Below the pieces are notes generated by a model. It had not been told where the DNA came from. It saw only the letters and a program-made list of their open reading frames with translations, and ran no database searches. From an uncultured bacterium (lineage in GTDB: Bacteria; Acidobacteriota; Thermoanaerobaculia; Multivoradales; JAHZIX01): a stretch of DNA of 64,000 bases. Positions 1 to 64,000 of this stretch are shown in pieces (position 1 is the stretch's first letter; each line of letters starts with the position of its first letter). Position numbers and translations under genes: made by a program. Where the stretch lies: the NCBI GenBank assembly GCA_965368975.1, contig CBDUPA010000009.1, positions 96,001-160,000 of the forward strand, given 5' to 3'.

Positions 1-621
1 GCTGTCCGGATCACGCACGTCGCCGAAAGCGTTGAGGGCCACCGCCGCCGCCACTGTCGGCCCGCCGGGCACCTTGAGACTGGCGAAGCCGAAGCCGCCC
101 TTCATTCCTTGTACCGGCCCCAGTGCCTTGCCGACGCTCGCACCCGTGCCGGCACCGACACTGCCAACCTCGACCTCGACGGCCTGGCCCTGTCTCTGCT
201 GCGCCGCGTGCAGGGCAGCACGCATCATCTCGGGTGTCGGCGCGGCGTCGGCGGAACCGAAGGCAAGGTCGAAGAGGATAGCGGTGGGCACCAGGGGCAC
301 GGGTCGGTAGCCGGTCTGGAAACCGTAGCCTTGCGCTGCCAGCTCGACCGCGACAGCACCCGCGGCGTCCAGTCCGAAGCCGCTACCGCCGGCAAGCACC
401 AGGGCATGGGCCCGGCTGGCAACGTGCTCCACTGCGACCAGGGAGTCGAACTGGCGCGTCCCGGTGGCCGAGCCGCGCACTTCGGCCGCTGCCAGCGCAC
501 CCTCGGGACACAGCAAGAGGGTGACGCCAGTCTTGCCGTCCGTATCCGAGGCGTGAGCAAGAGAGAAACCCGGCACGTCCAAGGATCGGGTCGGGACCGG
601 AAGCGCGGGCCAGGCATGCAT
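1..621 (-). CDS. P1/S58 family peptidase (DmpA-like), 3' end beyond window
   Basis: Manual minus-strand translation from ATG at 621: ...GKTGVTLLLCPEGA...EVRGSATGTRQ...LVLAGGSGFGLDAA...VPLVPTAILFDL...GSVGAGTGASVGK...MKGGFG...ALNAFGDV. Not in the ORF track because it has no stop in the window. Confidence 0.85.
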   Translation of the reverse strand, partial: MHAWPALPVPTRSLDVPGFSLAHASDTDGKTGVTLLLCPEGALAAAEVRGSATGTRQFDSLVAVEHVASRAHALVLAGGSGFGLDAAGAVAVELAAQGYGFQTGYRPVPLVPTAILFDLAFGSADAAPTPEMMRAALHAAQQRQGQAVEVEVGSVGAGTGASVGKALGPVQGMKGGFGFASLKVPGGPTVAAAVALNAFGDVRDPDS

Positions 622-908
622 GGCACGAAGATACCACCCGCCGCGCCGGCCCCCCCCTTGTGGTCGAGCACCGAATCCGGGACAATACTCGGGCTGATGA
701 CTCGGGCGGGGGGTGCAATTCTCTGCACGGGCATGGTATATGTTGCTGCTGCGGCGCTCGACCCGTCGTCTTCGCAGGTACGGTTCCACGGGTTGCGCTG
801 CAGAAAGTGTCGAGATCGGCGTTCTGCGGGCCGGCAAGCAAACTAGGTAGAAATTCCAAATCGGCGGCGTTAAGGCTGCGATTCCGCTTCGCTCCGGAAA
901 GGACGAAC

Positions 909-1400
909 ATGTCAGAAGCAAATTTCGTTCTTTATGAGGAGGAGTTCCAGAGCCTGGAAGAGGCACTCCGGCGACTGCGCCAGGAGTCCAATGCCAAGGC
1001 GGTGTTCCTCATCGACAAGAACGGTCAGCAGATCGCTGCTGCGGGCGAAATCGAGCAGTTCGACACGACCTCGCTGGCATCGCTGACGGCTGGCAACGTG
1101 GCGGCCACGGACGGCCTCGCCAAGCTGATCGGCGAACGCGAGTTCTCGGTGCTGTTCCACGAAGGCCAACAGGACCACATTCACATCTCGATCGTCGCCA
1201 AGAAGGCGATCCTGGTGGTGATCTTCGACGACCGGTCCTCGCTGGGCCTGGTTCGCCTGCGAGTCAAGCGCGCCAGCGGTGACCTCGAGAAGATCTTCGA
1301 TGCCATGGCTCAGAAGATGCAAGCTGGCGGCACTTCCGCCGCTGCCAGTCCGTTCTCGGAGATCACGGACGACGATATCGACGCGCTGTTCAGTGAGTAA
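909..1400 (+). CDS. mglB: MglB, roadblock/LC7-domain GTPase-activating protein
   Basis: AKAVFLIDKNGQQIA...SLASLTAGNVAATDGLAKLIGE...SSLGLVRLRVK and C-terminal PFSEITDDDIDALF; directly upstream of mglA. Start moved to the ATG at 909. Confidence 0.92.
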   Translation: MSEANFVLYEEEFQSLEEALRRLRQESNAKAVFLIDKNGQQIAAAGEIEQFDTTSLASLTAGNVAATDGLAKLIGEREFSVLFHEGQQDHIHISIVAKKAILVVIFDDRSSLGLVRLRVKRASGDLEKIFDAMAQKMQAGGTSAAASPFSEITDDDIDALFSE

Positions 1401-1522
1401 CAGCTCAGCATAGACCGGTGGGCAGCTCTGAAACTTTCGAGCCGGGCGTCGATCCCTGTGACGCGTAACCCGGGTAAAGCAGACGACAAGGCGCTCCGCC
1501 AAATACTGATTCGAGGTTAGGA

Positions 1523-2107
1523 ATGGCGTTCATCAACTACGCCAGCAAGGAAATCAACTGCAAGATCGTGTACTACGGTCCCGGTCTATGCGGTAAGACG
1601 ACCAACCTGCAGTTCATCTACAGCAAGACCTCGCCGGAAACCCGGGGCAAGATGATCTCGCTGGCCACCGAAACAGACCGCACTCTGTTCTTCGATTTCC
1701 TTCCTTTGGACCTGGGTACCATCCGCGGGTTCACCACCCGGTTTCACCTGTACACGGTGCCGGGGCAGGTCTACTACGATGCCAGCCGCAAGCTGATCCT
1801 CAAGGGGGTCGACGGAATCGTCTTCGTGGCTGATAGCCAGGAAGAGCGAATGGAGGCCAACATCGAGTCCATTCGCAACCTGGAAGAGAATCTGAAGGAG
1901 AATGGCTTCGAGCTGAAGACGATCCCGTACGCGCTGCAGTTCAACAAGCGTGATCTGCCCAATGCGATGCCGGTCGACGAGATGTACCGCATTCTCAACT
2001 ACAAGCGAGAACCCACTTTCGAAGGCATCGCGACGACGGGCAAGGGCGTTTTCGACACCCTGAAGTCGGTCGCAAAGCAAATCTTGGTGGAACTGCGCAA
2101 GCGGTGA
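1523..2107 (+). CDS. mglA: MglA, small Ras-like GTPase
   Basis: [32 protein letters not shown] and NKRD motifs. Confidence 0.95.
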
Positions 2108-2339
2108 CGCCGGTGCGTGATGCGCTCCCGAGCGCACGCCCGCCGTCATTCCGCGGTCCCTCCACCGGGCTGCGACATGCTGGGCTGCCACAAGCTAGGC
2201 TGCGGCAGACCGGAACAAGACCCGCCGGGCGGTGACACCGCTCGATGCCCGACTCCAACCCACTCCACTCCGCGACATCACTCCACCGGAATCTCCGGTG
2301 GTCATCTCGCTAGAACCCACCATCAGCCAGGAAACTACG

Positions 2340-2963
2340 ATGGCAAGACGCTGGAATCAAGAAAATTTGGACGAACTGAAGGCGCGGTCCGCCGGTACTT
2401 CGGTGGAAGATCTCGCCAAGCAGTTCAAGAGCACGCCGGTCACGATCCGCAAGAAGCTCAAAGAGCTCGGCGTCGGCGACGACGAACCGGAACGGGGCGT
2501 GTACGAAGACCCGCTGGTCGACAGCTACGGCGAGGCCGTCAAGGCCATGTATAGCGGCAAGTGGCAGAAGGCTGCCGATCTGCTGCGGCAGGTGATCGAC
2601 GGCGTCGACATGGTGGAGGTCGCCGAGCGAGCCCGCCAGATGCTCAACGTCTGCGAGCATCACCTGGGCAGCGGCGCTGGCGACGACATCGATCCGTTCC
2701 TGCAGGCCGTGTACGCCAAGAACCGGGGCGACTTCGACACCGCTGCCGAGCTGTGCCAGGACAAGAAGAACCAAGAGGACGAGCGGTTCATCTACCTCAG
2801 CGCCTCCCTGCACGCCCTCCAGGCACGCCCGGAGGAAGCAGCCACGGAACTGACCAAGGCCATCGAGATGAACCCCAAGAATCGCGTCTATGCCTTCCAT
2901 GACCCGGACTTCGAAGCTCTCCGACAGGAGCAAGAGTACGCTGGCGTCTTCGGTCTCGAATAA
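2340..2963 (+). CDS. Protein with N-terminal HTH-like segment and C-terminal TPR repeats
   Basis: N-terminal WNQENLDELK...VEDLAKQFKSTPVTIRKKL; TPR-like YLSASLHALQARPEEAATELTKAIEMNP; ends with DPDFEALR. Confidence 0.65.
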   Translation: MARRWNQENLDELKARSAGTSVEDLAKQFKSTPVTIRKKLKELGVGDDEPERGVYEDPLVDSYGEAVKAMYSGKWQKAADLLRQVIDGVDMVEVAERARQMLNVCEHHLGSGAGDDIDPFLQAVYAKNRGDFDTAAELCQDKKNQEDERFIYLSASLHALQARPEEAATELTKAIEMNPKNRVYAFHDPDFEALRQEQEYAGVFGLE

Positions 2964-3957
2964 GCGGCCATCTCTGGTCGCGATCGGCGGCGGTACGGGC
3001 TTGGCCGCGGTTCTGCGCGGTCTCAAGCATGAAGTCGGTGCCACCCTCGGCGAGCTGACCGCGGTGGTCACCGTGACCGATGACGGCGGCTCATCCGGCC
3101 GCCTGCGCCGCGACTTCGGCGTCCTGCCGCCGGGCGACATTCGCAACTGCATCGCCGCCCTGGCGGATGACGAGGATCTGCTGACGCGGCTCTTCCAGTA
3201 CCGCTTCGCTTCCGGTGAAGGGCTCTCGGGACACTCGTTCGGCAACCTCTTTCTGACCGCCCTCACCGGGATCACCGGCGACTTCTACCAGGCGATCTTG
3301 ACCGCCGAGGAGATCTTGTCGGTGCGCGGGCGCATCCTCCCCGCGACACTCACGGATGTGCGGTTGCGGGCCCGTGGCCAGTCGGGCCAGGTGTACGAGG
3401 GCGAATCGGCGATCGGGCACTCGGGCGAAGACCTCGCCCAGCTCGAGCTGGACCCGGCCGCTCCCGCCGCCTTTCCACAGGCCGCCCAGGCGCTCCGGGC
3501 AGCCGACCTGATCCTGCTGGGTCCTGGCTCGCTCTACACCTCGATCCTGCCCAATCTGCTGATCCCTGGTATCCGTCAGGCGATCTGCGACAGCCAGGCC
3601 CCCGTGGTCTTGCTGCTCAACCTGATGACGCAGCCCGGAGAAACCGACGGCATGGCCGCCCGGGACCACCTGATGGCGATCGAGTCGATTATCGGCAGCG
3701 GTCTCGTGGATGCGGTAGTCTTGCACGATGCACCCCTGCCGGCAACACGCCTGCGGTCGTACCAGGCCGTAGGATCGGAAGCTGTGGATGCGGCGCCAGG
3801 GGCGTTCGAGGGCTGCGGCGTACGTGTCATCCGCACCGACCTGCTGGCCGAGGGCGAGCTGATTCGCCATGACCCGAGCAAGCTCGCCGCTGTCGTGCTG
3901 AGCCTGCTGCGAACTCCACACCAGCTGCGACCCAAGCTGGCGGCCGTTCCGACCTGA
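2890..3957 (+). CDS. yvcK: YvcK/GlmR family UDP-GlcNAc-binding protein
   Basis: VAIGGGTGL, VTVTDDGGSSGRLR, PPGDIRN, GHSFGNL, GPGSLYTS and RHDP motifs. Start uncertain. Confidence 0.9.
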   Translation: MPSMTRTSKLSDRSKSTLASSVSNKRPSLVAIGGGTGLAAVLRGLKHEVGATLGELTAVVTVTDDGGSSGRLRRDFGVLPPGDIRNCIAALADDEDLLTRLFQYRFASGEGLSGHSFGNLFLTALTGITGDFYQAILTAEEILSVRGRILPATLTDVRLRARGQSGQVYEGESAIGHSGEDLAQLELDPAAPAAFPQAAQALRAADLILLGPGSLYTSILPNLLIPGIRQAICDSQAPVVLLLNLMTQPGETDGMAARDHLMAIESIIGSGLVDAVVLHDAPLPATRLRSYQAVGSEAVDAAPGAFEGCGVRVIRTDLLAEGELIRHDPSKLAAVVLSLLRTPHQLRPKLAAVPT

Positions 3958-3977
3958 ACCCCCCTTCCCGGGAGATC

Positions 3978-5402
3978 GTGATGAGTTCATCCGCCCCCAC
4001 CGCCGTCATTCTGGCCGCTGGCCGGGGTACCCGTATGCGCTCGCAGCTGCCCAAGGTGCTGCACCCGGTGGCTGGCAAGCCGATGCTGGAGTGGGTTCTC
4101 GACACGGCCCGCCAGGCCGGCTGTGGACGGCTGCTGGTTGTGGTGCGCCCGGATTCCGACGAGATCCGTGAGCACTTCCGAGATGCCGCGGATATCGAGT
4201 GGGTGCTGCAGCCCGAGCCGAAGGGCACCGGCCACGCGGTGGCAGTGGCGGAGCCACACGTGGGACCTGGTACTGCAGCTGACTCGACGTTGCTGGTGTT
4301 GTCCGGCGACGTGCCGCTGGTGACCGTGCAAACCCTGCGCCGCTTGCTCGAGGCCGCCGAGGCCGGTTGGGGCTCGATGGCGGTCGCCGAGCTGGAGCAG
4401 CCGGGCTCGCTGGGCCGCGTGCTGAGCACCGGCGACGGCCAGCCTGGCCCGGAACACCTGAGCCGTATCGTCGAGGCTGCCGACGCTGCTCCCGAGGAAC
4501 TGGCGGTGCGGTGCATCAATGCCGGTCTGTACGCGCTGCCGGCCGGCGTCCTGTTCGAGCAACTGCGGCAGCTGGACACTGACAACGCTCAGGGAGAGCT
4601 GTACCTGACTGACGCGGTGACCGGTGCCGCCGCCGCCGGTCATCCGGTAGCGCTGGTCGACCTCGATGACCCCGCCGAAGCCTGGGGAGTCAACACGCGG
4701 GTCGAGCTGGCGCGCGTACACCAACGCCTGCTGCGGCGCCACACGGAGGCGTTGATGCTCAGCGGCGTCACCCTCCTGGATCCGGAGCGCACCACCATCG
4801 AGCCCTGCGTGCGCGTGGGCCGCGATACGGTGATTCACTCCGGCGTCACGCTACTCGGCGACACCGAGATCGGGCAAGGCTGCGAGCTGCACGCCGGAGT
4901 CTGGCTGCGCGACAGCCGGCTGGCCGACTGCGTCGAGGTGCTGCCGTACAGCGTGATCGAGGGCGCCGAGCTGGATGCGGGAGGCCGCGTCGGTCCATTC
5001 ACCCGCTTGCGCCCCGGTGCCGAGCTGGGGCCGGACGTGCGCATCGGCAACTTCGTGGAGGTGAAGAAGTCACGGCTGGCGCGCGGCGTCAAGGCAGGGC
5101 ACCTGGCCTACATCGGCGACGCCGAGATCGGCGAGGAGACCAACGTCGGTGCCGGTGTCGTGACTTGCAACTACGACGGCCGCTTCAAGCACAAGACGAC
5201 GATCGGGGCTGAAGCGTTCATCGGCAGCGACACCATGCTGGTCGCCCCCGTGAAGGTCGGTGACCGCGCCACTACCGCCGCCGGCTCGACGATCACCCAG
5301 GACGTGCCCGAGGAGCACTTGGGCGTCGGCCGCGGACGCCAGCGCAACGTACCGGGTTGGCGCCAGCGGCAAGAGAAGAAGTGGCGCGGCGAGGAAAGCT
5401 GA
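3978..5402 (+). CDS. glmU: Bifunctional UDP-GlcNAc pyrophosphorylase / glucosamine-1-phosphate acetyltransferase
   Basis: ILAAGRGTRMRS.LPKVLH, NAQGELYLTD, GNFVEVK, HLAYIGDA, CNYDG and hexapeptide repeats. Confidence 0.95.
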   Translation: MMSSSAPTAVILAAGRGTRMRSQLPKVLHPVAGKPMLEWVLDTARQAGCGRLLVVVRPDSDEIREHFRDAADIEWVLQPEPKGTGHAVAVAEPHVGPGTAADSTLLVLSGDVPLVTVQTLRRLLEAAEAGWGSMAVAELEQPGSLGRVLSTGDGQPGPEHLSRIVEAADAAPEELAVRCINAGLYALPAGVLFEQLRQLDTDNAQGELYLTDAVTGAAAAGHPVALVDLDDPAEAWGVNTRVELARVHQRLLRRHTEALMLSGVTLLDPERTTIEPCVRVGRDTVIHSGVTLLGDTEIGQGCELHAGVWLRDSRLADCVEVLPYSVIEGAELDAGGRVGPFTRLRPGAELGPDVRIGNFVEVKKSRLARGVKAGHLAYIGDAEIGEETNVGAGVVTCNYDGRFKHKTTIGAEAFIGSDTMLVAPVKVGDRATTAAGSTITQDVPEEHLGVGRGRQRNVPGWRQRQEKKWRGEES

Positions 5403-5417
5403 GCCCCCTTCGAGACG

Positions 5418-7910
5418 TCAGCCCTTCATGTGGTTGAGATAGTCGTTCTCGACGCGCTGGCGTAGCTGGCGCAAACCGGCCCGGTCGAGTTCGCCTCGGC
5501 GCGCTTCGGCGAACAGCATTTGCCACAGCTGGGGGTTACCCTGGTCGGCTTCGCTGACCCGGTGCTCGCGGAATGCTTCGTGCTGGCCATCGCCGACCGC
5601 GAACCACGAGACGTCTGTGAAACCGCAGGTTTGCAGGACGTGGGCCAGGAGTTCGCGATTCCACAGGAAGCCACGGCCCTCGCCGTGGAAGGCGCGGTTG
5701 AGCCGTAGGGCGGCCTGGATGCGCCCATCCGCGTCACCTTCCAGGCGGTAGGGCGTGTGCCACTCCCAATCCAGGTTGGGCGTCGACAAGCGTAGCGCGC
5801 CCTCCTTACCAAGTGCAGCGTGACAGTGCTCCAGCAGGTCTACGGCCTGGTCCAGCGGCAGATGTTCGAGCGTGTCGTTTAGGTAGAGCGCGTCGGTCTT
5901 GGCGGGCTTCTGTGAACCGGCACCGTTGACCGGCTGTCCGTTACTTGGCACCACGTGGTCGAGGAACTCCTGGCGAATCTGAGCGCGCAGCCGCTCCAGG
6001 ACCTCGGGCTGCTTGGCGCCCTTGACCGCCTCGACGATCAGCACGTGCGGCAGGTCTGGACTGTCCGGGTAGGTCTCGTGCCGTTCCAGCTGACGGAACT
6101 CCACACGGTTGCTGTCGCCGTAAGCGTGCCAGGAGAGATCCTCGAAGCCGCAGGCAGTCAGGGCTCGCGCCAAGATTTCCTTGTTCCACAGGAAGCGGTG
6201 CTCCCACCCTCGAAAGGCGCGATTGAGCACGATGGCGCGGTTGGCGCGCTCGTGCTCCGGGCCCTCGAAAGTGTATTGGTTGAGCCACACCCAGTCCAGG
6301 TTGGGCGTCGACAGGCGAATCACGCCGCCGTCGACCAGGGTGTCGTGGCTGCGCTCGAGAAAGCTGAGCACGTCGTCGATGTGCAGATGCTCGAGGAAGT
6401 GCTCGGCGTAGATGCGCTCGGCGCCCCGGAACCGCAGTCCCTTGGTCACGTCGGCGACCACGTCGACCTGCGGCAGAGGCTGCATGTCGATGTTCACCCA
6501 GCCTTCGAGCCGCTTGTTGCCGCAACCGATGTGCAGCCACGGCCGGCGGAACGCTTCGGGAGCCAGGCGCAGGGCCCGGCGACGCAAGAGCTTGCGCCAC
6601 AGCGCACGGGCGCGCACTTGCACGCCATGGTAGAGACGGAACGCCAGCACCTCGGCAGCGCGCCGGATCTGGCGCGGTGCGCCGAACCAGCGCACTTCTT
6701 TGCCTCTCATCTCGTCCAGTGCCTCGTCGAGGTCATGGTAGAACTCCTCGTCGGCCCGAAAGTACATGTTCTTGAGCGCGCAGCGGTGGGACTCGATGCA
6801 CTGCGGCTCGAGCGCCGTGAAGCGGCCCGGACGCTGGAACACTCGGCCGCGCGTCAGCATCACTTCGCGATGCTCTTGGCGCAGGCGCGTGAACCCCTCG
6901 CCGTTCCACACCTCTTGCACCGAGCCCTCGCGGGCGTTGGCCAGCGGCTTGTACTCGGGATTCATCAGCATGCAGCAGGGGTACATCTCGCCGGTGCCGC
7001 GGATGGTCGCGGTATACCAGCCGAAGAAGCATTGACCGTTGCGCGCCTCGTCGAACGACTTTGCCGCAGGAAAGGCATGCTGCGACGGGATCGCCAGCGA
7101 CGCGCGCAGGCGCTCGGTCATGTCGTTCCATTCCGGCCACGGGAAGCACATCTGCAACAGCCCGGCTTCCTGGTCTTCGCGCAGCACCTGCTCCAGATAC
7201 GGGCGCACCAGCTGATGGTCATTGTGACCGAGCAGCGCCTTGCCTTCGAGCCGCTGTAGCGGAATCTCGAGCACTGCATTGAGCGCGATGCGGTCGACCC
7301 CCAGCTCGCGGCCCAGGCGGTACATCTCGGGTAACCGCCGGTAGTTGACCGGATCGAGCAGGAACTGCACAACCACCGTGGGCAGCGGTGCATCACCGCG
7401 CGCCGCCAGCAGGTGCCGCAGGTTGCTGAGCACGTCGTCGTAGGTACGGGCACGCACCCGCATCATGCGTTGGTAGTCCTCGGCGTCGACGGCGTTGAGC
7501 GACACGATCACTTCGCGCGCTCCGTCAGCCACCAGGCGATCCGCGATCTCGGGCTTGAGCAGGGCCCCGTTGGTGGTCAGGTTGTCGATCACCACGCCGT
7601 GCTCGGCGAGCGCCGCCTGCACGGCCGGGAAGTGCTTGTACATGAGCGGATCGCCGCCCCCGGACATGCGTACCGACTTGAGCCCACTGGCCGCCAGCTC
7701 ACCCAGGAGCCGCTCCACCTCTTCCAGCGGAATGGACTCCTTGGTGCGCACATCCATCTGGTTGCAGAAGTAGCACGCGACGTTGCAGCGGTCTGTGAGA
7801 TCCAACTCGGCATGCACCGGCCCGGACGTCGGTCCGCCCGTGCGGATCGCGTCGATCAGCTCTCGTTTGCGTTCTTGGTCTACCAGGCTCCAGCCGTGAC
7901 TTGCCGACAT
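5418..7910 (-). CDS. Radical SAM/SPASM protein fused to a class I methyltransferase domain and a partial duplicate of it
   Basis: CNVACYFC; SGGGDP; SPASM-like CFFGW...GEMYPCC; LHIGCGNKRLEGWVNID; the block (F/T)LEHL...RLSTPNLDW...LNRAF.G...FLWN occurs twice. Confidence 0.8.
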   Translation of the reverse strand: MSASHGWSLVDQERKRELIDAIRTGGPTSGPVHAELDLTDRCNVACYFCNQMDVRTKESIPLEEVERLLGELAASGLKSVRMSGGGDPLMYKHFPAVQAALAEHGVVIDNLTTNGALLKPEIADRLVADGAREVIVSLNAVDAEDYQRMMRVRARTYDDVLSNLRHLLAARGDAPLPTVVVQFLLDPVNYRRLPEMYRLGRELGVDRIALNAVLEIPLQRLEGKALLGHNDHQLVRPYLEQVLREDQEAGLLQMCFPWPEWNDMTERLRASLAIPSQHAFPAAKSFDEARNGQCFFGWYTATIRGTGEMYPCCMLMNPEYKPLANAREGSVQEVWNGEGFTRLRQEHREVMLTRGRVFQRPGRFTALEPQCIESHRCALKNMYFRADEEFYHDLDEALDEMRGKEVRWFGAPRQIRRAAEVLAFRLYHGVQVRARALWRKLLRRRALRLAPEAFRRPWLHIGCGNKRLEGWVNIDMQPLPQVDVVADVTKGLRFRGAERIYAEHFLEHLHIDDVLSFLERSHDTLVDGGVIRLSTPNLDWVWLNQYTFEGPEHERANRAIVLNRAFRGWEHRFLWNKEILARALTACGFEDLSWHAYGDSNRVEFRQLERHETYPDSPDLPHVLIVEAVKGAKQPEVLERLRAQIRQEFLDHVVPSNGQPVNGAGSQKPAKTDALYLNDTLEHLPLDQAVDLLEHCHAALGKEGALRLSTPNLDWEWHTPYRLEGDADGRIQAALRLNRAFHGEGRGFLWNRELLAHVLQTCGFTDVSWFAVGDGQHEAFREHRVSEADQGNPQLWQMLFAEARRGELDRAGLRQLRQRVENDYLNHMKG

Positions 7911-7988
7911 GCGAGGAGCCTATCATCGCGGCTCTAGTGCGGGAATTTTCACCGCGCTGTTTGCTGCTGTAAGGAAGCAGGAGGCATC

Positions 7989-9167
7989 ATGTCCGAGACT
8001 TCACCGTCCAAGAGAAGCGGGCGGCAGCGCGTCGCGCGCGCGTTGTCGTTCACAGCGTTGAGCATCTTGCTGCTCTTGCTGGCTTCGGCCGGCGTCGAAA
8101 GCTGGTTGCAGGCACGGGAAGACGAGCGCGTGCCGGCTCCGGGTGAGCGCGTTGATGTCGGCGGCTATCTCTTGCATTTGAACTGCCAGGGCCGAGGGTC
8201 GCCGACCGTGGTCTTGGAGAGCGGCCTCGGCATGTCGTCGACATCCTGGGCCTGGATCCAGCCACGGCTAGCAGAGCGGACGCGCGTGTGCAGCTACGAC
8301 CGTGCCGGCTACGGCTGGAGCGATGGCGGCCCGGCGGCACGCGGCGGCGATCGACTGGTCGAAGACCTGCACCGGGCGCTCGAAGCTGCCGGCGAGACGG
8401 GACCGCTCCTACTAGTAGGCCACTCACTGGGCGGCTTGCTGGTGCGCCTCTACCACGGCACCTATCCGGACGACGTGGTGGGCTTGGTGCTAATCGACCC
8501 CACACTGTCGCGCTTCCGTGAGCGCACCGTGGCGCCGGACGAGATCGAACCGCTGGGCTTCTGGCATGGCCCCTCACTACTCGCCCGCTTCGGCTACGAC
8601 CGCGTGCAGAGTCTGCCGGATTCCTGGCAGACGAGTCTGCCCGAGCACGCGAACACCGCCCTGCTTCTACGTACCCGGCGGCCTTCGTCGCGCCTGGCAG
8701 CAGCCAACGAGCAGCACTACTTGCGCGCCTACCAGTGGGCGCTCTGGCAGCAGGCGGACGAGGGACGCGACAGCCCCGGCACGACTCCCGTGACGCTGAT
8801 CAAGACGACAGTGGTGGCGGACACCAGCGGTTTCGACCCCGAGCAGGTAAAGGAGATCTTGGCTCTCTTCACAGCAGCTCTGGGAGAGATGGCAGCCGCC
8901 TCCAACACCGGCGAGTTTCTGCAACCGCCGGACACCGACCACCTGTCCATCCTGCTCGACGAGGAGGATGCGCAGTGGGTGATCACCGCAGTGGACAAGC
9001 TCCTGCGGTCACTGGCGGACTCCTCCGGAGTGGGTGCAGTGGAGACAGGTGCAGTGGAGACGGGTGCAGTGGAGACGGGTGCAGTGGAGACGAGCTCGGA
9101 GGCAGATACCTCCATGACAGACTCGACGGAAACAATGGAACCTGATTCCGGAGGAGGTATGTCTTGA
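7989..9167 (+). CDS. Membrane-anchored alpha/beta hydrolase
   Basis: N-terminal TM segment; PTVVLESG, RVCSYDRAGYGWS, GHSLGG nucleophile elbow. Confidence 0.85.
   Translation: MSETSPSKRSGRQRVARALSFTALSILLLLLASAGVESWLQAREDERVPAPGERVDVGGYLLHLNCQGRGSPTVVLESGLGMSSTSWAWIQPRLAERTRVCSYDRAGYGWSDGGPAARGGDRLVEDLHRALEAAGETGPLLLVGHSLGGLLVRLYHGTYPDDVVGLVLIDPTLSRFRERTVAPDEIEPLGFWHGPSLLARFGYDRVQSLPDSWQTSLPEHANTALLLRTRRPSSRLAAANEQHYLRAYQWALWQQADEGRDSPGTTPVTLIKTTVVADTSGFDPEQVKEILALFTAALGEMAAASNTGEFLQPPDTDHLSILLDEEDAQWVITAVDKLLRSLADSSGVGAVETGAVETGAVETGAVETSSEADTSMTDSTETMEPDSGGGMS
9033..9092 (+). repeat. 15-bp in-frame tandem repeat x4 (GGTGCAGTGGAGACR, encoding GAVET)
   Basis: Four copies read directly from the sequence. 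Confidence 0.95.
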
Positions 9168-10636
9168 CGGTGGATTTTCGACCCCTGTTGCTGTTGCTCT
9201 TGCTGACAATCCTTCCAGTTGGTGCCCACTGCGACGAGGTACCCGAACCCGCAGCCGACGATGCGCTGGGCGAGACGTCTTTGGATAGCGTGCGACTGCT
9301 ACCCCTGCCGGCAGGCCTGCTGGTGGGCGAGGCCCCGGTCGCTGCTGAGGTCAGCGGCGACCGTATCCGCAGTGTCGAGTTGAGGGTCGACGGCGTGGTC
9401 GCCGGACGCCTGGAAGCACCGGCCTTCAAGGGCATCCTCGACCTCGGTGGCACACCGCAACGGCACACCTTGACCGCCGTCGGTCTGGACGCCGACGATC
9501 GTCCGCTGGCCCAGGATCAGCGTGGCATCAACGACGGCTACCACTACTTCGGCGTGCGCTTGGTCGAACCCAATCCGCTACGAGAGTTCGCCAGCCGCGG
9601 AGCGCTCGACGTTCCGGTGGAGGTCCGGGTGGAGGCACCGATCGGCCAGCAGGTCGAGCGGGTCGAGCTGTTCCTCGACGACCAGCTAGTGCGCACACTG
9701 CGGGAGGCTCCTTTCGTCGACCTGCTGAGTGCAGGACCGGAGGTCAGCGTTCTGCGTGCCGTCGCCTACCTTGACGACGGGCGCAGCAGTGAAGCGCTGC
9801 GCCTGCTGCGCGTGCGCGGTGAGCTGGACGAGATCGATGTCCAGCTGGTGGAGATGTACGTCAGCGTCACACGTCGGCGCGAGCCGGTGGCGGGTCTCGA
9901 GCGTGACAACTTCCGCCTTCTCGAGGGCGACGAGCCGCAGCCGATCCAACGCATCGAGCACATCGACAACCTGCCGCTCAATGTCGTGGTGTTGATGGAC
10001 AACTCCGACTCGATGAGCGGCGTGATCGCGGACGCCACCAAAAGCGCGCTGGCGTTCATCGACTCCGTGTTCACCGAGCGCGATCGCGCCGCCTTCATCG
10101 CCTTCAACCACTACGCCCAGCTGGTGTCGCCGTTCACCAACGACTTGCAGCAAATGCGGCAGGCGGTGCGTCAGCTGAAGCCGGAAGGCGGCACCCGTCT
10201 CTACGAGGCTCTGATCCACGCCACCTACTACTTCGAGGGGCGCGAAGGCAAGCGTGCTTTGGTCCTGCTGTCGGACGGCCAGGATCAGGATAGCCACTTC
10301 GACTTCTACCAGATGGAAGAGTTCGCCCTGCGCTCGGGCGTCGCGGTCTACACCATTTCGCTAGAGAACCCAGCAATCAACAACACCCGGCGAGCCCATC
10401 ACCGTGCCCGCCTCAAGCGGCTCTCCGAGAATACCGGCGGCCGTACGTTCCTCGTGTCGCTCAGTCAGACGCTGGACGAGATCTACGAGCAGATCCAGCG
10501 CGAGCTGCGCAATCAGTACTTGTTGACCTTTCACGCACCGTCCGGAGAAGCGGGTTTCCGCGAGGTGGAAGTGGAAGTTGTGGGTGTGGATGGCCGAGTT
10601 CGCGTGCTGACACGCCAGGGCTACATCGCCCAGTAG
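9164..10636 (+). CDS. Exported Ig-like + VWA domain protein (paralogue 1)
   Basis: Signal peptide; MIDAS DNSDS; GGTRLY; KRALVLLSDG; ELRNQYLL; C-terminal TRQGYI. Confidence 0.85.
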   Translation: MTVDFRPLLLLLLLTILPVGAHCDEVPEPAADDALGETSLDSVRLLPLPAGLLVGEAPVAAEVSGDRIRSVELRVDGVVAGRLEAPAFKGILDLGGTPQRHTLTAVGLDADDRPLAQDQRGINDGYHYFGVRLVEPNPLREFASRGALDVPVEVRVEAPIGQQVERVELFLDDQLVRTLREAPFVDLLSAGPEVSVLRAVAYLDDGRSSEALRLLRVRGELDEIDVQLVEMYVSVTRRREPVAGLERDNFRLLEGDEPQPIQRIEHIDNLPLNVVVLMDNSDSMSGVIADATKSALAFIDSVFTERDRAAFIAFNHYAQLVSPFTNDLQQMRQAVRQLKPEGGTRLYEALIHATYYFEGREGKRALVLLSDGQDQDSHFDFYQMEEFALRSGVAVYTISLENPAINNTRRAHHRARLKRLSENTGGRTFLVSLSQTLDEIYEQIQRELRNQYLLTFHAPSGEAGFREVEVEVVGVDGRVRVLTRQGYIAQ

Positions 10637-10708
10637 CTCCGCTGCTTCCGCTTCCCCGGTCGAGCCGGCCGCGTCCGAGCCCGGACGCATGTATTGGAGG
10701 AGATCCCC

Positions 10709-13288
10709 ATGAAGACTGCCACCTCCCTGCTGTTGTCTGCCTTGATCGTGGTCGCAGTACCGCTGCTGGCAGACAGGACGGAGCCGAACAGTGATGACCT
10801 CGAAGCCCGCTTCGCGGCGCCGCTGCGCGCCATCCACGAGGCCCAGCTGCAGGAGCTGCGGCCGCTGCTGACCGAGAGCGAAGCGGAGGCCCTTGCAGAG
10901 CTGACGGGCCACGCACGCAAGCAAGCCTTCATCGACGCTCTTTGGCGCCAGCTCGACCCCGAGAAGGCGACCCCGCGCAACGAGGCGCGCGAACGCTGGA
11001 ACCGCCAGGCACGGCACCTGCGCGGCATTTCGCTGCTACCCGGCACCGATCCCGTCTGGGTGCGTCGCTTGGCCGGCCCTCCGACGCTCATGGCCAACCT
11101 CTCCAGCCTGTGTGCTGCGCTGCGCCCGATCCGCATCTGGTTCTATGACCTGGGCGATGGGGAGTCGATGTACACGCTCTTCGTCGAGATTGGACAGGGC
11201 GTCGCGGAGCGCTCCCGTAACTTCGAGTTGTGGTGGCCCGAGCGAGGAGTCGCGCGGCTGGCGCGAGTCGGCTCGTCGTGGGCAAGCCTGACACCAGAAG
11301 CGTTGGTTCGGCGCGTGCTGCAAGGTGACGAGGCGTGCTCGATAGAGAATCACGGTGCAGAGCACCGCTTTTTCGACATGGCCGTTCTCAGTGCCGCCGA
11401 CTGGTCGCGAGTCTACGAGCTGAGTGGGTTTCCGCGGCCCGACGAGTCGGGCCAGCGCCTGCAAACGATTCTGGCCGCTGTCGAAGGGGTTCCCGTCTCG
11501 GCGCCCCTGGATGTAGGCATGGGCGAGCTGACCTGGGCCGCGGTTGGGCAGTACGACGGGCGCACTCTGGTCGAGGGGCGAGTGCAACTTCCCCTCGAGA
11601 CCGCCGGGATCGACGACCCTCGAGAGCTCGCCGTGGTGCAACTCGACCTCGAAGGCGAGATCTGGCACCGGTCGGAGGTCGTGGAGTCGTTCCGCTACGC
11701 CTTCCACTCGGCCCGGCTGAATTCAGACCAGCGATCGACCCAGCTGTTCTTCTTGCGCGCTCTCGAGCCCGGGAACTACCTGCTGAGTCTGCACGGGAGT
11801 CGCCGGGGCTCGGTATTCTTGCGCCGCTTCGTGGAACTCCAGGTGCCCGAGATCCAAGCTTCGGCCGCCACCGGGGCGGCACCGCCTGCAGGCGACGACG
11901 ACCTGGCGCGCTTGGTCGACGCACCCAGCGTCGCGATCTTCAACCAGTACACCAGCGTCCGCATTCAGCCGCCGGGGCAGACCCTGCTGTTCGGCGAGGT
12001 CGAGATCGCCATAGAGACCACGGGCGGTACCGTGGCGGCGGTGGAACTGCACCTCAATGGCTCTCTCGTGGCGCGTCTCGACGAGGCTCCGTTCCGCTCC
12101 ACGATCGACCTGGGGCGAGACCCTCGCCGTCATGCGCTGGAAGCGATCGCACTCGATGCCGCCGGCCAGCCGGTGGCGCGCGACGAGGTGGAGCTGAACA
12201 CGGGCTGGCACCACTTCGCGGTACGCCTGGTCGAACCGAACAGCCTGCGCCCCGCGGGTAGCCAGGTGCGTGCCCTGGTCGAGGTCGATGTCCCGAAGCT
12301 GGCTGCTCTGGACCGCGTCGAACTGTTCCTCAACGACGAACCGATCACCACCCTGTACCAGGCCCCCTTCGCGCACACGATGCAAGTCCATCCCGGGCAT
12401 CAGATGCTGCGGGCAGTGGCACATCTGCAGGACGGTCGTACAGCGGAAGACCTTCAGCTCCTGCAGGCACGGGGTGAGATCGACGAGATCGATGTGCAGA
12501 TGGTCGAGATGTACGTCGGCGTCACCGAAGGGAGGCACCTGGTCGAGGATCTCCAGCGGCAGGACTTCGTGATCCTGGAAGAGGGTGTCGCACAGCAGAT
12601 CGAGCGCTTCGAGTACATTGACAATCTGCCAGTCAACGTGGTGATCCTGATGGACTCCTCCGGCTCGATGCGCAGCAGCATGGCTGCGGCGATCGCCAGC
12701 ACCCTCGGCTTCATCGATGCCGTGCTCACCGAGCGCGACCGCGCCGCGATCGTCGAGTTCAACCACGCCACCGATTTGATCGCCCCCTTCACCAAGAATC
12801 TGGATCACTTGCGTCTGGCGGCGGCGAGCATGGGGGCTCACGGCGGTACGCGCCTGCACGACGCAGTCATCCTGTCGACGCACTACTTCGGCGGTCTGGA
12901 AGGCAAGCGAGCGTTGGTGGTGATCTCGGACGGTCTCGACCAGCACAGCTTCTTCACGGCCTCTCAGATGGTCGAGTACGGACTCCGCTCGGGTGTGGCC
13001 GTCTACACGATTTCGCTGCAATCCGGCAACGCCAACCCGACCCAGCGCCGCGTGCACCAGCGGCAACTACGAAGATTGTCCGAGGAGACAGGTGGCCGTC
13101 ATTTCGACGTGACGCTGTTCAGCGACCTGGACAAGATCTATGAGCAGATCCGGCGCGAACTGCGCTCCCAATACCTGCTCGCCTACCATGCTCCGGAGGG
13201 GGCGGAAGGCCTACGACGCGTGACGGTCGAGGTGAAGGGCCGGGATGGCCTGCGCGTCCGCACCCGACAGGGCTACATCGCCCGCTAG
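10709..13288 (+). CDS. Exported GWxTD-like + Ig-like + VWA protein (paralogue 2)
   Basis: GGAGGAG RBS; signal peptide; FIDALWRQLDP...RNEARE; MIDAS DSSGS; TRQGYI. Confidence 0.82.
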   Translation: MKTATSLLLSALIVVAVPLLADRTEPNSDDLEARFAAPLRAIHEAQLQELRPLLTESEAEALAELTGHARKQAFIDALWRQLDPEKATPRNEARERWNRQARHLRGISLLPGTDPVWVRRLAGPPTLMANLSSLCAALRPIRIWFYDLGDGESMYTLFVEIGQGVAERSRNFELWWPERGVARLARVGSSWASLTPEALVRRVLQGDEACSIENHGAEHRFFDMAVLSAADWSRVYELSGFPRPDESGQRLQTILAAVEGVPVSAPLDVGMGELTWAAVGQYDGRTLVEGRVQLPLETAGIDDPRELAVVQLDLEGEIWHRSEVVESFRYAFHSARLNSDQRSTQLFFLRALEPGNYLLSLHGSRRGSVFLRRFVELQVPEIQASAATGAAPPAGDDDLARLVDAPSVAIFNQYTSVRIQPPGQTLLFGEVEIAIETTGGTVAAVELHLNGSLVARLDEAPFRSTIDLGRDPRRHALEAIALDAAGQPVARDEVELNTGWHHFAVRLVEPNSLRPAGSQVRALVEVDVPKLAALDRVELFLNDEPITTLYQAPFAHTMQVHPGHQMLRAVAHLQDGRTAEDLQLLQARGEIDEIDVQMVEMYVGVTEGRHLVEDLQRQDFVILEEGVAQQIERFEYIDNLPVNVVILMDSSGSMRSSMAAAIASTLGFIDAVLTERDRAAIVEFNHATDLIAPFTKNLDHLRLAAASMGAHGGTRLHDAVILSTHYFGGLEGKRALVVISDGLDQHSFFTASQMVEYGLRSGVAVYTISLQSGNANPTQRRVHQRQLRRLSEETGGRHFDVTLFSDLDKIYEQIRRELRSQYLLAYHAPEGAEGLRRVTVEVKGRDGLRVRTRQGYIAR

Positions 13289-13356
13289 CACCAGGGAGTA
13301 TCGCCCGCTGGCGGTTGCCCACGGCGACCTGTGAGCTCCTCGGATATCCTTGGCGG

Positions 13357-14379
13357 GTGACCTCCACCACCTTGCCACCAAGGGGCCGCTGGGCGCCGTC
13401 GCCGACCGGCCTGCTGCACGTCGGCAGCGCCCGCACCGCCCTGGTCGCCTGGCTGAGTGTGCGCAGCCGCGGCGGCAGCTTCGTCTGGCGTGTCGAGGAT
13501 CTGGACCCACCACGCGAAGTGCCCGGCATGGCGCTGGCGGCGCGCGACGACCTGACGTGGCTCGGCCTGGACTGGGACGAAGGTCCGGATGTCGGCGGAG
13601 TGCATGCGCCGTACGAGCAGAGCCGCCGCACCGAGATCTATGATCGAGCCATCGCTTTCCTGGCAATGCACGACCGCCTGTTTCCGTGCCGGCTGTCACG
13701 CAAGGACTTGCAGCAGCTGGCCACGGCACCACACGGCAGCGAAGGACTGCCGCCGTACCCACCCGACGCCCGCCCGCGGCAACTGGCACCGGACTGGTTC
13801 GATTCCTGGCGCCGAGGCGAGAAGGCGGACGCAGCCCTGCGCTTCCGGGTGAGCAGTGGTCCCGTGAGCTTCGACGATCGCGTCGCCGGACGGGTCACCC
13901 AGCACGTCGACCGGGAGGTGGGTGACTTCGTGCTCAAGCGTCGCGACGGCTTGTTCGCGTACCAACTGGCTGTCGTGGTCGACGATCTGGCGATGGGCAT
14001 CACGGAGGTGGTCCGGGGCTCAGACCTTCTCGAGTCCACCGGGCGTCAACTCCAATTGATCGAGGCCCTGCGACCGCTCTACCCGGATGCGCCGGTGCCG
14101 ACCTACATGCACCTGCCATTGTTGCTCAACCCTGCCGGAGAGAAGCTCTCGAAGCGTGACGGCAGCGTGACGCTGGCCTCGTTGCGCGAGGCGGGCGTGG
14201 ATGCAACCCAGCTCGTGGGCTGGCTCGGTGCCTCGCTAGGTCTCCTCGAGCAACCTCGCACCGTCACGGCGCGGCAGCTCGTCGCACTCTTTGACGAGTC
14301 ACGCCTCGCCGAGAACGCTCGCGGGCAGGGAGATTCGCGTCTACCGGAAGATCTGGCTTCTTTTCTGCGTTCTCTGTGA
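13357..14379 (+). CDS. gluQ: Glutamyl-Q tRNA(Asp) synthetase
   Basis: RWAPSPTGLLHVGS, RVEDLDPPRE, GDFVLKRRDG..AYQLAVVVDD, KLSKR; no anticodon-binding domain. Confidence 0.9.
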   Translation: MTSTTLPPRGRWAPSPTGLLHVGSARTALVAWLSVRSRGGSFVWRVEDLDPPREVPGMALAARDDLTWLGLDWDEGPDVGGVHAPYEQSRRTEIYDRAIAFLAMHDRLFPCRLSRKDLQQLATAPHGSEGLPPYPPDARPRQLAPDWFDSWRRGEKADAALRFRVSSGPVSFDDRVAGRVTQHVDREVGDFVLKRRDGLFAYQLAVVVDDLAMGITEVVRGSDLLESTGRQLQLIEALRPLYPDAPVPTYMHLPLLLNPAGEKLSKRDGSVTLASLREAGVDATQLVGWLGASLGLLEQPRTVTARQLVALFDESRLAENARGQGDSRLPEDLASFLRSL

Positions 14380-14422
14380 CATCTACAGCCCAAGTCCGCT
14401 CGTTTTCAGAGGAGAACTCCCG

Positions 14423-17020
14423 ATGTCCGTCGATTCTCGTCGCCCTTTTTGCCACGCTTCGCGAACCTCTTCGCGGCTCTTGCCTGCATTCTTTCTGACC
14501 CTTGTCTCTTCCCTTGGTTTCCTACCGGCCTCGATGGCTCAACCCCAGCCAGACTCACAGCAACCAGCCCCTCCGCTGGCGGCCCCTCCGCTGCAGGAGT
14601 ACTACCAGAGTCTGCTGGACGAATTGGGGCCGCTGCTCAGCCAAGCCGAGACGCAAGCGTTCACCCAGCTGCAGGCTCCTCGGCAGCGCGAAGCCTTCCT
14701 GCGCGAGTTCTGGCGTCAGCGCGACCCACAGCCAGAGACGGAGCACAACGAACTGCAAGAGCGCTGGCAGCAGCAAGTGCAGGCGGCACGCCAGTACTAC
14801 CCACTGCTGCAGGGCGACCGTGCGCGATCCATGATGCTGGCCGGCGCGCCGACCCTGACGGCGGCCTTTCGCGGTTGCGGCGGCACGCGGCCACTGGAAA
14901 TCTGGTTCTACAGCGACAGTGCCAGCTCCTTCTATCTTGCCTTCGTCTCGACCGACGAGGGCAGCCACGAACTCTGGTGGCCGGGCCGAGGACTCGAGCT
15001 CCTGATCAGCGATCCGGATTGGATCAAGTACGATACCGAAAAACTCATCGAGCGCTTCAACCGCTCCTTGCGCGAGGGCTGCAGCGGGGAACAACGGGGC
15101 ACTCTGCGCTTCTTCGAGCAGACGGTGCAGAATGCACTGAGCTGGGACGACCTGCGCACGCGCACGCGCACGCCGGCTCCGGTCGACGCCTGGGTACCGA
15201 GTTTCCTGGCCAGGCTGCAAGCCCGCGCCGCCGCCGACAAGCAGTCCCTGCTGCCGGGCGCCGAGCTCGACTTGAGCGTAGGCGGCCGCCTCCAAGGCCA
15301 GACGGTACTGCAGGGCCGCGTCACGCTTCCGCTCTCCGACTTGGGTATCGAGGACACCACCGAATTGGCGACGCTCGAGCTCAGCCTCGAAGGTGAGCTA
15401 TTGTCCGCGGGCTCCCGCGTCGACAGCTTTCGCTACACCTTCCACTCCGCCGGCCGCGATGCCACCGGCAAAGCGGTGGAACTCACCTTCTTCCGCGCGG
15501 TGACCCCCGGGCCCTACCTGCTCCGGCTCGAGGCTCGTGGTTCACAGGGGCTCTTGTTGGACCGCTTCGTGGAAGTGGACGTCCCCGAGGGGCAGCACGC
15601 GGCCGGCGCGACCGACAACGAACGCTTGAACACCCTCTCCCGAGCGTCGGACATCGAGATATTTGACAGCTATCACAGCGTGCAGCTGATCCCGCCGGCC
15701 GACCTGTTGATCGTGGACGAGGTGGAGATCGCCACCCTGACCACGGGCGCGGGCGTCCAGTCGGTGGAACTCTGGCTCAACGACGAGCTGGCGGCACGCA
15801 TCGACAGACCTCCGTTCCGAGCCACCATCGATGTCGGACCGGAGCCTCAGCAACACCAGTTGGAGGCCGTGGCCCTCGGCGCGGACGGACAAGCCCTGGC
15901 ACGGGACCGGCTGCAGCTGAATGCCGGGCGTCACCACTTCGGCGTGCGGCTGCTGGAGCCCAACGGCCTGCAGCAGCCGGGCACCCAGGTGCGCGCGGTG
16001 GCCGAGGTCGAGATTCCGGAGGCGGCAGAGCTGGACCGCGTCGAGCTCTACCTGAACGAGACCCTGCTGGCGACGCTCTACCAGCCGCCATTCATCCAGC
16101 CCTTTTCCGTCCCCGAAGCCGAGTGGACCACGACCTTCGTGCGCGCCGTGGCTTACCTGAAGAACGGACGCTCAACCGAGGATCTGCAGCTCGTGCAGGC
16201 GCGCGGCGAGCTCGACCAGATCGACGTCCAGTTGGTCGAACTGTACGCCACGGTGACGCGCGGCGAGCGTCTGGTCATGGACCTGAAGCGCGACAAGTTC
16301 CAGATCCTGGAAGACGGCAAGCCACAGCGCATCGAGCGCTTCGAGCGCATGGACAACCTGCCGATCAATGTGGTGGTGTTGATGGACACCTCACAGTCGA
16401 TGCGAGCCGCGATCGCGCCGGCCACCGCCAGTGCCTTGGGCTTCATCGATTCCGTGCTCACCGAGCGCGACCAGGCCGCCTTCATCCGTTTCAACCACGT
16501 CAGCCAGCTGGTGACGCCGTTCACCAACAGCCTGGAGCGGTTGCGCCTGGGCGTCAGCGGCCTGCAGGCTTCGGGCGGTACCCGTCTTTACGACAGCCTG
16601 ATCCAGGCGATGTACTACTTCTCGGGCATCGAGGGGAAACGAGCCCTGGTGCTGCTCTCAGATGGCAACGACGAACACAGCCACTTCGGCTTCCGACAAG
16701 TGGTCGACTACGGCCTGCGTTCGGGTGTCGCCGTGTACGCCATCGCCCTGGAGAGCGGACTCGAAGACCCGCGCAGCACCAGGCAGCACCGCGACGAACT
16801 CGCCGAGCTGGCTTTGCTCACCGGTGGCCGCTTCTTCCGTGTGCGCAGTCTGATGCGCCTGGACGACGTCTACGAGCAGATCCAGCTGGAGCTGCGCTCG
16901 CAGTACCTGCTGACCTACTACTCGCCCGAGGGCTCACCCGGCTTCCGGCGAGTCGACCTCGAGGTCGAGGGTTCCAACCGACTGCAGGTGAAGACGCGGC
17001 AGGGCTACATCCGGCGCTGA
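14423..17020 (+). CDS. Exported GWxTD-like + Ig-like + VWA protein (paralogue 3)
   Basis: FLREFWRQRDP.PETEHNE; MIDAS DTSQS; TRQGYI; collinear with 10709..13288. Confidence 0.82.
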   Translation: MSVDSRRPFCHASRTSSRLLPAFFLTLVSSLGFLPASMAQPQPDSQQPAPPLAAPPLQEYYQSLLDELGPLLSQAETQAFTQLQAPRQREAFLREFWRQRDPQPETEHNELQERWQQQVQAARQYYPLLQGDRARSMMLAGAPTLTAAFRGCGGTRPLEIWFYSDSASSFYLAFVSTDEGSHELWWPGRGLELLISDPDWIKYDTEKLIERFNRSLREGCSGEQRGTLRFFEQTVQNALSWDDLRTRTRTPAPVDAWVPSFLARLQARAAADKQSLLPGAELDLSVGGRLQGQTVLQGRVTLPLSDLGIEDTTELATLELSLEGELLSAGSRVDSFRYTFHSAGRDATGKAVELTFFRAVTPGPYLLRLEARGSQGLLLDRFVEVDVPEGQHAAGATDNERLNTLSRASDIEIFDSYHSVQLIPPADLLIVDEVEIATLTTGAGVQSVELWLNDELAARIDRPPFRATIDVGPEPQQHQLEAVALGADGQALARDRLQLNAGRHHFGVRLLEPNGLQQPGTQVRAVAEVEIPEAAELDRVELYLNETLLATLYQPPFIQPFSVPEAEWTTTFVRAVAYLKNGRSTEDLQLVQARGELDQIDVQLVELYATVTRGERLVMDLKRDKFQILEDGKPQRIERFERMDNLPINVVVLMDTSQSMRAAIAPATASALGFIDSVLTERDQAAFIRFNHVSQLVTPFTNSLERLRLGVSGLQASGGTRLYDSLIQAMYYFSGIEGKRALVLLSDGNDEHSHFGFRQVVDYGLRSGVAVYAIALESGLEDPRSTRQHRDELAELALLTGGRFFRVRSLMRLDDVYEQIQLELRSQYLLTYYSPEGSPGFRRVDLEVEGSNRLQVKTRQGYIRR

Positions 17021-17043
17021 GCGTCAACTGAAGGAGGAAGGCC

Positions 17044-18540
17044 ATGACGAAGAAGCAAACCATGTCGAAGGGGCGAACCAGAACCGGCAGCACCGCGCTG
17101 ACCGCGCTGCTCACTCTCTTGCTGAGCAGCTCCACCAGCGCTGGCGAAGGCAGTACGGTAACGGACGTCGCGGCGGCAGAGGTAACGACTGCCGAACGCT
17201 ATCCGAGCATCCAGCTTATCGTCCCAACCCCCAAGCTGTTGATCGACAAGATCGACGTCGAAACCTTGGTCACGGGTTCCGACATCCGCACCGTCGAGTT
17301 GTGGCTGAACGGGCAGCTGGCCACCGAGATTCGGCGCCCCCCCTTCTTGGCGCGTATCGATGTGGGCCCCGAGCCACGCGAACACGAGCTTGGCGCCGTT
17401 GCTCGGGATGGCGAAGGGCGGATGGTAGCGCGGGACCGTGTACGGCTCAACGCTGGGCGGCATCTCTTCGACATCCGGCTGTTGTCTCCCACAGGCTTGC
17501 AGCCGGCCGGCGGTGAGATCTATGCCCATGCGCAGGTGAAGGTCCCCGAAGGCGCGGAGCTCGACCGCGTGGAGATCTTCCTCGGCGATCAGCTGCACTC
17601 GACACTGGAACAGCCCCCCTTCGTGCAGCCGATCGCGATTCCACCGGAGGACCCACAGGCGACCTACGTGCGCGCCGTCGCGCACTTGCAGGACGGGCGC
17701 TCCACCCACACGTTGCAGCTGGTGCAGGCACCCAGCGAGGGCGACGAGGTCGAGCGGCCGCTGGTGGAACTCTACGCGACGGTGACCCGCGGGCGTACCC
17801 TGGTCCCCAACCTGACGCGTGACAGCTTCAAGATCTTTGAGGAGGGTGAGCCGCAGCAGGTCGAAGGCTTCGAGTACGTCAACGATCTGCCGATCCACGT
17901 GGTGCTGCTGATGGACGCGTCCAGGTCCATGCACGAGGCGCTCCATTGGGCCAGCGCCAGTGCGTTGAGCTTCCTTGAGGCCATGCTCACCGAACTCGAC
18001 CGAGCCGCCGTCATTCGCTTCGACCACCAGATCCACCTGATGGCGCCGTTCACCAACGACATGCAACGCCTACAGTCGGACATCCGGAATCTGACTTCGG
18101 GCGGTGGTAGCCGGCTCTACGACGGCCTCATCCAAGCGATGTATTACTGCGCTGGCATCGAGGGCAAGCGAGCAGTAGTGGTGCTATCCGATGGTCCCGA
18201 CAGGAGCAGCCAGTTCGATTTCCAACAAGTCCTCGACTACAGCCTGCGCTCCGGTGTCGGTATCTACACCATCTCGATAGAGACCTCGACCACCAAGCCC
18301 CCCATGCGGCACATCAAGCAACTCCGGATCCTGGCCGAGCAGACCGGCGGCCACTTCTTCCGCATTCAAACACCGCTGCAGTTGACTGCGGCCTACGAGG
18401 AGATCCGGCAGGAGCTGCGCTCACAGTACCTGCTGACCTATTCCGCGCCCAAGGGCAAAGACGGCTTACGGCGCGTGCGCGTCGAGACTGACGGTCTGCA
18501 GCTGGAGGTCCAGACGCGGCAAGGGTACATCACCCAGTAG
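17044..18540 (+). CDS. Exported Ig-like + VWA domain protein (paralogue 4)
   Basis: Signal peptide; MIDAS DASRS; [10 protein letters not shown]; TRQGYI. Confidence 0.85.
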
Positions 18541-18579
18541 CTGACTGAATTCGGAGGAAATACTGACCGGGAGGAAGGA

Positions 18580-18664
18580 TGGTGCCGAAGGCCGGACTCG
18601 AACCGGCACGGGTTGCCCCACACGCCCCTCAAGCGTGCGCGTCTACCAATTCCGCCACTTCGGC
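18580..18664 (-). tRNA. tRNA-Leu(GAG)
   Basis: GCCGAAGTGGCGGAATTGGTAGACGC...CACGC-TTGAGGG-GCGTG...GGTTCGAGTCC...CCA, with long variable arm. Confidence 0.95.
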
Positions 18665-18779
18665 TGATCGGTCAGTCTGTCAAAGGCGCCGCGCGGGAGA
18701 ACCGGCCCGAGAGGGCGAGGTTCCGGCGGCTCGGAAGAGCGCGATTATACACCATCCGAGCCGGGCGGCGGCGGGAGAG

Positions 18780-19235
18780 TCAGTTGCCCGAGGCGGGAGG
18801 GGCGTCGCCCTCGGAGGCGGCGGCGGCCGCATCGGCCGAACCGGCGTCGCCTGCCTCGGTCTCACCCGTGTTGTCGTCGATGGTGTCGGGACCGCTATCG
18901 GTCGCCTCGCCCTCGACACCTTCGCTCTCCGTAGCCTCGTCCGCGGCAGTCGCCGCATCTTCGGCCGCGGCTTCGGTCTCGACGTCGGTCATCACCGACG
19001 AGGCGCCGCGGCCACTTTCCATCATCGCGATGGCGATGGTGGTCACCATGAAGGCGACGAAGAAGCTGACGGTCAGCTTGTGAAGCAAGGAGGTGGCGCC
19101 CGTGGCACCGAAGGCGGTCTGGGTGCTACCACCACCGAACACCGAAAGGTCCGCGCCCTTACCACTCTGTAGCAACACGACTACGATGAGGAAGAGACAG
19201 ATCAGGGTGTGCACTGTGTACATCAGATAGATCAT
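18780..19235 (-). CDS. secG: Preprotein translocase subunit SecG with long acidic tail
   Basis: LIVVVLLQSGKGADLS.FGGG..QTAFG...LLHKLT; usual tpiA-secG-tRNA-Leu gene order. Confidence 0.92.
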   Translation of the reverse strand: MIYLMYTVHTLICLFLIVVVLLQSGKGADLSVFGGGSTQTAFGATGATSLLHKLTVSFFVAFMVTTIAIAMMESGRGASSVMTDVETEAAAEDAATAADEATESEGVEGEATDSGPDTIDDNTGETEAGDAGSADAAAAASEGDAPPASGN

Positions 19236-19300
19236 CAGAACCCTCCGCGGGTCTGGGAGTTGGCGAAATCTTAGGAAGGCGCTTCAGGCCGGCCGCAACT

Positions 19301-20077
19301 TCAGGCTTGCGAGCGGCCGGAAGCCGTAATAATAGCCCAAAACGAGTCTGGGTCAAGGCTGGCTCCCCCTACGAGGAAGCCATCGACGTCACTTTCGGCG
19401 ATCAGCTCGTCGACGTTGGCCGGCTTGGCCGAGCCACCGTAGAGGAGGCGCGTGGCGGCCGCGGTGTCGGCGCCGAGCTGCGAGACGAGCTGTGAGCGCA
19501 GGAAGGCGTGGGCTTCCTGTGCCAGCTGCGGTGTCGCCGTCTTGCCGGTCCCGATCGCCCACACCGGCTCGTAGGCGATGGCGAAGGTGCGCGGGTCCCA
19601 GCTCGAACTCGCCGCCAGCACGGCGCGCAGCTGGCGCTCCAGCACTTCGAACGTGCGCTCGGCTTCCCGCTCTTCGAGCGTCTCACCGACGCAGATCATC
19701 GGCCTGAGGCCATGTTCCCGCGCCGCCAGCGCCTTGCGCGCCACGTGCGCATCGTCTTCGCCATGGTCGGCGCGCCGCTCACTGTGCCCGCACAGCACCC
19801 ACGAGCAACCGATGTCGGTCAGCTGCGGTCCGGAAGTGTCGCCGGTATGGGCGCCCTTGGCGGCGGTGTGCAGATCCTGGCCACCCCAGGAGGCAGTGGA
19901 CCCGGCCAAGCCCTCGGCGACCGTCGGCAGCAGGGTAAAGCCGGGAAAGAGGACCACGTCGGCCCCCGGGTCTCCCGCGGCCAGGTGCTCGCGCAGGCGT
20001 GCCGAGAAGGCTTTGGCATCGGCGCGCAGCAGGTTCATCTTCCAATTGGCGGCGGCGATTGGACGTCGGGTGGTCAT
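19301..20077 (-). CDS. tpiA: Triosephosphate isomerase
   Basis: ANWKMN, GHSERR, AYEPVWAIGTG, LYGGS, GFLVGGASL. Confidence 0.97.
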   Translation of the reverse strand: MTTRRPIAAANWKMNLLRADAKAFSARLREHLAAGDPGADVVLFPGFTLLPTVAEGLAGSTASWGGQDLHTAAKGAHTGDTSGPQLTDIGCSWVLCGHSERRADHGEDDAHVARKALAAREHGLRPMICVGETLEEREAERTFEVLERQLRAVLAASSSWDPRTFAIAYEPVWAIGTGKTATPQLAQEAHAFLRSQLVSQLGADTAAATRLLYGGSAKPANVDELIAESDVDGFLVGGASLDPDSFWAIITASGRSQA

Positions 20078-20094
20078 GTTTTCTCCTGCGGGGA

Positions 20095-20163
20095 GGACAG
20101 CCACATTGGGCCGCCCCTACCCGGAATCTGAATCTGGGTAGGGGCACCCCCGTGCGGGTGCCC
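20095..20163. repeat. Pair of divergent GTAG-type REP-like palindromes (REPIN-like)
   Basis: GTAGGGGCGGCCCAATGTGGCTGTCC (minus strand) and GTAGGGGCACCCCCGTGCGGGTGCCC (plus strand) separated by a short spacer. Confidence 0.6.
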
Positions 20164-20192
20164 TGGGTGGTGGAGGCGGGAGTCCTGAACCT

Positions 20193-21440
20193 TCACTTCG
20201 CCAACGCCGTCACGCCCGGCAACTCTTTGCCGGCAAGGAATTCCAGCGACGCGCCGCCGCCGGTCGAGACGTGGTCCATGCGGTCGAGGACGCCAGCATG
20301 GGCGGCCGCGCCGACGGTGTCGCCACCACCAACCACCTTGAAGGCGGGGCTGTCGGCGACGCCGTGGGCCACCGCGACGGTACCCGCGTCGAAGGGCGGC
20401 TTCTCGAACACGCCCATCGGGCCGTTCCAGAAGATGGTACCGGCGCGGCCGAGGGCTTCAGCGAAGGCTTTGCAAGCTTCGGGACCAATATCCAGGGCCA
20501 TCGTTCCCGCTGGCACGGCATTGGCGGCCACGGTCTCGATGCGTTGCGGCTGGGCGAAGTCGTCGGCGATCACCAGGTCGCTGGGTAGCAAGACTTCGGT
20601 GTCGGCGGCGGCGGCACGCTCCAGGATCGACTTGGCGAGGTCGAGGCGATCGCGCTCGACCAGCGAACTGGCCAGGTCCAGGCCCTGAGCAGCCAGGAAC
20701 GTGTTGGCCATGCCGCCGCCGATCAGCAGCTGGTCGAGGCGCGGCAGAAGGTTGTCCAGGGTGTCGATCTTGCCTTCGATCTTGGCGCCGCCGAGGATGC
20801 CGGCGAAGGGGCGGGCAGGCTCATGGAGCAAGCGGCCAAGGGCTTCGATCTCGCGCACCAAGAGGCGGCCGGCGGCCTTGCGGGAGAGCCGCGCCGGCAC
20901 CCCGACGACCGAGGCGTGGGCGCGGTGGGCTGTGCCGAAAGCGTCGCACACGTAGGCGTCGGCGAGCGACGCCAGCTCGGCGCTGAAGGCATCGTCGTCG
21001 GCTTTCTCACCAGCATGGAAGCGTAGGTTCTCGAGCAGCACGACGCCGCCATCTTGTAGCTGGTCGACAGCCGCACGCGCCACCTCGCCGAGACAGTCTT
21101 CAGCAAAAGCGACGGGCGCGTCGAGCAGAGAGGCCAGCACCTTGACCATCGGCCGTAGGCTGTATCTCGGATTCGGCTCCCCCTTGGGCCGGCCACAGTG
21201 CGAAGCGAGAACCAGGCGAGCCCCGGCGGCGCGCAGCTCTTGCAGGGTGGGCAGGGCTTCGCGCAGGCGCGTGTCGTCGGTCACCTCGACCTCGCCGTCA
21301 GCTGCACCCGGAGTCTCGCCCAGCGGTGCATTGAAGTCCACGCGAACAAAGACCCGCTGGCCGCGCAGGCTGGGGAGGTCGAGATCGTCGAGGGTGAACA
21401 TACGGATCTGGGCCGACGCGCTGGACGGGTGTTGAGTCAT
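20193..21440 (-). CDS. pgk: Phosphoglycerate kinase
   Basis: RVDFNAP, SHCGRP, LLENLRF, DAFGTAHRAHAS, WNGPMGVFE, STGGGASLE. Confidence 0.97.
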   Translation of the reverse strand: MTQHPSSASAQIRMFTLDDLDLPSLRGQRVFVRVDFNAPLGETPGAADGEVEVTDDTRLREALPTLQELRAAGARLVLASHCGRPKGEPNPRYSLRPMVKVLASLLDAPVAFAEDCLGEVARAAVDQLQDGGVVLLENLRFHAGEKADDDAFSAELASLADAYVCDAFGTAHRAHASVVGVPARLSRKAAGRLLVREIEALGRLLHEPARPFAGILGGAKIEGKIDTLDNLLPRLDQLLIGGGMANTFLAAQGLDLASSLVERDRLDLAKSILERAAAADTEVLLPSDLVIADDFAQPQRIETVAANAVPAGTMALDIGPEACKAFAEALGRAGTIFWNGPMGVFEKPPFDAGTVAVAHGVADSPAFKVVGGGDTVGAAAHAGVLDRMDHVSTGGGASLEFLAGKELPGVTALAK

Positions 21441-22537
21441 CGTTCGTCTCCGGGAGCGGCGAGGCGTAGCAACAGCTCGGCGAGGCGGTTGGCGTAGCCC
21501 CATTCGTTGTCGTACCAAGCGACGACGCGTAGCATGTGGCCGCCGTCGAGGCTCTGCAGCAGGGGTAGGTCGACCACCGCGGAGGCGGTCTCACCGAGGA
21601 AGTCCGTCGAGACGAGCTCTTCGTCTGTCACCCTCAGGATGCCGGCCAGCTCTTCAGCGGCGGCGCTTCGCAGCTGGTCCGCCGCTGCCTCGACGCTCGC
21701 CGGCCGCTCCAGTTCCAACACCAGGTCGAGCAGCGCCACGTCGGCCACTGGCACGCGTACGCCGAACCCGTCGAGACGGCCGGCCAGCTGCGGCAGCACC
21801 CAGCCCACCGCCTCGGCAGCCCGGCTGGCGACGGGGATCAGGTTGAGCGGGGCCGCCCGGCTCCGTCGAGGCTCACCTTGGCCCCCCTTGCCGTGTGCGC
21901 CGTCGAGCAGCATCTGGTTCGGCGTGTAGCCGTGCACGGTATTGACCATGCCGTGGCGGATGCCGAAAGCACGATGCAGCACCGCCACGATCGGCGCGAT
22001 GCAGTTGGTGGTGCAGGAACTGTTGCTGATCACGCGATGACGAGCGGGATCGAAGGACCCCTCGTTGATGCCCAGGCAGAGCACCGCGTCCACCGCCGGC
22101 AGGTCGGCTGCGTCCGGGTTCCACGCCAGCACGACTCGCTCGGCACCGTGCGCCTGTCGGGAGGGGGCCCGTCCGGAGCGAGCATCTCTCGAGCGGGCCG
22201 CGTCGTTCCGCAGGTGCCCACGGGCGGCAGCGACGGTCACGGCGCCTGTGGCTTCCACCACCAGCAGGTTGTCCTCCTCGGGCCACGGGATATCGACGGG
22301 CGAGGCGGCGGCAGACACCGGCACGCGCCGGCCATCGACCAGCAGGGCGTCAGGCTCGTGGCCGATTTCGCCAGGGAAGCGGCCGTGCACCGAGTCGCGG
22401 GCCAGCAGGCGTGCGAGCACCGGTGCCGGGACCAGGTCGTTGACCGCCACGCAGCGTAACCGCGGATGTTGCCGGGCGGCGCGCACCAGCGCCCGACCGA
22501 TACGGCCCAGGCCGTTGATTGCGTAGGGAATGGACAT
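21437..22537 (-). CDS. GAPDH/erythrose-4-phosphate dehydrogenase family protein (divergent)
   Basis: INGLGRIGR, SNSSCTTNC, TVHGYT, RVP and WYDNEWGY are present, but the phosphate-site loop is atypical (IPVASRAA). Confidence 0.85.
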   Translation of the reverse strand: MSIPYAINGLGRIGRALVRAARQHPRLRCVAVNDLVPAPVLARLLARDSVHGRFPGEIGHEPDALLVDGRRVPVSAAASPVDIPWPEEDNLLVVEATGAVTVAAARGHLRNDAARSRDARSGRAPSRQAHGAERVVLAWNPDAADLPAVDAVLCLGINEGSFDPARHRVISNSSCTTNCIAPIVAVLHRAFGIRHGMVNTVHGYTPNQMLLDGAHGKGGQGEPRRSRAAPLNLIPVASRAAEAVGWVLPQLAGRLDGFGVRVPVADVALLDLVLELERPASVEAAADQLRSAAAEELAGILRVTDEELVSTDFLGETASAVVDLPLLQSLDGGHMLRVVAWYDNEWGYANRLAELLLRLAAPGDER

Positions 22538-24972
22538 CAATCTGATTCGTCGGAGGTGCCACCGTCGGTGGACTCTGGATAGCCGCGACGGTCGGTGATC
22601 ACGATACGTAGCTCGCAAGCGTAGCGCTGGCCGTCGGCATCCGGCAGCCACGTCTGGTGTAGGTCAGGAAGCATTTCGGCCAGCCTCACGCGCGGGTGCG
22701 GCTGCGCATCCAGCGCGGCGCGGACGGCTCGTACGAGCAATTCTACGAACACCGGACAGCTGAAGTCGACGTAGATCGGCTTCAATTCCGTATCGACGCG
22801 CAAGAACACCCGCTCCGGCAGCTGCCGGCGCAGCCACCAAGCACGTGCTCCGGCAAAGCGGTCGGCCGGCGTGGCGGCCTGCACGAAGTCCATCTCCGCG
22901 CCGTCGAAACTCCAACGTCGACGGTTGACGACCAGGCGGTCGAGACTCACGCGCGGCCAGTAGTCGGCATCGCCGAGCAGGCGGCAGCTACTGACCACGC
23001 TGTGGGTCAGGACCTTGGCGACCGCCTCGGCGAGGTCGAAATCAACCTGCTCATCACTGTGCGAGCGCAGACGTAGACCACTATGGCCGTCCTCGGCACC
23101 CGCGGCTTGCACATCGACGACGATCAGATCGTCGGGCTCCACGCGTTGCTCGGGAGGAATCATCGAACGACGGTCGCGCGCGGCGACGATGAGGTCGTGA
23201 CTCGGGATGTGCAACGGGCCGAAGCGAGTGATCACGACGTCGGCATTGGAATCCTGGAGGTGGAAACGCGTCTCCCGGATCTCTGTGTCGAGAGCCTCGC
23301 GCAGGGCGTCGAGATCCGGGTGCAGGACGCTGGTGGCCCAGACGCTGAGCGAGTTGTGGGCAATGTGCATCTCGCCCAGCACGGCAAAGAAGTCGCCAGC
23401 CCGCAGCGCGTCCGGCCCTTCGGCCGCCAGCAGGACGTCCGGCGAGGTGTAGCGGGCCAAGCTCCAACCCGGCTCGGTGAGCGGAAAGGCCGCCTCGACC
23501 TTCGGCCGCAACTCGTCGACGCTGCGCTGCACTTCTTGCACCTGCTCCGCGCCGGGTTCGACCTCCAGCAGCGCCTGCCAGCGACGCTGAAACTCATCCA
23601 GGGCTTCTTGGGTGAAGGCACTCCGATTGTCCCCGACGAGGTGCCGCGACAGCAGTGGCCAGAAGTGCTGCACCGGGACTTCCGGACCGTGGGTGTGCGT
23701 CAGCTCCCGGTACAGAGGCTGGGCGACTTGCCGCAAAGCCGCGGCAACTTCCGCGCTCAGCCAGCGCACGGAATGCAGGAGGAGCGACATCGGCTCGGCA
23801 ATCGCGCGCCGCACCTCGGGACCGAATTCGAAGGTGCCCGCCCGCCGGCAGTCTTCGTAGGCCAGCGTGCGTGCGGCGTAGTCCTGGCCGGCGTGGCGCG
23901 TGGCAGCTGCTCCCGTGAGGCGCTGAAAGGTCGCGTTCAGTGAGCCGATGGCGGCTTCCAGCTGTTGCGGTTCACCGGCCGCCTGCACGACCCGCTGGCG
24001 CGCCGCCTCGACCTCGTCGATCGGAGCCAGTGCCGCGCGCCGCAGGTCGGCGTCGCCGATGCTCTCGACCTGGGAACGCAGCGCTTGCAGCGCATGCGGC
24101 CCGGACGGCAAGTAGAAGTCCCAAGCCAGGCAGCCTTCGCGCTGGAAGTGCTCCAGCTGAGCCATCACCTCGGCCGGCTCCCGATACGCACACTGCGAAT
24201 CCTCGGCCAGCTCGCGGCACAGCTGGTGTGCTGACCGGCTGCCGTCCGCGGCTTCGAGCACGGCGAGTTGATCGTCATCGACGACCAGCGCGGGACCCGT
24301 GAGACGGTTGAGACGGCCATCTTCATCCAGCCAGTGGAAGGGCAGGAGCTGCGGTGGCAACCAGGTACGAATGTCCTCCAGCTGCAACAGGATCTTGGCC
24401 AGCTCGACGACGCCCCAGCCTTCGAGGAAGACGTCGCGCGCCTCCACTAGCTCGCGCTGCGGCTCGAGGCGCACCACGGGGTCTTCACCGTCGCTCCATC
24501 GTGCCCAACCCATCGGGCCGAAGAAGCCGATCGTGTCGTTCTTGACCGTGTAGCGCTGCAGGTACTTGGCCACCAGCTGCTCGCGTCGACGGCGCTTCTT
24601 GGGGGCGCCCTGGTAGCGAGTTTCCGGCAGCTTGAGAACACCGTTGCGGTAGGCATCGTAGTTTTGCCACAGCACGGCTTCCCGGAAACGCGGATCGCGC
24701 GTCAGCTCGTTGAGAGCCTCGGCTTGCTGGTTGTAGGCCGCTTCGAACTGCTGCTCGTAGTCGCTCCGCGCCGCCGCGATCTCAGCCTCGTCACTCTCTC
24801 CCTCGTTGCCACCAGCCTCTGCCTTGGCAAGCCTTTCCGCAGCGGCGGCGCAGGCGGGAAAGACGATGCCCTGCAACAGTTCGACGGGGAAGCCGGTGGC
24901 GCGCAAGCCGATCCAGCGCCAGGCGGTCCAGGTGTCGTACCAGGAGACGTGGTGCGGAGGCATGTCGACCAT
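22537..24972 (-). CDS. Stand-alone lantibiotic dehydratase N-terminal domain protein (PEARL-like), copy D
   Basis: LRATGFP; KYLQRYTVKNDTIGFFGP; LGEMH; EMLPDLHQTWL...RYACELR; no elimination domain. Confidence 0.88.
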   Translation of the reverse strand: MVDMPPHHVSWYDTWTAWRWIGLRATGFPVELLQGIVFPACAAAAERLAKAEAGGNEGESDEAEIAAARSDYEQQFEAAYNQQAEALNELTRDPRFREAVLWQNYDAYRNGVLKLPETRYQGAPKKRRRREQLVAKYLQRYTVKNDTIGFFGPMGWARWSDGEDPVVRLEPQRELVEARDVFLEGWGVVELAKILLQLEDIRTWLPPQLLPFHWLDEDGRLNRLTGPALVVDDDQLAVLEAADGSRSAHQLCRELAEDSQCAYREPAEVMAQLEHFQREGCLAWDFYLPSGPHALQALRSQVESIGDADLRRAALAPIDEVEAARQRVVQAAGEPQQLEAAIGSLNATFQRLTGAAATRHAGQDYAARTLAYEDCRRAGTFEFGPEVRRAIAEPMSLLLHSVRWLSAEVAAALRQVAQPLYRELTHTHGPEVPVQHFWPLLSRHLVGDNRSAFTQEALDEFQRRWQALLEVEPGAEQVQEVQRSVDELRPKVEAAFPLTEPGWSLARYTSPDVLLAAEGPDALRAGDFFAVLGEMHIAHNSLSVWATSVLHPDLDALREALDTEIRETRFHLQDSNADVVITRFGPLHIPSHDLIVAARDRRSMIPPEQRVEPDDLIVVDVQAAGAEDGHSGLRLRSHSDEQVDFDLAEAVAKVLTHSVVSSCRLLGDADYWPRVSLDRLVVNRRRWSFDGAEMDFVQAATPADRFAGARAWWLRRQLPERVFLRVDTELKPIYVDFSCPVFVELLVRAVRAALDAQPHPRVRLAEMLPDLHQTWLPDADGQRYACELRIVITDRRGYPESTDGGTSDESD

Positions 24973-24978
24973 GGTCGT

Positions 24979-27564
24979 CTAGCCCTCGTTCTGGCCGGGA
25001 CTCAATCCGAGATGATCCACCAGCACCAGGCGCACCTCGCTGGTGTAGCGGTTGCCCTCGGCATCGGGCAGCCACAGCTGGTGCAGGTCGGGCATCATTT
25101 CGGACATGCGCACCCGCGGATCGCCGCCACTTTCGAGTGCCGCGCGGACCGACTTGGTAAACAACTCGACGTACACCGGGCTGTCGAAGTCGACGTAGGT
25201 CGGCTTCTTTTCGGTGGCGACGCGCAGGAAGACGCGCTGCGACACGCCTGCGCGACGCCACCAGCTGCGGGCGCCGGCAAAGCGCTCGGCGGGTGTCTCG
25301 GCGTGCACGAAGTCCATCTCGCGACCGTCGAAGACCCAGCTCTCGCGGTGGACCACCATGTTGTCGATCCACACCCGAGGCCAGTGATCGGCGGTCGGCA
25401 GCAGCCGACAGCGCGTGACCACGCCGTGAGTGAGAAAGGCCGACATGGCGGAGAGAAAATCGAGGTCGAAGCTCGGCTCGCCGAGAGAGCGCACGCGCAT
25501 ATTGCCGTAGAGGTCGCGCACCATGACGACGTCCTCGGGCTCTACGACCTGCTCGGGCCGGGATGCCGAGGCGCGCAACATGTTCCGCAGCACGTAGTCG
25601 TGCGTCGCCGTGTGCACCAAGCCGAAGCGGCTGAGCATATTGGTGACGTGCGGTTCGTCGAACCAGAGGCGCGGCTCCGGGAGGTCGTTCTCGAGCACTT
25701 CCACCAGGGCGTCGAGATCCGGGTGCTGCGCGCCGCTCGCCCACACCCCGGCCGAGGCGTAGGCGATGTGCAGCTCGCCGAGGACGGTGAAGAAGTCTCC
25801 GCGTTGCAGGGCTTCCGGGCTCTCGGCCGCCAGCATGACGTCGGGCGAGCTGTAGCGCGCCTGGGGCCAACCCAGGTTCTCGGTAGCGAAGACCTCGCGC
25901 ACCTTGGGCCACAGCTCTTCGCTGGTCCAGCGCACCTCGTCGAGGCTCTGACCGGGCTTCCCCGGCTGTAGCCCCAGTATGTCGCGCCAACGATCGGTGA
26001 AGTCGTCGAGGGCTTCGTTGGTATGGCCATTGAGACCGGCGTCGATCAGGTGCACCGCCAGCTGCGGCCAGAAGACCAGCAGCGGCACCTCGGGACCGTG
26101 GTGTATGCGCAAACGATTGTAGACGTGGTCGAGCTCCTGGCGCAGGTGGTCGGCGACCTGACTGGTGAGCCAGCGCACGCTGTGCAGAATCGGCGCCAAG
26201 GGCACGGCGAGCGTGTCGCGGATCTCGGGTCCAAGCTCGTAGGTACCGGCGCGCAGGCAGTCTTCGTAGACCAGCGTTCGCCCGGCGTAGAGCTCGCCAG
26301 CGGCACGGGTGGCGCCCATGCCGGTGAGCTTGCCGAAGGTCTCGCCCATCGCCGCCAGTGCGCTATCCAACCGCTCCGGGTCGCCTGCGGCCGCTTCCAC
26401 GCCGCGCCGGGATCCGTCCAGCTCTTCGAGCTTCTCCAAGCAGCGCTCGGCGAGCGGACGGTCTTCGAACTCTTCGACCTGGCGGCGCACGGCGTCCAGG
26501 GTGTGGGGGCCCGGCGGTAGGCGGAACTCCCAGGCAATGGCGCCTTCAATGCGGAAGTGGTGCAACTGTCCCATCACCTCTTCCGGACTGGAGTAGCCGC
26601 ACTCGGGGTCGGCTGCCAGATCCCTGGCCAGCTGCACCGCCGAGCGCTCACCGGTCGCGTGCTCGAGCAGGAAAATCTGGTCCCGGTCCACCGCCAAGGC
26701 GAGTCCCAGCGCGCGATGCAAGCTACAGCCGTCTTCGCCCAACCACTGCAACGGCAGGGTCTGCGGCTTGAGATGGTCCATCACGCCGGGCCAGCTCATC
26801 AGCACGTGCGCCAGCGCCATGACGGCCCAGCCCTCGAAGTAGACGCTGCGCCGCTCGAGCAACCCCGCCCCGGGTTCCAGGTGCGCGACGGTGTCCGCAT
26901 CTTCGTTCCAGTCGGCCCAGCCGACCGGGCCGAAGAAGCCGATGGTGTCGTTCTTGACCGTGTAGCGCTGGACGTACTTGGCCACCAGCTCCTCGCGGTG
27001 TCGTCGGGCGCTAGAGGAATGGGTGGGGTCGGAACCGGGCAGTTTACGCACGGCGGTGTGGTACCCGTGCCGGTTCTGCCACAAGACAGCTTCTTGGAAG
27101 CGCAGGTCGGCGGCGATGTCGTTGAGGGTCTGACTCTGCTCGATCGAGGTTTGCTGGTAGACGTCTTCGTAGGCAGCAGTAGCGGCGGCGACTTCTTCCC
27201 GTGCACTGGTCACCGCATCGAGCAGCGCCGGCTCCAACACCTCGGCTGCCTTGGCGTGGACCTTGCCCTTGTTGAGCCGATTCAGGGTCTTGAACAGGGC
27301 GTTGCGGCGCGAGCGGTTGGCGTCGTTGAATTGCAGTTCGTCGAGCGCGCGGCGGGCGGCATCGGCGGCGCTATCGAGCGCCTGCCGCAGAGTGTCCTCA
27401 GCTTCGGCGATACGGTCGGCGGCGGCGGCACAGTCGGGGAAGCAGAGCCGTTGCAACATTTCGACCGGAAAGCCGGTGCCACGCAAGACGGCCCAGCGCC
27501 AGGTCGTCCAATCACCGTAGAAGGGAACGTGGTGGCGGGGAACGATGTGAGACTCGGGAATCAT
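24979..27564 (-). CDS. PEARL-like small LanB, copy C
   Basis: LRGTGFP; KYVQRYTVKNDTIGFFGP; LGELH; EMMPDLHQLWL...RYTSEVR. Confidence 0.88.
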   Translation of the reverse strand: MIPESHIVPRHHVPFYGDWTTWRWAVLRGTGFPVEMLQRLCFPDCAAAADRIAEAEDTLRQALDSAADAARRALDELQFNDANRSRRNALFKTLNRLNKGKVHAKAAEVLEPALLDAVTSAREEVAAATAAYEDVYQQTSIEQSQTLNDIAADLRFQEAVLWQNRHGYHTAVRKLPGSDPTHSSSARRHREELVAKYVQRYTVKNDTIGFFGPVGWADWNEDADTVAHLEPGAGLLERRSVYFEGWAVMALAHVLMSWPGVMDHLKPQTLPLQWLGEDGCSLHRALGLALAVDRDQIFLLEHATGERSAVQLARDLAADPECGYSSPEEVMGQLHHFRIEGAIAWEFRLPPGPHTLDAVRRQVEEFEDRPLAERCLEKLEELDGSRRGVEAAAGDPERLDSALAAMGETFGKLTGMGATRAAGELYAGRTLVYEDCLRAGTYELGPEIRDTLAVPLAPILHSVRWLTSQVADHLRQELDHVYNRLRIHHGPEVPLLVFWPQLAVHLIDAGLNGHTNEALDDFTDRWRDILGLQPGKPGQSLDEVRWTSEELWPKVREVFATENLGWPQARYSSPDVMLAAESPEALQRGDFFTVLGELHIAYASAGVWASGAQHPDLDALVEVLENDLPEPRLWFDEPHVTNMLSRFGLVHTATHDYVLRNMLRASASRPEQVVEPEDVVMVRDLYGNMRVRSLGEPSFDLDFLSAMSAFLTHGVVTRCRLLPTADHWPRVWIDNMVVHRESWVFDGREMDFVHAETPAERFAGARSWWRRAGVSQRVFLRVATEKKPTYVDFDSPVYVELFTKSVRAALESGGDPRVRMSEMMPDLHQLWLPDAEGNRYTSEVRLVLVDHLGLSPGQNEG

Positions 27565-30155
27565 GTTTCCTCTTCCTCCGCAGGGCCCGCGTGGTCCTGG
27601 CTGCCGATGTTGTCCAAGATAATGGTGCGCAGCTCACTGGTGTAGCGGTTGCCCTCGGCATCGGGCAGCCATGCTTGGTGCAGGTCGGGCAGCATTTCAG
27701 CCATGCGCACGCTCGGGTCGAGGCCGCTTTCGAGCACGGCGCGCACCGACTTGGCGAACAGTTCGACGTACACCGGGCTACCGAAGTCGACGTACGTCGG
27801 CTTCTGCTCGGTGGCCACGCGCAGGAAGACGCGCTCGGGCAGACCGTGGCGCCTCCACCAGGCGCGCGTGCCGGCGAAGCGGTCGGCCGGCGTCGAAGCG
27901 TGGACGAAGTCCATTTCGCGACCATCGAAGACCCAGCTCTGGCGGTTGACGACCATGCTGTCGATCCACACGCGCGGCCAGTGGTCGGACGCCGGCAGCA
28001 GCTTGCAGCGGGTGACCACGCCGTAGGTCAGGTGGAGGGCCATAGCGGCCAGGAAGTCGAGGTCGATCTTCGGTTCGCTCTTCGAGCGCAAGCGCATGAC
28101 GCCCTGCTCGTCGCGCACCATCACCACATCTTCGGGCTCCAGGCGCTGCTCGGGCGGCGTGGTCGACGCGCGTTGCAGGTTGCGCAGCACGTAATCCCGC
28201 TTGGGTAGAACGATCTGGCCGAAGCGGTTCAGCACAGTGCTGACGTGCGGCTCGTCGAACAGCACCCGCGACTCGCGCAGGTCGCTCTCCAGGACTTCCA
28301 CCAGGGCGTCGAGATCTGGGTGCTGGGCACCGAACAGCCATGCCGCCAAGGAGGGGAAGGTTATGTGCACCTCGCCGAGCACAGAGAAGAAGTCCCCCGC
28401 CCGCAGTGCCTCGACGCTGTCGGCGGCGATCATGACGTCCGGCGAGTTGTAGCGCGCCTGCTCCCAACCGGGGCGCTCGGACGATCCGTCTTTGGCGGAG
28501 AAGGCCGCGCGCACCTTGGGCCACAGCTCCTCGCTGGTCCAGCGCACTTCCTGGTCGACCTGCCCACGCTCCAGGCCGAGAATCTCGCGCCACTTCTCGG
28601 CGAAGCCATCCAGCGCCTCGTTGGTGAAGCTGTTGATGTTGGCGTCCATGATACTCACCGACATCGGCGGCCAGAACACGAGCAAGGGGATCTCGGGACC
28701 GTGGATCGGCGCCAGCTCGCGGTAGAGGATGTCGAGCACCTGACGCATGGCGGCGGCCACCTGGCTGGTGAGCCAGCGCACGCTGTAGAGAATCGGCGCC
28801 AACGGCTCGGCAATGCAGCGGCGGATCTCGGGACCAAGCTCGACCACGCCGTCGCGCTTGCAGTCCTCGTAAATCAGGGTGCGCGCCGCATAGAGCTGCC
28901 CCCCGCTGCGCGTCGGGTCGACCCCGGTGAGGCTGGCGAAGGTGCGATTCATGTCGTCGATCGCCTTCTCCAGCGCTTCGGTGTTGCCAGCCGCCTCGGC
29001 CACGGCCTTGCGCGCGCCATCGAGCGCGTTGATCTTGTCGTAGCAGGCATTGCGTACCTGCGAGTCGCCGAACTCGTCGACCTGCGCCCGCACGACCTGC
29101 AGCGTGTGGGGACCGGGCGGCAGGAAGAACTCCCAGGCGATCGCCCCCTCCTGCCGGAAGACGAGCAGCTGCTGCATGACCTGTTGCGGCTGGTCGTACC
29201 CACACTCGGGATCCGCCGCCAGATCCTGGCACAGCTGCTGGGCGGTGCGAGCGCCGTCCGCGGCTTCGAGCAGGCGGATCTGGTCGGCGTCGACCGCCAG
29301 CGTCAAGCCGAGAGCTCGGTACAGGCCCTCGCCATCTTCCCCCAACCACTGCAGCGGCAAGGTCTGCGGCTTGAGCCAGGGCAATACGCCGGGAATCGAC
29401 ATCAGCACCTGCGACAGCGCCAGGATCGGCCAGCCTTCAAAGTAGACGTTGCGATCGGCGAGCAGATCCGGACCGGGTTCGACGCGCACCGATGGTTGCT
29501 CCGTCTCGCTCCAGATCGCCCAGCCGACGGGCCCAAAGAAGCCGATGGTGTCATTCTTGACCGTGTAGCGCTGGATGTACTTGGCGACCAGCTCTTCTTT
29601 CTGCCGGCGGCTGCTCGACGTGTCCGACGGATCGGATCCGGGCAGCTTGAGCAGTGCTGTCTTGTAGGCGTTGTGGTTCTGCCACAGCACGGCTTCCTGG
29701 AAGCGCGGGTCAGCGGCGATCTCGTTGATCGCCTGCCCCTGCTCGGTGGACGCTTGCGCGTACGCCTGCGCGAAGGCGGCGGTGGCGTCCCGCTGCTCGG
29801 CCTGTGCCGTCCGCACGGCATCGAGCAGAGCAGGGTCCAGAACCTCTGGCGCCTTGGCGTGGACCTTGCCCTTTTTGAGCTTCTCGAGCGACTTCAGCAG
29901 CAGCTTGCGGCGCGGCTGAGTCGCCTCGCTGCGCTCCAGCTCGTCGAGGCCCCGGCGCGCGGCGTCGCAGCCGGCGTCCAGCGCTTCTTGCAGCGCCGTC
30001 TCGGCCCGAGTCAGGCGGTCGGCCGCCGCGGCGCAGGCAGGCATGGACAGCCGCCGCACCAGCCGCACGGGGAAGCCCGTGCCACGCAGGCCGATCCATT
30101 TCCAGGTCGTCCACTCGTCACAGAAGGGTACGTGGTACTTCGGAATACTCTTCAT
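27561..30155 (-). CDS. PEARL-like small LanB, copy B
   Basis: GAGGAG RBS before MKSIPKYHV; KYIQRYTVKNDTIGFFGP; LGEVH; RYTSELR. Confidence 0.88.
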   Translation of the reverse strand: MKSIPKYHVPFCDEWTTWKWIGLRGTGFPVRLVRRLSMPACAAAADRLTRAETALQEALDAGCDAARRGLDELERSEATQPRRKLLLKSLEKLKKGKVHAKAPEVLDPALLDAVRTAQAEQRDATAAFAQAYAQASTEQGQAINEIAADPRFQEAVLWQNHNAYKTALLKLPGSDPSDTSSSRRQKEELVAKYIQRYTVKNDTIGFFGPVGWAIWSETEQPSVRVEPGPDLLADRNVYFEGWPILALSQVLMSIPGVLPWLKPQTLPLQWLGEDGEGLYRALGLTLAVDADQIRLLEAADGARTAQQLCQDLAADPECGYDQPQQVMQQLLVFRQEGAIAWEFFLPPGPHTLQVVRAQVDEFGDSQVRNACYDKINALDGARKAVAEAAGNTEALEKAIDDMNRTFASLTGVDPTRSGGQLYAARTLIYEDCKRDGVVELGPEIRRCIAEPLAPILYSVRWLTSQVAAAMRQVLDILYRELAPIHGPEIPLLVFWPPMSVSIMDANINSFTNEALDGFAEKWREILGLERGQVDQEVRWTSEELWPKVRAAFSAKDGSSERPGWEQARYNSPDVMIAADSVEALRAGDFFSVLGEVHITFPSLAAWLFGAQHPDLDALVEVLESDLRESRVLFDEPHVSTVLNRFGQIVLPKRDYVLRNLQRASTTPPEQRLEPEDVVMVRDEQGVMRLRSKSEPKIDLDFLAAMALHLTYGVVTRCKLLPASDHWPRVWIDSMVVNRQSWVFDGREMDFVHASTPADRFAGTRAWWRRHGLPERVFLRVATEQKPTYVDFGSPVYVELFAKSVRAVLESGLDPSVRMAEMLPDLHQAWLPDAEGNRYTSELRTIILDNIGSQDHAGPAEEEET

Positions 30156-30213
30156 GCCCTGCTCCTCATAGCCGGAACGGAAGCGGTTCCGGAATCCTCG
30201 TTGCGGACGCGGG

Positions 30214-32802
30214 CTACCCCGAGGGTGGGGCTGCCTCGTCATAGCCGATGCGGTCCGTGAGGATGATCCGAAGCTCACTGGTATAGCGCTGACCGTCCGC
30301 GTCCGGCAACCACGTCTCGTGCAGATCCGGCGACATCTCCGCCATCTTGACCTTGGTATCTTCCCCCTTGAGCAAGGTGGCGCGGATCGCCTTGGTCATC
30401 AGCTCGACGTAAATGAGGCTCGAAAAGTCGACGTAGATCGGCTTCAGCTCGGTAGCTACACGGAAGAACACGCGCTGCGGCAGCCCGTGACGACGCCACC
30501 AGTCGCGCGCACCGGCAAAGCGCGCGGCGGGCGTCGCGGCGTGCACGAAGTCCATGTCACGACCCTCGAACACCCAACTTTCCCGGTGCGCGATCAGGTT
30601 GTCCAGCCACACGCGCGGCCAGTGATCAGCGGCTCCCAGGATGTTGCAGCGACTGACGATCCCGTAGGTCAGGAAATGGGCCAGTGCCTCGGTGATGTCG
30701 AGGTCCACGTCGTCGTCGACCAGGGAGCGCAGGCGGACGCCGGCGTCGGTCTTGACCACCACCAGATCTTCGGGCTCCAGACGCTGCTCGGCCGGGATGT
30801 CCGTGGATCGCCCGATCGAGGCCACCACGCGATCTCGCCGCGGGACGATGATCGGGCCGAAGCGGGTGATGTAGTCCGAAGCGGTCGGGCCCGTGATGTG
30901 GAACTTGCCCAGCTGCAGGTCGCTTTCCAGCAGCCCTTTCACCGCTTCGATGTCCGGATGTTGCGCGCCGAACAACCACACACTGAGCGAGTTGTAGGCA
31001 ATATGCAGCTCGCCGAGCACGGCGTGAAAGTCGCCGCGCGCCAAAGCTTCGGCACTCTCGGCGGCGAGCATCACGTCCGGAGAGAGGTAGCGGGCACCTT
31101 CCCAACCCGGAAGGTCGGCGGCAAAGGCCTCCTCGACGCGGGCGCGTAGGTCCGCTGAATTGCGCCGGATCTCCGTGACGGGATCGTTCGGCTGAAGCTC
31201 TAGAATCTCCTGCCAGCGGCGCTGATACTCGCTCACCACGTCCTTGGAAAAGGCGTTGACGTTGTCGTTACTGAGCTGCATCGACATCGGTGGCCAGAAG
31301 CTGGCCACGGGCACCTCGTCTCCATGGAAGAGCGAGAGTTCACGCAGCACCGGCTCGATGACCTGGCGCATGGCGTCGGCGACCTCGCGGGTGAGCCAGC
31401 GCAGACTGAAGAGAATCAACGACAGCGGCTCGGCGATGGTGTTGCGCACCTGCGGCCCCAGCTCGACGACCCCGGCGCGCAGACAGTCCTCGTAGGTCAA
31501 GGTGCGGGCGGCGTAGTCCTCGCCTGCACCCCGCGTCGGCGCCGTATCGGTCAGGCGAGTGAACGTCTTGGCGAGATCTTGGATCGCCGCTTCCAAGCGT
31601 GCCGGATCGCCCGCCGCTTCGGCAATGGCGCGGCGCCCTTGTTCGAACTCGTCGATCCGCGCCAGGCACCGGGCACGTAGCTCCGGGTCACCGAAGCTCT
31701 CGACCTGGTCGCGCACGGCGTCGAGAGTGAACGGCCCGGCCGGCAGCACGAAGTCCCAGCCCAGCGAACCTTCGCGGCGGAAGTGGTCGAGTTGTTCCCG
31801 GACCTCCTCCGGCGTGGTGTAGCCACATTCCGGGTCGGCAGCCAGATCCTGACACAGCTGCCAGGCGGTCCGTTCTCCGTCCAGGGCGTCGAGCAGCGCG
31901 ATCTGATCGTCGTCGACCAGCAATGCCGGCCCCATCGGGTGGATCAAGCGACCTTCGTCGTCGATCGTGTGCAGAGGCAGCAGCTGCGGCCGCAGCCAGG
32001 CGCGCGTGTCTTCCAGTTCGAGCAACGTGCGGGCCAGCTCGACGACCGCCCAGCACTCGAAATAGACCGTGCGCCGGGCCAGCAGATCGTCTGCCGGTTC
32101 CACCCGCGCGATCAGGTCTGGGTCTTCGCTCCAATCCACCCAGCCAACAGGACCGAAGAAGCCGATGGTGTCGTTCTTGACGGTGTAGCGCTGGACGTAC
32201 TTGGCGACCAGCTCTTCCTTCTGGCGCTGGCCGCTGGAAGTGTCCGCCGGATCGGCGTCCAGCAGCTTGTGCAGCGCCGTCTTGTAGGCGTGGTGGTTCT
32301 GCCACAGCACGGCCTCCTGGAAGCGCGCGTCAGCGGCGATGTCCTGCAGCCGTCGACTCTGCTCCGTGTGGGTCTGCGAGAAGGCCGCCTCGAAGGCGGC
32401 CTGCGCCGCCGCTTCTTCGTCACGGGCAGCGACGACCGCGTCGACGGTAGCCGCCGCCAGGACCTCCGCGAGGCGCGCGTGCAGCTTGCCCTTCTTGAGC
32501 TTCTCGAGCGACTTGAGCAACAGCTTGCGGCGCGGCTGGTTGGCGTCGCTGCGCTCCAACCCGTCGAGGCTCGCGCGCAGCGCGTCGCATGCCACTTCCT
32601 GAGCGGCTGCCCGTCGCTGCCGTGCCTCTGCGAGGCGGTCGGCGGCGGCAGCGCACCCCGGGAAGCTCAAACGCTGCACCAGGGCCGTAGGAAAGCCGGT
32701 GCCGCGCAGACCAGCCCAGCGCCAGGCTGTCCATTCATCGCGGAACGGTACGTGATTGCGAGGGACGGAAACCGTCACTGGACACTGCACTGGGCACTGC
32801 AC
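30214..32802 (-). CDS. PEARL-like small LanB, copy A (first transcribed)
   Basis: GGAGGA RBS then GTG at 32802 (alternatives at 32790 and 32778); KYVQRYTVKNDTIGFFGP; LGELH; RYTSELR. Confidence 0.88.
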   Translation of the reverse strand: MQCPVQCPVTVSVPRNHVPFRDEWTAWRWAGLRGTGFPTALVQRLSFPGCAAAADRLAEARQRRAAAQEVACDALRASLDGLERSDANQPRRKLLLKSLEKLKKGKLHARLAEVLAAATVDAVVAARDEEAAAQAAFEAAFSQTHTEQSRRLQDIAADARFQEAVLWQNHHAYKTALHKLLDADPADTSSGQRQKEELVAKYVQRYTVKNDTIGFFGPVGWVDWSEDPDLIARVEPADDLLARRTVYFECWAVVELARTLLELEDTRAWLRPQLLPLHTIDDEGRLIHPMGPALLVDDDQIALLDALDGERTAWQLCQDLAADPECGYTTPEEVREQLDHFRREGSLGWDFVLPAGPFTLDAVRDQVESFGDPELRARCLARIDEFEQGRRAIAEAAGDPARLEAAIQDLAKTFTRLTDTAPTRGAGEDYAARTLTYEDCLRAGVVELGPQVRNTIAEPLSLILFSLRWLTREVADAMRQVIEPVLRELSLFHGDEVPVASFWPPMSMQLSNDNVNAFSKDVVSEYQRRWQEILELQPNDPVTEIRRNSADLRARVEEAFAADLPGWEGARYLSPDVMLAAESAEALARGDFHAVLGELHIAYNSLSVWLFGAQHPDIEAVKGLLESDLQLGKFHITGPTASDYITRFGPIIVPRRDRVVASIGRSTDIPAEQRLEPEDLVVVKTDAGVRLRSLVDDDVDLDITEALAHFLTYGIVSRCNILGAADHWPRVWLDNLIAHRESWVFEGRDMDFVHAATPAARFAGARDWWRRHGLPQRVFFRVATELKPIYVDFSSLIYVELMTKAIRATLLKGEDTKVKMAEMSPDLHETWLPDADGQRYTSELRIILTDRIGYDEAAPPSG

Positions 32803-32810
32803 TGGGCACT
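32776..32810. repeat. 12-bp tandem repeat x3 (CACTGGRCACTG) spanning the start of PEARL copy A
   Basis: Read directly from the sequence; the third copy is one base short. Confidence 0.9.
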
Positions 32811-32883
32811 CCTCCACAAGGTACGAACGAAAGCGTATCGACAGCTCAAATCAATGCCGCGGGGGGCAAAACAGGGCGCTAGC

Positions 32884-35061
32884 CTAACCCACTCGGAGTC
32901 GAACATCCACCGCCAGACAGGCTTGCGGATCCTCGCTGGCCAGGAAGGGATTGATGTCCAGCTCGCGCACGGCCGGGTGGCGTTCGGCCAGCTGGGCCAA
33001 GCGCAGCAGCGTGTCCTCGAGCCGCGACAGGTCCACCGGCGCGTCGCCGCGCACGCCTTCGAGCAACGGGAAGCCGCGTATGCCACGGATCATCTCGCCC
33101 GCCTCGGGCGGGGCCAGTGGCGTGACACCGAAGCGGACGTCGTGGAAGACTTCGACGTAGCGGCCGCCGAGGCCGAACATCAGGAGCGGCCCGAAGCGCG
33201 GGTCGGTCGAGATGCCGAAAATCACCTCCCGGCCCCCATGCACCATGCGCTGCAGCAGGTACCCCTCGGCCTGCAGACCTGCCGCGGCCAGCTGCTGCGT
33301 CATGGTGGCGAGCGCTTGCTCGACGGCAGCCTCGTCGGCCAGGTCGACGGCCACCGCTCCCGCGTCACTCTTGTGCACCAGGCCCGGCACCTCCGCCTTC
33401 AGCACCAGCGGGAAACCGACGTCTCGCGCCGCGGCGACGACGGCATCGGCGGTGTCGACGATGCGCCACGGCGCCACCGGAATGCCGTACAGCTCGAGCA
33501 CGCGGAAGGCGTCGGCGGCGGGTAGGTAGCCGTCGCTGGTACCGGCCAGTAGCGCCGCCACCGCCGCATCGTCGACGTCGAAGGGCGCCGGCGCCGCCTG
33601 CGGCCGCTGGCGCCAGGCGGCATAGCGGGCCAGGTGAGCGAGGGCGCCAGCGGCATCCTCGGGGAAGTGGTAGATCGGCGGTAGATCGTGGCGGCCCTCG
33701 ATCTCTTCGTAGAACTCCTCGGTCGCCATCACCACGGCCAGCACAGGTTTACCCACGACTGGCTTGCCCACGACGGGCTTGCCGCTGGCGTCGTGGTACC
33801 GCGCACAGGCAGCGGCGACGGCTTCGATCACATCCTTGGGATTGGTGGCCAGCGGCGTGACGTTGATCACCATCACCAGGTCGACCTCGTCATCCTCCAA
33901 CACCACCTCGACGCTGCGGCCGTAGGCCTCGGCCCCAGCGGAGGCGATCATGTCGACCGGATTGGCCGTGCTCGCCTCCGGTGGCAGGAACGACGCCAGC
34001 TTCTGCCGGCTGGCTGGCGTCAGCGTCGCGATCTCCAACCCCAGGTTGACGGCGGCGTCCGTGGCCATGATGCCCGGCCCGCCGGCGTTGGTGACAATGG
34101 CCAGGCGGCGTCCACGTGGCAGGGGGCAGCAATCGAAGGCACGAGCGACATGGAACAGCTCGGCGATCGAACTGACGCGCTGCACGCCGCAGTGTTCGAG
34201 GAAGGTGGAGACGGTGAGATCGGTACCGGCCAGAGCGCCCGTGTGACTGCTGGCGGCGCGGGCCCCCTCGGCAGTGCGCCCCGACTTGACGATCAGGATC
34301 GGCTTGCGCCGGCTCACCCGCTTGGCAATCTCGGTGAAGCGGCGCGGGTTGCCGAACGACTCCAGGTACATGGCGATCACCCGCGTCGCCTCGTCTTCCT
34401 CCCAGTACTCCAGCAGGTCGTTGCCCGAGACGTCCGCCTTGTTGCCCACCGAGACGAACTGCGTCAAGCCGATGCCGAGATCCGCCGCAACGTTCAGGAT
34501 GGCGACGCCGAGGGCACCGGACTGGCTGACAAAGCCGATCGAACCGGCGCGTGCCGGCGGCGGCGCGAAGGTCGCGTTGAGCGACATCGACGGGTCGGTG
34601 TTGATCACCCCCATGCAATTCGGCCCCACCATGCGTACACCCGCCGCCCGCACCCGCTGCTGGAGCTGCCGCTCCAGCTCCGCGCCCTCCGCGCCCGTCT
34701 CACTGAACCCAGCGGTGATCACCACCAGGCCGCGCACCCCGGCGGCCAGGCAGTCCTCGAGAGCTTCCAGGACCCAGCGCCGCGGTACCACCAGGATGGC
34801 CAGGTCGACCGGATCCGGAATCGCCGCCACCGACGGGTAGCACTTCAGCGAGTGGATCACCTGCGCATTCGGATTGACCGGGAAGACGGCGCCCGAGAAC
34901 TCGTTGATCAGCAGGTTGTGCAGCAGCGCGAAGCCGATCGAGTCGGGATTGCGCGAAGCACCGACCACCGCCACGGAGCGGGGTTCGAAGATCGCCGCCA
35001 GGCCTTGCGAGCCGAGCATCGTCACTGCGGTGGGGTCGGCGGGATGAGCATCGCGCGTCAT
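32884..35061 (-). CDS. Acyl-CoA synthetase (NDP-forming) / acetate-CoA ligase family protein
   Basis: PRSVAVVGAS, GPNCMG, SQSGA, SVGNKAD, AASSHTGA (phospho-His), NPVD, ATP-grasp HKSD...ELDINP. Confidence 0.9.
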   Translation of the reverse strand: MTRDAHPADPTAVTMLGSQGLAAIFEPRSVAVVGASRNPDSIGFALLHNLLINEFSGAVFPVNPNAQVIHSLKCYPSVAAIPDPVDLAILVVPRRWVLEALEDCLAAGVRGLVVITAGFSETGAEGAELERQLQQRVRAAGVRMVGPNCMGVINTDPSMSLNATFAPPPARAGSIGFVSQSGALGVAILNVAADLGIGLTQFVSVGNKADVSGNDLLEYWEEDEATRVIAMYLESFGNPRRFTEIAKRVSRRKPILIVKSGRTAEGARAASSHTGALAGTDLTVSTFLEHCGVQRVSSIAELFHVARAFDCCPLPRGRRLAIVTNAGGPGIMATDAAVNLGLEIATLTPASRQKLASFLPPEASTANPVDMIASAGAEAYGRSVEVVLEDDEVDLVMVINVTPLATNPKDVIEAVAAACARYHDASGKPVVGKPVVGKPVLAVVMATEEFYEEIEGRHDLPPIYHFPEDAAGALAHLARYAAWRQRPQAAPAPFDVDDAAVAALLAGTSDGYLPAADAFRVLELYGIPVAPWRIVDTADAVVAAARDVGFPLVLKAEVPGLVHKSDAGAVAVDLADEAAVEQALATMTQQLAAAGLQAEGYLLQRMVHGGREVIFGISTDPRFGPLLMFGLGGRYVEVFHDVRFGVTPLAPPEAGEMIRGIRGFPLLEGVRGDAPVDLSRLEDTLLRLAQLAERHPAVRELDINPFLASEDPQACLAVDVRLRVG

Positions 35062-35076
35062 GAAACGTCCTTCTCC

Positions 35077-36027
35077 TTAGCTATCGACGGGTGTGAGGCG
35101 GCTTGCGGGCATCAAGATCTGCAGCGCCGCCGGTGCGATGCGGAGGCGCACCGGTAGCTTCCAGGATAGTGGATCGCCGTCGAGTTGCAGCCGCACCCCC
35201 TCTGGGCCACGCAACCGCACCTCGCGCACTGTCGCACGTTCGAGGCCGGGCCGACCCCCGGCGACACCGAGCACCGTCGCCAGGGCGAGCTTGAGCGTCG
35301 ACCAGCGATCCCGCTGCCGCAGCAGGACGAGATCGAGCAGCCCGTCGTCCGGACGCGCGCGCGGCGCCAGCCGGAACGGCCCACCGTAGAGCGGTATGTT
35401 GCACACTGCGGCGAACGAGCCGGTCGCTGGCAACCCTGCCAGCGGCGGCTCCTGGTCCACCACCTCGACCTCGATCTCCGCATAGCTGTAGCGGCCCCAT
35501 TCGAGCAGCCCGCGCAGCAGCAGCCCACCGGCCCCGAAGGCGGCCTTCAGGCGGGCATTCTGCTGCGCCAGAATGTGGCCATCGAGCCCGGCGGAACACA
35601 TCATCAGGAACGGCTCCTCCCGCGACGCATCCGCCTCCGGCGCGCACAAACCGACGTCGAACGGCTGTGGCCGCAGCGCCCCAGCCTGCTCGGCGGCGCG
35701 CAGCGCATGGGCCGGCAGACCGAGGGCGCGCGGCAGCACGTTGGCGGTGCCCGCGGCCAGGATGCCGAGAGTGGTCGAGCTACCGAGCAGACCGCGCGCG
35801 GTCTCACGCTGGGTGCCGTCACCGCCGAGCGCGAAGGCGACCTCGGCCCCGGCCTCGACCGCCTCGCGTGCCAACCGCGTGGCGTCGCCCGGTCCCTGCG
35901 TCGGCCGGGGCTCGACGTCGAAGCCGGCCGCCCGCAGCAGACTCGGTAGCTGAAGCGCCAGGCGCCGCGCCCGACGACGGCCAGCCATCGGGTTGAAGAT
36001 CAGAACGGCGGGGCGTAGAGCAGTCAA
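35077..36027 (-). CDS. Diacylglycerol/lipid kinase family protein
   Basis: NPMAG, GGDGT, GTANV, LYGG, DDGLLD, QLDGD. Confidence 0.88.
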   Translation of the reverse strand: MTALRPAVLIFNPMAGRRRARRLALQLPSLLRAAGFDVEPRPTQGPGDATRLAREAVEAGAEVAFALGGDGTQRETARGLLGSSTTLGILAAGTANVLPRALGLPAHALRAAEQAGALRPQPFDVGLCAPEADASREEPFLMMCSAGLDGHILAQQNARLKAAFGAGGLLLRGLLEWGRYSYAEIEVEVVDQEPPLAGLPATGSFAAVCNIPLYGGPFRLAPRARPDDGLLDLVLLRQRDRWSTLKLALATVLGVAGGRPGLERATVREVRLRGPEGVRLQLDGDPLSWKLPVRLRIAPAALQILMPASRLTPVDS

Positions 36028-36071
36028 CGTGGTGCTTCGCGCAATGGGTATCGGTCCGCAGCCGGGCCTTT

Positions 36072-37112
36072 TCAGTCTTCGAACAGGCTGCCCGTGGTGC
36101 CGGGACGCACCGGATAGCCAAGATGGCGGTAAGCCCGGCGCGTGGCGACACGGCCGCGTGGCGTGCGCTGCAGGAAACCTTCCTGGATCAGATAGGGCTC
36201 GTAGAAGTCCTCCAGCGTGCCGCGATCTTCCCCCACCGCCGCCGCCAGCGCCCGCAGGCCGGCCGGCCCACCGTCGTAGTGTTCGATCAGCACACTGAGG
36301 ATCTTGCGGTCCAGCTCGTCGAAGCCGAACTCGTCGACCTCCAGCAGTGCCAGCGCACTGCGGGCGGTTTCGAGATCCACCACACCGTCAGCCTCGACCT
36401 GGGCGAAGTCGCGCACGCGCCGCAGCAGGCGATTGGCGATACGCGGCGTGCCTCGGCTACGGCGCGCGATCTCCTCGGCACCCTCGGCCTCCATCGGGAT
36501 TTCCAGCAGACCGGCCGAACGGCGAACGATGGTCTCGAGGTCCGCCGGACTGTAGAAGTCCAGGCGCTGCACGATACCGAAGCGTGCGCGCAGCGGCGGC
36601 GAGATCATGCCCGCGCGCGTGGTCGCCCCCACCAGCGTGAAGCGTTGCAACGGCACCTCGATGGTCTGCGCCGCCGGCCCCTGGCCGATCACCAGGTCGA
36701 GGCGATAGTCCTCCAGCGCCGGATACAAGATCTCCTCGACCGTCGACCCCAGGCGATGGATCTCGTCGACGAACAGCACCTCCCCGGCCTCCAGGTTGGT
36801 CAGGATCGCGGCCAGGTCCCCGGCCTTCTCCAGCACCGGCCCCGAAGTGACGCGGATCGGCACATGCATCTCCTGAGCGACGATGTGCGCCAGCGTCGTC
36901 TTGCCCAGGCCCGGCGGCCCGAACAGCAGCACGTGATCCAGGGGCTCGCGGCGCTGCAAGGCAGCACGGATCGACACGTCGAGGTTATCCACGACCTTGG
37001 TCTGCCCAACGTACTCGTCGAGCAGACGCGGGCGCAGTGACGGCTCGGCGATCAGGTCGTCGTCGTGCGGCGCGCCGGACAGTAGGAAAGGATCGGGCTC
37101 CATCAAAGTCAT
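36072..37112 (-). CDS. ruvB: Holliday junction branch migration ATPase RuvB
   Basis: [41 protein letters not shown]. Confidence 0.97.
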
Positions 37113-37126
37113 TCTACCCGCGGTGC

Positions 37127-38590
37127 TCAGGACTCCACGGGCGTGCTACGCAAGTACTCGACGAAGTTGCGCAGATGACGCAGCGCCCCCTCCCGCCCGT
37201 GCGCGGCCACCAGGTCGAACAGCGACGGCCCCGCCTTGCTGCCGCTGAGCGCCATGCGCGTCGGATGGATCAACACCCCAGCCTTGACGCCCAGCTCGTC
37301 GGCGGTGGCCCGCAGTGCTGTTTCCAGCGGCTCGACCTCGAAGGCGTCGAGCGCGGCGTAGGCATCGATCAGGCGTTCGACCTGCTCGGGCAGCTCGTCC
37401 TGCTTGAAGAACTTGGCGCACAGCTCGGCGTCGTAGTCCAGCCGCTCCTGGAAGTACGGCTTGACCACCTCGGCCAGTTCCGCCAGCGTGCGCGTGCGCG
37501 TGCGGTGCAGCTCGAGCGCCTGACGCAGTCGCGGCTGCTGCGCCTCGTCGAGATCGCCGAGACCGGCGGTGTCGAGGAAGGGCTGCAGGTAGGGCATCAG
37601 CTCGTCTAGCGGCTGGCCGGACATGTACTGCGCGTTCATCCAGCCCAGCTTGTCGACGTCGAACACCGCGGCCGAGCCGTTCAGTCGCTCGACGGTGAAC
37701 AGCTCGATCATCTGCTCGCGGCTCATCTGCTCCAGGTCGCCCCCCGGCGACCAGCCGAGCAGCGCCAGGTAGTTGTACAGCGCCGCTGGCAGCAGTCCCT
37801 GGTCGCGGAATTCCTCCACCGACGTCGCGCCGGTACGCTTGGACAGACGCTTCTTGTCCGGCCCCATGATCAGCGGTAGGTGGGCGAAGACCGGCGTCTC
37901 GGCAGCCAGCGCCCGGAACAGCTCGATGTGCTTGGGCGTGTTGGAGAGGTGATCCTCACCGCGGATGACGTGGCTGACCGTCATCTCGACGTCGTCGCAC
38001 ACCACCGACAGGTGGTAGGTGGGCGAACCATCGGAACGCAGGATGATGAAGTCGTCGAGGTTGGCCGCCGGGATCGTCATGTCGCCGCGCACCAGGTCGT
38101 GGAAGCAGACGTCCGCGTCGCCACTCTTGAAGCGCACCGCGTACGGTTCGCCCGAGTTCAGGCGCCGCTCGACCTCTTCCGGAGATGGCCGCTCGAACAG
38201 GTCCCGGTAGCGCGCCGGCTGGCTCGCCTTGACCGCCGCCTGCCGCCGCGCGTCCATCTCCTCCTGCGGCACCTGGCACGGATACGCCTTGCCCTCCGCC
38301 AGCAGCCGCTGCGCCGCCTCGCGGTGACGTTCGACGCCCTCGCTCTGCAGGAACGGCCCTTCGTCCCACTCGATGCCGATCCAGCGCAGGCCACCGCAGA
38401 TCTGCTCGATCATCGCCTGATCCGAACGCGCGCGGTCGGTGTCCTCGATGCGCAGAATGAACGCGCCGCCCAGGTTCTGTCGCAGCAGCTCGTTGTAGAT
38501 CGCGGTTCGGGCGCCGCCGACGTGGAGGAAACCAGTCGGCGACGGGGCGAAGCGGACGCGCACGGGTCCCCGCAGTGCGGTCTTGCTCAT
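37127..38590 (-). CDS. gltX: Glutamate--tRNA ligase
   Basis: [34 protein letters not shown], plus a C-terminal anticodon-binding domain. Confidence 0.95.
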
Positions 38591-38620
38591 GATGTCGTTT
38601 CTCCGAAGGGGGTTGTGAAA

Positions 38621-39226
38621 TCAGCCAGGAGTGGTGCTTGGACGCGCGCCGGTGGCCTCATGGGAAGGATCGTCGAGGTTGACACCGCGGCGCGAAAGCA
38701 ACCGGCGCAACCGACCATACAGCCCTTCCCCGAGCAGGCCGCGGCCGGCGGCAGTGAGATTTTGCAGCACGGAATGGAGGTCTTGCGAGCCGCTCCAGTG
38801 CTTGAGAGCATGGCGTTCCAGCTCTGGATCGAACGTATTCGCCAGCACCGCGATCGCCAGCACGAGGTCGTCCATGAACCCGGCCGGCCCAACCAGTGCC
38901 TCGGGCCACAGGTCGAACGGCAGGACGAAGTAGAGCAGCGCGCCCCCGATCAACGCGCGCGACCGCTCCGGCACCTCGCGGTCGAGCATCAGGCGCACCA
39001 GCAGCATGAAGACGTCCGGCACCAGCAGCAGCGCTTGCGCCGTCTGCTCCCCGAGCTTGCCGGCCTTCTTCTCGACGGTGCCGAGCACGCGCTGGCGCAG
39101 GCGGTCGTAGAAGTTGAGCAGCCGCGATTGCTGCAGCGCCGGCAGCTCGGAGGGGGCCGAGGTGGGCAGCAGTTCAGCGTCGAGGGGTTCGTCGAGTGGT
39201 CCGGCTGGGGCCGGGGTCGTGCTCAT
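38621..39226 (-). CDS. YkvA/DUF1232 family membrane protein
   Basis: LLLVPD.FMLL.RL..D..VP...ALLYFVLPFDLWPE...GFMDD. Start moved to the ATG at 39226. Confidence 0.8.
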   Translation of the reverse strand: MSTTPAPAGPLDEPLDAELLPTSAPSELPALQQSRLLNFYDRLRQRVLGTVEKKAGKLGEQTAQALLLVPDVFMLLVRLMLDREVPERSRALIGGALLYFVLPFDLWPEALVGPAGFMDDLVLAIAVLANTFDPELERHALKHWSGSQDLHSVLQNLTAAGRGLLGEGLYGRLRRLLSRRGVNLDDPSHEATGARPSTTPG

Positions 39227-39285
39227 CAGGACGATGGTACCACTGGGCGGGGGAGGGGGAGAGGGGCGTGCCGTTGCCCTCTGGT

Positions 39286-39311
39286 GTAGGGGTAGGCCCA
39301 TGTGCCTACCC
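39286..39311 (+). repeat. GTAG-type REP-like palindrome at the left edge of the NACHT/DGR island
   Basis: GTAGGGGTAGGCCCATGTGCCTACCC, same pattern as the elements at 20095-20163. Confidence 0.55.
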
Positions 39312-39375
39312 TGCGGCGACAGCCGCATCCGGATCCGGCCCCTGCCCCGCATCCGGTTAAGATGGGCGGCAGATC

Positions 39376-42300
39376 TTGGACGGAGAGGGAATCTTGGACT
39401 GTAAGCGTGAGACCGATGTTGTTGACTGGCGAGACATCCGTGGAAATAGGCATGCTTTCGACCGCTTTGTCGCGCTCTTGCACACTGGCGAGGCCATCGG
39501 ATTTGTCGGTGCTGGCGCGGGGGCCGGCCTGTATCCGCTGTGGCCAAAGCTGATCGAGCAGCTGGCTGATGCCGCGGTAGCGGCCGACGAGAGCAAGGCG
39601 GCTCTGAAGACCGCATGGTGTAGCAAGGACTTCGACCCCCTGCAAGCCGCTCAGCAGATCCGGGACTGCCTGGGAGAAGGCACTTTCGGGGAATGGATCC
39701 GAGGGATTTTCGGACCACGCGAGGGCACGGATGGCAAGCCCTACACCGCAACGCACGCGGCGCTAGCCCGCCTGGGCTTCAACGCCTTCGTAACCACCAA
39801 CTACGACCCCGCGCTCAAGCTCGCCTGCAGCGATGCAGGGCTGGGCAAGCTGGTGCAGGACTTCGACTGGCAGCACGACCGGGTCGGCCTGTGGTTGCAG
39901 GGTCAGCTCTCGACCGAGCGCGAGTTTTCGATCCTGCACGCGCACGGCAAGCATGACGACATCACGAGCGTGATCCTAGGCGCCAAGGATTACCGCCGAG
40001 CCTACGGTGATGAGCGTTACCAGGAGCTGTTCAAGCAGCTCTGGACGTGCCACCGCCTCGCTATCGTTGGTTTCAGCTTCGGTGACGCCTGGCTCAAGGT
40101 GATCGCAGACCAGGCACTCTCGAGTGTGGATGCAAGGAGGATCAGTGGGCCCCGGCACGTGGCCTTGTTGGGCTTGCCCGAGGAGCACATCAGCGCAGCC
40201 GAAGCCTACCGGGCTCAGGTCGAGGAGCCCTGGCACCTGCATGCACTCTTCTACCCGATCGTGACGAAGTCTGACGAGAACGGTGCGACCTACCCGGATC
40301 ACAGCGCCCTCGGCGATGTCTTGAAGAGGCTTCTCGGGGAGGTCGAAAGCCCCCGGGCGAAGGCAACGACCAAGGCTGCCAGACCCAAGACGGATCCCGA
40401 CCCGCTCGACGTCTGGTTCGGCCAGGTCGAAGCCGAACACCGCCGCCTCGGCGACCACTTCGACCGCCCTGCCGAGTTGCACCTGATCGAGCAGGCATGG
40501 GTCGAGGTCAAGGTCATGCCTGCCCACCAGGAGCGTCGAGACGTGCGGAGTGAGGATGTCGGAGACGGCAAGCTCCCCGGCCACCCAACGACGCTGGACA
40601 AGGTTCTCGATTGGCCCATCGGCTCGCCGAGCCGGAACGAGGGCCGGTGGCTGCTCGAAGGTCCGCCGGGCTCCGGCAAGACGACGCTACTGAGACACCT
40701 GGCAGCACGACTAGCACGAGGGAAGAGCCACGCTGCTATACCGGTCTTCGTCTCGCTCCCACGCCTGATCGAGACGGGACAGGAGCTTCTGACCCACGCC
40801 ACCGACGGCCTCGGCCTGGCCAACCTCTCCCCGGTGCGTGACGCTCTGGCGGCTGCTGGTCGAGCGGGTCGTCTCCTCTTGCTGCTCGATAGCTTCGACG
40901 AGATCCCACGCGAGCGCCGAGCCCCTGTGCGCCGACTTCTGACGCAGCTACGACAGGATGAAGCTTGGTCCAAGTGCAGGCTGGTTGTGAGCAGCCGGCC
41001 GATCGGGCGCGGCCAAGCGCTGGAAGAGCTACCACGACTCGACTTGTTACCTCTGGATTTTGGGCGGCGCCAGGAGTTCCTGGAGACCTGGTTCCGGTAT
41101 GCCGGCCAGCCTGAGTACCGCAGTGAGCCGGAGTGGACGCCTGAAGCGGAAGCAGCGCAGGCGATCACCTACCTCACGGATACCCGCGGCCTGCGAGACC
41201 TGAGCGGCATTCCGCTCTACCTGACCCTGCTGGCGGTGCTCTGGGAGCAGGGGGTACAACCCTCCGGCAGGCTGGCCGAGTTGTACGCCAAGATCTTCGA
41301 ACTGCTGCTCGATGGCGAGCATCGGCGCGAACCGCAGCCGATGCCAAACCAAGACGCTGTCCGCGAGGCGCTGCAGCACCTCGCCTTCGGCATGACCGAG
41401 GACGATTGCTGGGCCGAAGCGAAGAAGAAGCTCGAAGGGCGACTACGGACAGCGGAAGAGTTGTGTGATCGCTTGGGACTCGTTGCGGCCTGGAAGCGGA
41501 ATCTCTTCACCTTCCTAGACGACGTCCACGAACGGACGCAGATCCTCGGACCGCACGACGGCGGACGCGGTGACTGGCGTTTCTGGCACCGGACGTTCCG
41601 CGAAGCCCTTGCAGCGGAATGCCTGAAGGAGCATTACGCCGAGAGAGGGGACGGCGAGGCTCTGCTGGAGTGGGCTCGGCAACTGGAAGAAGGCGGCGAG
41701 GGTCGCTGGGGTGAGCCGCTGGCTTTGCTGGCAGGTGGGATGGATCATGCTGACGACCTGCTGTTGCAACTGGGCGAGGCAAACCCCAAGCTGGCGGTGC
41801 GTGCCGCGGTCTTCGCTCAGGGACTGAAGTCGGAGACGGTGCGGGCGACGCTGAACCTGACCGAGGGTGACCTGGACGAGCGCGCGCAGGTCTTCGAGAG
41901 CATCCCGGACCAACTCGGCGACCCCGACGCCTGCCTGGCGCTGGTGGAGCAGCTGCGACAGAAGGAGCGCAATGGCTTCGACCTCTTCTGGCTATGGTGG
42001 ATTGCCGAGGAAGCCGGGCGACGGTGGAAGGTGGAGTCGCGGGTGGCGGACGTGCTGGATCGGTTCTTCGAACACATCCCGGCACCGAAAGGTGCGGAGC
42101 TATTCCAGAGCGTCGAGTCCAAGCTGGATGGCCGGGTGCCGCTGTGGCGGGAGGTTCCGGAAGGAGAGGGATGGGTGGGGAGTCCGGAGGATGAGAAAGA
42201 GCGATGGGATTGGGAAGGACCGCGACACCAAGTGAGAATCGTCCGGCCATTCTGGCTCGGCTCGGTTCCGGTGACCAATGCACAGTACGCGGCCTTCGAT

Positions 42301-42885
42301 CCAGGCAAGGCGCCGGAGACGTGGGAAGGAGTCGAGCCAGAGAAGCTATTCGCACACCCTCGGGTGAACGTCACTTGGTACGAGGCCGTGTCGTTCTGCC
42401 GCTGGCTGGAGAGCCTGAAGGAGTTCGCAGGCTGTGGCGTGCGGCTACCCGAGGAAGAAGAGTGGGAGTACGCTTGCCGGGCCAGGACGGAGACGCGGTT
42501 CTGGAAGGGGGATGAGGCGCAGCAGCTGGCGGAAGTCGGCTGGTACGAGGACAACTCCGGGAATCGAACCCACCAGGTTGCTGGCAAGCCTGCGAATCCC
42601 TGGGGCCTGTACGACCTACATGGCAATGTGTGGGAGTGGGGAATCTCTGAATGGGATGAAGAGCGGTACCAGGGGCGGTCGTCCGAGGATGCCTATACGG
42701 CAGATCCTGCCGCCCCGGCGGCAGATCCTGCCGCCTCCCCCCGCGTCTGGCGCGTGTTGCGCGGCGGCGGCTACGGGAACGCGGCGCTGTGGTGCCGGTC
42801 GGCGTTCCGGGTCTGGTTCGACCCGTGGGTCGGGTGGGACGGGTGCGGGTTCCGTGTGCTGCTGTCCTCCGCCCCGAGCCGATAG
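39376..42885 (+). CDS. SIR2-like + NACHT NTPase + FGE-sulfatase/C-type lectin-fold protein (DGR target 1)
   Basis: SIR2_2 motifs FVGAG, TTNYD, HAHG, GFSFGD; Walker A GPPGSGKTT and Walker B LLLLDSFDE; FWHRTFRE; FGE motifs PVTNAQY, LPEEEEWEYACRA, NPWGLYDLHGNVWEW, RGGG, GFR. Start uncertain. Confidence 0.9.
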   Translation: MDGEGILDCKRETDVVDWRDIRGNRHAFDRFVALLHTGEAIGFVGAGAGAGLYPLWPKLIEQLADAAVAADESKAALKTAWCSKDFDPLQAAQQIRDCLGEGTFGEWIRGIFGPREGTDGKPYTATHAALARLGFNAFVTTNYDPALKLACSDAGLGKLVQDFDWQHDRVGLWLQGQLSTEREFSILHAHGKHDDITSVILGAKDYRRAYGDERYQELFKQLWTCHRLAIVGFSFGDAWLKVIADQALSSVDARRISGPRHVALLGLPEEHISAAEAYRAQVEEPWHLHALFYPIVTKSDENGATYPDHSALGDVLKRLLGEVESPRAKATTKAARPKTDPDPLDVWFGQVEAEHRRLGDHFDRPAELHLIEQAWVEVKVMPAHQERRDVRSEDVGDGKLPGHPTTLDKVLDWPIGSPSRNEGRWLLEGPPGSGKTTLLRHLAARLARGKSHAAIPVFVSLPRLIETGQELLTHATDGLGLANLSPVRDALAAAGRAGRLLLLLDSFDEIPRERRAPVRRLLTQLRQDEAWSKCRLVVSSRPIGRGQALEELPRLDLLPLDFGRRQEFLETWFRYAGQPEYRSEPEWTPEAEAAQAITYLTDTRGLRDLSGIPLYLTLLAVLWEQGVQPSGRLAELYAKIFELLLDGEHRREPQPMPNQDAVREALQHLAFGMTEDDCWAEAKKKLEGRLRTAEELCDRLGLVAAWKRNLFTFLDDVHERTQILGPHDGGRGDWRFWHRTFREALAAECLKEHYAERGDGEALLEWARQLEEGGEGRWGEPLALLAGGMDHADDLLLQLGEANPKLAVRAAVFAQGLKSETVRATLNLTEGDLDERAQVFESIPDQLGDPDACLALVEQLRQKERNGFDLFWLWWIAEEAGRRWKVESRVADVLDRFFEHIPAPKGAELFQSVESKLDGRVPLWREVPEGEGWVGSPEDEKERWDWEGPRHQVRIVRPFWLGSVPVTNAQYAAFDPGKAPETWEGVEPEKLFAHPRVNVTWYEAVSFCRWLESLKEFAGCGVRLPEEEEWEYACRARTETRFWKGDEAQQLAEVGWYEDNSGNRTHQVAGKPANPWGLYDLHGNVWEWGISEWDEERYQGRSSEDAYTADPAAPAADPAASPRVWRVLRGGGYGNAALWCRSAFRVWFDPWVGWDGCGFRVLLSSAPSR
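42736..42885 (+). repeat. DGR variable region VR1 with IMH-like 3' end
   Basis: Aligns codon-for-codon with 44832-44984 (minus strand); 26-bp identical block at 42856-42881. Confidence 0.8.
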
Positions 42886-42887
42886 GC

Positions 42888-43186
42888 GATCTTAGATCAT
42901 AGAGAGTGTGGGTAAACCCGGCAGGCCGGCACAGCTTGCCGACCACCCTGGCTGATTCTGCCGGCAGTACTTCAGCAGATTGAGCCCAATCCCAGCTTTT
43001 CTGGTCGGAGTCAAGAGAGACATAGCGGTTGCTCCCGGCAAGATCTGCCGCCCCTGGTATCCGAGCTATCTGAACTCTGACCGGCAACAGCGCAACTTTG
43101 CCGGCTCGCACTGGGTGCCGGCCGATTCCTCCAGGGCTACCGGCAAGAATTGCCGCTCCGCCGGCAAGCCGGCAACTTCTGCCACC
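42888..43186 (+). repeat. Left arm of ~300-bp imperfect inverted repeat flanking the RT cassette
   Basis: Collinear with the reverse complement of 44532-44832; identical blocks GATCATAGAGAGTGTGG and CAACAGCGCAACTTT. Confidence 0.85.
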
Positions 43187-43285
43187 CGGCACACGCCGCT
43201 GCACAGAACCGCGCAAATTTGCATTTCACCTTCGAGAAACGTCTACAAAGAGAGAGCAGACGAAACGAACCTTCGAGACAAAGTC

Positions 43286-43646
43286 ATGGAACTCTCCGCC
43301 CGCGCCGCCGCTACCCTGATGGGCCGCAGTCCGCGCACCGTCCGAGCCCAACTGGCTCGCGGGGATCTTCCAGGTGTTAAGCGCGAGGGGCGCTGGTGGA
43401 TCGATCGGTCGAACCTGCCCCTCACAGACGCACAGCGGCGTGGCCTTCACGCCAAGGCAGATCAGGTGCGCTCGGTTGTAGAGCACGCTCTGCCTTCACG
43501 AGCGGCGCAGCGGCTTGGTGAGCGGACACGGTCCGTCGCGGACTTGGACGGTTTCCGCCTGGGTGCCGACGTCCTGGCTTCCTTGCGCGCGGCTGAGGCC
43601 AGCGACCTTGCCCCCGAGGAGCGAAGAGCCGTGGCCTGGCGCCTGG
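43286..43646 (+). pseudogene. HTH (excisionase-like) DGR accessory gene, truncated or frameshifted
   Basis: MELSARAAATLMGRSPRTVRAQLARGDLPGVKREGRWWI; after ...VAWRL the frame runs out of phase through RT sequence. Confidence 0.65.
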
Positions 43647-44531
43647 TTCCTCTTCCTGGAGGAGCAGTTGGAGGATCTGCAGGCCGAGCTTTCGGCCGGC
43701 ACCTACCGGCCGCAGCCGTGCGACTTCGTCTCGATCCGCGATCCCAAGCCGCGCGTCATCGCCCGCACCCTGCTGCGCGACCGCATCGTGCAGACCGCGG
43801 TGGTGCACCAGCTCGACCCGATCTTCGAGCCGACCTACACCCACGACGACTACGCTTGCCGTCCGGGCTACGGCACGCACCGGGCGGTGCTGCGCCTGCA
43901 GGAGTTTCAACGCCGCTACCGCTTTGCCCTGCACCTGGACGTCCGCTCCTACTTTCCGTCGATCGACCGCGACATCCTGCTCGCCTTGCTGAGTCGGCGC
44001 ATTCGGGACGTCAGGTTCCTGGATCTCGTCGCTCGGTTGCTCGCGATCGGTGACGAGCTACACGGGCACCCGGAGCTGCGCAAGCTGGCTGGGCTCGACC
44101 CCGACTGGCCTCCGCCGGGTCGTGGCTTGCCGATCGGCGCCCACAGCAGCCAGATGCTGGCGGCACACGTCTACCTCAACGGCTTCGACCACTGGGTCAA
44201 GCGGCAGCTGAAGGTACCGGCCTACTTGCGCTTTCTCGACGACACCTTCTATTTCGCCGACGGTCGCCGCAAGCTGGAGCGCTGGCGCAAGAGGATCGCT
44301 GAGTGGCTGATGGCCGAGCGCGGTCTGCGCTTAAAGCACCCGCAAGCCCGTATCGTCTCGTGCCATGGTCATCTCAACGCCCTGGGCCACCGGATCTCGC
44401 GCCAGGATATCCACTGTCTGAAGCGCCCCTTGCGGCGCTTGCACCGCCGCATCCGCCAGCATCTCGACGGCAGCTTGGACGTCGAATTGGAACGGACCAT
44501 CGCCTCCAGCGTTGGCATCATTCTGTTCTGA
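43641..44531 (+). pseudogene. DGR-type reverse transcriptase lacking its N-terminus and start codon
   Basis: GTYRP, IRDPKPRVI, RDRIVQ, YACRPGYGTH.A, LDVRSYFPSID, GLPIGAHSSQ (DGR-type SQ), YLRFLDD. In-frame sequence upstream of 43641 does not resemble an RT. Confidence 0.85.
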
Positions 44532-44832
44532 GGTGGCATGTTTGGCCGGCTTGCCAGGTGCGGGTGGCAAGTCTTGCCGGCAACCCTGGCAAGATCGGCT
44601 GGAACCCTGAGAAGGCCGGTAAAGTTGCGCTGTTGACGGTCAGAACTCAGGTGGCTCGGGTGCCAAGCGCGGCAGATATTGCCGGATACGACCCGCCCAA
44701 TCTGGCTCGCCTTGGCAAGTATTCTGGCGATCTGGCGAACTCTGGCGATCTACTGCCGGCAGAAACGGCCGAGTCGGCCGGCAAGCCCTGCCGGCCTGCC
44801 AGCTTCATCCACACTCTCTATGATCAAAGATC
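44532..44832 (-). repeat. Right arm of the ~300-bp inverted repeat, abutting the RT stop codon
   Basis: Reverse complement aligns to 42888-43186. Confidence 0.85.
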
Positions 44833-44984
44833 TACGGCCGGCTCGGGGCGGAGGACAGCAGCACGCGGAACCCCAGGCTCCGGAACACGACCCACGGGTG
44901 CCACCCGTCCCGGCACGCCGACCGGCACCTCTGCGCCGAGTCCCAGCAGCTGCCGCCGCGCACCACGCGCCCGACGCGGGGGGA
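44832..44984 (-). repeat. DGR variable region VR2
   Basis: SPRVGRVVRGGSCWDSAQRCRSACRDGWHPWVVFRSLGFRVLLSSAPSR versus VR1 SPRVWRVLRGGGYGNAALWCRSAFRVWFDPWVGWDGCGFRVLLSSAPSR. Confidence 0.8.
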
Positions 44985-47900
44985 GGTGGCAAGATCTGCC
45001 GGGTGGGCAGCTGGCTCGACCGGATGCGGTGCCTCCGAGGTCCGTCCTTTGTAACGCTCTGCATCGAACTCGGACGCTGTCCACTCCCAGACGTTGCCAT
45101 GGACGTCGTAGAGCCCCCAGGCATTGCCGGGTTTTCCACCCACAGGATGCGTGGTTCCCTCTATGCCTTCCCCGTACCAACCAACCTCGGCCAGTCGCTC
45201 CTCGTCCTCGCCATTCCAGTACCGCGCTTCCGATCCCGCCCGGCACGCGTACTCCCAAACTTCCTCTTCTGGCAGGCTGGGGGCCGCACCCTCGAAACCC
45301 GGCTGGCAGGCCAGCCAGCGGCAGAAGGACACCGCCTCGTACCAGGTCACCACGACCTGAGGATGCGTGGCCAGCTCTTCTGGGTCGATGCCTTTCCAAC
45401 GATGAGAGTTCTTGCCCGGATCGAACGCTGCGTACACGGCATTCGTGACCGGTACCGCCGACAGCCAGCAGTCCGCCTGCAGTTCGACCTGATGTCTTGG
45501 TGTCTCGCGCTTCCGCTGGTCGTCGTCGACCTCATCGTCTCGGGAACCCACCCAGCCGACTCCCGCAGGAATTCGACACCACAGATCCTTCTCCTCGCCG
45601 TCCGGCCGCTGCCAGCGGCGCAGTAGCTCCGGATCCTCCACCTTGGGCAGATCATCGTAGATGCGCCGGCGCAAGCTCTCCGCCCGTTCGCGCAGGCCTT
45701 CCGAGGCTTGCCCCACCTGCCAGGCCGCATGGTCCAGGAAGTAGAGGTCATTGCCGTTGCGCACGCCCTGGCGCAGCCGATCGATCAGCCGCAAGCAGCG
45801 CTCCGGGTCCCCGATCAGCTCCGGCAACTGCTCGTAGACCTTCGACCGCTCCTCCCACTTATCCGTCAGCTCCAGGACCTCGCGCACGGTCTCGTCGCTG
45901 ACATTCTGCGCTGTCGGTAGGGCGCGCAGCGCGAGATCCCGATTGGCCTTCATCAGCTCCTCGAGCAAGGCATCCGCGTCCTCGACCCCGCCACACACCA
46001 GCGCGAAGGGCTCCGCCCACCGGCTCTCCTGCCCTTGCACCTCCCGGGCATGCTGGAGCAGGGTCTTGGAGTCCCACTCCGCCATTCGCTCGGCAGTCAG
46101 CGCTTCCTTGAAGGTCCGGTGCCAGAAGCGCCAATCCGCATCGTGGCCATCGTGCGGTCCGAGAATGCCGACCTTCTCGGCGACATCTTCCAGGAAGAGA
46201 TCCACCTTGCCATCCCAGCGATGTACCTTGCGCAACTCCTCGCGCACCGCCGCCAGGTCGTCCCGGTACATGCGTTCCTGCAGCTGCCCGAAGCGTTCCG
46301 CATCGCAGTTGTCGCAGGTCATCGATTCGGCGAGCAAGCGCAAGGTCTGGCGCACCAGCTCGGGGCGCTGGATCTTGTCGAAGCTCTTGTCGCCGGAGCC
46401 CAGCTTGTGCTTGCCTTCGATCAGCAGGTCGAACACCTGATCGTAGAGCTTGGAGCGGTTGCGCGACGGCTTGACGCCGTCTTCGAGCAGCAGGGCCATG
46501 AGTGTCAGGTAGAGGGGATTGCCGGTGAGTTCTTCGAAGCCGGGACCGTCGAGTTCGCGCAGAGCGTCCCTGGCTCGGGCGTGGTCCTCTTTCTTCTCGT
46601 TGCGCCCGAACCAGCGCGCCAAGAACTGGAGACGGCGCTCGCGATCGAGGGGTTGGAGCTGGAGTTCCTTGAAGCTGCCATCGAAGCGCCGATAGCCGAT
46701 GGGGCGCGTGGTGACGACGATGGGCGTGGTGGGCCAGCGGTCGGCAAGGCGGCGGACCTGCTGCTCGGCCTCGGGCCGGATCTCGGCGCTGACTTCGTCG
46801 AGGCCATCGAGCAACACGAGCAGCCGGCCTTCTTCGCCGGCATGGTCGAGGACACGGCCGGTACCCTCTCCAAACCCTTGACGCGCCATCTGTGTCTCGA
46901 CGCGATCCAGCAGGGACTTGCCGTCGCGCAGCAGCACGGGCAGCGACTGAAAGAGGGGGATCCAGCGTCGCTCGGCGTTCTTGGCCAGCTTGGCGGCGAG
47001 GTGGCGCAGGAGGGTGGTCTTGCCGGAGCCGGGATCGCCGCGCACGATCCAGCGCCGGGTCACCCATGGGTGTCGGGCTGGATCCAAGTCGAGTAAGTCT
47101 TCCAGGCTCTGATAGGGACGCAGAGGCTCCGCTTCTCCGAAACCACCAGATTCGGGGGAGTCGGCATCCCCCGTTCTTCCGGACGGCCGCCGCCGGGCCA
47201 GCTGGCCTTGCTCAGCCGCAGTCAGTTGCAGCTCGACATAGACGCGATCGAGCAGGACGAGTTCCTGATCGCGCTGGAAGGCCGGCACGAGGCGTTGGTG
47301 GGTGGACTCGACGTAGTGGAGCCAGGCGCTCAGGAGATCGTGCTGGTGTTCCTTGGGTATCGCGGCCTGGTGTTGTTGCAGCCCCTCGCGGAGCGCATGG
47401 AACTTGGCGATGCCGGCGTCTGAGGGTTCGACCTCCTCTTGGACAACATCCAGCACACGCTGAGCGCCAGCTGCCGGGTCATCGTCGCCGGTTGCCAGAA
47501 CGAGGGCGGCGGCGGCACGTTCTTCGGCGGCCTGGAAGTCGTCCAGGGCCTTACGGCTGTCGAGCCCCAGCGCGGCGGCCAGACCCCGGTAGGCGATCTT
47601 CTCGACAAAGAAGGGGGCCAGGGCATCGACGACCTGCCGGCGGAGAGACGGCGGCAAGCGACGTGCCGCGCCTGGATCGCCGACCGTGGCGGGCAAGTCT
47701 TTCTCTGTACAGCCGATGTACTTGGAGATGATCTTGGACAGGTCGATGCGGTACGCGTCGACACCGGCTTGCTCTTCCGTGCTTGCGGAAGCGATGCGCT
47801 CGAAGCGCTGCCGCAACCACGACGGCCAGGGCGTCGGCGCGAGATCGACAGCGAGCAGCTTACGGTCCGAACTGTGGCACAGCGTGTCCTTCCACAGCCG

Positions 47901-48560
47901 CCGCAAACTGCTGTGCGCCAGCGCTTCCGGCGAGACGAGAACCACGCCGACACTCGCGTCGGCAGGCACCTCGGGCCAGGGCTCGTCCTCCGACGGAATC
48001 CCCACCTCGACGCGCGCCAGCCCCTTGGGATCGACTTCGCGCAGACACGCTTGCAGATCTGCCGCCAACGCTTCGGCCCACTCCCGATCCACCGGTGCGG
48101 CGCTGAGCCACCAGACGGGCGGGTCGTTGCGGAAGAAGGCGCCGAAGAAGAGTTCGACGAGATACGGATGCCTACGGGCGCGTTCTTCGAGTTCGGTGCG
48201 ACCGAGGAACTCGGTCTCCAGGTCTCCGGCTTCCTTTTTGACGCGAGTCTCGAGATTCTTCGACAACGCACACGTCGCCAGCAAAGACCAAGCCTTCGGT
48301 TTCGGCTCTGGCGGATCGGCCAGAACCTTCCGGATCTCCTTCAGCGCCTCCGCCGGCCCCAATTCCTTCACCCGCTTGCACTGCGTCACCACCCGCCGAC
48401 CCTTCGGATCGACGCTGATCAGGTCGCAACCTTTGTCGTTGCCGGCATCGCCCAAGTGGCGCAGCTGCGTATGACCTTCAGCCCCCAGCAACGCGAAGCA
48501 GAAGCGCTCGAAAGCCTTGGCGCTGAGGGAGTGGAACTGCAGCTCGGTCGAAGCACGCAT
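44832..48560 (-). CDS. Mrr-like restriction endonuclease + degenerate TIR-like + NACHT + FGE-sulfatase/CLec protein (DGR target 2)
   Basis: FERFC...DKGCD...TQCKR (Mrr-type D...QxK); LSAAPVDREWAEALA...VVLVSPE (TIR-like); GDPGSGKTT; LLDGLDEV; FWHRTFKE; NAWGLYDVHGNVWEW. Confidence 0.88.
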   Translation of the reverse strand: MRASTELQFHSLSAKAFERFCFALLGAEGHTQLRHLGDAGNDKGCDLISVDPKGRRVVTQCKRVKELGPAEALKEIRKVLADPPEPKPKAWSLLATCALSKNLETRVKKEAGDLETEFLGRTELEERARRHPYLVELFFGAFFRNDPPVWWLSAAPVDREWAEALAADLQACLREVDPKGLARVEVGIPSEDEPWPEVPADASVGVVLVSPEALAHSSLRRLWKDTLCHSSDRKLLAVDLAPTPWPSWLRQRFERIASASTEEQAGVDAYRIDLSKIISKYIGCTEKDLPATVGDPGAARRLPPSLRRQVVDALAPFFVEKIAYRGLAAALGLDSRKALDDFQAAEERAAAALVLATGDDDPAAGAQRVLDVVQEEVEPSDAGIAKFHALREGLQQHQAAIPKEHQHDLLSAWLHYVESTHQRLVPAFQRDQELVLLDRVYVELQLTAAEQGQLARRRPSGRTGDADSPESGGFGEAEPLRPYQSLEDLLDLDPARHPWVTRRWIVRGDPGSGKTTLLRHLAAKLAKNAERRWIPLFQSLPVLLRDGKSLLDRVETQMARQGFGEGTGRVLDHAGEEGRLLVLLDGLDEVSAEIRPEAEQQVRRLADRWPTTPIVVTTRPIGYRRFDGSFKELQLQPLDRERRLQFLARWFGRNEKKEDHARARDALRELDGPGFEELTGNPLYLTLMALLLEDGVKPSRNRSKLYDQVFDLLIEGKHKLGSGDKSFDKIQRPELVRQTLRLLAESMTCDNCDAERFGQLQERMYRDDLAAVREELRKVHRWDGKVDLFLEDVAEKVGILGPHDGHDADWRFWHRTFKEALTAERMAEWDSKTLLQHAREVQGQESRWAEPFALVCGGVEDADALLEELMKANRDLALRALPTAQNVSDETVREVLELTDKWEERSKVYEQLPELIGDPERCLRLIDRLRQGVRNGNDLYFLDHAAWQVGQASEGLRERAESLRRRIYDDLPKVEDPELLRRWQRPDGEEKDLWCRIPAGVGWVGSRDDEVDDDQRKRETPRHQVELQADCWLSAVPVTNAVYAAFDPGKNSHRWKGIDPEELATHPQVVVTWYEAVSFCRWLACQPGFEGAAPSLPEEEVWEYACRAGSEARYWNGEDEERLAEVGWYGEGIEGTTHPVGGKPGNAWGLYDVHGNVWEWTASEFDAERYKGRTSEAPHPVEPAAHPADLATSPRVGRVVRGGSCWDSAQRCRSACRDGWHPWVVFRSLGFRVLLSSAPSRP

Positions 48561-48599
48561 CGAGAGACCTCCAAAAACGTCGAAAAGACGTCGGAGATC

Positions 48600-50258
48600 T
48601 TACCCCGTGCGCATGAAGTGCCAGCGCAGATCCCCTTCGAAGCGCTGGTAGACCTCCGGCTGGATCCGCTGCTGGAACTCCCGCAGCACCGACGACAGGT
48701 GCGCGCCGCGGGCGACGGCCTCGATGGCGTCGGCGGCGTCGGCTCCGGCGCGGCTGATGTAGGTCTGCCACACAGCTTGCCGCACCGATCCCGTGGACAG
48801 CGAGATGTTCGGCATCTTCGCCACGCCGCGCTTCAGGATCGAGAGCTTGTGCTTGAGGCTCTTCTCGTCGTCCATGGCTTCGCGCTGCCAGGGGGTGAAC
48901 GGCTTGGGCACCAGCACGCTCGCGCCGAGCTGGATGTGACCGATGATGCCGGTCTCGCGGGCCAGCTCTTCGAGCATGATGCTGCGAGCTTCGGCGGCGA
49001 GTTCAAGGATGCCCTGGATGTCGTCGAGCGTTTCGTCCGGCAGGCCGACGATGAAGTAGAGCTTGAGCTGGGTCATGCCGCTACGGAAGATGAGGCGGAT
49101 CTTGTTCAACAGGACGGAGTTGGGGATCGGCTTGCCCATCTTGCGGCGCAGCTCGTCGGTGCCGGTTTCGGGCGCCAGGGTGATCGAGCGATCGCCGCTG
49201 CGGTAGAGGGCGTCGAGCACGGACTCGTTGACGGCGGGGATGCGGATCGACGAGACGGAAGCGCGGAAGCCGAGGTCGACGGCTTGCTGCAGGATCTTCG
49301 CCACTTCCGGGTGGTCACCGACGGCGGTGGCGACGAAGCCGACCTGGTCGGTGAAGTCGCGGGCGCGTTCCATGGCGTCGAGGATGTAGCCAGTGGGGTG
49401 CCAGCGGAATTTCCCCATGCCGAAGGTGGCCCAGCAGTAGCGGCACTTCTCCGGGCAGCCGCGCGACATCTCGATCAGGAACTTGTTGGCGAACTCGGTG
49501 TGCGGGGTGAGGATGCTGCTGGTGGGCAGGTGGCCAGGGAGTTGCATTTGCTCGGAGGTAATTTCGAGCTTGCGCAGTTTGTCGAGGCCGTCGAGTTCGT
49601 GGATGTGGTGGTGCGCCGGCACGAAGAAGCCGGGCTTGGACGCAAGCTGCTCCAGGACGGCTTCGCGCGCGTGCTTGTTGCCGTCGGCGTCTTCCAGGCT
49701 AGCGAGGAGCGGGGTAACCAGGTTCTCACCGGAACCGAGCGCGAAGACGTCGACGAACTCGGCCATCGCCAGGGGGTTGATCGAGGCGCAGGAGCCGCCC
49801 ATGACGATCAAGGGATCCCACGGACCGCGGTCGCGACGGCGGGCGGGGATGCCGGCGCGGTCGAGCATGCGGACGAGGTGCACGTAGTCTTCCTCGAAGG
49901 AGACCGAGAAGGCGATACAGCCGAACTCGCTGAGCGGCGTGTCGGCCTCGACGGACAGCGGCATTTCCACCGGAGCGTGTGCGCGGCCGCCGTTGGCCGT
50001 GATGCCGTCGAGAAAGAAGCGCTGACACGACCAGTTCGGACGCGCGTGCACCAGCTCGTAGATGCGCTGGAACGCCAGGCTCGACATGCCGACGTGGTAG
50101 CTGTTGCCGTAGGCGAGCGCTAGCCGGTGGTCACCGTGGTGGTTGAAGTCGCGCAGGGTGCGCTCGTCAGCGCGGTGCTGGCCCCAGTCGTGGCGTTGAG
50201 AACTCTTGGCCGCTGTGCCGCGACGGCCACGACCGCGCGCGGTGGATCGCTTCGCCAT
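48600..50258 (-). CDS. Radical SAM protein with B12-binding-like N-terminal region
   Basis: YGNSYHVGMSSL, FSVSFE, EMSRGCPEKCRYC, TLAPETG, KLYFIVGLP, PKPFTP. Confidence 0.85.
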   Translation of the reverse strand: MAKRSTARGRGRRGTAAKSSQRHDWGQHRADERTLRDFNHHGDHRLALAYGNSYHVGMSSLAFQRIYELVHARPNWSCQRFFLDGITANGGRAHAPVEMPLSVEADTPLSEFGCIAFSVSFEEDYVHLVRMLDRAGIPARRRDRGPWDPLIVMGGSCASINPLAMAEFVDVFALGSGENLVTPLLASLEDADGNKHAREAVLEQLASKPGFFVPAHHHIHELDGLDKLRKLEITSEQMQLPGHLPTSSILTPHTEFANKFLIEMSRGCPEKCRYCWATFGMGKFRWHPTGYILDAMERARDFTDQVGFVATAVGDHPEVAKILQQAVDLGFRASVSSIRIPAVNESVLDALYRSGDRSITLAPETGTDELRRKMGKPIPNSVLLNKIRLIFRSGMTQLKLYFIVGLPDETLDDIQGILELAAEARSIMLEELARETGIIGHIQLGASVLVPKPFTPWQREAMDDEKSLKHKLSILKRGVAKMPNISLSTGSVRQAVWQTYISRAGADAADAIEAVARGAHLSSVLREFQQRIQPEVYQRFEGDLRWHFMRTG

Positions 50259-50263
50259 CTTGG

Positions 50264-51778
50264 TCAGGGACCGGTCCAGGTGACGGCTGGCGGTGCGGGC
50301 TGATCGTCGTCGACGCGCACGCGCAGGCTCCACGGCGTCTCGGTCACGCGGCCCAGGCGATCCTCGGCTTCGATTTCGAGCACCAGGTCTCGGCTCGTCG
50401 CCGGGGGTGACACCTCTGGCGGTGCCAGAGTGCCGCGACGCCAGGTGCGCCAGGCGTCGCTCCCCTCGGCACCTGCCTGGCGCCAGCGGTAGCGCACGGC
50501 CTGGACACCCGAAACATCGTCGTGCATCAGCAAGCGGAGGCTGGCGCCCGGGGCCAGCTCGGCGACGCCGTCCGGCGTGACCCGGCCCGCGCCTTCGATG
50601 GCAACGGCGACGGTGGGCGGATCGAGGTCGATGCGCTCTTGAGTGATGGTCAGGGGCCAGGGTCGGCTGGGGTAGCCGTCGAGGCCGCTGTCGCTGACCG
50701 CGGTGACGCGCCAGTAGAGGTCGCCGACCGGCAGGGCTTCCTCGGGCAGCCAGCTGAGATCGCCGAGTCCATCCTGACGGCGCAGGAGCTGTGAGCAATC
50801 GCCGTTGGCGCAGATCTCGACGCTGTAGCTCGCCGCCTCGGCGACGGCCTTCCAGCGGAAGCGCGGGTTGGCGAAGTCCCAGGAGGAGCGTCGTGCGGGC
50901 GTTTCGGCGGTGGGCGCGGCCAGCAGCCGCTCGGGCGGCGCGGGCGGGCCGTCTTCCGGGACCGACGTTCCCATGCCGCGGGGCACCGCCACCGACTCGC
51001 CGGCCGCCGCCACGTCACTGATGCCGCGGTAGACCATGACCTGGGCGCCGCCACCCTCGGGACGGCGCGCGCGTGTCCGAGCCAGGCCGCTGGCGTCCGG
51101 GCGCGGTCGTGCCAGGGCGTCGCCGATGACGATCTCGATCTCCTTCGACCCCGCGCGCTCCGGCCGAGACTGCACTTCCGCCTGGCCGCGGCGGATCTCG
51201 ATCGAGTCGCGACTAACGCCTTCGAGGCTGGCGTCGATACGCTTGAGGTAGATCTGCGAGTCCTCGCCCACGAGCAGGCGGGAACGGTCGTCGAAGGTCA
51301 GTTCGGCGGAGCTGCGCGTGTAGGTGCGGACGCCGTCACGCTCCTTCAGCTGGTCGCCAATCACGGCACGCTGCGTTTCGAAGGTCGGGTGCAACTGCTT
51401 CTCGACCCGGCGGCTGACGTCGGTGAGCTCGGCGCGCCGGGGCTCGGGGGGCCGGAAGGTGATGACGCGTAGCCGCTGGCCGATGCGCAGCAGGTTCGGG
51501 TTGTTGATCTGGGGATTGAGGCGCAGGTTCTCACGCCACAGGCGCGAGGTGCCGAGGTGGCGGAAGGTGATGGCTTCCAGGGTGTCTCCGGAAACGACGC
51601 TGTACCAGTCCACTTTGTCGCCGGTGCGCGGCAGCGGCGGTAGCTGGTAAGGGTCTTGCGCACGGCTCGGGGTGGTGACCAGCAGGCTGGTGCCGAGAAG
51701 GAGAGCGCTGGCCAGCAGCCAACCGGTCCGACGCGAGTTCGAGGCGGGCAGATTCACCGTAGAGGGGGCCGAGATCAT
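50264..51778 (-). CDS. Exported LysM + FecR-domain + Ig/FN3-like protein
   Basis: Signal peptide; LysM YSVVSGDTL...LNPQINNPNLLRIGQRL; FecR GDQLKERDGVRT...AELTFDD.S.L.VGEDS. Confidence 0.8.
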   Translation of the reverse strand: MISAPSTVNLPASNSRRTGWLLASALLLGTSLLVTTPSRAQDPYQLPPLPRTGDKVDWYSVVSGDTLEAITFRHLGTSRLWRENLRLNPQINNPNLLRIGQRLRVITFRPPEPRRAELTDVSRRVEKQLHPTFETQRAVIGDQLKERDGVRTYTRSSAELTFDDRSRLLVGEDSQIYLKRIDASLEGVSRDSIEIRRGQAEVQSRPERAGSKEIEIVIGDALARPRPDASGLARTRARRPEGGGAQVMVYRGISDVAAAGESVAVPRGMGTSVPEDGPPAPPERLLAAPTAETPARRSSWDFANPRFRWKAVAEAASYSVEICANGDCSQLLRRQDGLGDLSWLPEEALPVGDLYWRVTAVSDSGLDGYPSRPWPLTITQERIDLDPPTVAVAIEGAGRVTPDGVAELAPGASLRLLMHDDVSGVQAVRYRWRQAGAEGSDAWRTWRRGTLAPPEVSPPATSRDLVLEIEAEDRLGRVTETPWSLRVRVDDDQPAPPAVTWTGP

Positions 51779-53244
51779 GGCTGGTCTCCTGCGGACGGAC
51801 GGACACGGATTTCCCAGGTCGCCTCGGAGCGATGTCCCAGGCGGTCGATGGCGCGTGCCACCAGGCGATTGCGGCCGGCGTCCGGGAAGCGCACATCGCG
51901 CGGCGCCACCGTCCAGTGGATGCCGTCGACGGCGACCTCCTGGATCTCGACCCCGGCACCGTCATCCATGGCCTCAATGTGCACGGACTCACCTTCGAGC
52001 AGCTGCAGCGTCTCGCCGGGAGGGACGTGGCTGCCGTCCGGGGCACGCAGGACGAAGCGGGGTCCCTCTCGATCGACCCTCCACGTAGCCTCTACCTGCG
52101 TCACATTGCCGACACGGTCGACGGCTCGCAGGCCTAGGGATGCTGCGTCGACCACGAGCTTGGCGGCGTCGAGGCCGCGCGGCTCGGCGCTGACGATCTG
52201 CTCGCCGCTCCAATCGAGTTCGGCGACGCCAGCCACGTCATCTTGGCTCGTCAGCTCCACCGTCACGGGGGGACGGTAGACCCATTCGCCGTCACGTTCG
52301 ACGCCCATGCTGGTCAGGCGCCAGTTGACGCTGGGACCTTCGGCATCGACGACGAAGTCGAGCGGTGCGAGGTCGGCCTGGTTGCCAACCCGGTCGAGCG
52401 CGGCAACTTCTGCGCGGTAGCGACCCGCTGGCCAGTCCTGGCGTCGCCAGTCGTCGAGGCTCACGTCTTCGCCGTTGATGCGCGGCGTCCAGCGGTCGAG
52501 CCCGGTTTCCGGATCGGAGACGCGGGCTTGGAGCTGCACGGAGGGTGGCGCGACCAGGGTTGGGACGCCGTCGACGGCGGTCTCGAGCCAGGCGTCACCC
52601 TGCAGCTGGATATCGCCACGCGGGGGCTCTGCATCGACCAACAGGCGGACGGTCGCGTCGTCGGTGCGATTCCCAACGGTATCGACCGCCCAGGTGGTGA
52701 TCTCGACGCTGCCCGTGTTCGGCAACAGCGCTTCCGCCAGCGCGCCGGCGGAGGCGATTTCGCGTGTACCCTCGCGGTCGATCTGCAGCACCACCTCGGC
52801 AACGCCGGCCGGAGCGTCTTCGGCTCGGCTGGCCGCACGGGCCCCGGGAGGCACCCACAAGCGCTGGATCGTGTCCTTGACCGGCTGCGGTGTCACCTCG
52901 AAGCTCAGTTGCGGCGCGTCACCGTCGACCCACAGCAAGAGAAACCGGGGCTCGGAGAGATTGCCGGCTTGATCCCGGGACACGACAGTCAACCAGTGGC
53001 GGCCCGCATCCGGCGCCGTCACTTCGGTGACTGGCTGCAGGAGGCCGCCGTCGAGGGCCGCCTCGTAGCGCACGCCCGCTTCGGGTGCGGCGAGGTCGAG
53101 TCGACCTCCCGGAGGAACGATCAACGGGGCAGCGGCAGGGCCGTCAGCCGGCCGTGCCGCCGAAGGGGTCGGTGCTGCGGTCAGAACCGCCAGCAGCAGC
53201 GCCGTCGTCCACGAACGGACAGTAGACACTTTGGCTCTTCTCAT
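51775..53244 (-). CDS. Exported protein with tandem Ig-like repeats
   Basis: Signal peptide; repeated D..GN...VD..(G/P)P modules. The annotated start overlaps the kinase 3' end by 101 bp. Confidence 0.7.
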   Translation of the reverse strand: MRRAKVSTVRSWTTALLLAVLTAAPTPSAARPADGPAAAPLIVPPGGRLDLAAPEAGVRYEAALDGGLLQPVTEVTAPDAGRHWLTVVSRDQAGNLSEPRFLLLWVDGDAPQLSFEVTPQPVKDTIQRLWVPPGARAASRAEDAPAGVAEVVLQIDREGTREIASAGALAEALLPNTGSVEITTWAVDTVGNRTDDATVRLLVDAEPPRGDIQLQGDAWLETAVDGVPTLVAPPSVQLQARVSDPETGLDRWTPRINGEDVSLDDWRRQDWPAGRYRAEVAALDRVGNQADLAPLDFVVDAEGPSVNWRLTSMGVERDGEWVYRPPVTVELTSQDDVAGVAELDWSGEQIVSAEPRGLDAAKLVVDAASLGLRAVDRVGNVTQVEATWRVDREGPRFVLRAPDGSHVPPGETLQLLEGESVHIEAMDDGAGVEIQEVAVDGIHWTVAPRDVRFPDAGRNRLVARAIDRLGHRSEATWEIRVRPSAGDQP

Positions 53245-55090
53245 AGTTCACCTGCTTTGACTTCATCCGGCGAAGGCGCTCCACACTCCAGGGCTCGGCG
53301 CTGAGCGCTTCCAGCCGGGGAATCAGATCTTGCGCCCGTCCCAAGCGCCGGGAGGGTTGCTTCTCGAGCAATCCGTCGATCAGCTCTGCCAGTGCGTTGG
53401 GAACGTCTGGGCGCTGTGCCTGGATCGGCGTCACGTCCTGCCGCACCGTGTTCATCAACATTTCACGCATGTGGGCGCCGCGGTACAGGCGCTGTCCTGT
53501 GAGGCATTCGTAGAGGATGACACCAAGAGAGAACCAATCGCCGGGCTCGGCATAGCCGCGGCCGGTAATCGCTTCTGGGGGTAGATAACCTGGGGTACCG
53601 AAGATCCTGCCGGATTCCGGCGCCAGCTCCGAGGCGAAGCGGGCGATACCGAAGTCGACGACTTTGATGGTGCCGTCCCAACCGAGCAAGATATTCCCGG
53701 GTTTGACGTCATGGTGCACGATACCTTGGGCATGTGCTGCCTGCAAGCCGCTGGCCATGGCGACGGCCAGCGGCAGAAGTTCCTGCACCTCCAGTGGCCC
53801 GCGGAGCTTCTGGTAGGCCTCGAGGGTGAGGCCGTCGACCAGCTCCATGGCGATGAAGCCGGCGGAACGCTCTTGCTGTACGTCGAAGACCGCGACCACA
53901 TTCGGGTGATTGATGCGTGCGATGGTCACGGCCTCGCCGAGCAGAGCGGCAACCTTCTCGCCGCGCTCGCTCTCGTCCAGCGTCTTGCTGACCCGCACGG
54001 TTTTCAGGGCTACCGGCCGCTGCAGCACCGGATCCCAGGCTCGGAAGACGGTTCCCATACCCCCTTCGCCCAGAACGTCGATCACCTGGTAGCGGCCCAA
54101 GAAGACCTTGTCGAGCTGCTCCCGATCGTTGAGATGGCGCTCCAGGATCTCCAGCGACGCCCGCAACTGGTCGATCTCGTCACCGCCGCCTGTGGCCTCG
54201 AAGCCGATCAGGCGCTGCTGGTCGCTGAGCAGGCGGCGGATGGGACGCACGACGGTGGCGTAGGCCGCGGTGGTGGTGACAGCGATCAGCAGCAGCGCAC
54301 CGACGATGGCCAGCAAGGACAGGCGATCCATGCGCCGTGCCTGCGCCTCGGCGACCTCGACCCGTTGCTGCGAGACGACGATCCACGACGTGCCCGGAAT
54401 GGGGAAGTAGGCCCCCAGCACCCGGCGATCGCCATCGCCGAAGACACCGCTACCGATCTGGCCGCTGGTGAGAGCGCGCTGGAAGAGTTCGGTCGGCAGC
54501 TGTTCGGTCGAGGTGATCGTGCCGGTGACCAGTGCGCCATCGGTGTCCAAGATCGCTTGGTCGACCGCGTTGCCGATTTCTTGTGGGTTGAGGACGTCCG
54601 CGAGATCGCCGGCGAAGGAGACGAGCACGACGTCGCCCTGACCGTCAGGCAGAGCGCTCCGGCTGCGTAGCCAGGCCGTGGTTTCGGTTTCCAGATAGGT
54701 TGCAGGAGCCTGCAGCACCTGGTCGATGGCAGCAACATGTTCGCGGCGCTGGGCGCGCAGAAGTTCCGTGCCGTCGGCCCCATGCAGGACGATGGCGACC
54801 AACTCCGGTTCCGCTTGCAGCATTCCAGCCAGCAAACCGGAGGTTTCGGCCGAGCCGGGAGCCGTCGACACCGCAGGATGATTGGCCAGCGTTCGGGCCA
54901 ACAGCGTGCGTCGCCTCAGCAGCTCAGAAACGCGCTCAGCGCGCGTACGTGCCGCCAGGATCTGGGCTGCCAGGACGTTGTCGCGCAGGGTCTGGTGGAC
55001 CTGGGCGCGGTCGGTCAACACCACGGCGAGCGGCACAACGCCGACCAGCAGCAGGGCCAAGATGACGCGGGTGATCAGAGGCAGGCGCAC
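53144..55090 (-). CDS. Membrane Ser/Thr protein kinase with extracytoplasmic Cache-like sensor
   Basis: Two TM segments; LGEGGMGTV, VALK, HHDVKPGN, DFG, GTPGYLPPE. Confidence 0.9.
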   Translation of the reverse strand: MRLPLITRVILALLLVGVVPLAVVLTDRAQVHQTLRDNVLAAQILAARTRAERVSELLRRRTLLARTLANHPAVSTAPGSAETSGLLAGMLQAEPELVAIVLHGADGTELLRAQRREHVAAIDQVLQAPATYLETETTAWLRSRSALPDGQGDVVLVSFAGDLADVLNPQEIGNAVDQAILDTDGALVTGTITSTEQLPTELFQRALTSGQIGSGVFGDGDRRVLGAYFPIPGTSWIVVSQQRVEVAEAQARRMDRLSLLAIVGALLLIAVTTTAAYATVVRPIRRLLSDQQRLIGFEATGGGDEIDQLRASLEILERHLNDREQLDKVFLGRYQVIDVLGEGGMGTVFRAWDPVLQRPVALKTVRVSKTLDESERGEKVAALLGEAVTIARINHPNVVAVFDVQQERSAGFIAMELVDGLTLEAYQKLRGPLEVQELLPLAVAMASGLQAAHAQGIVHHDVKPGNILLGWDGTIKVVDFGIARFASELAPESGRIFGTPGYLPPEAITGRGYAEPGDWFSLGVILYECLTGQRLYRGAHMREMLMNTVRQDVTPIQAQRPDVPNALAELIDGLLEKQPSRRLGRAQDLIPRLEALSAEPWSVERLRRMKSKQVNYEKSQSVYCPFVDDGAAAGGSDRSTDPFGGTAG

Positions 55091-55121
55091 AGCGAGCCGG
55101 TTCCGGGGGGGAGCGGAACGC

Positions 55122-55580
55122 TCAGTTCTTCATGCGCACGACGTTGCCAGCACTCGCCTGGCCAGCACTGGCACTGCCCACATCGGCGCCTGCGGTCGCT
55201 GGTGACGTACGAACGGACGCTGGCGCCGATCGCTCTCGGCGGCTCATGGCGCACCGCCCCTCGAACAGAGCCCCTTCCTCGATCACGAGAGCGGCGGTAT
55301 CCAGCTCGGCGTATACCTTGCCCTCAGGAGCGATCTGCACCTTCCGGCGAGCGCGCACGTGGCCTTGCACGAGACCGGAGATCAGAACCTGGTCGACCTC
55401 GATCTCGCCGTCGATCTGGCCGCGCTCACCGACCACCAAGGTTCCTTCCGAGGTGATCCGGCCGGTGAAGTGGCCGTCGATGCGGAAGGTGTTCTCAAAA
55501 CGAAGCTCACCCTGTATGTGACTTCCGGCATCCAGGAACCCATTGAGGTCACTGGTCACTGGTTCCGACTTGAATCGCAT
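55122..55580 (-). CDS. Bactofilin (polymer-forming cytoskeletal protein)
   Basis: GSHIQGEL...RIDGHFTG.I...LVVGE.G.I.GEI...LVIEEGALFEG.C.M beta-helix pattern. Confidence 0.9.
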   Translation of the reverse strand: MRFKSEPVTSDLNGFLDAGSHIQGELRFENTFRIDGHFTGRITSEGTLVVGERGQIDGEIEVDQVLISGLVQGHVRARRKVQIAPEGKVYAELDTAALVIEEGALFEGRCAMSRRERSAPASVRTSPATAGADVGSASAGQASAGNVVRMKN

Positions 55581-55651
55581 GGATTGACCTCTTCTCCAAC
55601 AAGCAGCAGTAGCATCCACTACCGTTAGTGCAGTTCCTCGCGGCGCTCCGC

Positions 55652-56563
55652 TCAGTCCCGTTCCATCAGTGCGTCGAACAGGCGCATCAACTCGTCTTCT
55701 GAATGAAAGTGTATGCGAACTTGCCCGCCCTTGCCGCGACGGCGAATCTCGACGCGCGTCTGGAGCTGGCGGGTGAGCCGGTCCGCGGCGGCCGAAGTGT
55801 GCACGTCTGGGGCCGCCGGCACTTTGGGGGCAGCCTTGGCCGGGTCGCTCGCCAAGCGCTCCATCTCGCGCGCCGACAAACCGTCACGAGCTGCCTGCTC
55901 GGCCAGCTCGACCTGCCGAGCCTCGGTGAGCGTCAGCAGAGGTCGCACCTGCCCGGGCGTCACCTGACCACCGCGCAGCAGATCGAGAACTTCCGGCTGT
56001 AAACGTAGCAGGCGCAAGGAGTTCGTGACCGTCGTGCGGGCCTTGCCAACCCGCTTAGCGATCTCTTCTTGCGACAGCTGGAAGGATTCCTGCAGCGAGC
56101 GATAGGCCTCGGCTTCTTCCACCGGGTTCAGGTCGGCGCGCTGCAGATTTTCGACCAGTGCTAGCTCCAGCAGCTCCCGATCACCGTCGACCTCGCGCAC
56201 CACGACCGGAACGGCGTCGAGGCCGGCGCGCTGTGCAGCACGCCAGCGCCGCTCGCCCGCGATGATCGCGTGCTTGCCGTTCTCGCGCGGCGTGACCACG
56301 ATCGGCTGGATCACCCCCTGGGCGCGGATCGAGTCCGCGAGCTCTTCGAGCCCCTGCTCGTTGAACTCCGTTCGCGGCTGGAACCGGTTGGGCTCCAGCA
56401 GGTTGACGGGAAGAGCGCGAACTCCGGCGGCTGGCTCGGAATTCGCTTCCGTCGCTGGCGCCGTCGCCCCGTTCTCCGTCTCCTCCGTGTCGACCATGCC
56501 TGCCGGCAGCGGGCCACCCAGGAGAGCATCGAGACCGCGGCCCAGGCCGCGCTTCTTACTCAT
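55652..56563 (-). CDS. parB: Chromosome partitioning protein ParB
   Basis: KRGLGRGL, NRFQPR, GERRWRA, ENLQR.DL, HTH. Confidence 0.95.
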   Translation of the reverse strand: MSKKRGLGRGLDALLGGPLPAGMVDTEETENGATAPATEANSEPAAGVRALPVNLLEPNRFQPRTEFNEQGLEELADSIRAQGVIQPIVVTPRENGKHAIIAGERRWRAAQRAGLDAVPVVVREVDGDRELLELALVENLQRADLNPVEEAEAYRSLQESFQLSQEEIAKRVGKARTTVTNSLRLLRLQPEVLDLLRGGQVTPGQVRPLLTLTEARQVELAEQAARDGLSAREMERLASDPAKAAPKVPAAPDVHTSAAADRLTRQLQTRVEIRRRGKGGQVRIHFHSEDELMRLFDALMERD

Positions 56564-56574
56564 CGCCCCGAAAC

Positions 56575-57336
56575 TCAGGCGGCGCGCTGGAGGAACTCGC
56601 GGGCGAGATCCAGATAGGCCTTGGCGCCCCGACACTTGATGTCGTACTGGAAGATCGGCATGCCGTGGCTCGGAGCCTCCGCCAGACGCACGTTTCGCGG
56701 GATGATGGTCTCGTAGACGTTGCCCATGAAGTGGGTGCGGATCTCGTCGGCGACATCCTTGGACAGGTTGGTCCGGTCGTCGTACATGGTCAACAGGATG
56801 CCGTTGATGCCGAGATCCTTGTTGATCGCGCGCTGGACGCGCTGCACCGTGGCCATCAACTCACTGACGCCCTCGAGGGCGAAGTATTCGCACTGCAGCG
56901 GTACCAAGACCTGGTGCGCGGCTGTCAGAGCGTTGACCGTGAGGTGGCCGAGCGAGGGCGGGCAGTCGAGCAGGATGATTTCGTAGTCGGCGGAAAGAGC
57001 GTCCAGCATCGCGCGTAGCCGGCGCTCCCAGCCGTCGTGACCGACGAACTCGACTTCGACGCCCACCAGGTCGCGGTTCGAGGGCAGCAGATCGAGATTG
57101 GGAAAGCCACTCGGGCGCACGGCTTCGCGCGGTGGGCAGTCACCAGACAGGGCGTGGTAGAGGTGAGGTTCCTCTGCAATCTTGCCAAGTCCTCGCGTTG
57201 CATTGCCCTGGGGATCACAGTCCACCAGGAGTACCTTGCGCTCCAGGGCTCCTAGCGCGGCACCGAGGTTGATCGCGGTGGTCGTCTTGCCGACGCCGCC
57301 CTTCTGATTGACGATCGCGAGAATCTGGCTGTTCAT
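56575..57336 (-). CDS. parA: Chromosome partitioning ATPase ParA/Soj
   Basis: NQKGGVGKTT, DPQGN, DCPPSLG, PRNVRLAEAPS. Confidence 0.95.
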   Translation of the reverse strand: MNSQILAIVNQKGGVGKTTTAINLGAALGALERKVLLVDCDPQGNATRGLGKIAEEPHLYHALSGDCPPREAVRPSGFPNLDLLPSNRDLVGVEVEFVGHDGWERRLRAMLDALSADYEIILLDCPPSLGHLTVNALTAAHQVLVPLQCEYFALEGVSELMATVQRVQRAINKDLGINGILLTMYDDRTNLSKDVADEIRTHFMGNVYETIIPRNVRLAEAPSHGMPIFQYDIKCRGAKAYLDLAREFLQRAA

Positions 57337-57398
57337 TGGGATGCTCTCCCTCTCCTTCTGCTGGTCAACATCTTCCCAAGTCCCGATCTGGCTTGCTT

Positions 57399-58052
57399 TC
57401 ACTCGCTTCGGCGGTACTCGACGATCCGCCGACATTCACTGCCCGTGAGCGCGAGCTCACGGTGGAATGCCCACCCCTCACACAGTTCCGGATCCATCTC
57501 ACCCCACCATAGGAACAACCGAGCATCAGGCCTCAACAAAGGCATCAAGACCTGCCATTGAGCGCGGTTCAGCTTGAGGGCACGGACGGTCAAGAACTGT
57601 ACGTCTGCCGGCTGAATTTCGGCGACGAAAGCCGGCGAAAGGGGAACGTCCACTCTAGCATTGAGGCAGGAGCTGGGCAATCCAGCGCGGTGCGTTGCGG
57701 AAGTCAGAAACGCCCACTTTCGCTGTCTTGGCTCCACCAGCACCACGTGCATTCTGGGTCGTGCCGCCGCCAGCACCACGCCGGGGAAACCACCGCCGGA
57801 TCCGAGGTCCAGAAGCCGGCCCTGGGCGTCGCCCAGAAGCGGCAAGGCCTGCAGGGCCTCACCGTAGTGTCGCTCGACCACATCCTCCGCCGTGCCCGGC
57901 CCGACCAACGACAGGCGCGGGTTCCAGCGGCGGAGCTCCTGGTAGTGCACCCACAGCTGCTCGTGGACGGCTTGCGGCAGGCCCTCCGGCGACGCCGCGG
58001 CGAGACGGGCGGAGAAGTCTGCAAGGGAAAGGTCTGGGAGCTGTGCCGCCAT
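57399..58052 (-). CDS. rsmG: 16S rRNA m7G methyltransferase RsmG
   Basis: WN..LSL, RHY, DLGSGGGFPG, TVRA; directly upstream of parA. Confidence 0.9.
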   Translation of the reverse strand: MAAQLPDLSLADFSARLAAASPEGLPQAVHEQLWVHYQELRRWNPRLSLVGPGTAEDVVERHYGEALQALPLLGDAQGRLLDLGSGGGFPGVVLAAARPRMHVVLVEPRQRKWAFLTSATHRAGLPSSCLNARVDVPLSPAFVAEIQPADVQFLTVRALKLNRAQWQVLMPLLRPDARLFLWWGEMDPELCEGWAFHRELALTGSECRRIVEYRRSE

Positions 58053-58086
58053 GGTAGACGGATCCTGCCCGCCTACCGAGGGCGGG

Positions 58087-58467
58087 TCAAGCCAGCGCTG
58101 CCCCGGCAGCTGGTGGCGGCCCGTCCACGGGTGGTTCGGTGCTGTCTGGGTCCGAGATTCGGCACAGCCGGCACAGCAAGAGGGCGACCAGATTGCTGGT
58201 CAACCAGTAGAGCACCAGGCCGCTAGCAGCGTGCAGGAGGAAGAGCGTGAAGACGACCGGCAGGAGGAGGAAGAGGCGGACCCACCACTCGAGCCAACCG
58301 TAGTCAGCAGGGGCGGCGAGGCCTCCAGGGGGCGGTGTCGCGGTAGCCCGCGAGAGACCGGGCGCGAATGCGCGGCCCAGCTGATCAGCGACCGGGAAGA
58401 ACGCGTACCCGGCGAAGAGCAGAGTTGAAGCGAGAAGAAGGGCGACCAGGGGTAGGTGTGGGTCCAC
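58087..58467 (-). CDS. Mini YidC-derived membrane protein (internally deleted paralogue, possibly a pseudogene)
   Basis: DYGWLEW.. followed by RLFLLLPVVFTLFLLHAASGLVLYWLTSN, matching YidC DFGWFPW and RLFLLLPFILTFVFLNFASGLVLYWLTSN; shares the CAAGGAAGGAA RBS and a GTGGA start with yidC. Confidence 0.65.
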   Translation of the reverse strand: MDPHLPLVALLLASTLLFAGYAFFPVADQLGRAFAPGLSRATATPPPGGLAAPADYGWLEWWVRLFLLLPVVFTLFLLHAASGLVLYWLTSNLVALLLCRLCRISDPDSTEPPVDGPPPAAGAALA

Positions 58468-58634
58468 GACGAGTTTCCTTCCTTGTGAGCATGACTGGGT
58501 AGTAGGTAGTGAAGGAAGGCTTCTATACGCAGACGCCACCGACCGGTTGCAGGTCAGCTCAGTGAAAGCAGGATGTACCCCAAGAGGACGTCGAGAGGCT
58601 GGAGATGAGCGAGGAGCGGGGAAGGCCAGATAGC

Positions 58635-58664
58635 AAAAGCGGGTGTTTCACGTGAAACACCCGC
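58635..58664 (-). terminator. Intrinsic terminator-like hairpin containing parS, downstream of jag
   Basis: Minus strand reads GCGGG-TGTTTCACGTGAAACA-CCCGC-TTTT. Confidence 0.55.
58644..58659. promoter_or_regulatory. parS site (perfect TGTTTCACGTGAAACA)
   Basis: Canonical 16-bp parS palindrome about 1.3 kb from parA. Confidence 0.92.
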
Positions 58665-58691
58665 ATGGGAGAGGACGAGGCGACGAGGTCA

Positions 58692-58707
58692 TGTTTCACG
58701 TGAAACG
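58692..58707. promoter_or_regulatory. Second parS site (15/16 match) overlapping the jag stop codon
   Basis: TGTTTCACGTGAAACG. Confidence 0.85.
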
Positions 58708-60396
58708 TGCGTCGTCATCCTCGTCTTCGTCGTCCTCATCGTCATAGTCGTCGTAGTCATCGTCGTCATCGAGGTCGTCGTCCTCGTCTTCGTCTTCGTC
58801 GTCATCCTCGTCGTCGTCGAACTCGTCGTCATCGTCGTACTCGTCATCGTCGTACTCATCGTCATCATCGACGTCGTCGTACTCGGCGTGATCGCGTTCA
58901 GCATCATCGGCGGGAGTATCGTCAGCGGCGAGCCCGCCTTCGACGGACTCGTCCTCTCTCGGATCCTCGTAGTCGTCATCGACTCGACGGGGGCGGCGGC
59001 GCGGCTTCACATCGCCACCCGCACCCTCGGCCTCGCGCTGGGTCTCTTCACCCTTCTGGTCGGCAGGCCGGATCGACAGGCGCTTGAGATAGCCCTTGCC
59101 CATGCTCTCCGTATAGACGTCCGGGTTGTCGGCCAGTGCCAGGTGGACGATGCGCCTTTCGGCGGGGTTGAGCCAGTCGAGGGTGACTGGGCGGCCCTTG
59201 CTGATGACCTGCCGCGCGGTGCGCTCCGCCAGGTCGCCCAATTCCTGCTCGCGCATCTCGTGGAACCCGTCGCAGTCGACGCGGCAGGGCACCAGCTCTC
59301 CGCCCAGCGAGCGGATCATCTTCGGCATGAGGTGCTCCATCGCGAACAGACCCTTGCCGTAGTGGCGCAGCAGCAACTTGGTATCCCGGCCCTCGAGGTC
59401 GATCTCGATCCTGTCGGCGGTCTGGTAGACCTTGCCCCAGGCGTCGATGCGCATCAGGTCGAGTAGGCAATCGAGTGCCTGGCGTGCGAACTCCGCCAGT
59501 TCACTCTGCGACTCCGGCTCCTCGCGATACCGCCGCCGCGGCGCAACGCGCCGCCCACGATCACCGCCTCGACCGCGATTACCGCCGCGCCCGCGATCAC
59601 CGCCACGTCCGCCGCTGGGCTTCGGCCCACGGCCTCGCTCCTCAGAACCACGCCCGCCTGCAGCTCGCTGCCCCTCAGCACCCTGCTTGCCCCCGTCACG
59701 ACTACCGGACGCTGGCCGGCCGCCACGGCCGCGGCCACCGCGACCTCCACCACCGCTGGAGCGCTCATCGCCGGAACCGCGACTCTCCGCGCGACCGCCT
59801 TCAGCTCGCGCGTCACCAGACAGCTGCTTGCCCCCCTGCTCACCCACCGCTCCTTCAGCTGGCTTCCGATCCCGACCACCGCGGCCACCACGGCCTCGGC
59901 GACCGCGTCCTCTGCCGCCCGGCCCTCTGGAGCGCTCGCCAGAGTCTGCCGGGCTGGCGGCTCCGATCTCTCCGGCAGGTTCGTCGCTCGTGGCGCTTTC
60001 GGACGTCGCTCTGTCTGTATGGGCCTTTGGCTCAGTACGGGTCTTTGGCTCAGTACGGGCCCTTGGCTCAGTACGGGCCTGCGGTTCCGTGCGCGGCGTT
60101 GGTACCGTGCGCGGCTTTGGCTCCGCCTCAGGCATCACCTCCGCCGGCCGCTTCGGCGGGGAAGCGGGGGCCGGCAACGACGAGATCGTCGGCGCCGGCA
60201 GCGGACCCGCGGGGGCCTCCAGCCGCGGGTCATCCGCATCGACCTCGATCAAGAACCGCTTGCGCGAGTTGACGAAGCCGTGCCGCTTCTCAACGGGCTG
60301 ATACTTCACTTCCTCGGGCTTGAGATCAAACTCCTTCGCCGCGGCCATCAAGGCCACGCCCAGAGTGTTGCCCGAAAAAAATCGACGCTTGCTCAT
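58696..60396 (-). CDS. jag: RNA-binding protein Jag/KhpB/EloR (Jag_N, degenerate KH, R3H) with long low-complexity regions
   Basis: Jag_N FFSGNTL..AL..A...F; R3H LNPAERRIVH.AL...VYTES.G; directly downstream of yidC. Confidence 0.85.
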   Translation of the reverse strand: MSKRRFFSGNTLGVALMAAAKEFDLKPEEVKYQPVEKRHGFVNSRKRFLIEVDADDPRLEAPAGPLPAPTISSLPAPASPPKRPAEVMPEAEPKPRTVPTPRTEPQARTEPRARTEPKTRTEPKAHTDRATSESATSDEPAGEIGAASPADSGERSRGPGGRGRGRRGRGGRGGRDRKPAEGAVGEQGGKQLSGDARAEGGRAESRGSGDERSSGGGGRGGRGRGGRPASGSRDGGKQGAEGQRAAGGRGSEERGRGPKPSGGRGGDRGRGGNRGRGGDRGRRVAPRRRYREEPESQSELAEFARQALDCLLDLMRIDAWGKVYQTADRIEIDLEGRDTKLLLRHYGKGLFAMEHLMPKMIRSLGGELVPCRVDCDGFHEMREQELGDLAERTARQVISKGRPVTLDWLNPAERRIVHLALADNPDVYTESMGKGYLKRLSIRPADQKGEETQREAEGAGGDVKPRRRPRRVDDDYEDPREDESVEGGLAADDTPADDAERDHAEYDDVDDDDEYDDDEYDDDDEFDDDEDDDEDEDEDDDLDDDDDYDDYDDEDDEDEDDDARFT

Positions 60397-62231
60397 GACT
60401 TCCCCTTCCCGGCGCGCTTACCTCGCGAGCCCTTACCGTCGGACACCTTGTCCGTAGACTTCTTACCCTTGCCTCCACCCTTGTCGTCGCCGCCCGATCG
60501 CCGCTCGCGCCAGCCGCGGTAGAACCACTGCTGCACGATCGTCACCACGTTGCTAGTCAGCCAGTACAGCACCAGGCCACTGGCGAAGTTCAGGAAGACA
60601 AACGTCAAGATGAAGGGCAGCAACAAGAACAGACGCCGCTGCATCGGATCACCGCCCATGGGCATCATCAGCTGCTGCAGCAGTTGCGTACCACCCATGA
60701 TGATCGGCAAAAGATACACGGGATCCGGAACCGCCAGGTCTTGAATCCAGAATATCCATGGTGCGTTGCGCAGCTCGATAGCGCCGCTCAGCAGGTAGTA
60801 GAACGCCAGGAAGACGGGGAACTGGGCGAGCATCGGCAAGCAACCACTCACAGGATTCGTGCCGGCTTCGCGGTAGACCGCCATCACCTCGTCGTTCATC
60901 TTGCGTTGGGCTTCCATGTTCGGTCGCCCCTGCTTGTCGCGCAGCTTGCCCTTGTACTTGTGGCGTACCGCCTGCACCTTCGGGTTCAGCTCTTGCATCA
61001 CCTGCATGTGCACCATCGAGCGATGGGTCAGTGGCAGCAGGCCCAGCCGGATCAGGATCGTCATGATGACGATGGCCCAACCGTAGTTGTGTCCACTCCA
61101 GTTCTCGTACACCCAGCGCAGGCCGAGCTGCAGCGGCCGCGCCAGCCAGGGGAACCAGCCAAAGTCGACGGTCGTCTCCAAGCCATAGGGGAGGGCAGAC
61201 AGCCGCTGGTAGTTCTTGCCGCCCCAGAAGGCGGTGAACTGCATGCGCTCTCCGCGACCCCGCACCACCATGCCCAGTTCGCGCGACAGGGCACGAAGCT
61301 CGTCGGTCATCTCCTCCTCGACCGGCTCCAGGACGAAGCGATCCAGGCCTTCTTCTTCATCACTCGTCTGCACTCGATAGGGCTCGAGCGTGATCTCGGA
61401 GATACCCTGGCGCGGGATCACGGCGTTCAGGAAGTAGGTGTCGTCGAGCGCGACCCAGTCCAGCTGCGACGCTGGCAGCGCCGTCGGATCCGCCTTCTTC
61501 GCGTTCAGTACTTCCTTGTCACCGGCCAGTCGATACACCGCTCCGTGCCGGAAGCGCGTGTTCTTCAGCTCCTCAACGGTCGGCTTCCGGATGCCCGGGC
61601 CGACCAGCAGAGCCCAGTCACTCAAGCCTGCGGCGGTGACGTCGACCTCGAGAGTGCCATCATCGCGGAAGGTGTAGAGCTTGCGTACCCGGCCCTCGGG
61701 ACCGCTGTAATCGAAGGTCAGCGTCTGCCCCCCCTCGACCGAGGACTCCAGCGCATGGACGAAGAGCTGGTCGTCGACGGAAAGCTGCTCATGCGTCAGC
61801 GGATCGATCAAGGCATAGGTGTAGGGAGCCGCAGTGTGCGGATGCACCAGCTCCAGAAGCTCACCTTCGCCACCCTCGTGTCGGGCCAGGCGTAGGGAGA
61901 CGAGTTGACCACCACGGTTGCTGAACTCCGCGCGCCAGGACTCGGTCTCCACCGCGACCAGCGCTTCGCTGTCAGCTTGCAGCAGGACCGGTGCGACAGC
62001 GGCCGTCTCGCCTCCTGCCGCGTCCGGCACGGCCTCGGCTTCGCTCCCGGCTTCCTCAGAAGCCGCGGGTTCCGAGGTAAAGCCCGCTGGCAGCTGCGGC
62101 TCCAGCGCGTCCTCGACGGCCGGTCCGACCGGTTCCTCCACCGGAGGCTGCGGAGGGTACAAGACCCCGTACCAGAGAAAGATGAAGGCCCACGAAATCA
62201 GGATGGCGAAAATCAGCCGGCGAGTATCCAC
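60393..62231 (-). CDS. yidC: Membrane protein insertase YidC
   Basis: TM1, periplasmic domain, DFGW, NYGWAIV..TI.IR..L.PL, NP.SGCLP...Q.P, WIQDL..PDP, GLVLYW..SN. Confidence 0.96.
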   Translation of the reverse strand: MDTRRLIFAILISWAFIFLWYGVLYPPQPPVEEPVGPAVEDALEPQLPAGFTSEPAASEEAGSEAEAVPDAAGGETAAVAPVLLQADSEALVAVETESWRAEFSNRGGQLVSLRLARHEGGEGELLELVHPHTAAPYTYALIDPLTHEQLSVDDQLFVHALESSVEGGQTLTFDYSGPEGRVRKLYTFRDDGTLEVDVTAAGLSDWALLVGPGIRKPTVEELKNTRFRHGAVYRLAGDKEVLNAKKADPTALPASQLDWVALDDTYFLNAVIPRQGISEITLEPYRVQTSDEEEGLDRFVLEPVEEEMTDELRALSRELGMVVRGRGERMQFTAFWGGKNYQRLSALPYGLETTVDFGWFPWLARPLQLGLRWVYENWSGHNYGWAIVIMTILIRLGLLPLTHRSMVHMQVMQELNPKVQAVRHKYKGKLRDKQGRPNMEAQRKMNDEVMAVYREAGTNPVSGCLPMLAQFPVFLAFYYLLSGAIELRNAPWIFWIQDLAVPDPVYLLPIIMGGTQLLQQLMMPMGGDPMQRRLFLLLPFILTFVFLNFASGLVLYWLTSNVVTIVQQWFYRGWRERRSGGDDKGGGKGKKSTDKVSDGKGSRGKRAGKGKS

Positions 62232-62298
62232 GAATCTGGCTTCCTTCCTTGCGGGGGTTCTTTCGAACAGAAATGGGTGTTCGCGCCGCGGATCGTCT

Positions 62299-62505
62299 CT
62301 ACGGTACGTCGATACCCCCCGGGAACGGGGGCTGACACCGCAAAAGCCGACGAGCTGCGAGTAGTGTGCCGCGGCCAGCGCCGTACTTGAGAATCGCCAG
62401 GCGAGCGTATTCGGAGCAGGTGGGGGAGTAGCGGCAGGCCCGAGGTAGGAGCGGCGACAGCCATCGCTTGTACAGGACGAACAGACCGGCCAGCAAGCGC
62501 TTCAC
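62299..62505 (-). CDS. yidD: Membrane protein insertion efficiency factor YidD
   Basis: Y...LSP....CRYSPTCSEY...RLLRCQP...GG.D.P. Confidence 0.92.
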   Translation of the reverse strand: MKRLLAGLFVLYKRWLSPLLPRACRYSPTCSEYARLAILKYGAGRGTLLAARRLLRCQPPFPGGIDVP

Positions 62506-62550
62506 CGTAGCTTCCTCACGGTACCTTCCTCACGGTAGCTTTCTCGACGA

Positions 62551-62994
62551 TCATCCGTTTCGAGGATAGCTGCGACCGCCAGCGGCGCGGTCGTCGCGGG
62601 AGCGGGGATGCCCTTGCCGCTGCGATCCGAGCAGCCAGCCTAGAGCTCCGAGCAGCTCTAGACGAAGTTCGTCGAAGTCCAATTCGCCGACACCCGGCTT
62701 GAGGTGGATCACCAGATCGCGCGCCGGCAGCCGGGCGCGTCGTGCCCAGCGCCGGTAGACCTCACGGATCCGCCGCTTGAGCCGCTGCCGAGCGACAGCC
62801 TTGCCCACCTTGCGGCTGGCGGTGATGCCGAGACGCGGATGCCCGAGCGAATTGTCGATGAAGTGGAGCACCAGATGGGCGGCGTGCCGACGGCGACCGA
62901 AACGGTAACACCGCTGGTAGTCCGCGCGCCTCCGGAGCCGCTCCTCGCGCCGCAGGCGCTCGTCACGCGGTCCAGGCCGGAGAGGATCCGGCAT
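62551..62994 (-). CDS. rnpA: Ribonuclease P protein component
   Basis: RLRRRADY, RLGITASRKVGKAVARQRLKRRIRE. Confidence 0.92.
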   Translation of the reverse strand: MPDPLRPGPRDERLRREERLRRRADYQRCYRFGRRRHAAHLVLHFIDNSLGHPRLGITASRKVGKAVARQRLKRRIREVYRRWARRARLPARDLVIHLKPGVGELDFDELRLELLGALGWLLGSQRQGHPRSRDDRAAGGRSYPRNG

Positions 62995-63047
62995 CGTGCC
63001 TCGTCATAGCGTGGTTGCTCGGGACAGGTTGGCTCGAAACGACTCGC

Positions 63048-63182
63048 TCAGGCGCTGAGACGCTTACGGCCCTTGGCGCGGCGGCGGCGAAGAATGGCAC
63101 GGCCGGCACGCGTGCGCATGCGTTCCCGGAAGCCATGCTTCTTCTTACGGCGGCGGTTGTTGGGCTGAAATGTTCTTTTCAC
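63048..63182 (-). CDS. rpmH: 50S ribosomal protein L34
   Basis: [40 protein letters not shown] start. Confidence 0.97.
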
Positions 63183-63296
63183 GGCTCTCGATTCCTTGGT
63201 TCTTGACGAGTGTATGCAAATCCGGCCACACACGATGGTGGCTCGGGGTCTGGCGGTTTCGAGTCTGGCAGCTGTAGATCTTGGCAGTCGGAAGAT

Positions 63297-63386
63297 TGGC
63301 GGAGAGGGTGGGATTCGAACCCACGGACCGGTTGCCCGGTCAACGGTTTTCGAGACCGCCCCATTCGACCACTCTGGCACCTCTCC
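63297..63386 (-). tRNA. tRNA-Ser(CGA)
   Basis: GGAGAGGTGCCAGAGTGG...GCGGT-CTCGAAA-ACCGT...GGTTCGAATCCC...GCCA. Confidence 0.95.
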
Positions 63387-63416
63387 GTACTCGGACTCTT
63401 CTTCCGAACTGGATCA

Positions 63417-63509
<93 letters not shown>

Positions 63510-63570
63510 TCAAATTGTCAATCGGCACCGGCGTCTGCCGCTCTTGTCTCGCACCCGCTGCGATTCTTGT

Positions 63571-64000
63571 CTAGTTGTTCTGACTCGGGCGCCGACGCAG
63601 AGCGGCGAAGAACGCTTTCAATTGTGCCTCACATTCCGTCTGCAGCACCCCGGCGGTGACCTCCATCCTGTGATTGAGCCGAGAATCTTGCACCAGATTG
63701 CCCAGCGTGCCGCAGAACCCGCCTTTGGGGTCCGGCGTGCCGTACACCACGCGCTCGATTCGGCTGTTGACGCAGGCACCCGCACACATCGCGCAGGGTT
63801 CCAACGTCACGAACAGAATGCAGTCAAGGAGCCGCCATCCACCCACCACCCGCGCCGCCTGCCGGATCGCCAGCAACTCGGCATGGGCCAGGGGGTCTCG
63901 ATCCATCTCGCGCCGGTTGTGCGCGCGGGCGATGATCTCGCCTTGACGCACGATGACGCAACCGATGGGAACCTCCCCCTGCTCCGCAGCACGTCGAGCC
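63571..64000 (-). CDS. tadA: tRNA adenosine(34) deaminase TadA, 5' end beyond window
   Basis: GEVPIG, HAE, TLEPCAMC, YGTPDPKGG. Confidence 0.93.
   Translation of the reverse strand, partial: ARRAAEQGEVPIGCVIVRQGEIIARAHNRREMDRDPLAHAELLAIRQAARVVGGWRLLDCILFVTLEPCAMCAGACVNSRIERVVYGTPDPKGGFCGTLGNLVQDSRLNHRMEVTAGVLQTECEAQLKAFFAALRRRPSQNN

Follow-up and report, generated by a model that had tools for sequence, protein, structure and literature searches.

The 64-kb window analysed here (the whole stretch of DNA examined, 64,000 nt) carries a tandem array of four genes, B1–B4, whose products are best read, from their sequences and by analogy with characterised enzymes, as amide ligases of the PEARL type, dependent on ATP and aminoacyl-tRNA. 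They probably attach amino acids from charged tRNA to a substrate that is not encoded nearby. The leading candidate is a metabolite or small peptide of non-ribosomal origin, bearing a free carboxylate and made elsewhere in the genome; a ribosomal scaffold peptide from the neighbourhood is less likely. That ligases of this type act on such a compound is the reading we favour, with moderate confidence. In the ORF listing of the window the array consists of four intact, co-directional paralogues, all on the minus strand: B1 (nt 22537–24972, 811 aa, P0001), B2 (nt 24979–27564, 861 aa, P0002), B3 (nt 27561–30155, 864 aa, P0005) and B4 (nt 30214–32802, 862 aa, P0006). They are 50–65% identical to one another (B2 and B3 65%; B2 and the remaining two 55 and 50%). 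The longest frame of B3 spans nt 27561–30278, and its likely start is the ATG at 30155, which has GAGGAG 6 nt before it and is supported by an 864-aa database protein beginning at the same place. The longest frame of B4 spans nt 30214–32817; its start is the GTG at 32802, preceded by GGAGGAG, which coincides with the end of the array as given in an earlier note on this DNA, and its length of 862 aa is matched by a database protein of 862 aa. The junctions measure 6 nt (B2/B1), -4 nt (B3/B2, an ATGA overlap) and 58 nt (B4/B3), with 81 nt between B4 and the upstream gene, in line with the gaps of at most ~80 bp described previously, and they leave no room for a scaffold gene within the array. 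At the other end, the stop codon of B1 (22539–22537) and the start codon of gap (22537–22535) overlap by one base in the minus-strand sequence TGATG (nt 22535–22539), and from the ATG at 22537 the frame reads MSIPYAINGLGRIGR..., the N-terminus of GAPDH (Pfam/NCBIfam).

The array is genuine rather than a product of misassembly. In data of two further studies, Logan contigs (runs X1 and X5/X6) with ~88–96% DNA identity keep its gene order and bridge gap-B1-B2, B3-B4, B4-ACS and ACS-DAGK-ruvB-gltX. These data also bear on whether the copies are redundant or decaying duplicates, or subunits of a hetero-oligomer in which only some are catalytic. Degenerate copies are frequent among tandem paralogues, and the alignment shows that B1 lacks ~53 aa of an N-terminal helical hairpin present in B2–B4. 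However, all four frames are open, with no internal stops in any of them, and every family-invariant residue is retained by all four; a relative that differs by ~4–12% in DNA preserves the layout, and the B1 deletion is shared by its 89%-identical orthologue P0007, all of which makes decay or partial inactivity highly improbable.

All four proteins match Lant_dehydr_N (PF04738; E values 5.9e-18 to 3.8e-21, Pfam cut-off 28 bits) and have no other Pfam match; none of the four matches the elimination domain Lant_dehydr_C (PF14028), which is the outcome of the HMMER check proposed earlier, and an NCBIfam search of B1–B4 gave no match above cut-off. The AF2 model of B1 (pLDDT 91.9, pTM 0.92) returned TbtB as the top PDB match in Foldseek (E 2e-24), followed by MadB, MibB, GodF and NisB. 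The best 10 of the 11 PDB matches at E ≤ 0.001 were all chains of LanB-type glutamylation enzymes, and the model covers the glutamylation part of these five proteins with TM-scores of 0.56–0.64; ATP-grasp ligases were weak matches ranked below the LanB-type chains. A PqqD-type winged-helix sub-domain resembling an RRE lies at about residues 207–285 of B1 (nt 24118–24354, minus strand) and is kept by all four paralogues. For the RRE prediction proposed earlier, Foldseek matched the B1 sub-domain to PqqD (probability 0.84) and to the RRE regions of LynD and TruD (0.82–0.84), and the family profile gave weak matches to chains of PqqD (E values 0.0092 and 0.16). There was also a weak ApyI RiPP-binding match at B1 residues 229–275.

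The motifs LRxTGFP, KYxQRYTVKNDTIGFFGP, LGExH and EMxP...WL...RYxxExR, noted when the four-paralogue array was first described, are present in all four translations. Residue conservation was computed over 120 family sequences, including the four paralogues, and the assignments below (B1 numbering) rest on motif spacing, an alignment to TbtB and the genome's own LanBs as internal controls. The B1 motif KYLQRYTVKNDTIGFFGP (nt 24514–24567, minus strand) contains Y137 and R140; conservation reaches at least 90% for Y137 and is complete for Q139, R140 and Y141. According to PMC11962472, the tRNA 3'-CCA end is bound in BhaB by Tyr205, Arg208 and Arg429. By motif spacing, not direct alignment, Y137 and R140 are putative counterparts of BhaB Tyr205 and Arg208, and R368 is also invariant; the three residues fall in the helix and loop expected for tRNA-CCA binding. 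The inferred ATP/Mg site, D512...G533-E534-x-H536 (nt 23365–23439, minus strand), is invariant in the 120 sequences, as is the C-terminal Glu-x-Arg, E787-L-R789 (nt 22606–22614, minus strand). From the spacing of these motifs (D-22-E-x-H, and ExR ~22 residues from the C-terminus) and without a TglB alignment, D512, E534 and H536 appear to correspond to TglB Asp542 and Glu564 and to the His conserved in PEARLs. The C-terminal pair is given in the literature as Glu801/Arg803 in TglB and Glu813/Arg815 in BhaB, with the Arg reported as PEARL-specific. According to PMC11117183, TglB Asp542 and Arg803 occur only in PEARLs and are Tyr and Leu in split LanBs; three residues, Arg, Phe and Glu, are common to PEARLs and TbtB. 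Consistent with this, R684 (invariant) and F723 (at least 90% conserved) align in HMMER with the TbtB Arg and Phe, 40 residues apart. The earlier view of B1–B4 as stand-alone LanB-N, PEARL-like enzymes with an intact catalytic set is upheld; the conserved residues are kept in all four.

The two true LanBs of the same genome serve as an internal control, as they lack the PEARL residues that B1–B4 keep. A split LanB on contig C12 has Pro, Ala and Phe at the positions of D512, E534 and H536, and a full-length LanB on contig C13 has a gap in the D512...H536 region and Glu-x-Asn in place of E787-x-R789. These proteins bear directly on the proposal that B1–B4 are glutamylation domains of split LanBs, dehydrating Ser/Thr of a RiPP in partnership with an elimination domain from another locus. 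PF04738 as sole Pfam match, the split LanB TbtB as best structural match and the existence of two elimination domains in the genome would all suit that proposal. Each of the two genomic PF14028 matches, however, is already paired with its own glutamylation domain (one fused to its PF04738, the other adjacent to it), and both are on contigs other than that of the array. B1–B4 carry the PEARL-only Asp and Arg missing from the real LanBs, rather than an ATP-independent site without them, and show only marginal similarity to the C12 protein (E 6.9e-6 over 80 residues). The grouping with split LanBs that was to count against the PEARL assignment is therefore not seen with the one in this genome. 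Elsewhere in the family, tblastn found neither elimination domain at any of 130 loci, and PF14028 was absent among the 25 families listed of the 83 in 141 immediate-neighbour ORFs. A split-LanB role is very hard to credit.

If the steps known from characterised PEARLs carry over, ATP would be bound in a pocket derived from the ATP-grasp fold by D512, E534, H536, E787 and R789, with its adenine stacked on R684 and F723, and each enzyme would phosphorylate the substrate carboxylate. The 3'-CCA end of an aminoacyl-tRNA, held by Y137, R140 and R368, would present the alpha-amine for attack on the acyl-phosphate, and hydrolysis of the tRNA would then leave the substrate longer by one amino acid. 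Divergence among the paralogues appears greatest in two central segments and in the helical hairpin at the N-terminus, which suggests that they probably differ in the aminoacyl-tRNA or intermediate that they accept. The idea that the four enzymes act in sequence on one substrate is conjecture, and nothing in the analysis shows the ordered four-step assembly line that had been envisaged.

A Pfam scan of 40 ORFs (the longest non-overlapping ones chosen from 94 ORFs of at least 200 aa, shadow ORFs being left out) found no elimination domain, LanC, YcaO, NRPS or dedicated exporter in the window, as reported before. Flanking genes are housekeeping only: no scaffold peptide or peptidase is nearby, nor any oxidase, protease or other tailoring gene, which agrees with the earlier statement that precursor and tailoring genes are missing near the array. 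The genome is rich in NRPS. The only adenylation-domain match (tblastn) on the array's contig (C9) has 26% identity and lies ~25 kb away, and no NRPS occurs in the 64-kb window, in contrast to the NRPS/PKS setting of SnaE-type enzymes, so the context itself does not speak for a substrate derived from NRPS. It is also unlike a pearlin cluster, in which scaffold, tailoring and protease genes are encoded together. In a pearlin-type pathway the four PEARLs would act on a small carrier peptide, extending its C-terminus or reloading it, with scaffold, tailoring and protease genes at another locus. The RRE-like sub-domain kept by all four would fit a peptide substrate, and the earliest characterised PEARLs use scaffold peptides, with one cluster containing four PEARLs. 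Yet characterised systems have the scaffold gene inside the cluster, where here the junctions are 6, -4, 58 and 81 nt; the RREs of PEARLs are reported as dispensable (PMC11962472); and the nearest relatives are linked to NRPS. A pearlin-type pathway is therefore unlikely, though it retains a real share of the probability.

Directly downstream, on the same strand and outside the proposed system, are three central genes of sugar breakdown, gap (nt 21437–22537), pgk (ORF 20193–21518) and tpi (nt 19301–20104), occupying nt 19301–22537 and assigned by Pfam/NCBIfam; pgk-tpi is syntenic across genomes of the same family. From gene overlap only, we infer that the array would be transcribed together with gap-pgk-tpi, a link that is untypical for secondary metabolism. 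Upstream, and outside the proposed system, follow genes on the minus strand for an ADP-forming acyl-CoA ligase (nt 32884–35061), a DAGK/YegS-like kinase (nt 35077–36027), ruvB (nt 36072–37112) and gltX (nt 37127–38590), co-directional with gaps of 14–81 nt. Of 40 relatives, 24 have an orthologue of the acyl-CoA ligase (60–70% identity), and the majority of these lack the PEARL-like family, and the ruvB-DAGK pair is conserved in all four relatives examined.

RimK, which adds Glu to ribosomal protein S6, is an analogue for C-terminal protein tailing. Post-translational tailing of the C-terminus of an ordinary cellular protein would fit an array embedded among, and probably co-expressed with, housekeeping genes, as well as the RRE-like domain; ATP-grasp ligases are described as ancestral to PEARLs (PMC11117183), and whole proteins have reportedly been labelled in vitro by a PEARL via a short tag. 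Against this, a candidate target is lacking, gene neighbourhood taken by itself is a weak guide, and the family has a sporadic distribution (4 of 401 sampled genomes of the phylum) and is elsewhere tied to secondary-metabolite genes. Nothing in the analysis shows the tailing of ordinary proteins that had been conjectured, and we regard it as distinctly improbable. A broader version, in which co-expression with gap-pgk-tpi accompanies the tRNA-dependent addition of a short, non-templated amino-acid tail to a cellular protein (at its C-terminus or another carboxylate) or to a primary metabolite, has likewise a small chance of being correct; if true, core physiology would include a modification that is fed by aminoacyl-tRNA and needs no ribosome, outside secondary-metabolite clusters.

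A small non-ribosomal peptide or metabolite as substrate agrees with the wider family (1061 matches, proteins of ~860 aa). Among 84 family loci of 12 kb or more, 69 have NRPS/PKS genes within 10 kb (NRPS A domain at 68, C domain at 53, PKS KS domain at 9). Elsewhere, members occur in tandems of two or three, and some are fused to a thioesterase. At locus L114, for example, a PEARL-like gene accompanies an NRPS (Condensation, AMP-binding, PP-binding, thioesterase) and a MacB/FtsX permease. A FastTree reconstruction of 140 rows places B1–B4 with P0007 (the 820-aa B1 orthologue) and P0008 in one clade with an SH-like support of 100, and of the five outgroup rows closest to it, four belong to NRPS-matching loci or to contigs too short to tell. 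The tree shows that B1–B4 are products of tandem duplication within their lineage and derive from a mostly NRPS-associated PEARL-like family. The ureido-forming C-domain motif EHHxxHDG gave no match in six-frame translations of the whole genome and is found at 3 of the 130 loci of the family. For a family member from actinobacteria, the 120 matches listed included no Stackebrandtia protein. The four proteins are thus no isolated oddity; it is their setting among housekeeping genes that stands out.

PEARLs are a young enzyme class, with no experimental structure reported as of a January 2026 review and few substrates known. Four related but diverged paralogues in one operon form a natural comparison set for aminoacyl-tRNA and acceptor specificity. 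Their placement among core genes, far from any biosynthetic cluster, means either that PEARL-like enzymes can serve distant clusters, which matters for neighbourhood-based rules of genome mining, or that their role lies beyond secondary metabolism. With its many, mostly NRPS-linked and apparently uncharacterised members, the wider family represents a sizeable reservoir of ribosome-independent amide-forming enzymes.

Among known systems, TbtB and GodF (split LanBs) and NisB, MibB and MadB (class I) resemble B1–B4 in overall fold and in the Arg/Phe adenine-binding pair; these LanBs have an elimination domain partner, use no ATP and lack the Asp and Arg of B1–B4. The pearlin PEARLs (TglB, the BhaB enzymes and AmmB1-4) are closer, with a stand-alone LanB-N fold of ~800–870 aa without elimination domain, an embedded RRE-like domain, the helix for tRNA-CCA (Y..R) and the residue set of Asp, Glu-x-His and, at the C-terminus, Glu-x-Arg. 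Several of their paralogues can serve one pathway, the ammosamide cluster having four PEARLs. B1–B4, likened to them by motifs and not by alignment, differ in having no scaffold, oxidase, protease or other tailoring gene nearby, and in forming a strictly tandem array, one recent clade, upstream of gap-pgk-tpi. SnaE, from the threopeptin NRPS-PKS cluster, is a PEARL that acts on an NRPS product (Yu and van der Donk 2024, PMC11212132), its substrate being explained by a ureido-forming C domain (EHHxxHDG) as the source of a free carboxylate. Compared by description, it likewise has no ribosomal scaffold and shares the NRPS/PKS association of the wider family of B1–B4, but the array has no NRPS in the window and the genome no such motif. 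In sinefungin biosynthesis, two PEARLs, SinB1 and SinB2, one of them iterative, act on a nucleoside (bioRxiv 10.64898/2026.05.21.726688); their cluster has radical-SAM, kinase and transporter genes, and nothing comparable flanks B1–B4. Given a family of this size and association, and scaffold-free PEARLs and a multi-PEARL cluster already in the literature, calling the array an undescribed system, as the earlier note did, was too strong. The small-molecule substrate of SinB1/SinB2 means that an absent peptide scaffold does not exclude PEARL chemistry, and with SnaE also published, the scaffold-free arrangement of B1–B4 has precedent.

The interval from 22537 to 32817 is filled by four co-directional ORFs on the minus strand, B1 (22537–24972), B2 (24979–27564), B3 (27561–30155) and B4 (30214–32802), whose longest-frame translations are 811, 861, 905 and 867 aa. 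The likely start of B3 is the ATG at 30155, with GAGGAG six bases before it, giving a protein of 864 aa, while B4 probably starts at the GTG at 32802, following GGAGGAG, to give 862 aa; this GTG is also where the earlier note had placed the end of the array. Both lengths are exactly those of the corresponding database records (P0005 and P0006). B2 is 65% identical to B3, 55% to B4 and 50% to B1. The genes are tightly packed: B4 follows the upstream gene after 81 nt and B3 follows B4 after 58 nt, B3 and B2 overlap in ATGA, and 6 nt separate B2 from B1; at the far end, the stop codon of B1 and the ATG of gap share one base (TGATG). Lant_dehydr_N (PF04738, the glutamylation domain) was the sole Pfam match in each protein, and Lant_dehydr_C (PF14028, the elimination domain) was absent, so that ORFs, translations and domain content agree with the proposed tandem array of four paralogues. 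The motifs by which they had been recognised, such as LRxTGFP and LGExH, were found in all four. An NCBIfam scan of B1–B4 returned nothing above cut-off, and no PADLOC model matched B1, B2 or the acyl-CoA ligase gene upstream of the array.

A model of B1 computed from 120 family sequences was confident (pLDDT 91.9, pTM 0.92). All 10 of the PDB matches listed, out of 11 at E ≤ 0.001, were chains of LanB-type glutamylation enzymes, the best being TbtB (E 2e-24, TM 0.64), followed by MadB, MibB, GodF and NisB; lower-ranked, weak structural matches were to ATP-grasp ligases, PqqD and the recognition domains of LynD/TruD. A sequence profile searched against the PDB found TbtB alone (E 1.5e-10), together with marginal PqqD matches at the RRE-like segment. 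In the accounts given in PMC11117183 and PMC11962472, peptide aminoacyl-tRNA ligases (PEARLs) and split LanBs have three adenine-pocket residues (Arg, Phe and Glu) in common, a Tyr/Arg pair binds the CCA end of the tRNA, and an Asp (TglB 542), the Arg of a C-terminal Glu-x-Arg (TglB 801/803) and a conserved His are described as particular to PEARLs. In the 120-sequence alignment R140, R368, D512, E534, H536, R684, E787 and R789 (B1 numbering) are invariant and Y137 and F723 reach at least 90% conservation, and every one of these residues is held by each of B1–B4; their mapping to TglB/BhaB numbering is by motif spacing. In the HMMER alignment with TbtB, R684 and F723 fall on an Arg and a Phe spaced 40 residues apart, which would be Arg743 and Phe783 on the assumption that the deposited chain has three extra N-terminal residues.

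The genome contains two PF14028 matches, neither of them unpaired. One is fused to its own PF04738 in a full-length LanB of 1167 aa (locus L168, contig C13, 45156–52093) with a LanC gene nearby, and the other is a 369-aa elimination ORF immediately preceding the 922-aa PF04738 gene with which it pairs (locus L167, contig C12, 117125–126002). Both elimination domains are already taken, and the array does not group with split LanBs that have their partner elsewhere, the outcome that would have spoken against the earlier reading. The split pair on C12 adjoins secDF and has genes for a VWA and a tubulin-like protein beside it. In an alignment to the family profile, made as an internal control, D512, E534 and H536 are replaced by Pro, Ala and Phe in the C12 split LanB; in the C13 full-length LanB this stretch is a gap, and E787-x-R789 reads Glu-x-Asn. 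The Tyr/Arg tRNA helix is kept in the C12 protein; the C13 alignment starts after that helix. Judged by the 120-sequence conservation and these control alignments, the PEARL residue set is carried by all four paralogues and not by the true dehydratases of the genome.

A related organism, with DNA about 88–96% identical to the window, is represented in contigs from public sequencing runs of two other studies. Single contigs of this relative span gap–B1–B2, B3–B4, B4–acyl-CoA ligase and acyl-CoA ligase–DAGK–ruvB–gltX; the B2/B3 junction is covered by depth and is bridged by none of the listed pieces. These contigs show that the array is real and that its layout persists in a second lineage. Where they cover B2 and most of B3 (window 25045–29571), the pieces are about 94–96% identical to the window, and those over B1, B4, the acyl-CoA ligase, gap/pgk and ruvB/gltX about 88–90%; the higher value could reflect tighter constraint or recent exchange. 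A first scan of metagenome contigs gave no closer relatives, and a second gave 50 loci, all at ≤38% identity.

These 50 loci add to a wide family. A search with B2 gave 1061 matches at E ≤ 0.001 among 7997 candidates scored, most of them about 850–880 aa, 33–40% identical over 97–99% of the length and annotated as 'lantibiotic dehydratase' or hypothetical. At least 555 encoding stretches were confirmed in a scan of species genomes, the best 80 of which come from Acidobacteriota, Chloroflexota, Actinomycetota, Myxococcota, Cyanobacteria and others. The family is seldom found in the window's own phylum, where 4 of 401 sampled genomes gave a match at E ≤ 1e-60 (scoring limited to the top two candidates of each genome); among 40 relatives, four have full-length matches. 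NRPS or PKS domains were found by tblastn within 10 kb in 69 of the 84 loci of at least 12 kb (adenylation 68, condensation 53, ketosynthase 9), although the adenylation query may also match other adenylating enzymes. Among 141 immediate-neighbour ORFs of 76 loci (Pfam, the first ≤400 aa of each), the census counted Condensation 16 times, MacB_PCD and FtsX 11 times each, AMP-binding nine, ornithine cyclodeaminase seven, and M20 peptidase, ABC_tran and FemAB-like four each. Lant_dehydr_C was not among the 25 listed of 83 neighbour families and, since that list runs down to single-member families, occurs at most once.

Tandem copies exist elsewhere, with three in L035, two and a divergent third in L086, and pairs at several loci, but four in a row were seen only in the window's array among the loci examined. 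Some members, from Micromonospora and relatives, are fused to a thioesterase domain (PF00975), and in Streptomyces and relatives an N-terminal extension of about 1100 aa without a Pfam match was observed; these fused actinomycete proteins come from loci L105, L107, L095 and L079 and from database matches of an actinobacterial family member. SnaE, a published PEARL, was not among the 120 database matches listed for that member. In three Sorangium loci (L078, L081, L091) the PEARL-like gene is flanked by genes for an M20 peptidase and a FemAB-like/LPG_synthase_C protein, the latter of another aminoacyl-tRNA-dependent transferase family, and all of these adjoin a 2812-aa ORF that groups by similarity with an NRPS-containing cluster.

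A FastTree reconstruction of 140 rows took in the four paralogues, two further database proteins, P0007 (820 aa, the B1 orthologue) and P0008, and 134 ORFs whose alignment to B2 exceeded 650 residues; shorter fragments were excluded, and of fusions only the matched part was kept. B1–B4, P0007 and P0008 form one clade with an SH-like support of 100, in which B2 and B3 pair, joined by B4 and then by the B1–P0007 pair, with P0008 outside. Among the five outgroup rows closest to the clade, four either adjoin NRPS genes or sit on contigs of insufficient length to judge, and one (L115) showed no NRPS; the best-flanked (L114) encodes a single NRPS and a MacB/FtsX permease together with the PEARL-like gene. 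The single supported clade and the NRPS-linked outgroups indicate that an enzyme whose kin serve NRPS clusters has expanded fourfold within this lineage to form the array. Identity among B1–B4 is highest around the catalytic C-terminal part and lowest in an N-terminal helical hairpin (B2 residues 55–144) and in residues 505–561 and 619–701. About 53 aa of the hairpin, present in B2, B3, B4 and P0008, are missing from B1 (at residues ~55–65) and from its orthologue P0007, to which it is 89% identical. In a published model the hairpin is tentatively placed, with low confidence there, at the anticodon arm of the tRNA (PMC11962472).

The array sits among housekeeping genes. Upstream on the same strand, with gaps of 14–81 nt, are genes for a DUF1232 protein, gltX, ruvB, a DAGK/YegS-like kinase and an ADP-forming acyl-CoA ligase, and downstream are gap, pgk, tpi and a tRNA-Leu gene; farther out lie four VWA proteins, a GluQRS-like gene, two radical-SAM proteins, a defence-like stretch, parAB, rsmG, jag and yidC. 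No elimination domain, LanC, YcaO, NRPS or dedicated exporter was present among 40 Pfam-scanned ORFs of the window (the longest non-overlapping of 94 with at least 200 aa, shadow ORFs left out), as had been claimed from inspection. Rfam and tRNA scans found three tRNA genes only, none inside the array. NRPS genes are abundant in the genome, where one NRPS module matched 28 contigs (tblastn); on the contig of the array the only match, 26% identical, lies about 25 kb from it, beyond the window. Synteny with same-family genomes, in which only pgk–tpi and ruvB–DAGK are kept, did not define a clean insertion site.

The acyl-CoA ligase, absent from all five same-family genomes, was on that account considered as a co-acquired partner, but was rejected. 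Its 60–70% identical orthologues in 24 of 40 relatives occur mostly without the PEARL-like family, and it was found in none of 130 family loci, so it is an ordinary neighbour. Likewise, gltX and the GluQRS-like gene were rejected as dedicated tRNA-charging partners, gltX being the only full-length GluRS of the genome and therefore the housekeeping copy. The second gene (13315–14379; 354 aa) has the catalytic domain only, shares 33% identity with the housekeeping GluRS and interrupts four VWA-domain paralogues of 490, 864, 909 and 498 aa (9164–18540). The defence-island-like stretch (39376–48560) specifies a SIR2–NACHT–FGE-sulfatase protein (1169 aa; LmuA/ThsA-like N-terminus by PADLOC), an HTH protein, a reverse transcriptase (best PADLOC match 'RT', E 5.5e-42) and an Mrr_cat–NACHT–FGE-sulfatase protein (1242 aa). 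One radical-SAM/SPASM protein (5418–7910, 830 aa) is fused to two methyltransferase-like regions and the other (48600–50798) carries a Radical_SAM_N2 domain; no link between either and the array was seen. Genes for parB, parA, rsmG (GidB), an R3H (Jag-like) protein and yidC are grouped at 55652–62231, the usual set close to a chromosomal replication origin.

The proposed working builds on the observed fold, conserved residues, lack of an elimination partner, tandem origin, tight junctions and conservation in a relative. By analogy with published PEARL chemistry, a carboxylate of the substrate would be phosphorylated at the expense of ATP and attacked by the amine of an aminoacyl-tRNA, after which the tRNA would be hydrolysed off. 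As the paralogues have diverged, B1–B4 would be expected to differ in tRNA or acceptor specificity. As acceptor we favour a small compound produced elsewhere, either a non-ribosomal peptide or a metabolite, because of the NRPS-linked kin, the NRPS-rich genome and the PEARLs reported to act on an NRPS product (SnaE, PMC11212132) and on a nucleoside (bioRxiv 10.64898/2026.05.21.726688). This has to be weighed against the absence of an NRPS near the array, a coupling to glycolytic genes that is untypical for secondary metabolism, and the scarcity of the ureido-forming C-domain motif behind the substrate of SnaE (none in the genome, 3 of 130 family loci). The array enzymes also retain an RRE-like (RiPP recognition-type) domain, which argues in the same direction; the RREs of PEARLs have been reported to be dispensable (PMC11962472).

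The literature, subscription journals and supplements aside, yielded no account of a PEARL array that is orphan or linked to housekeeping genes. The suggestion of an undescribed system goes too far: the enzymes themselves are of a known kind, and what is new is their arrangement and context.
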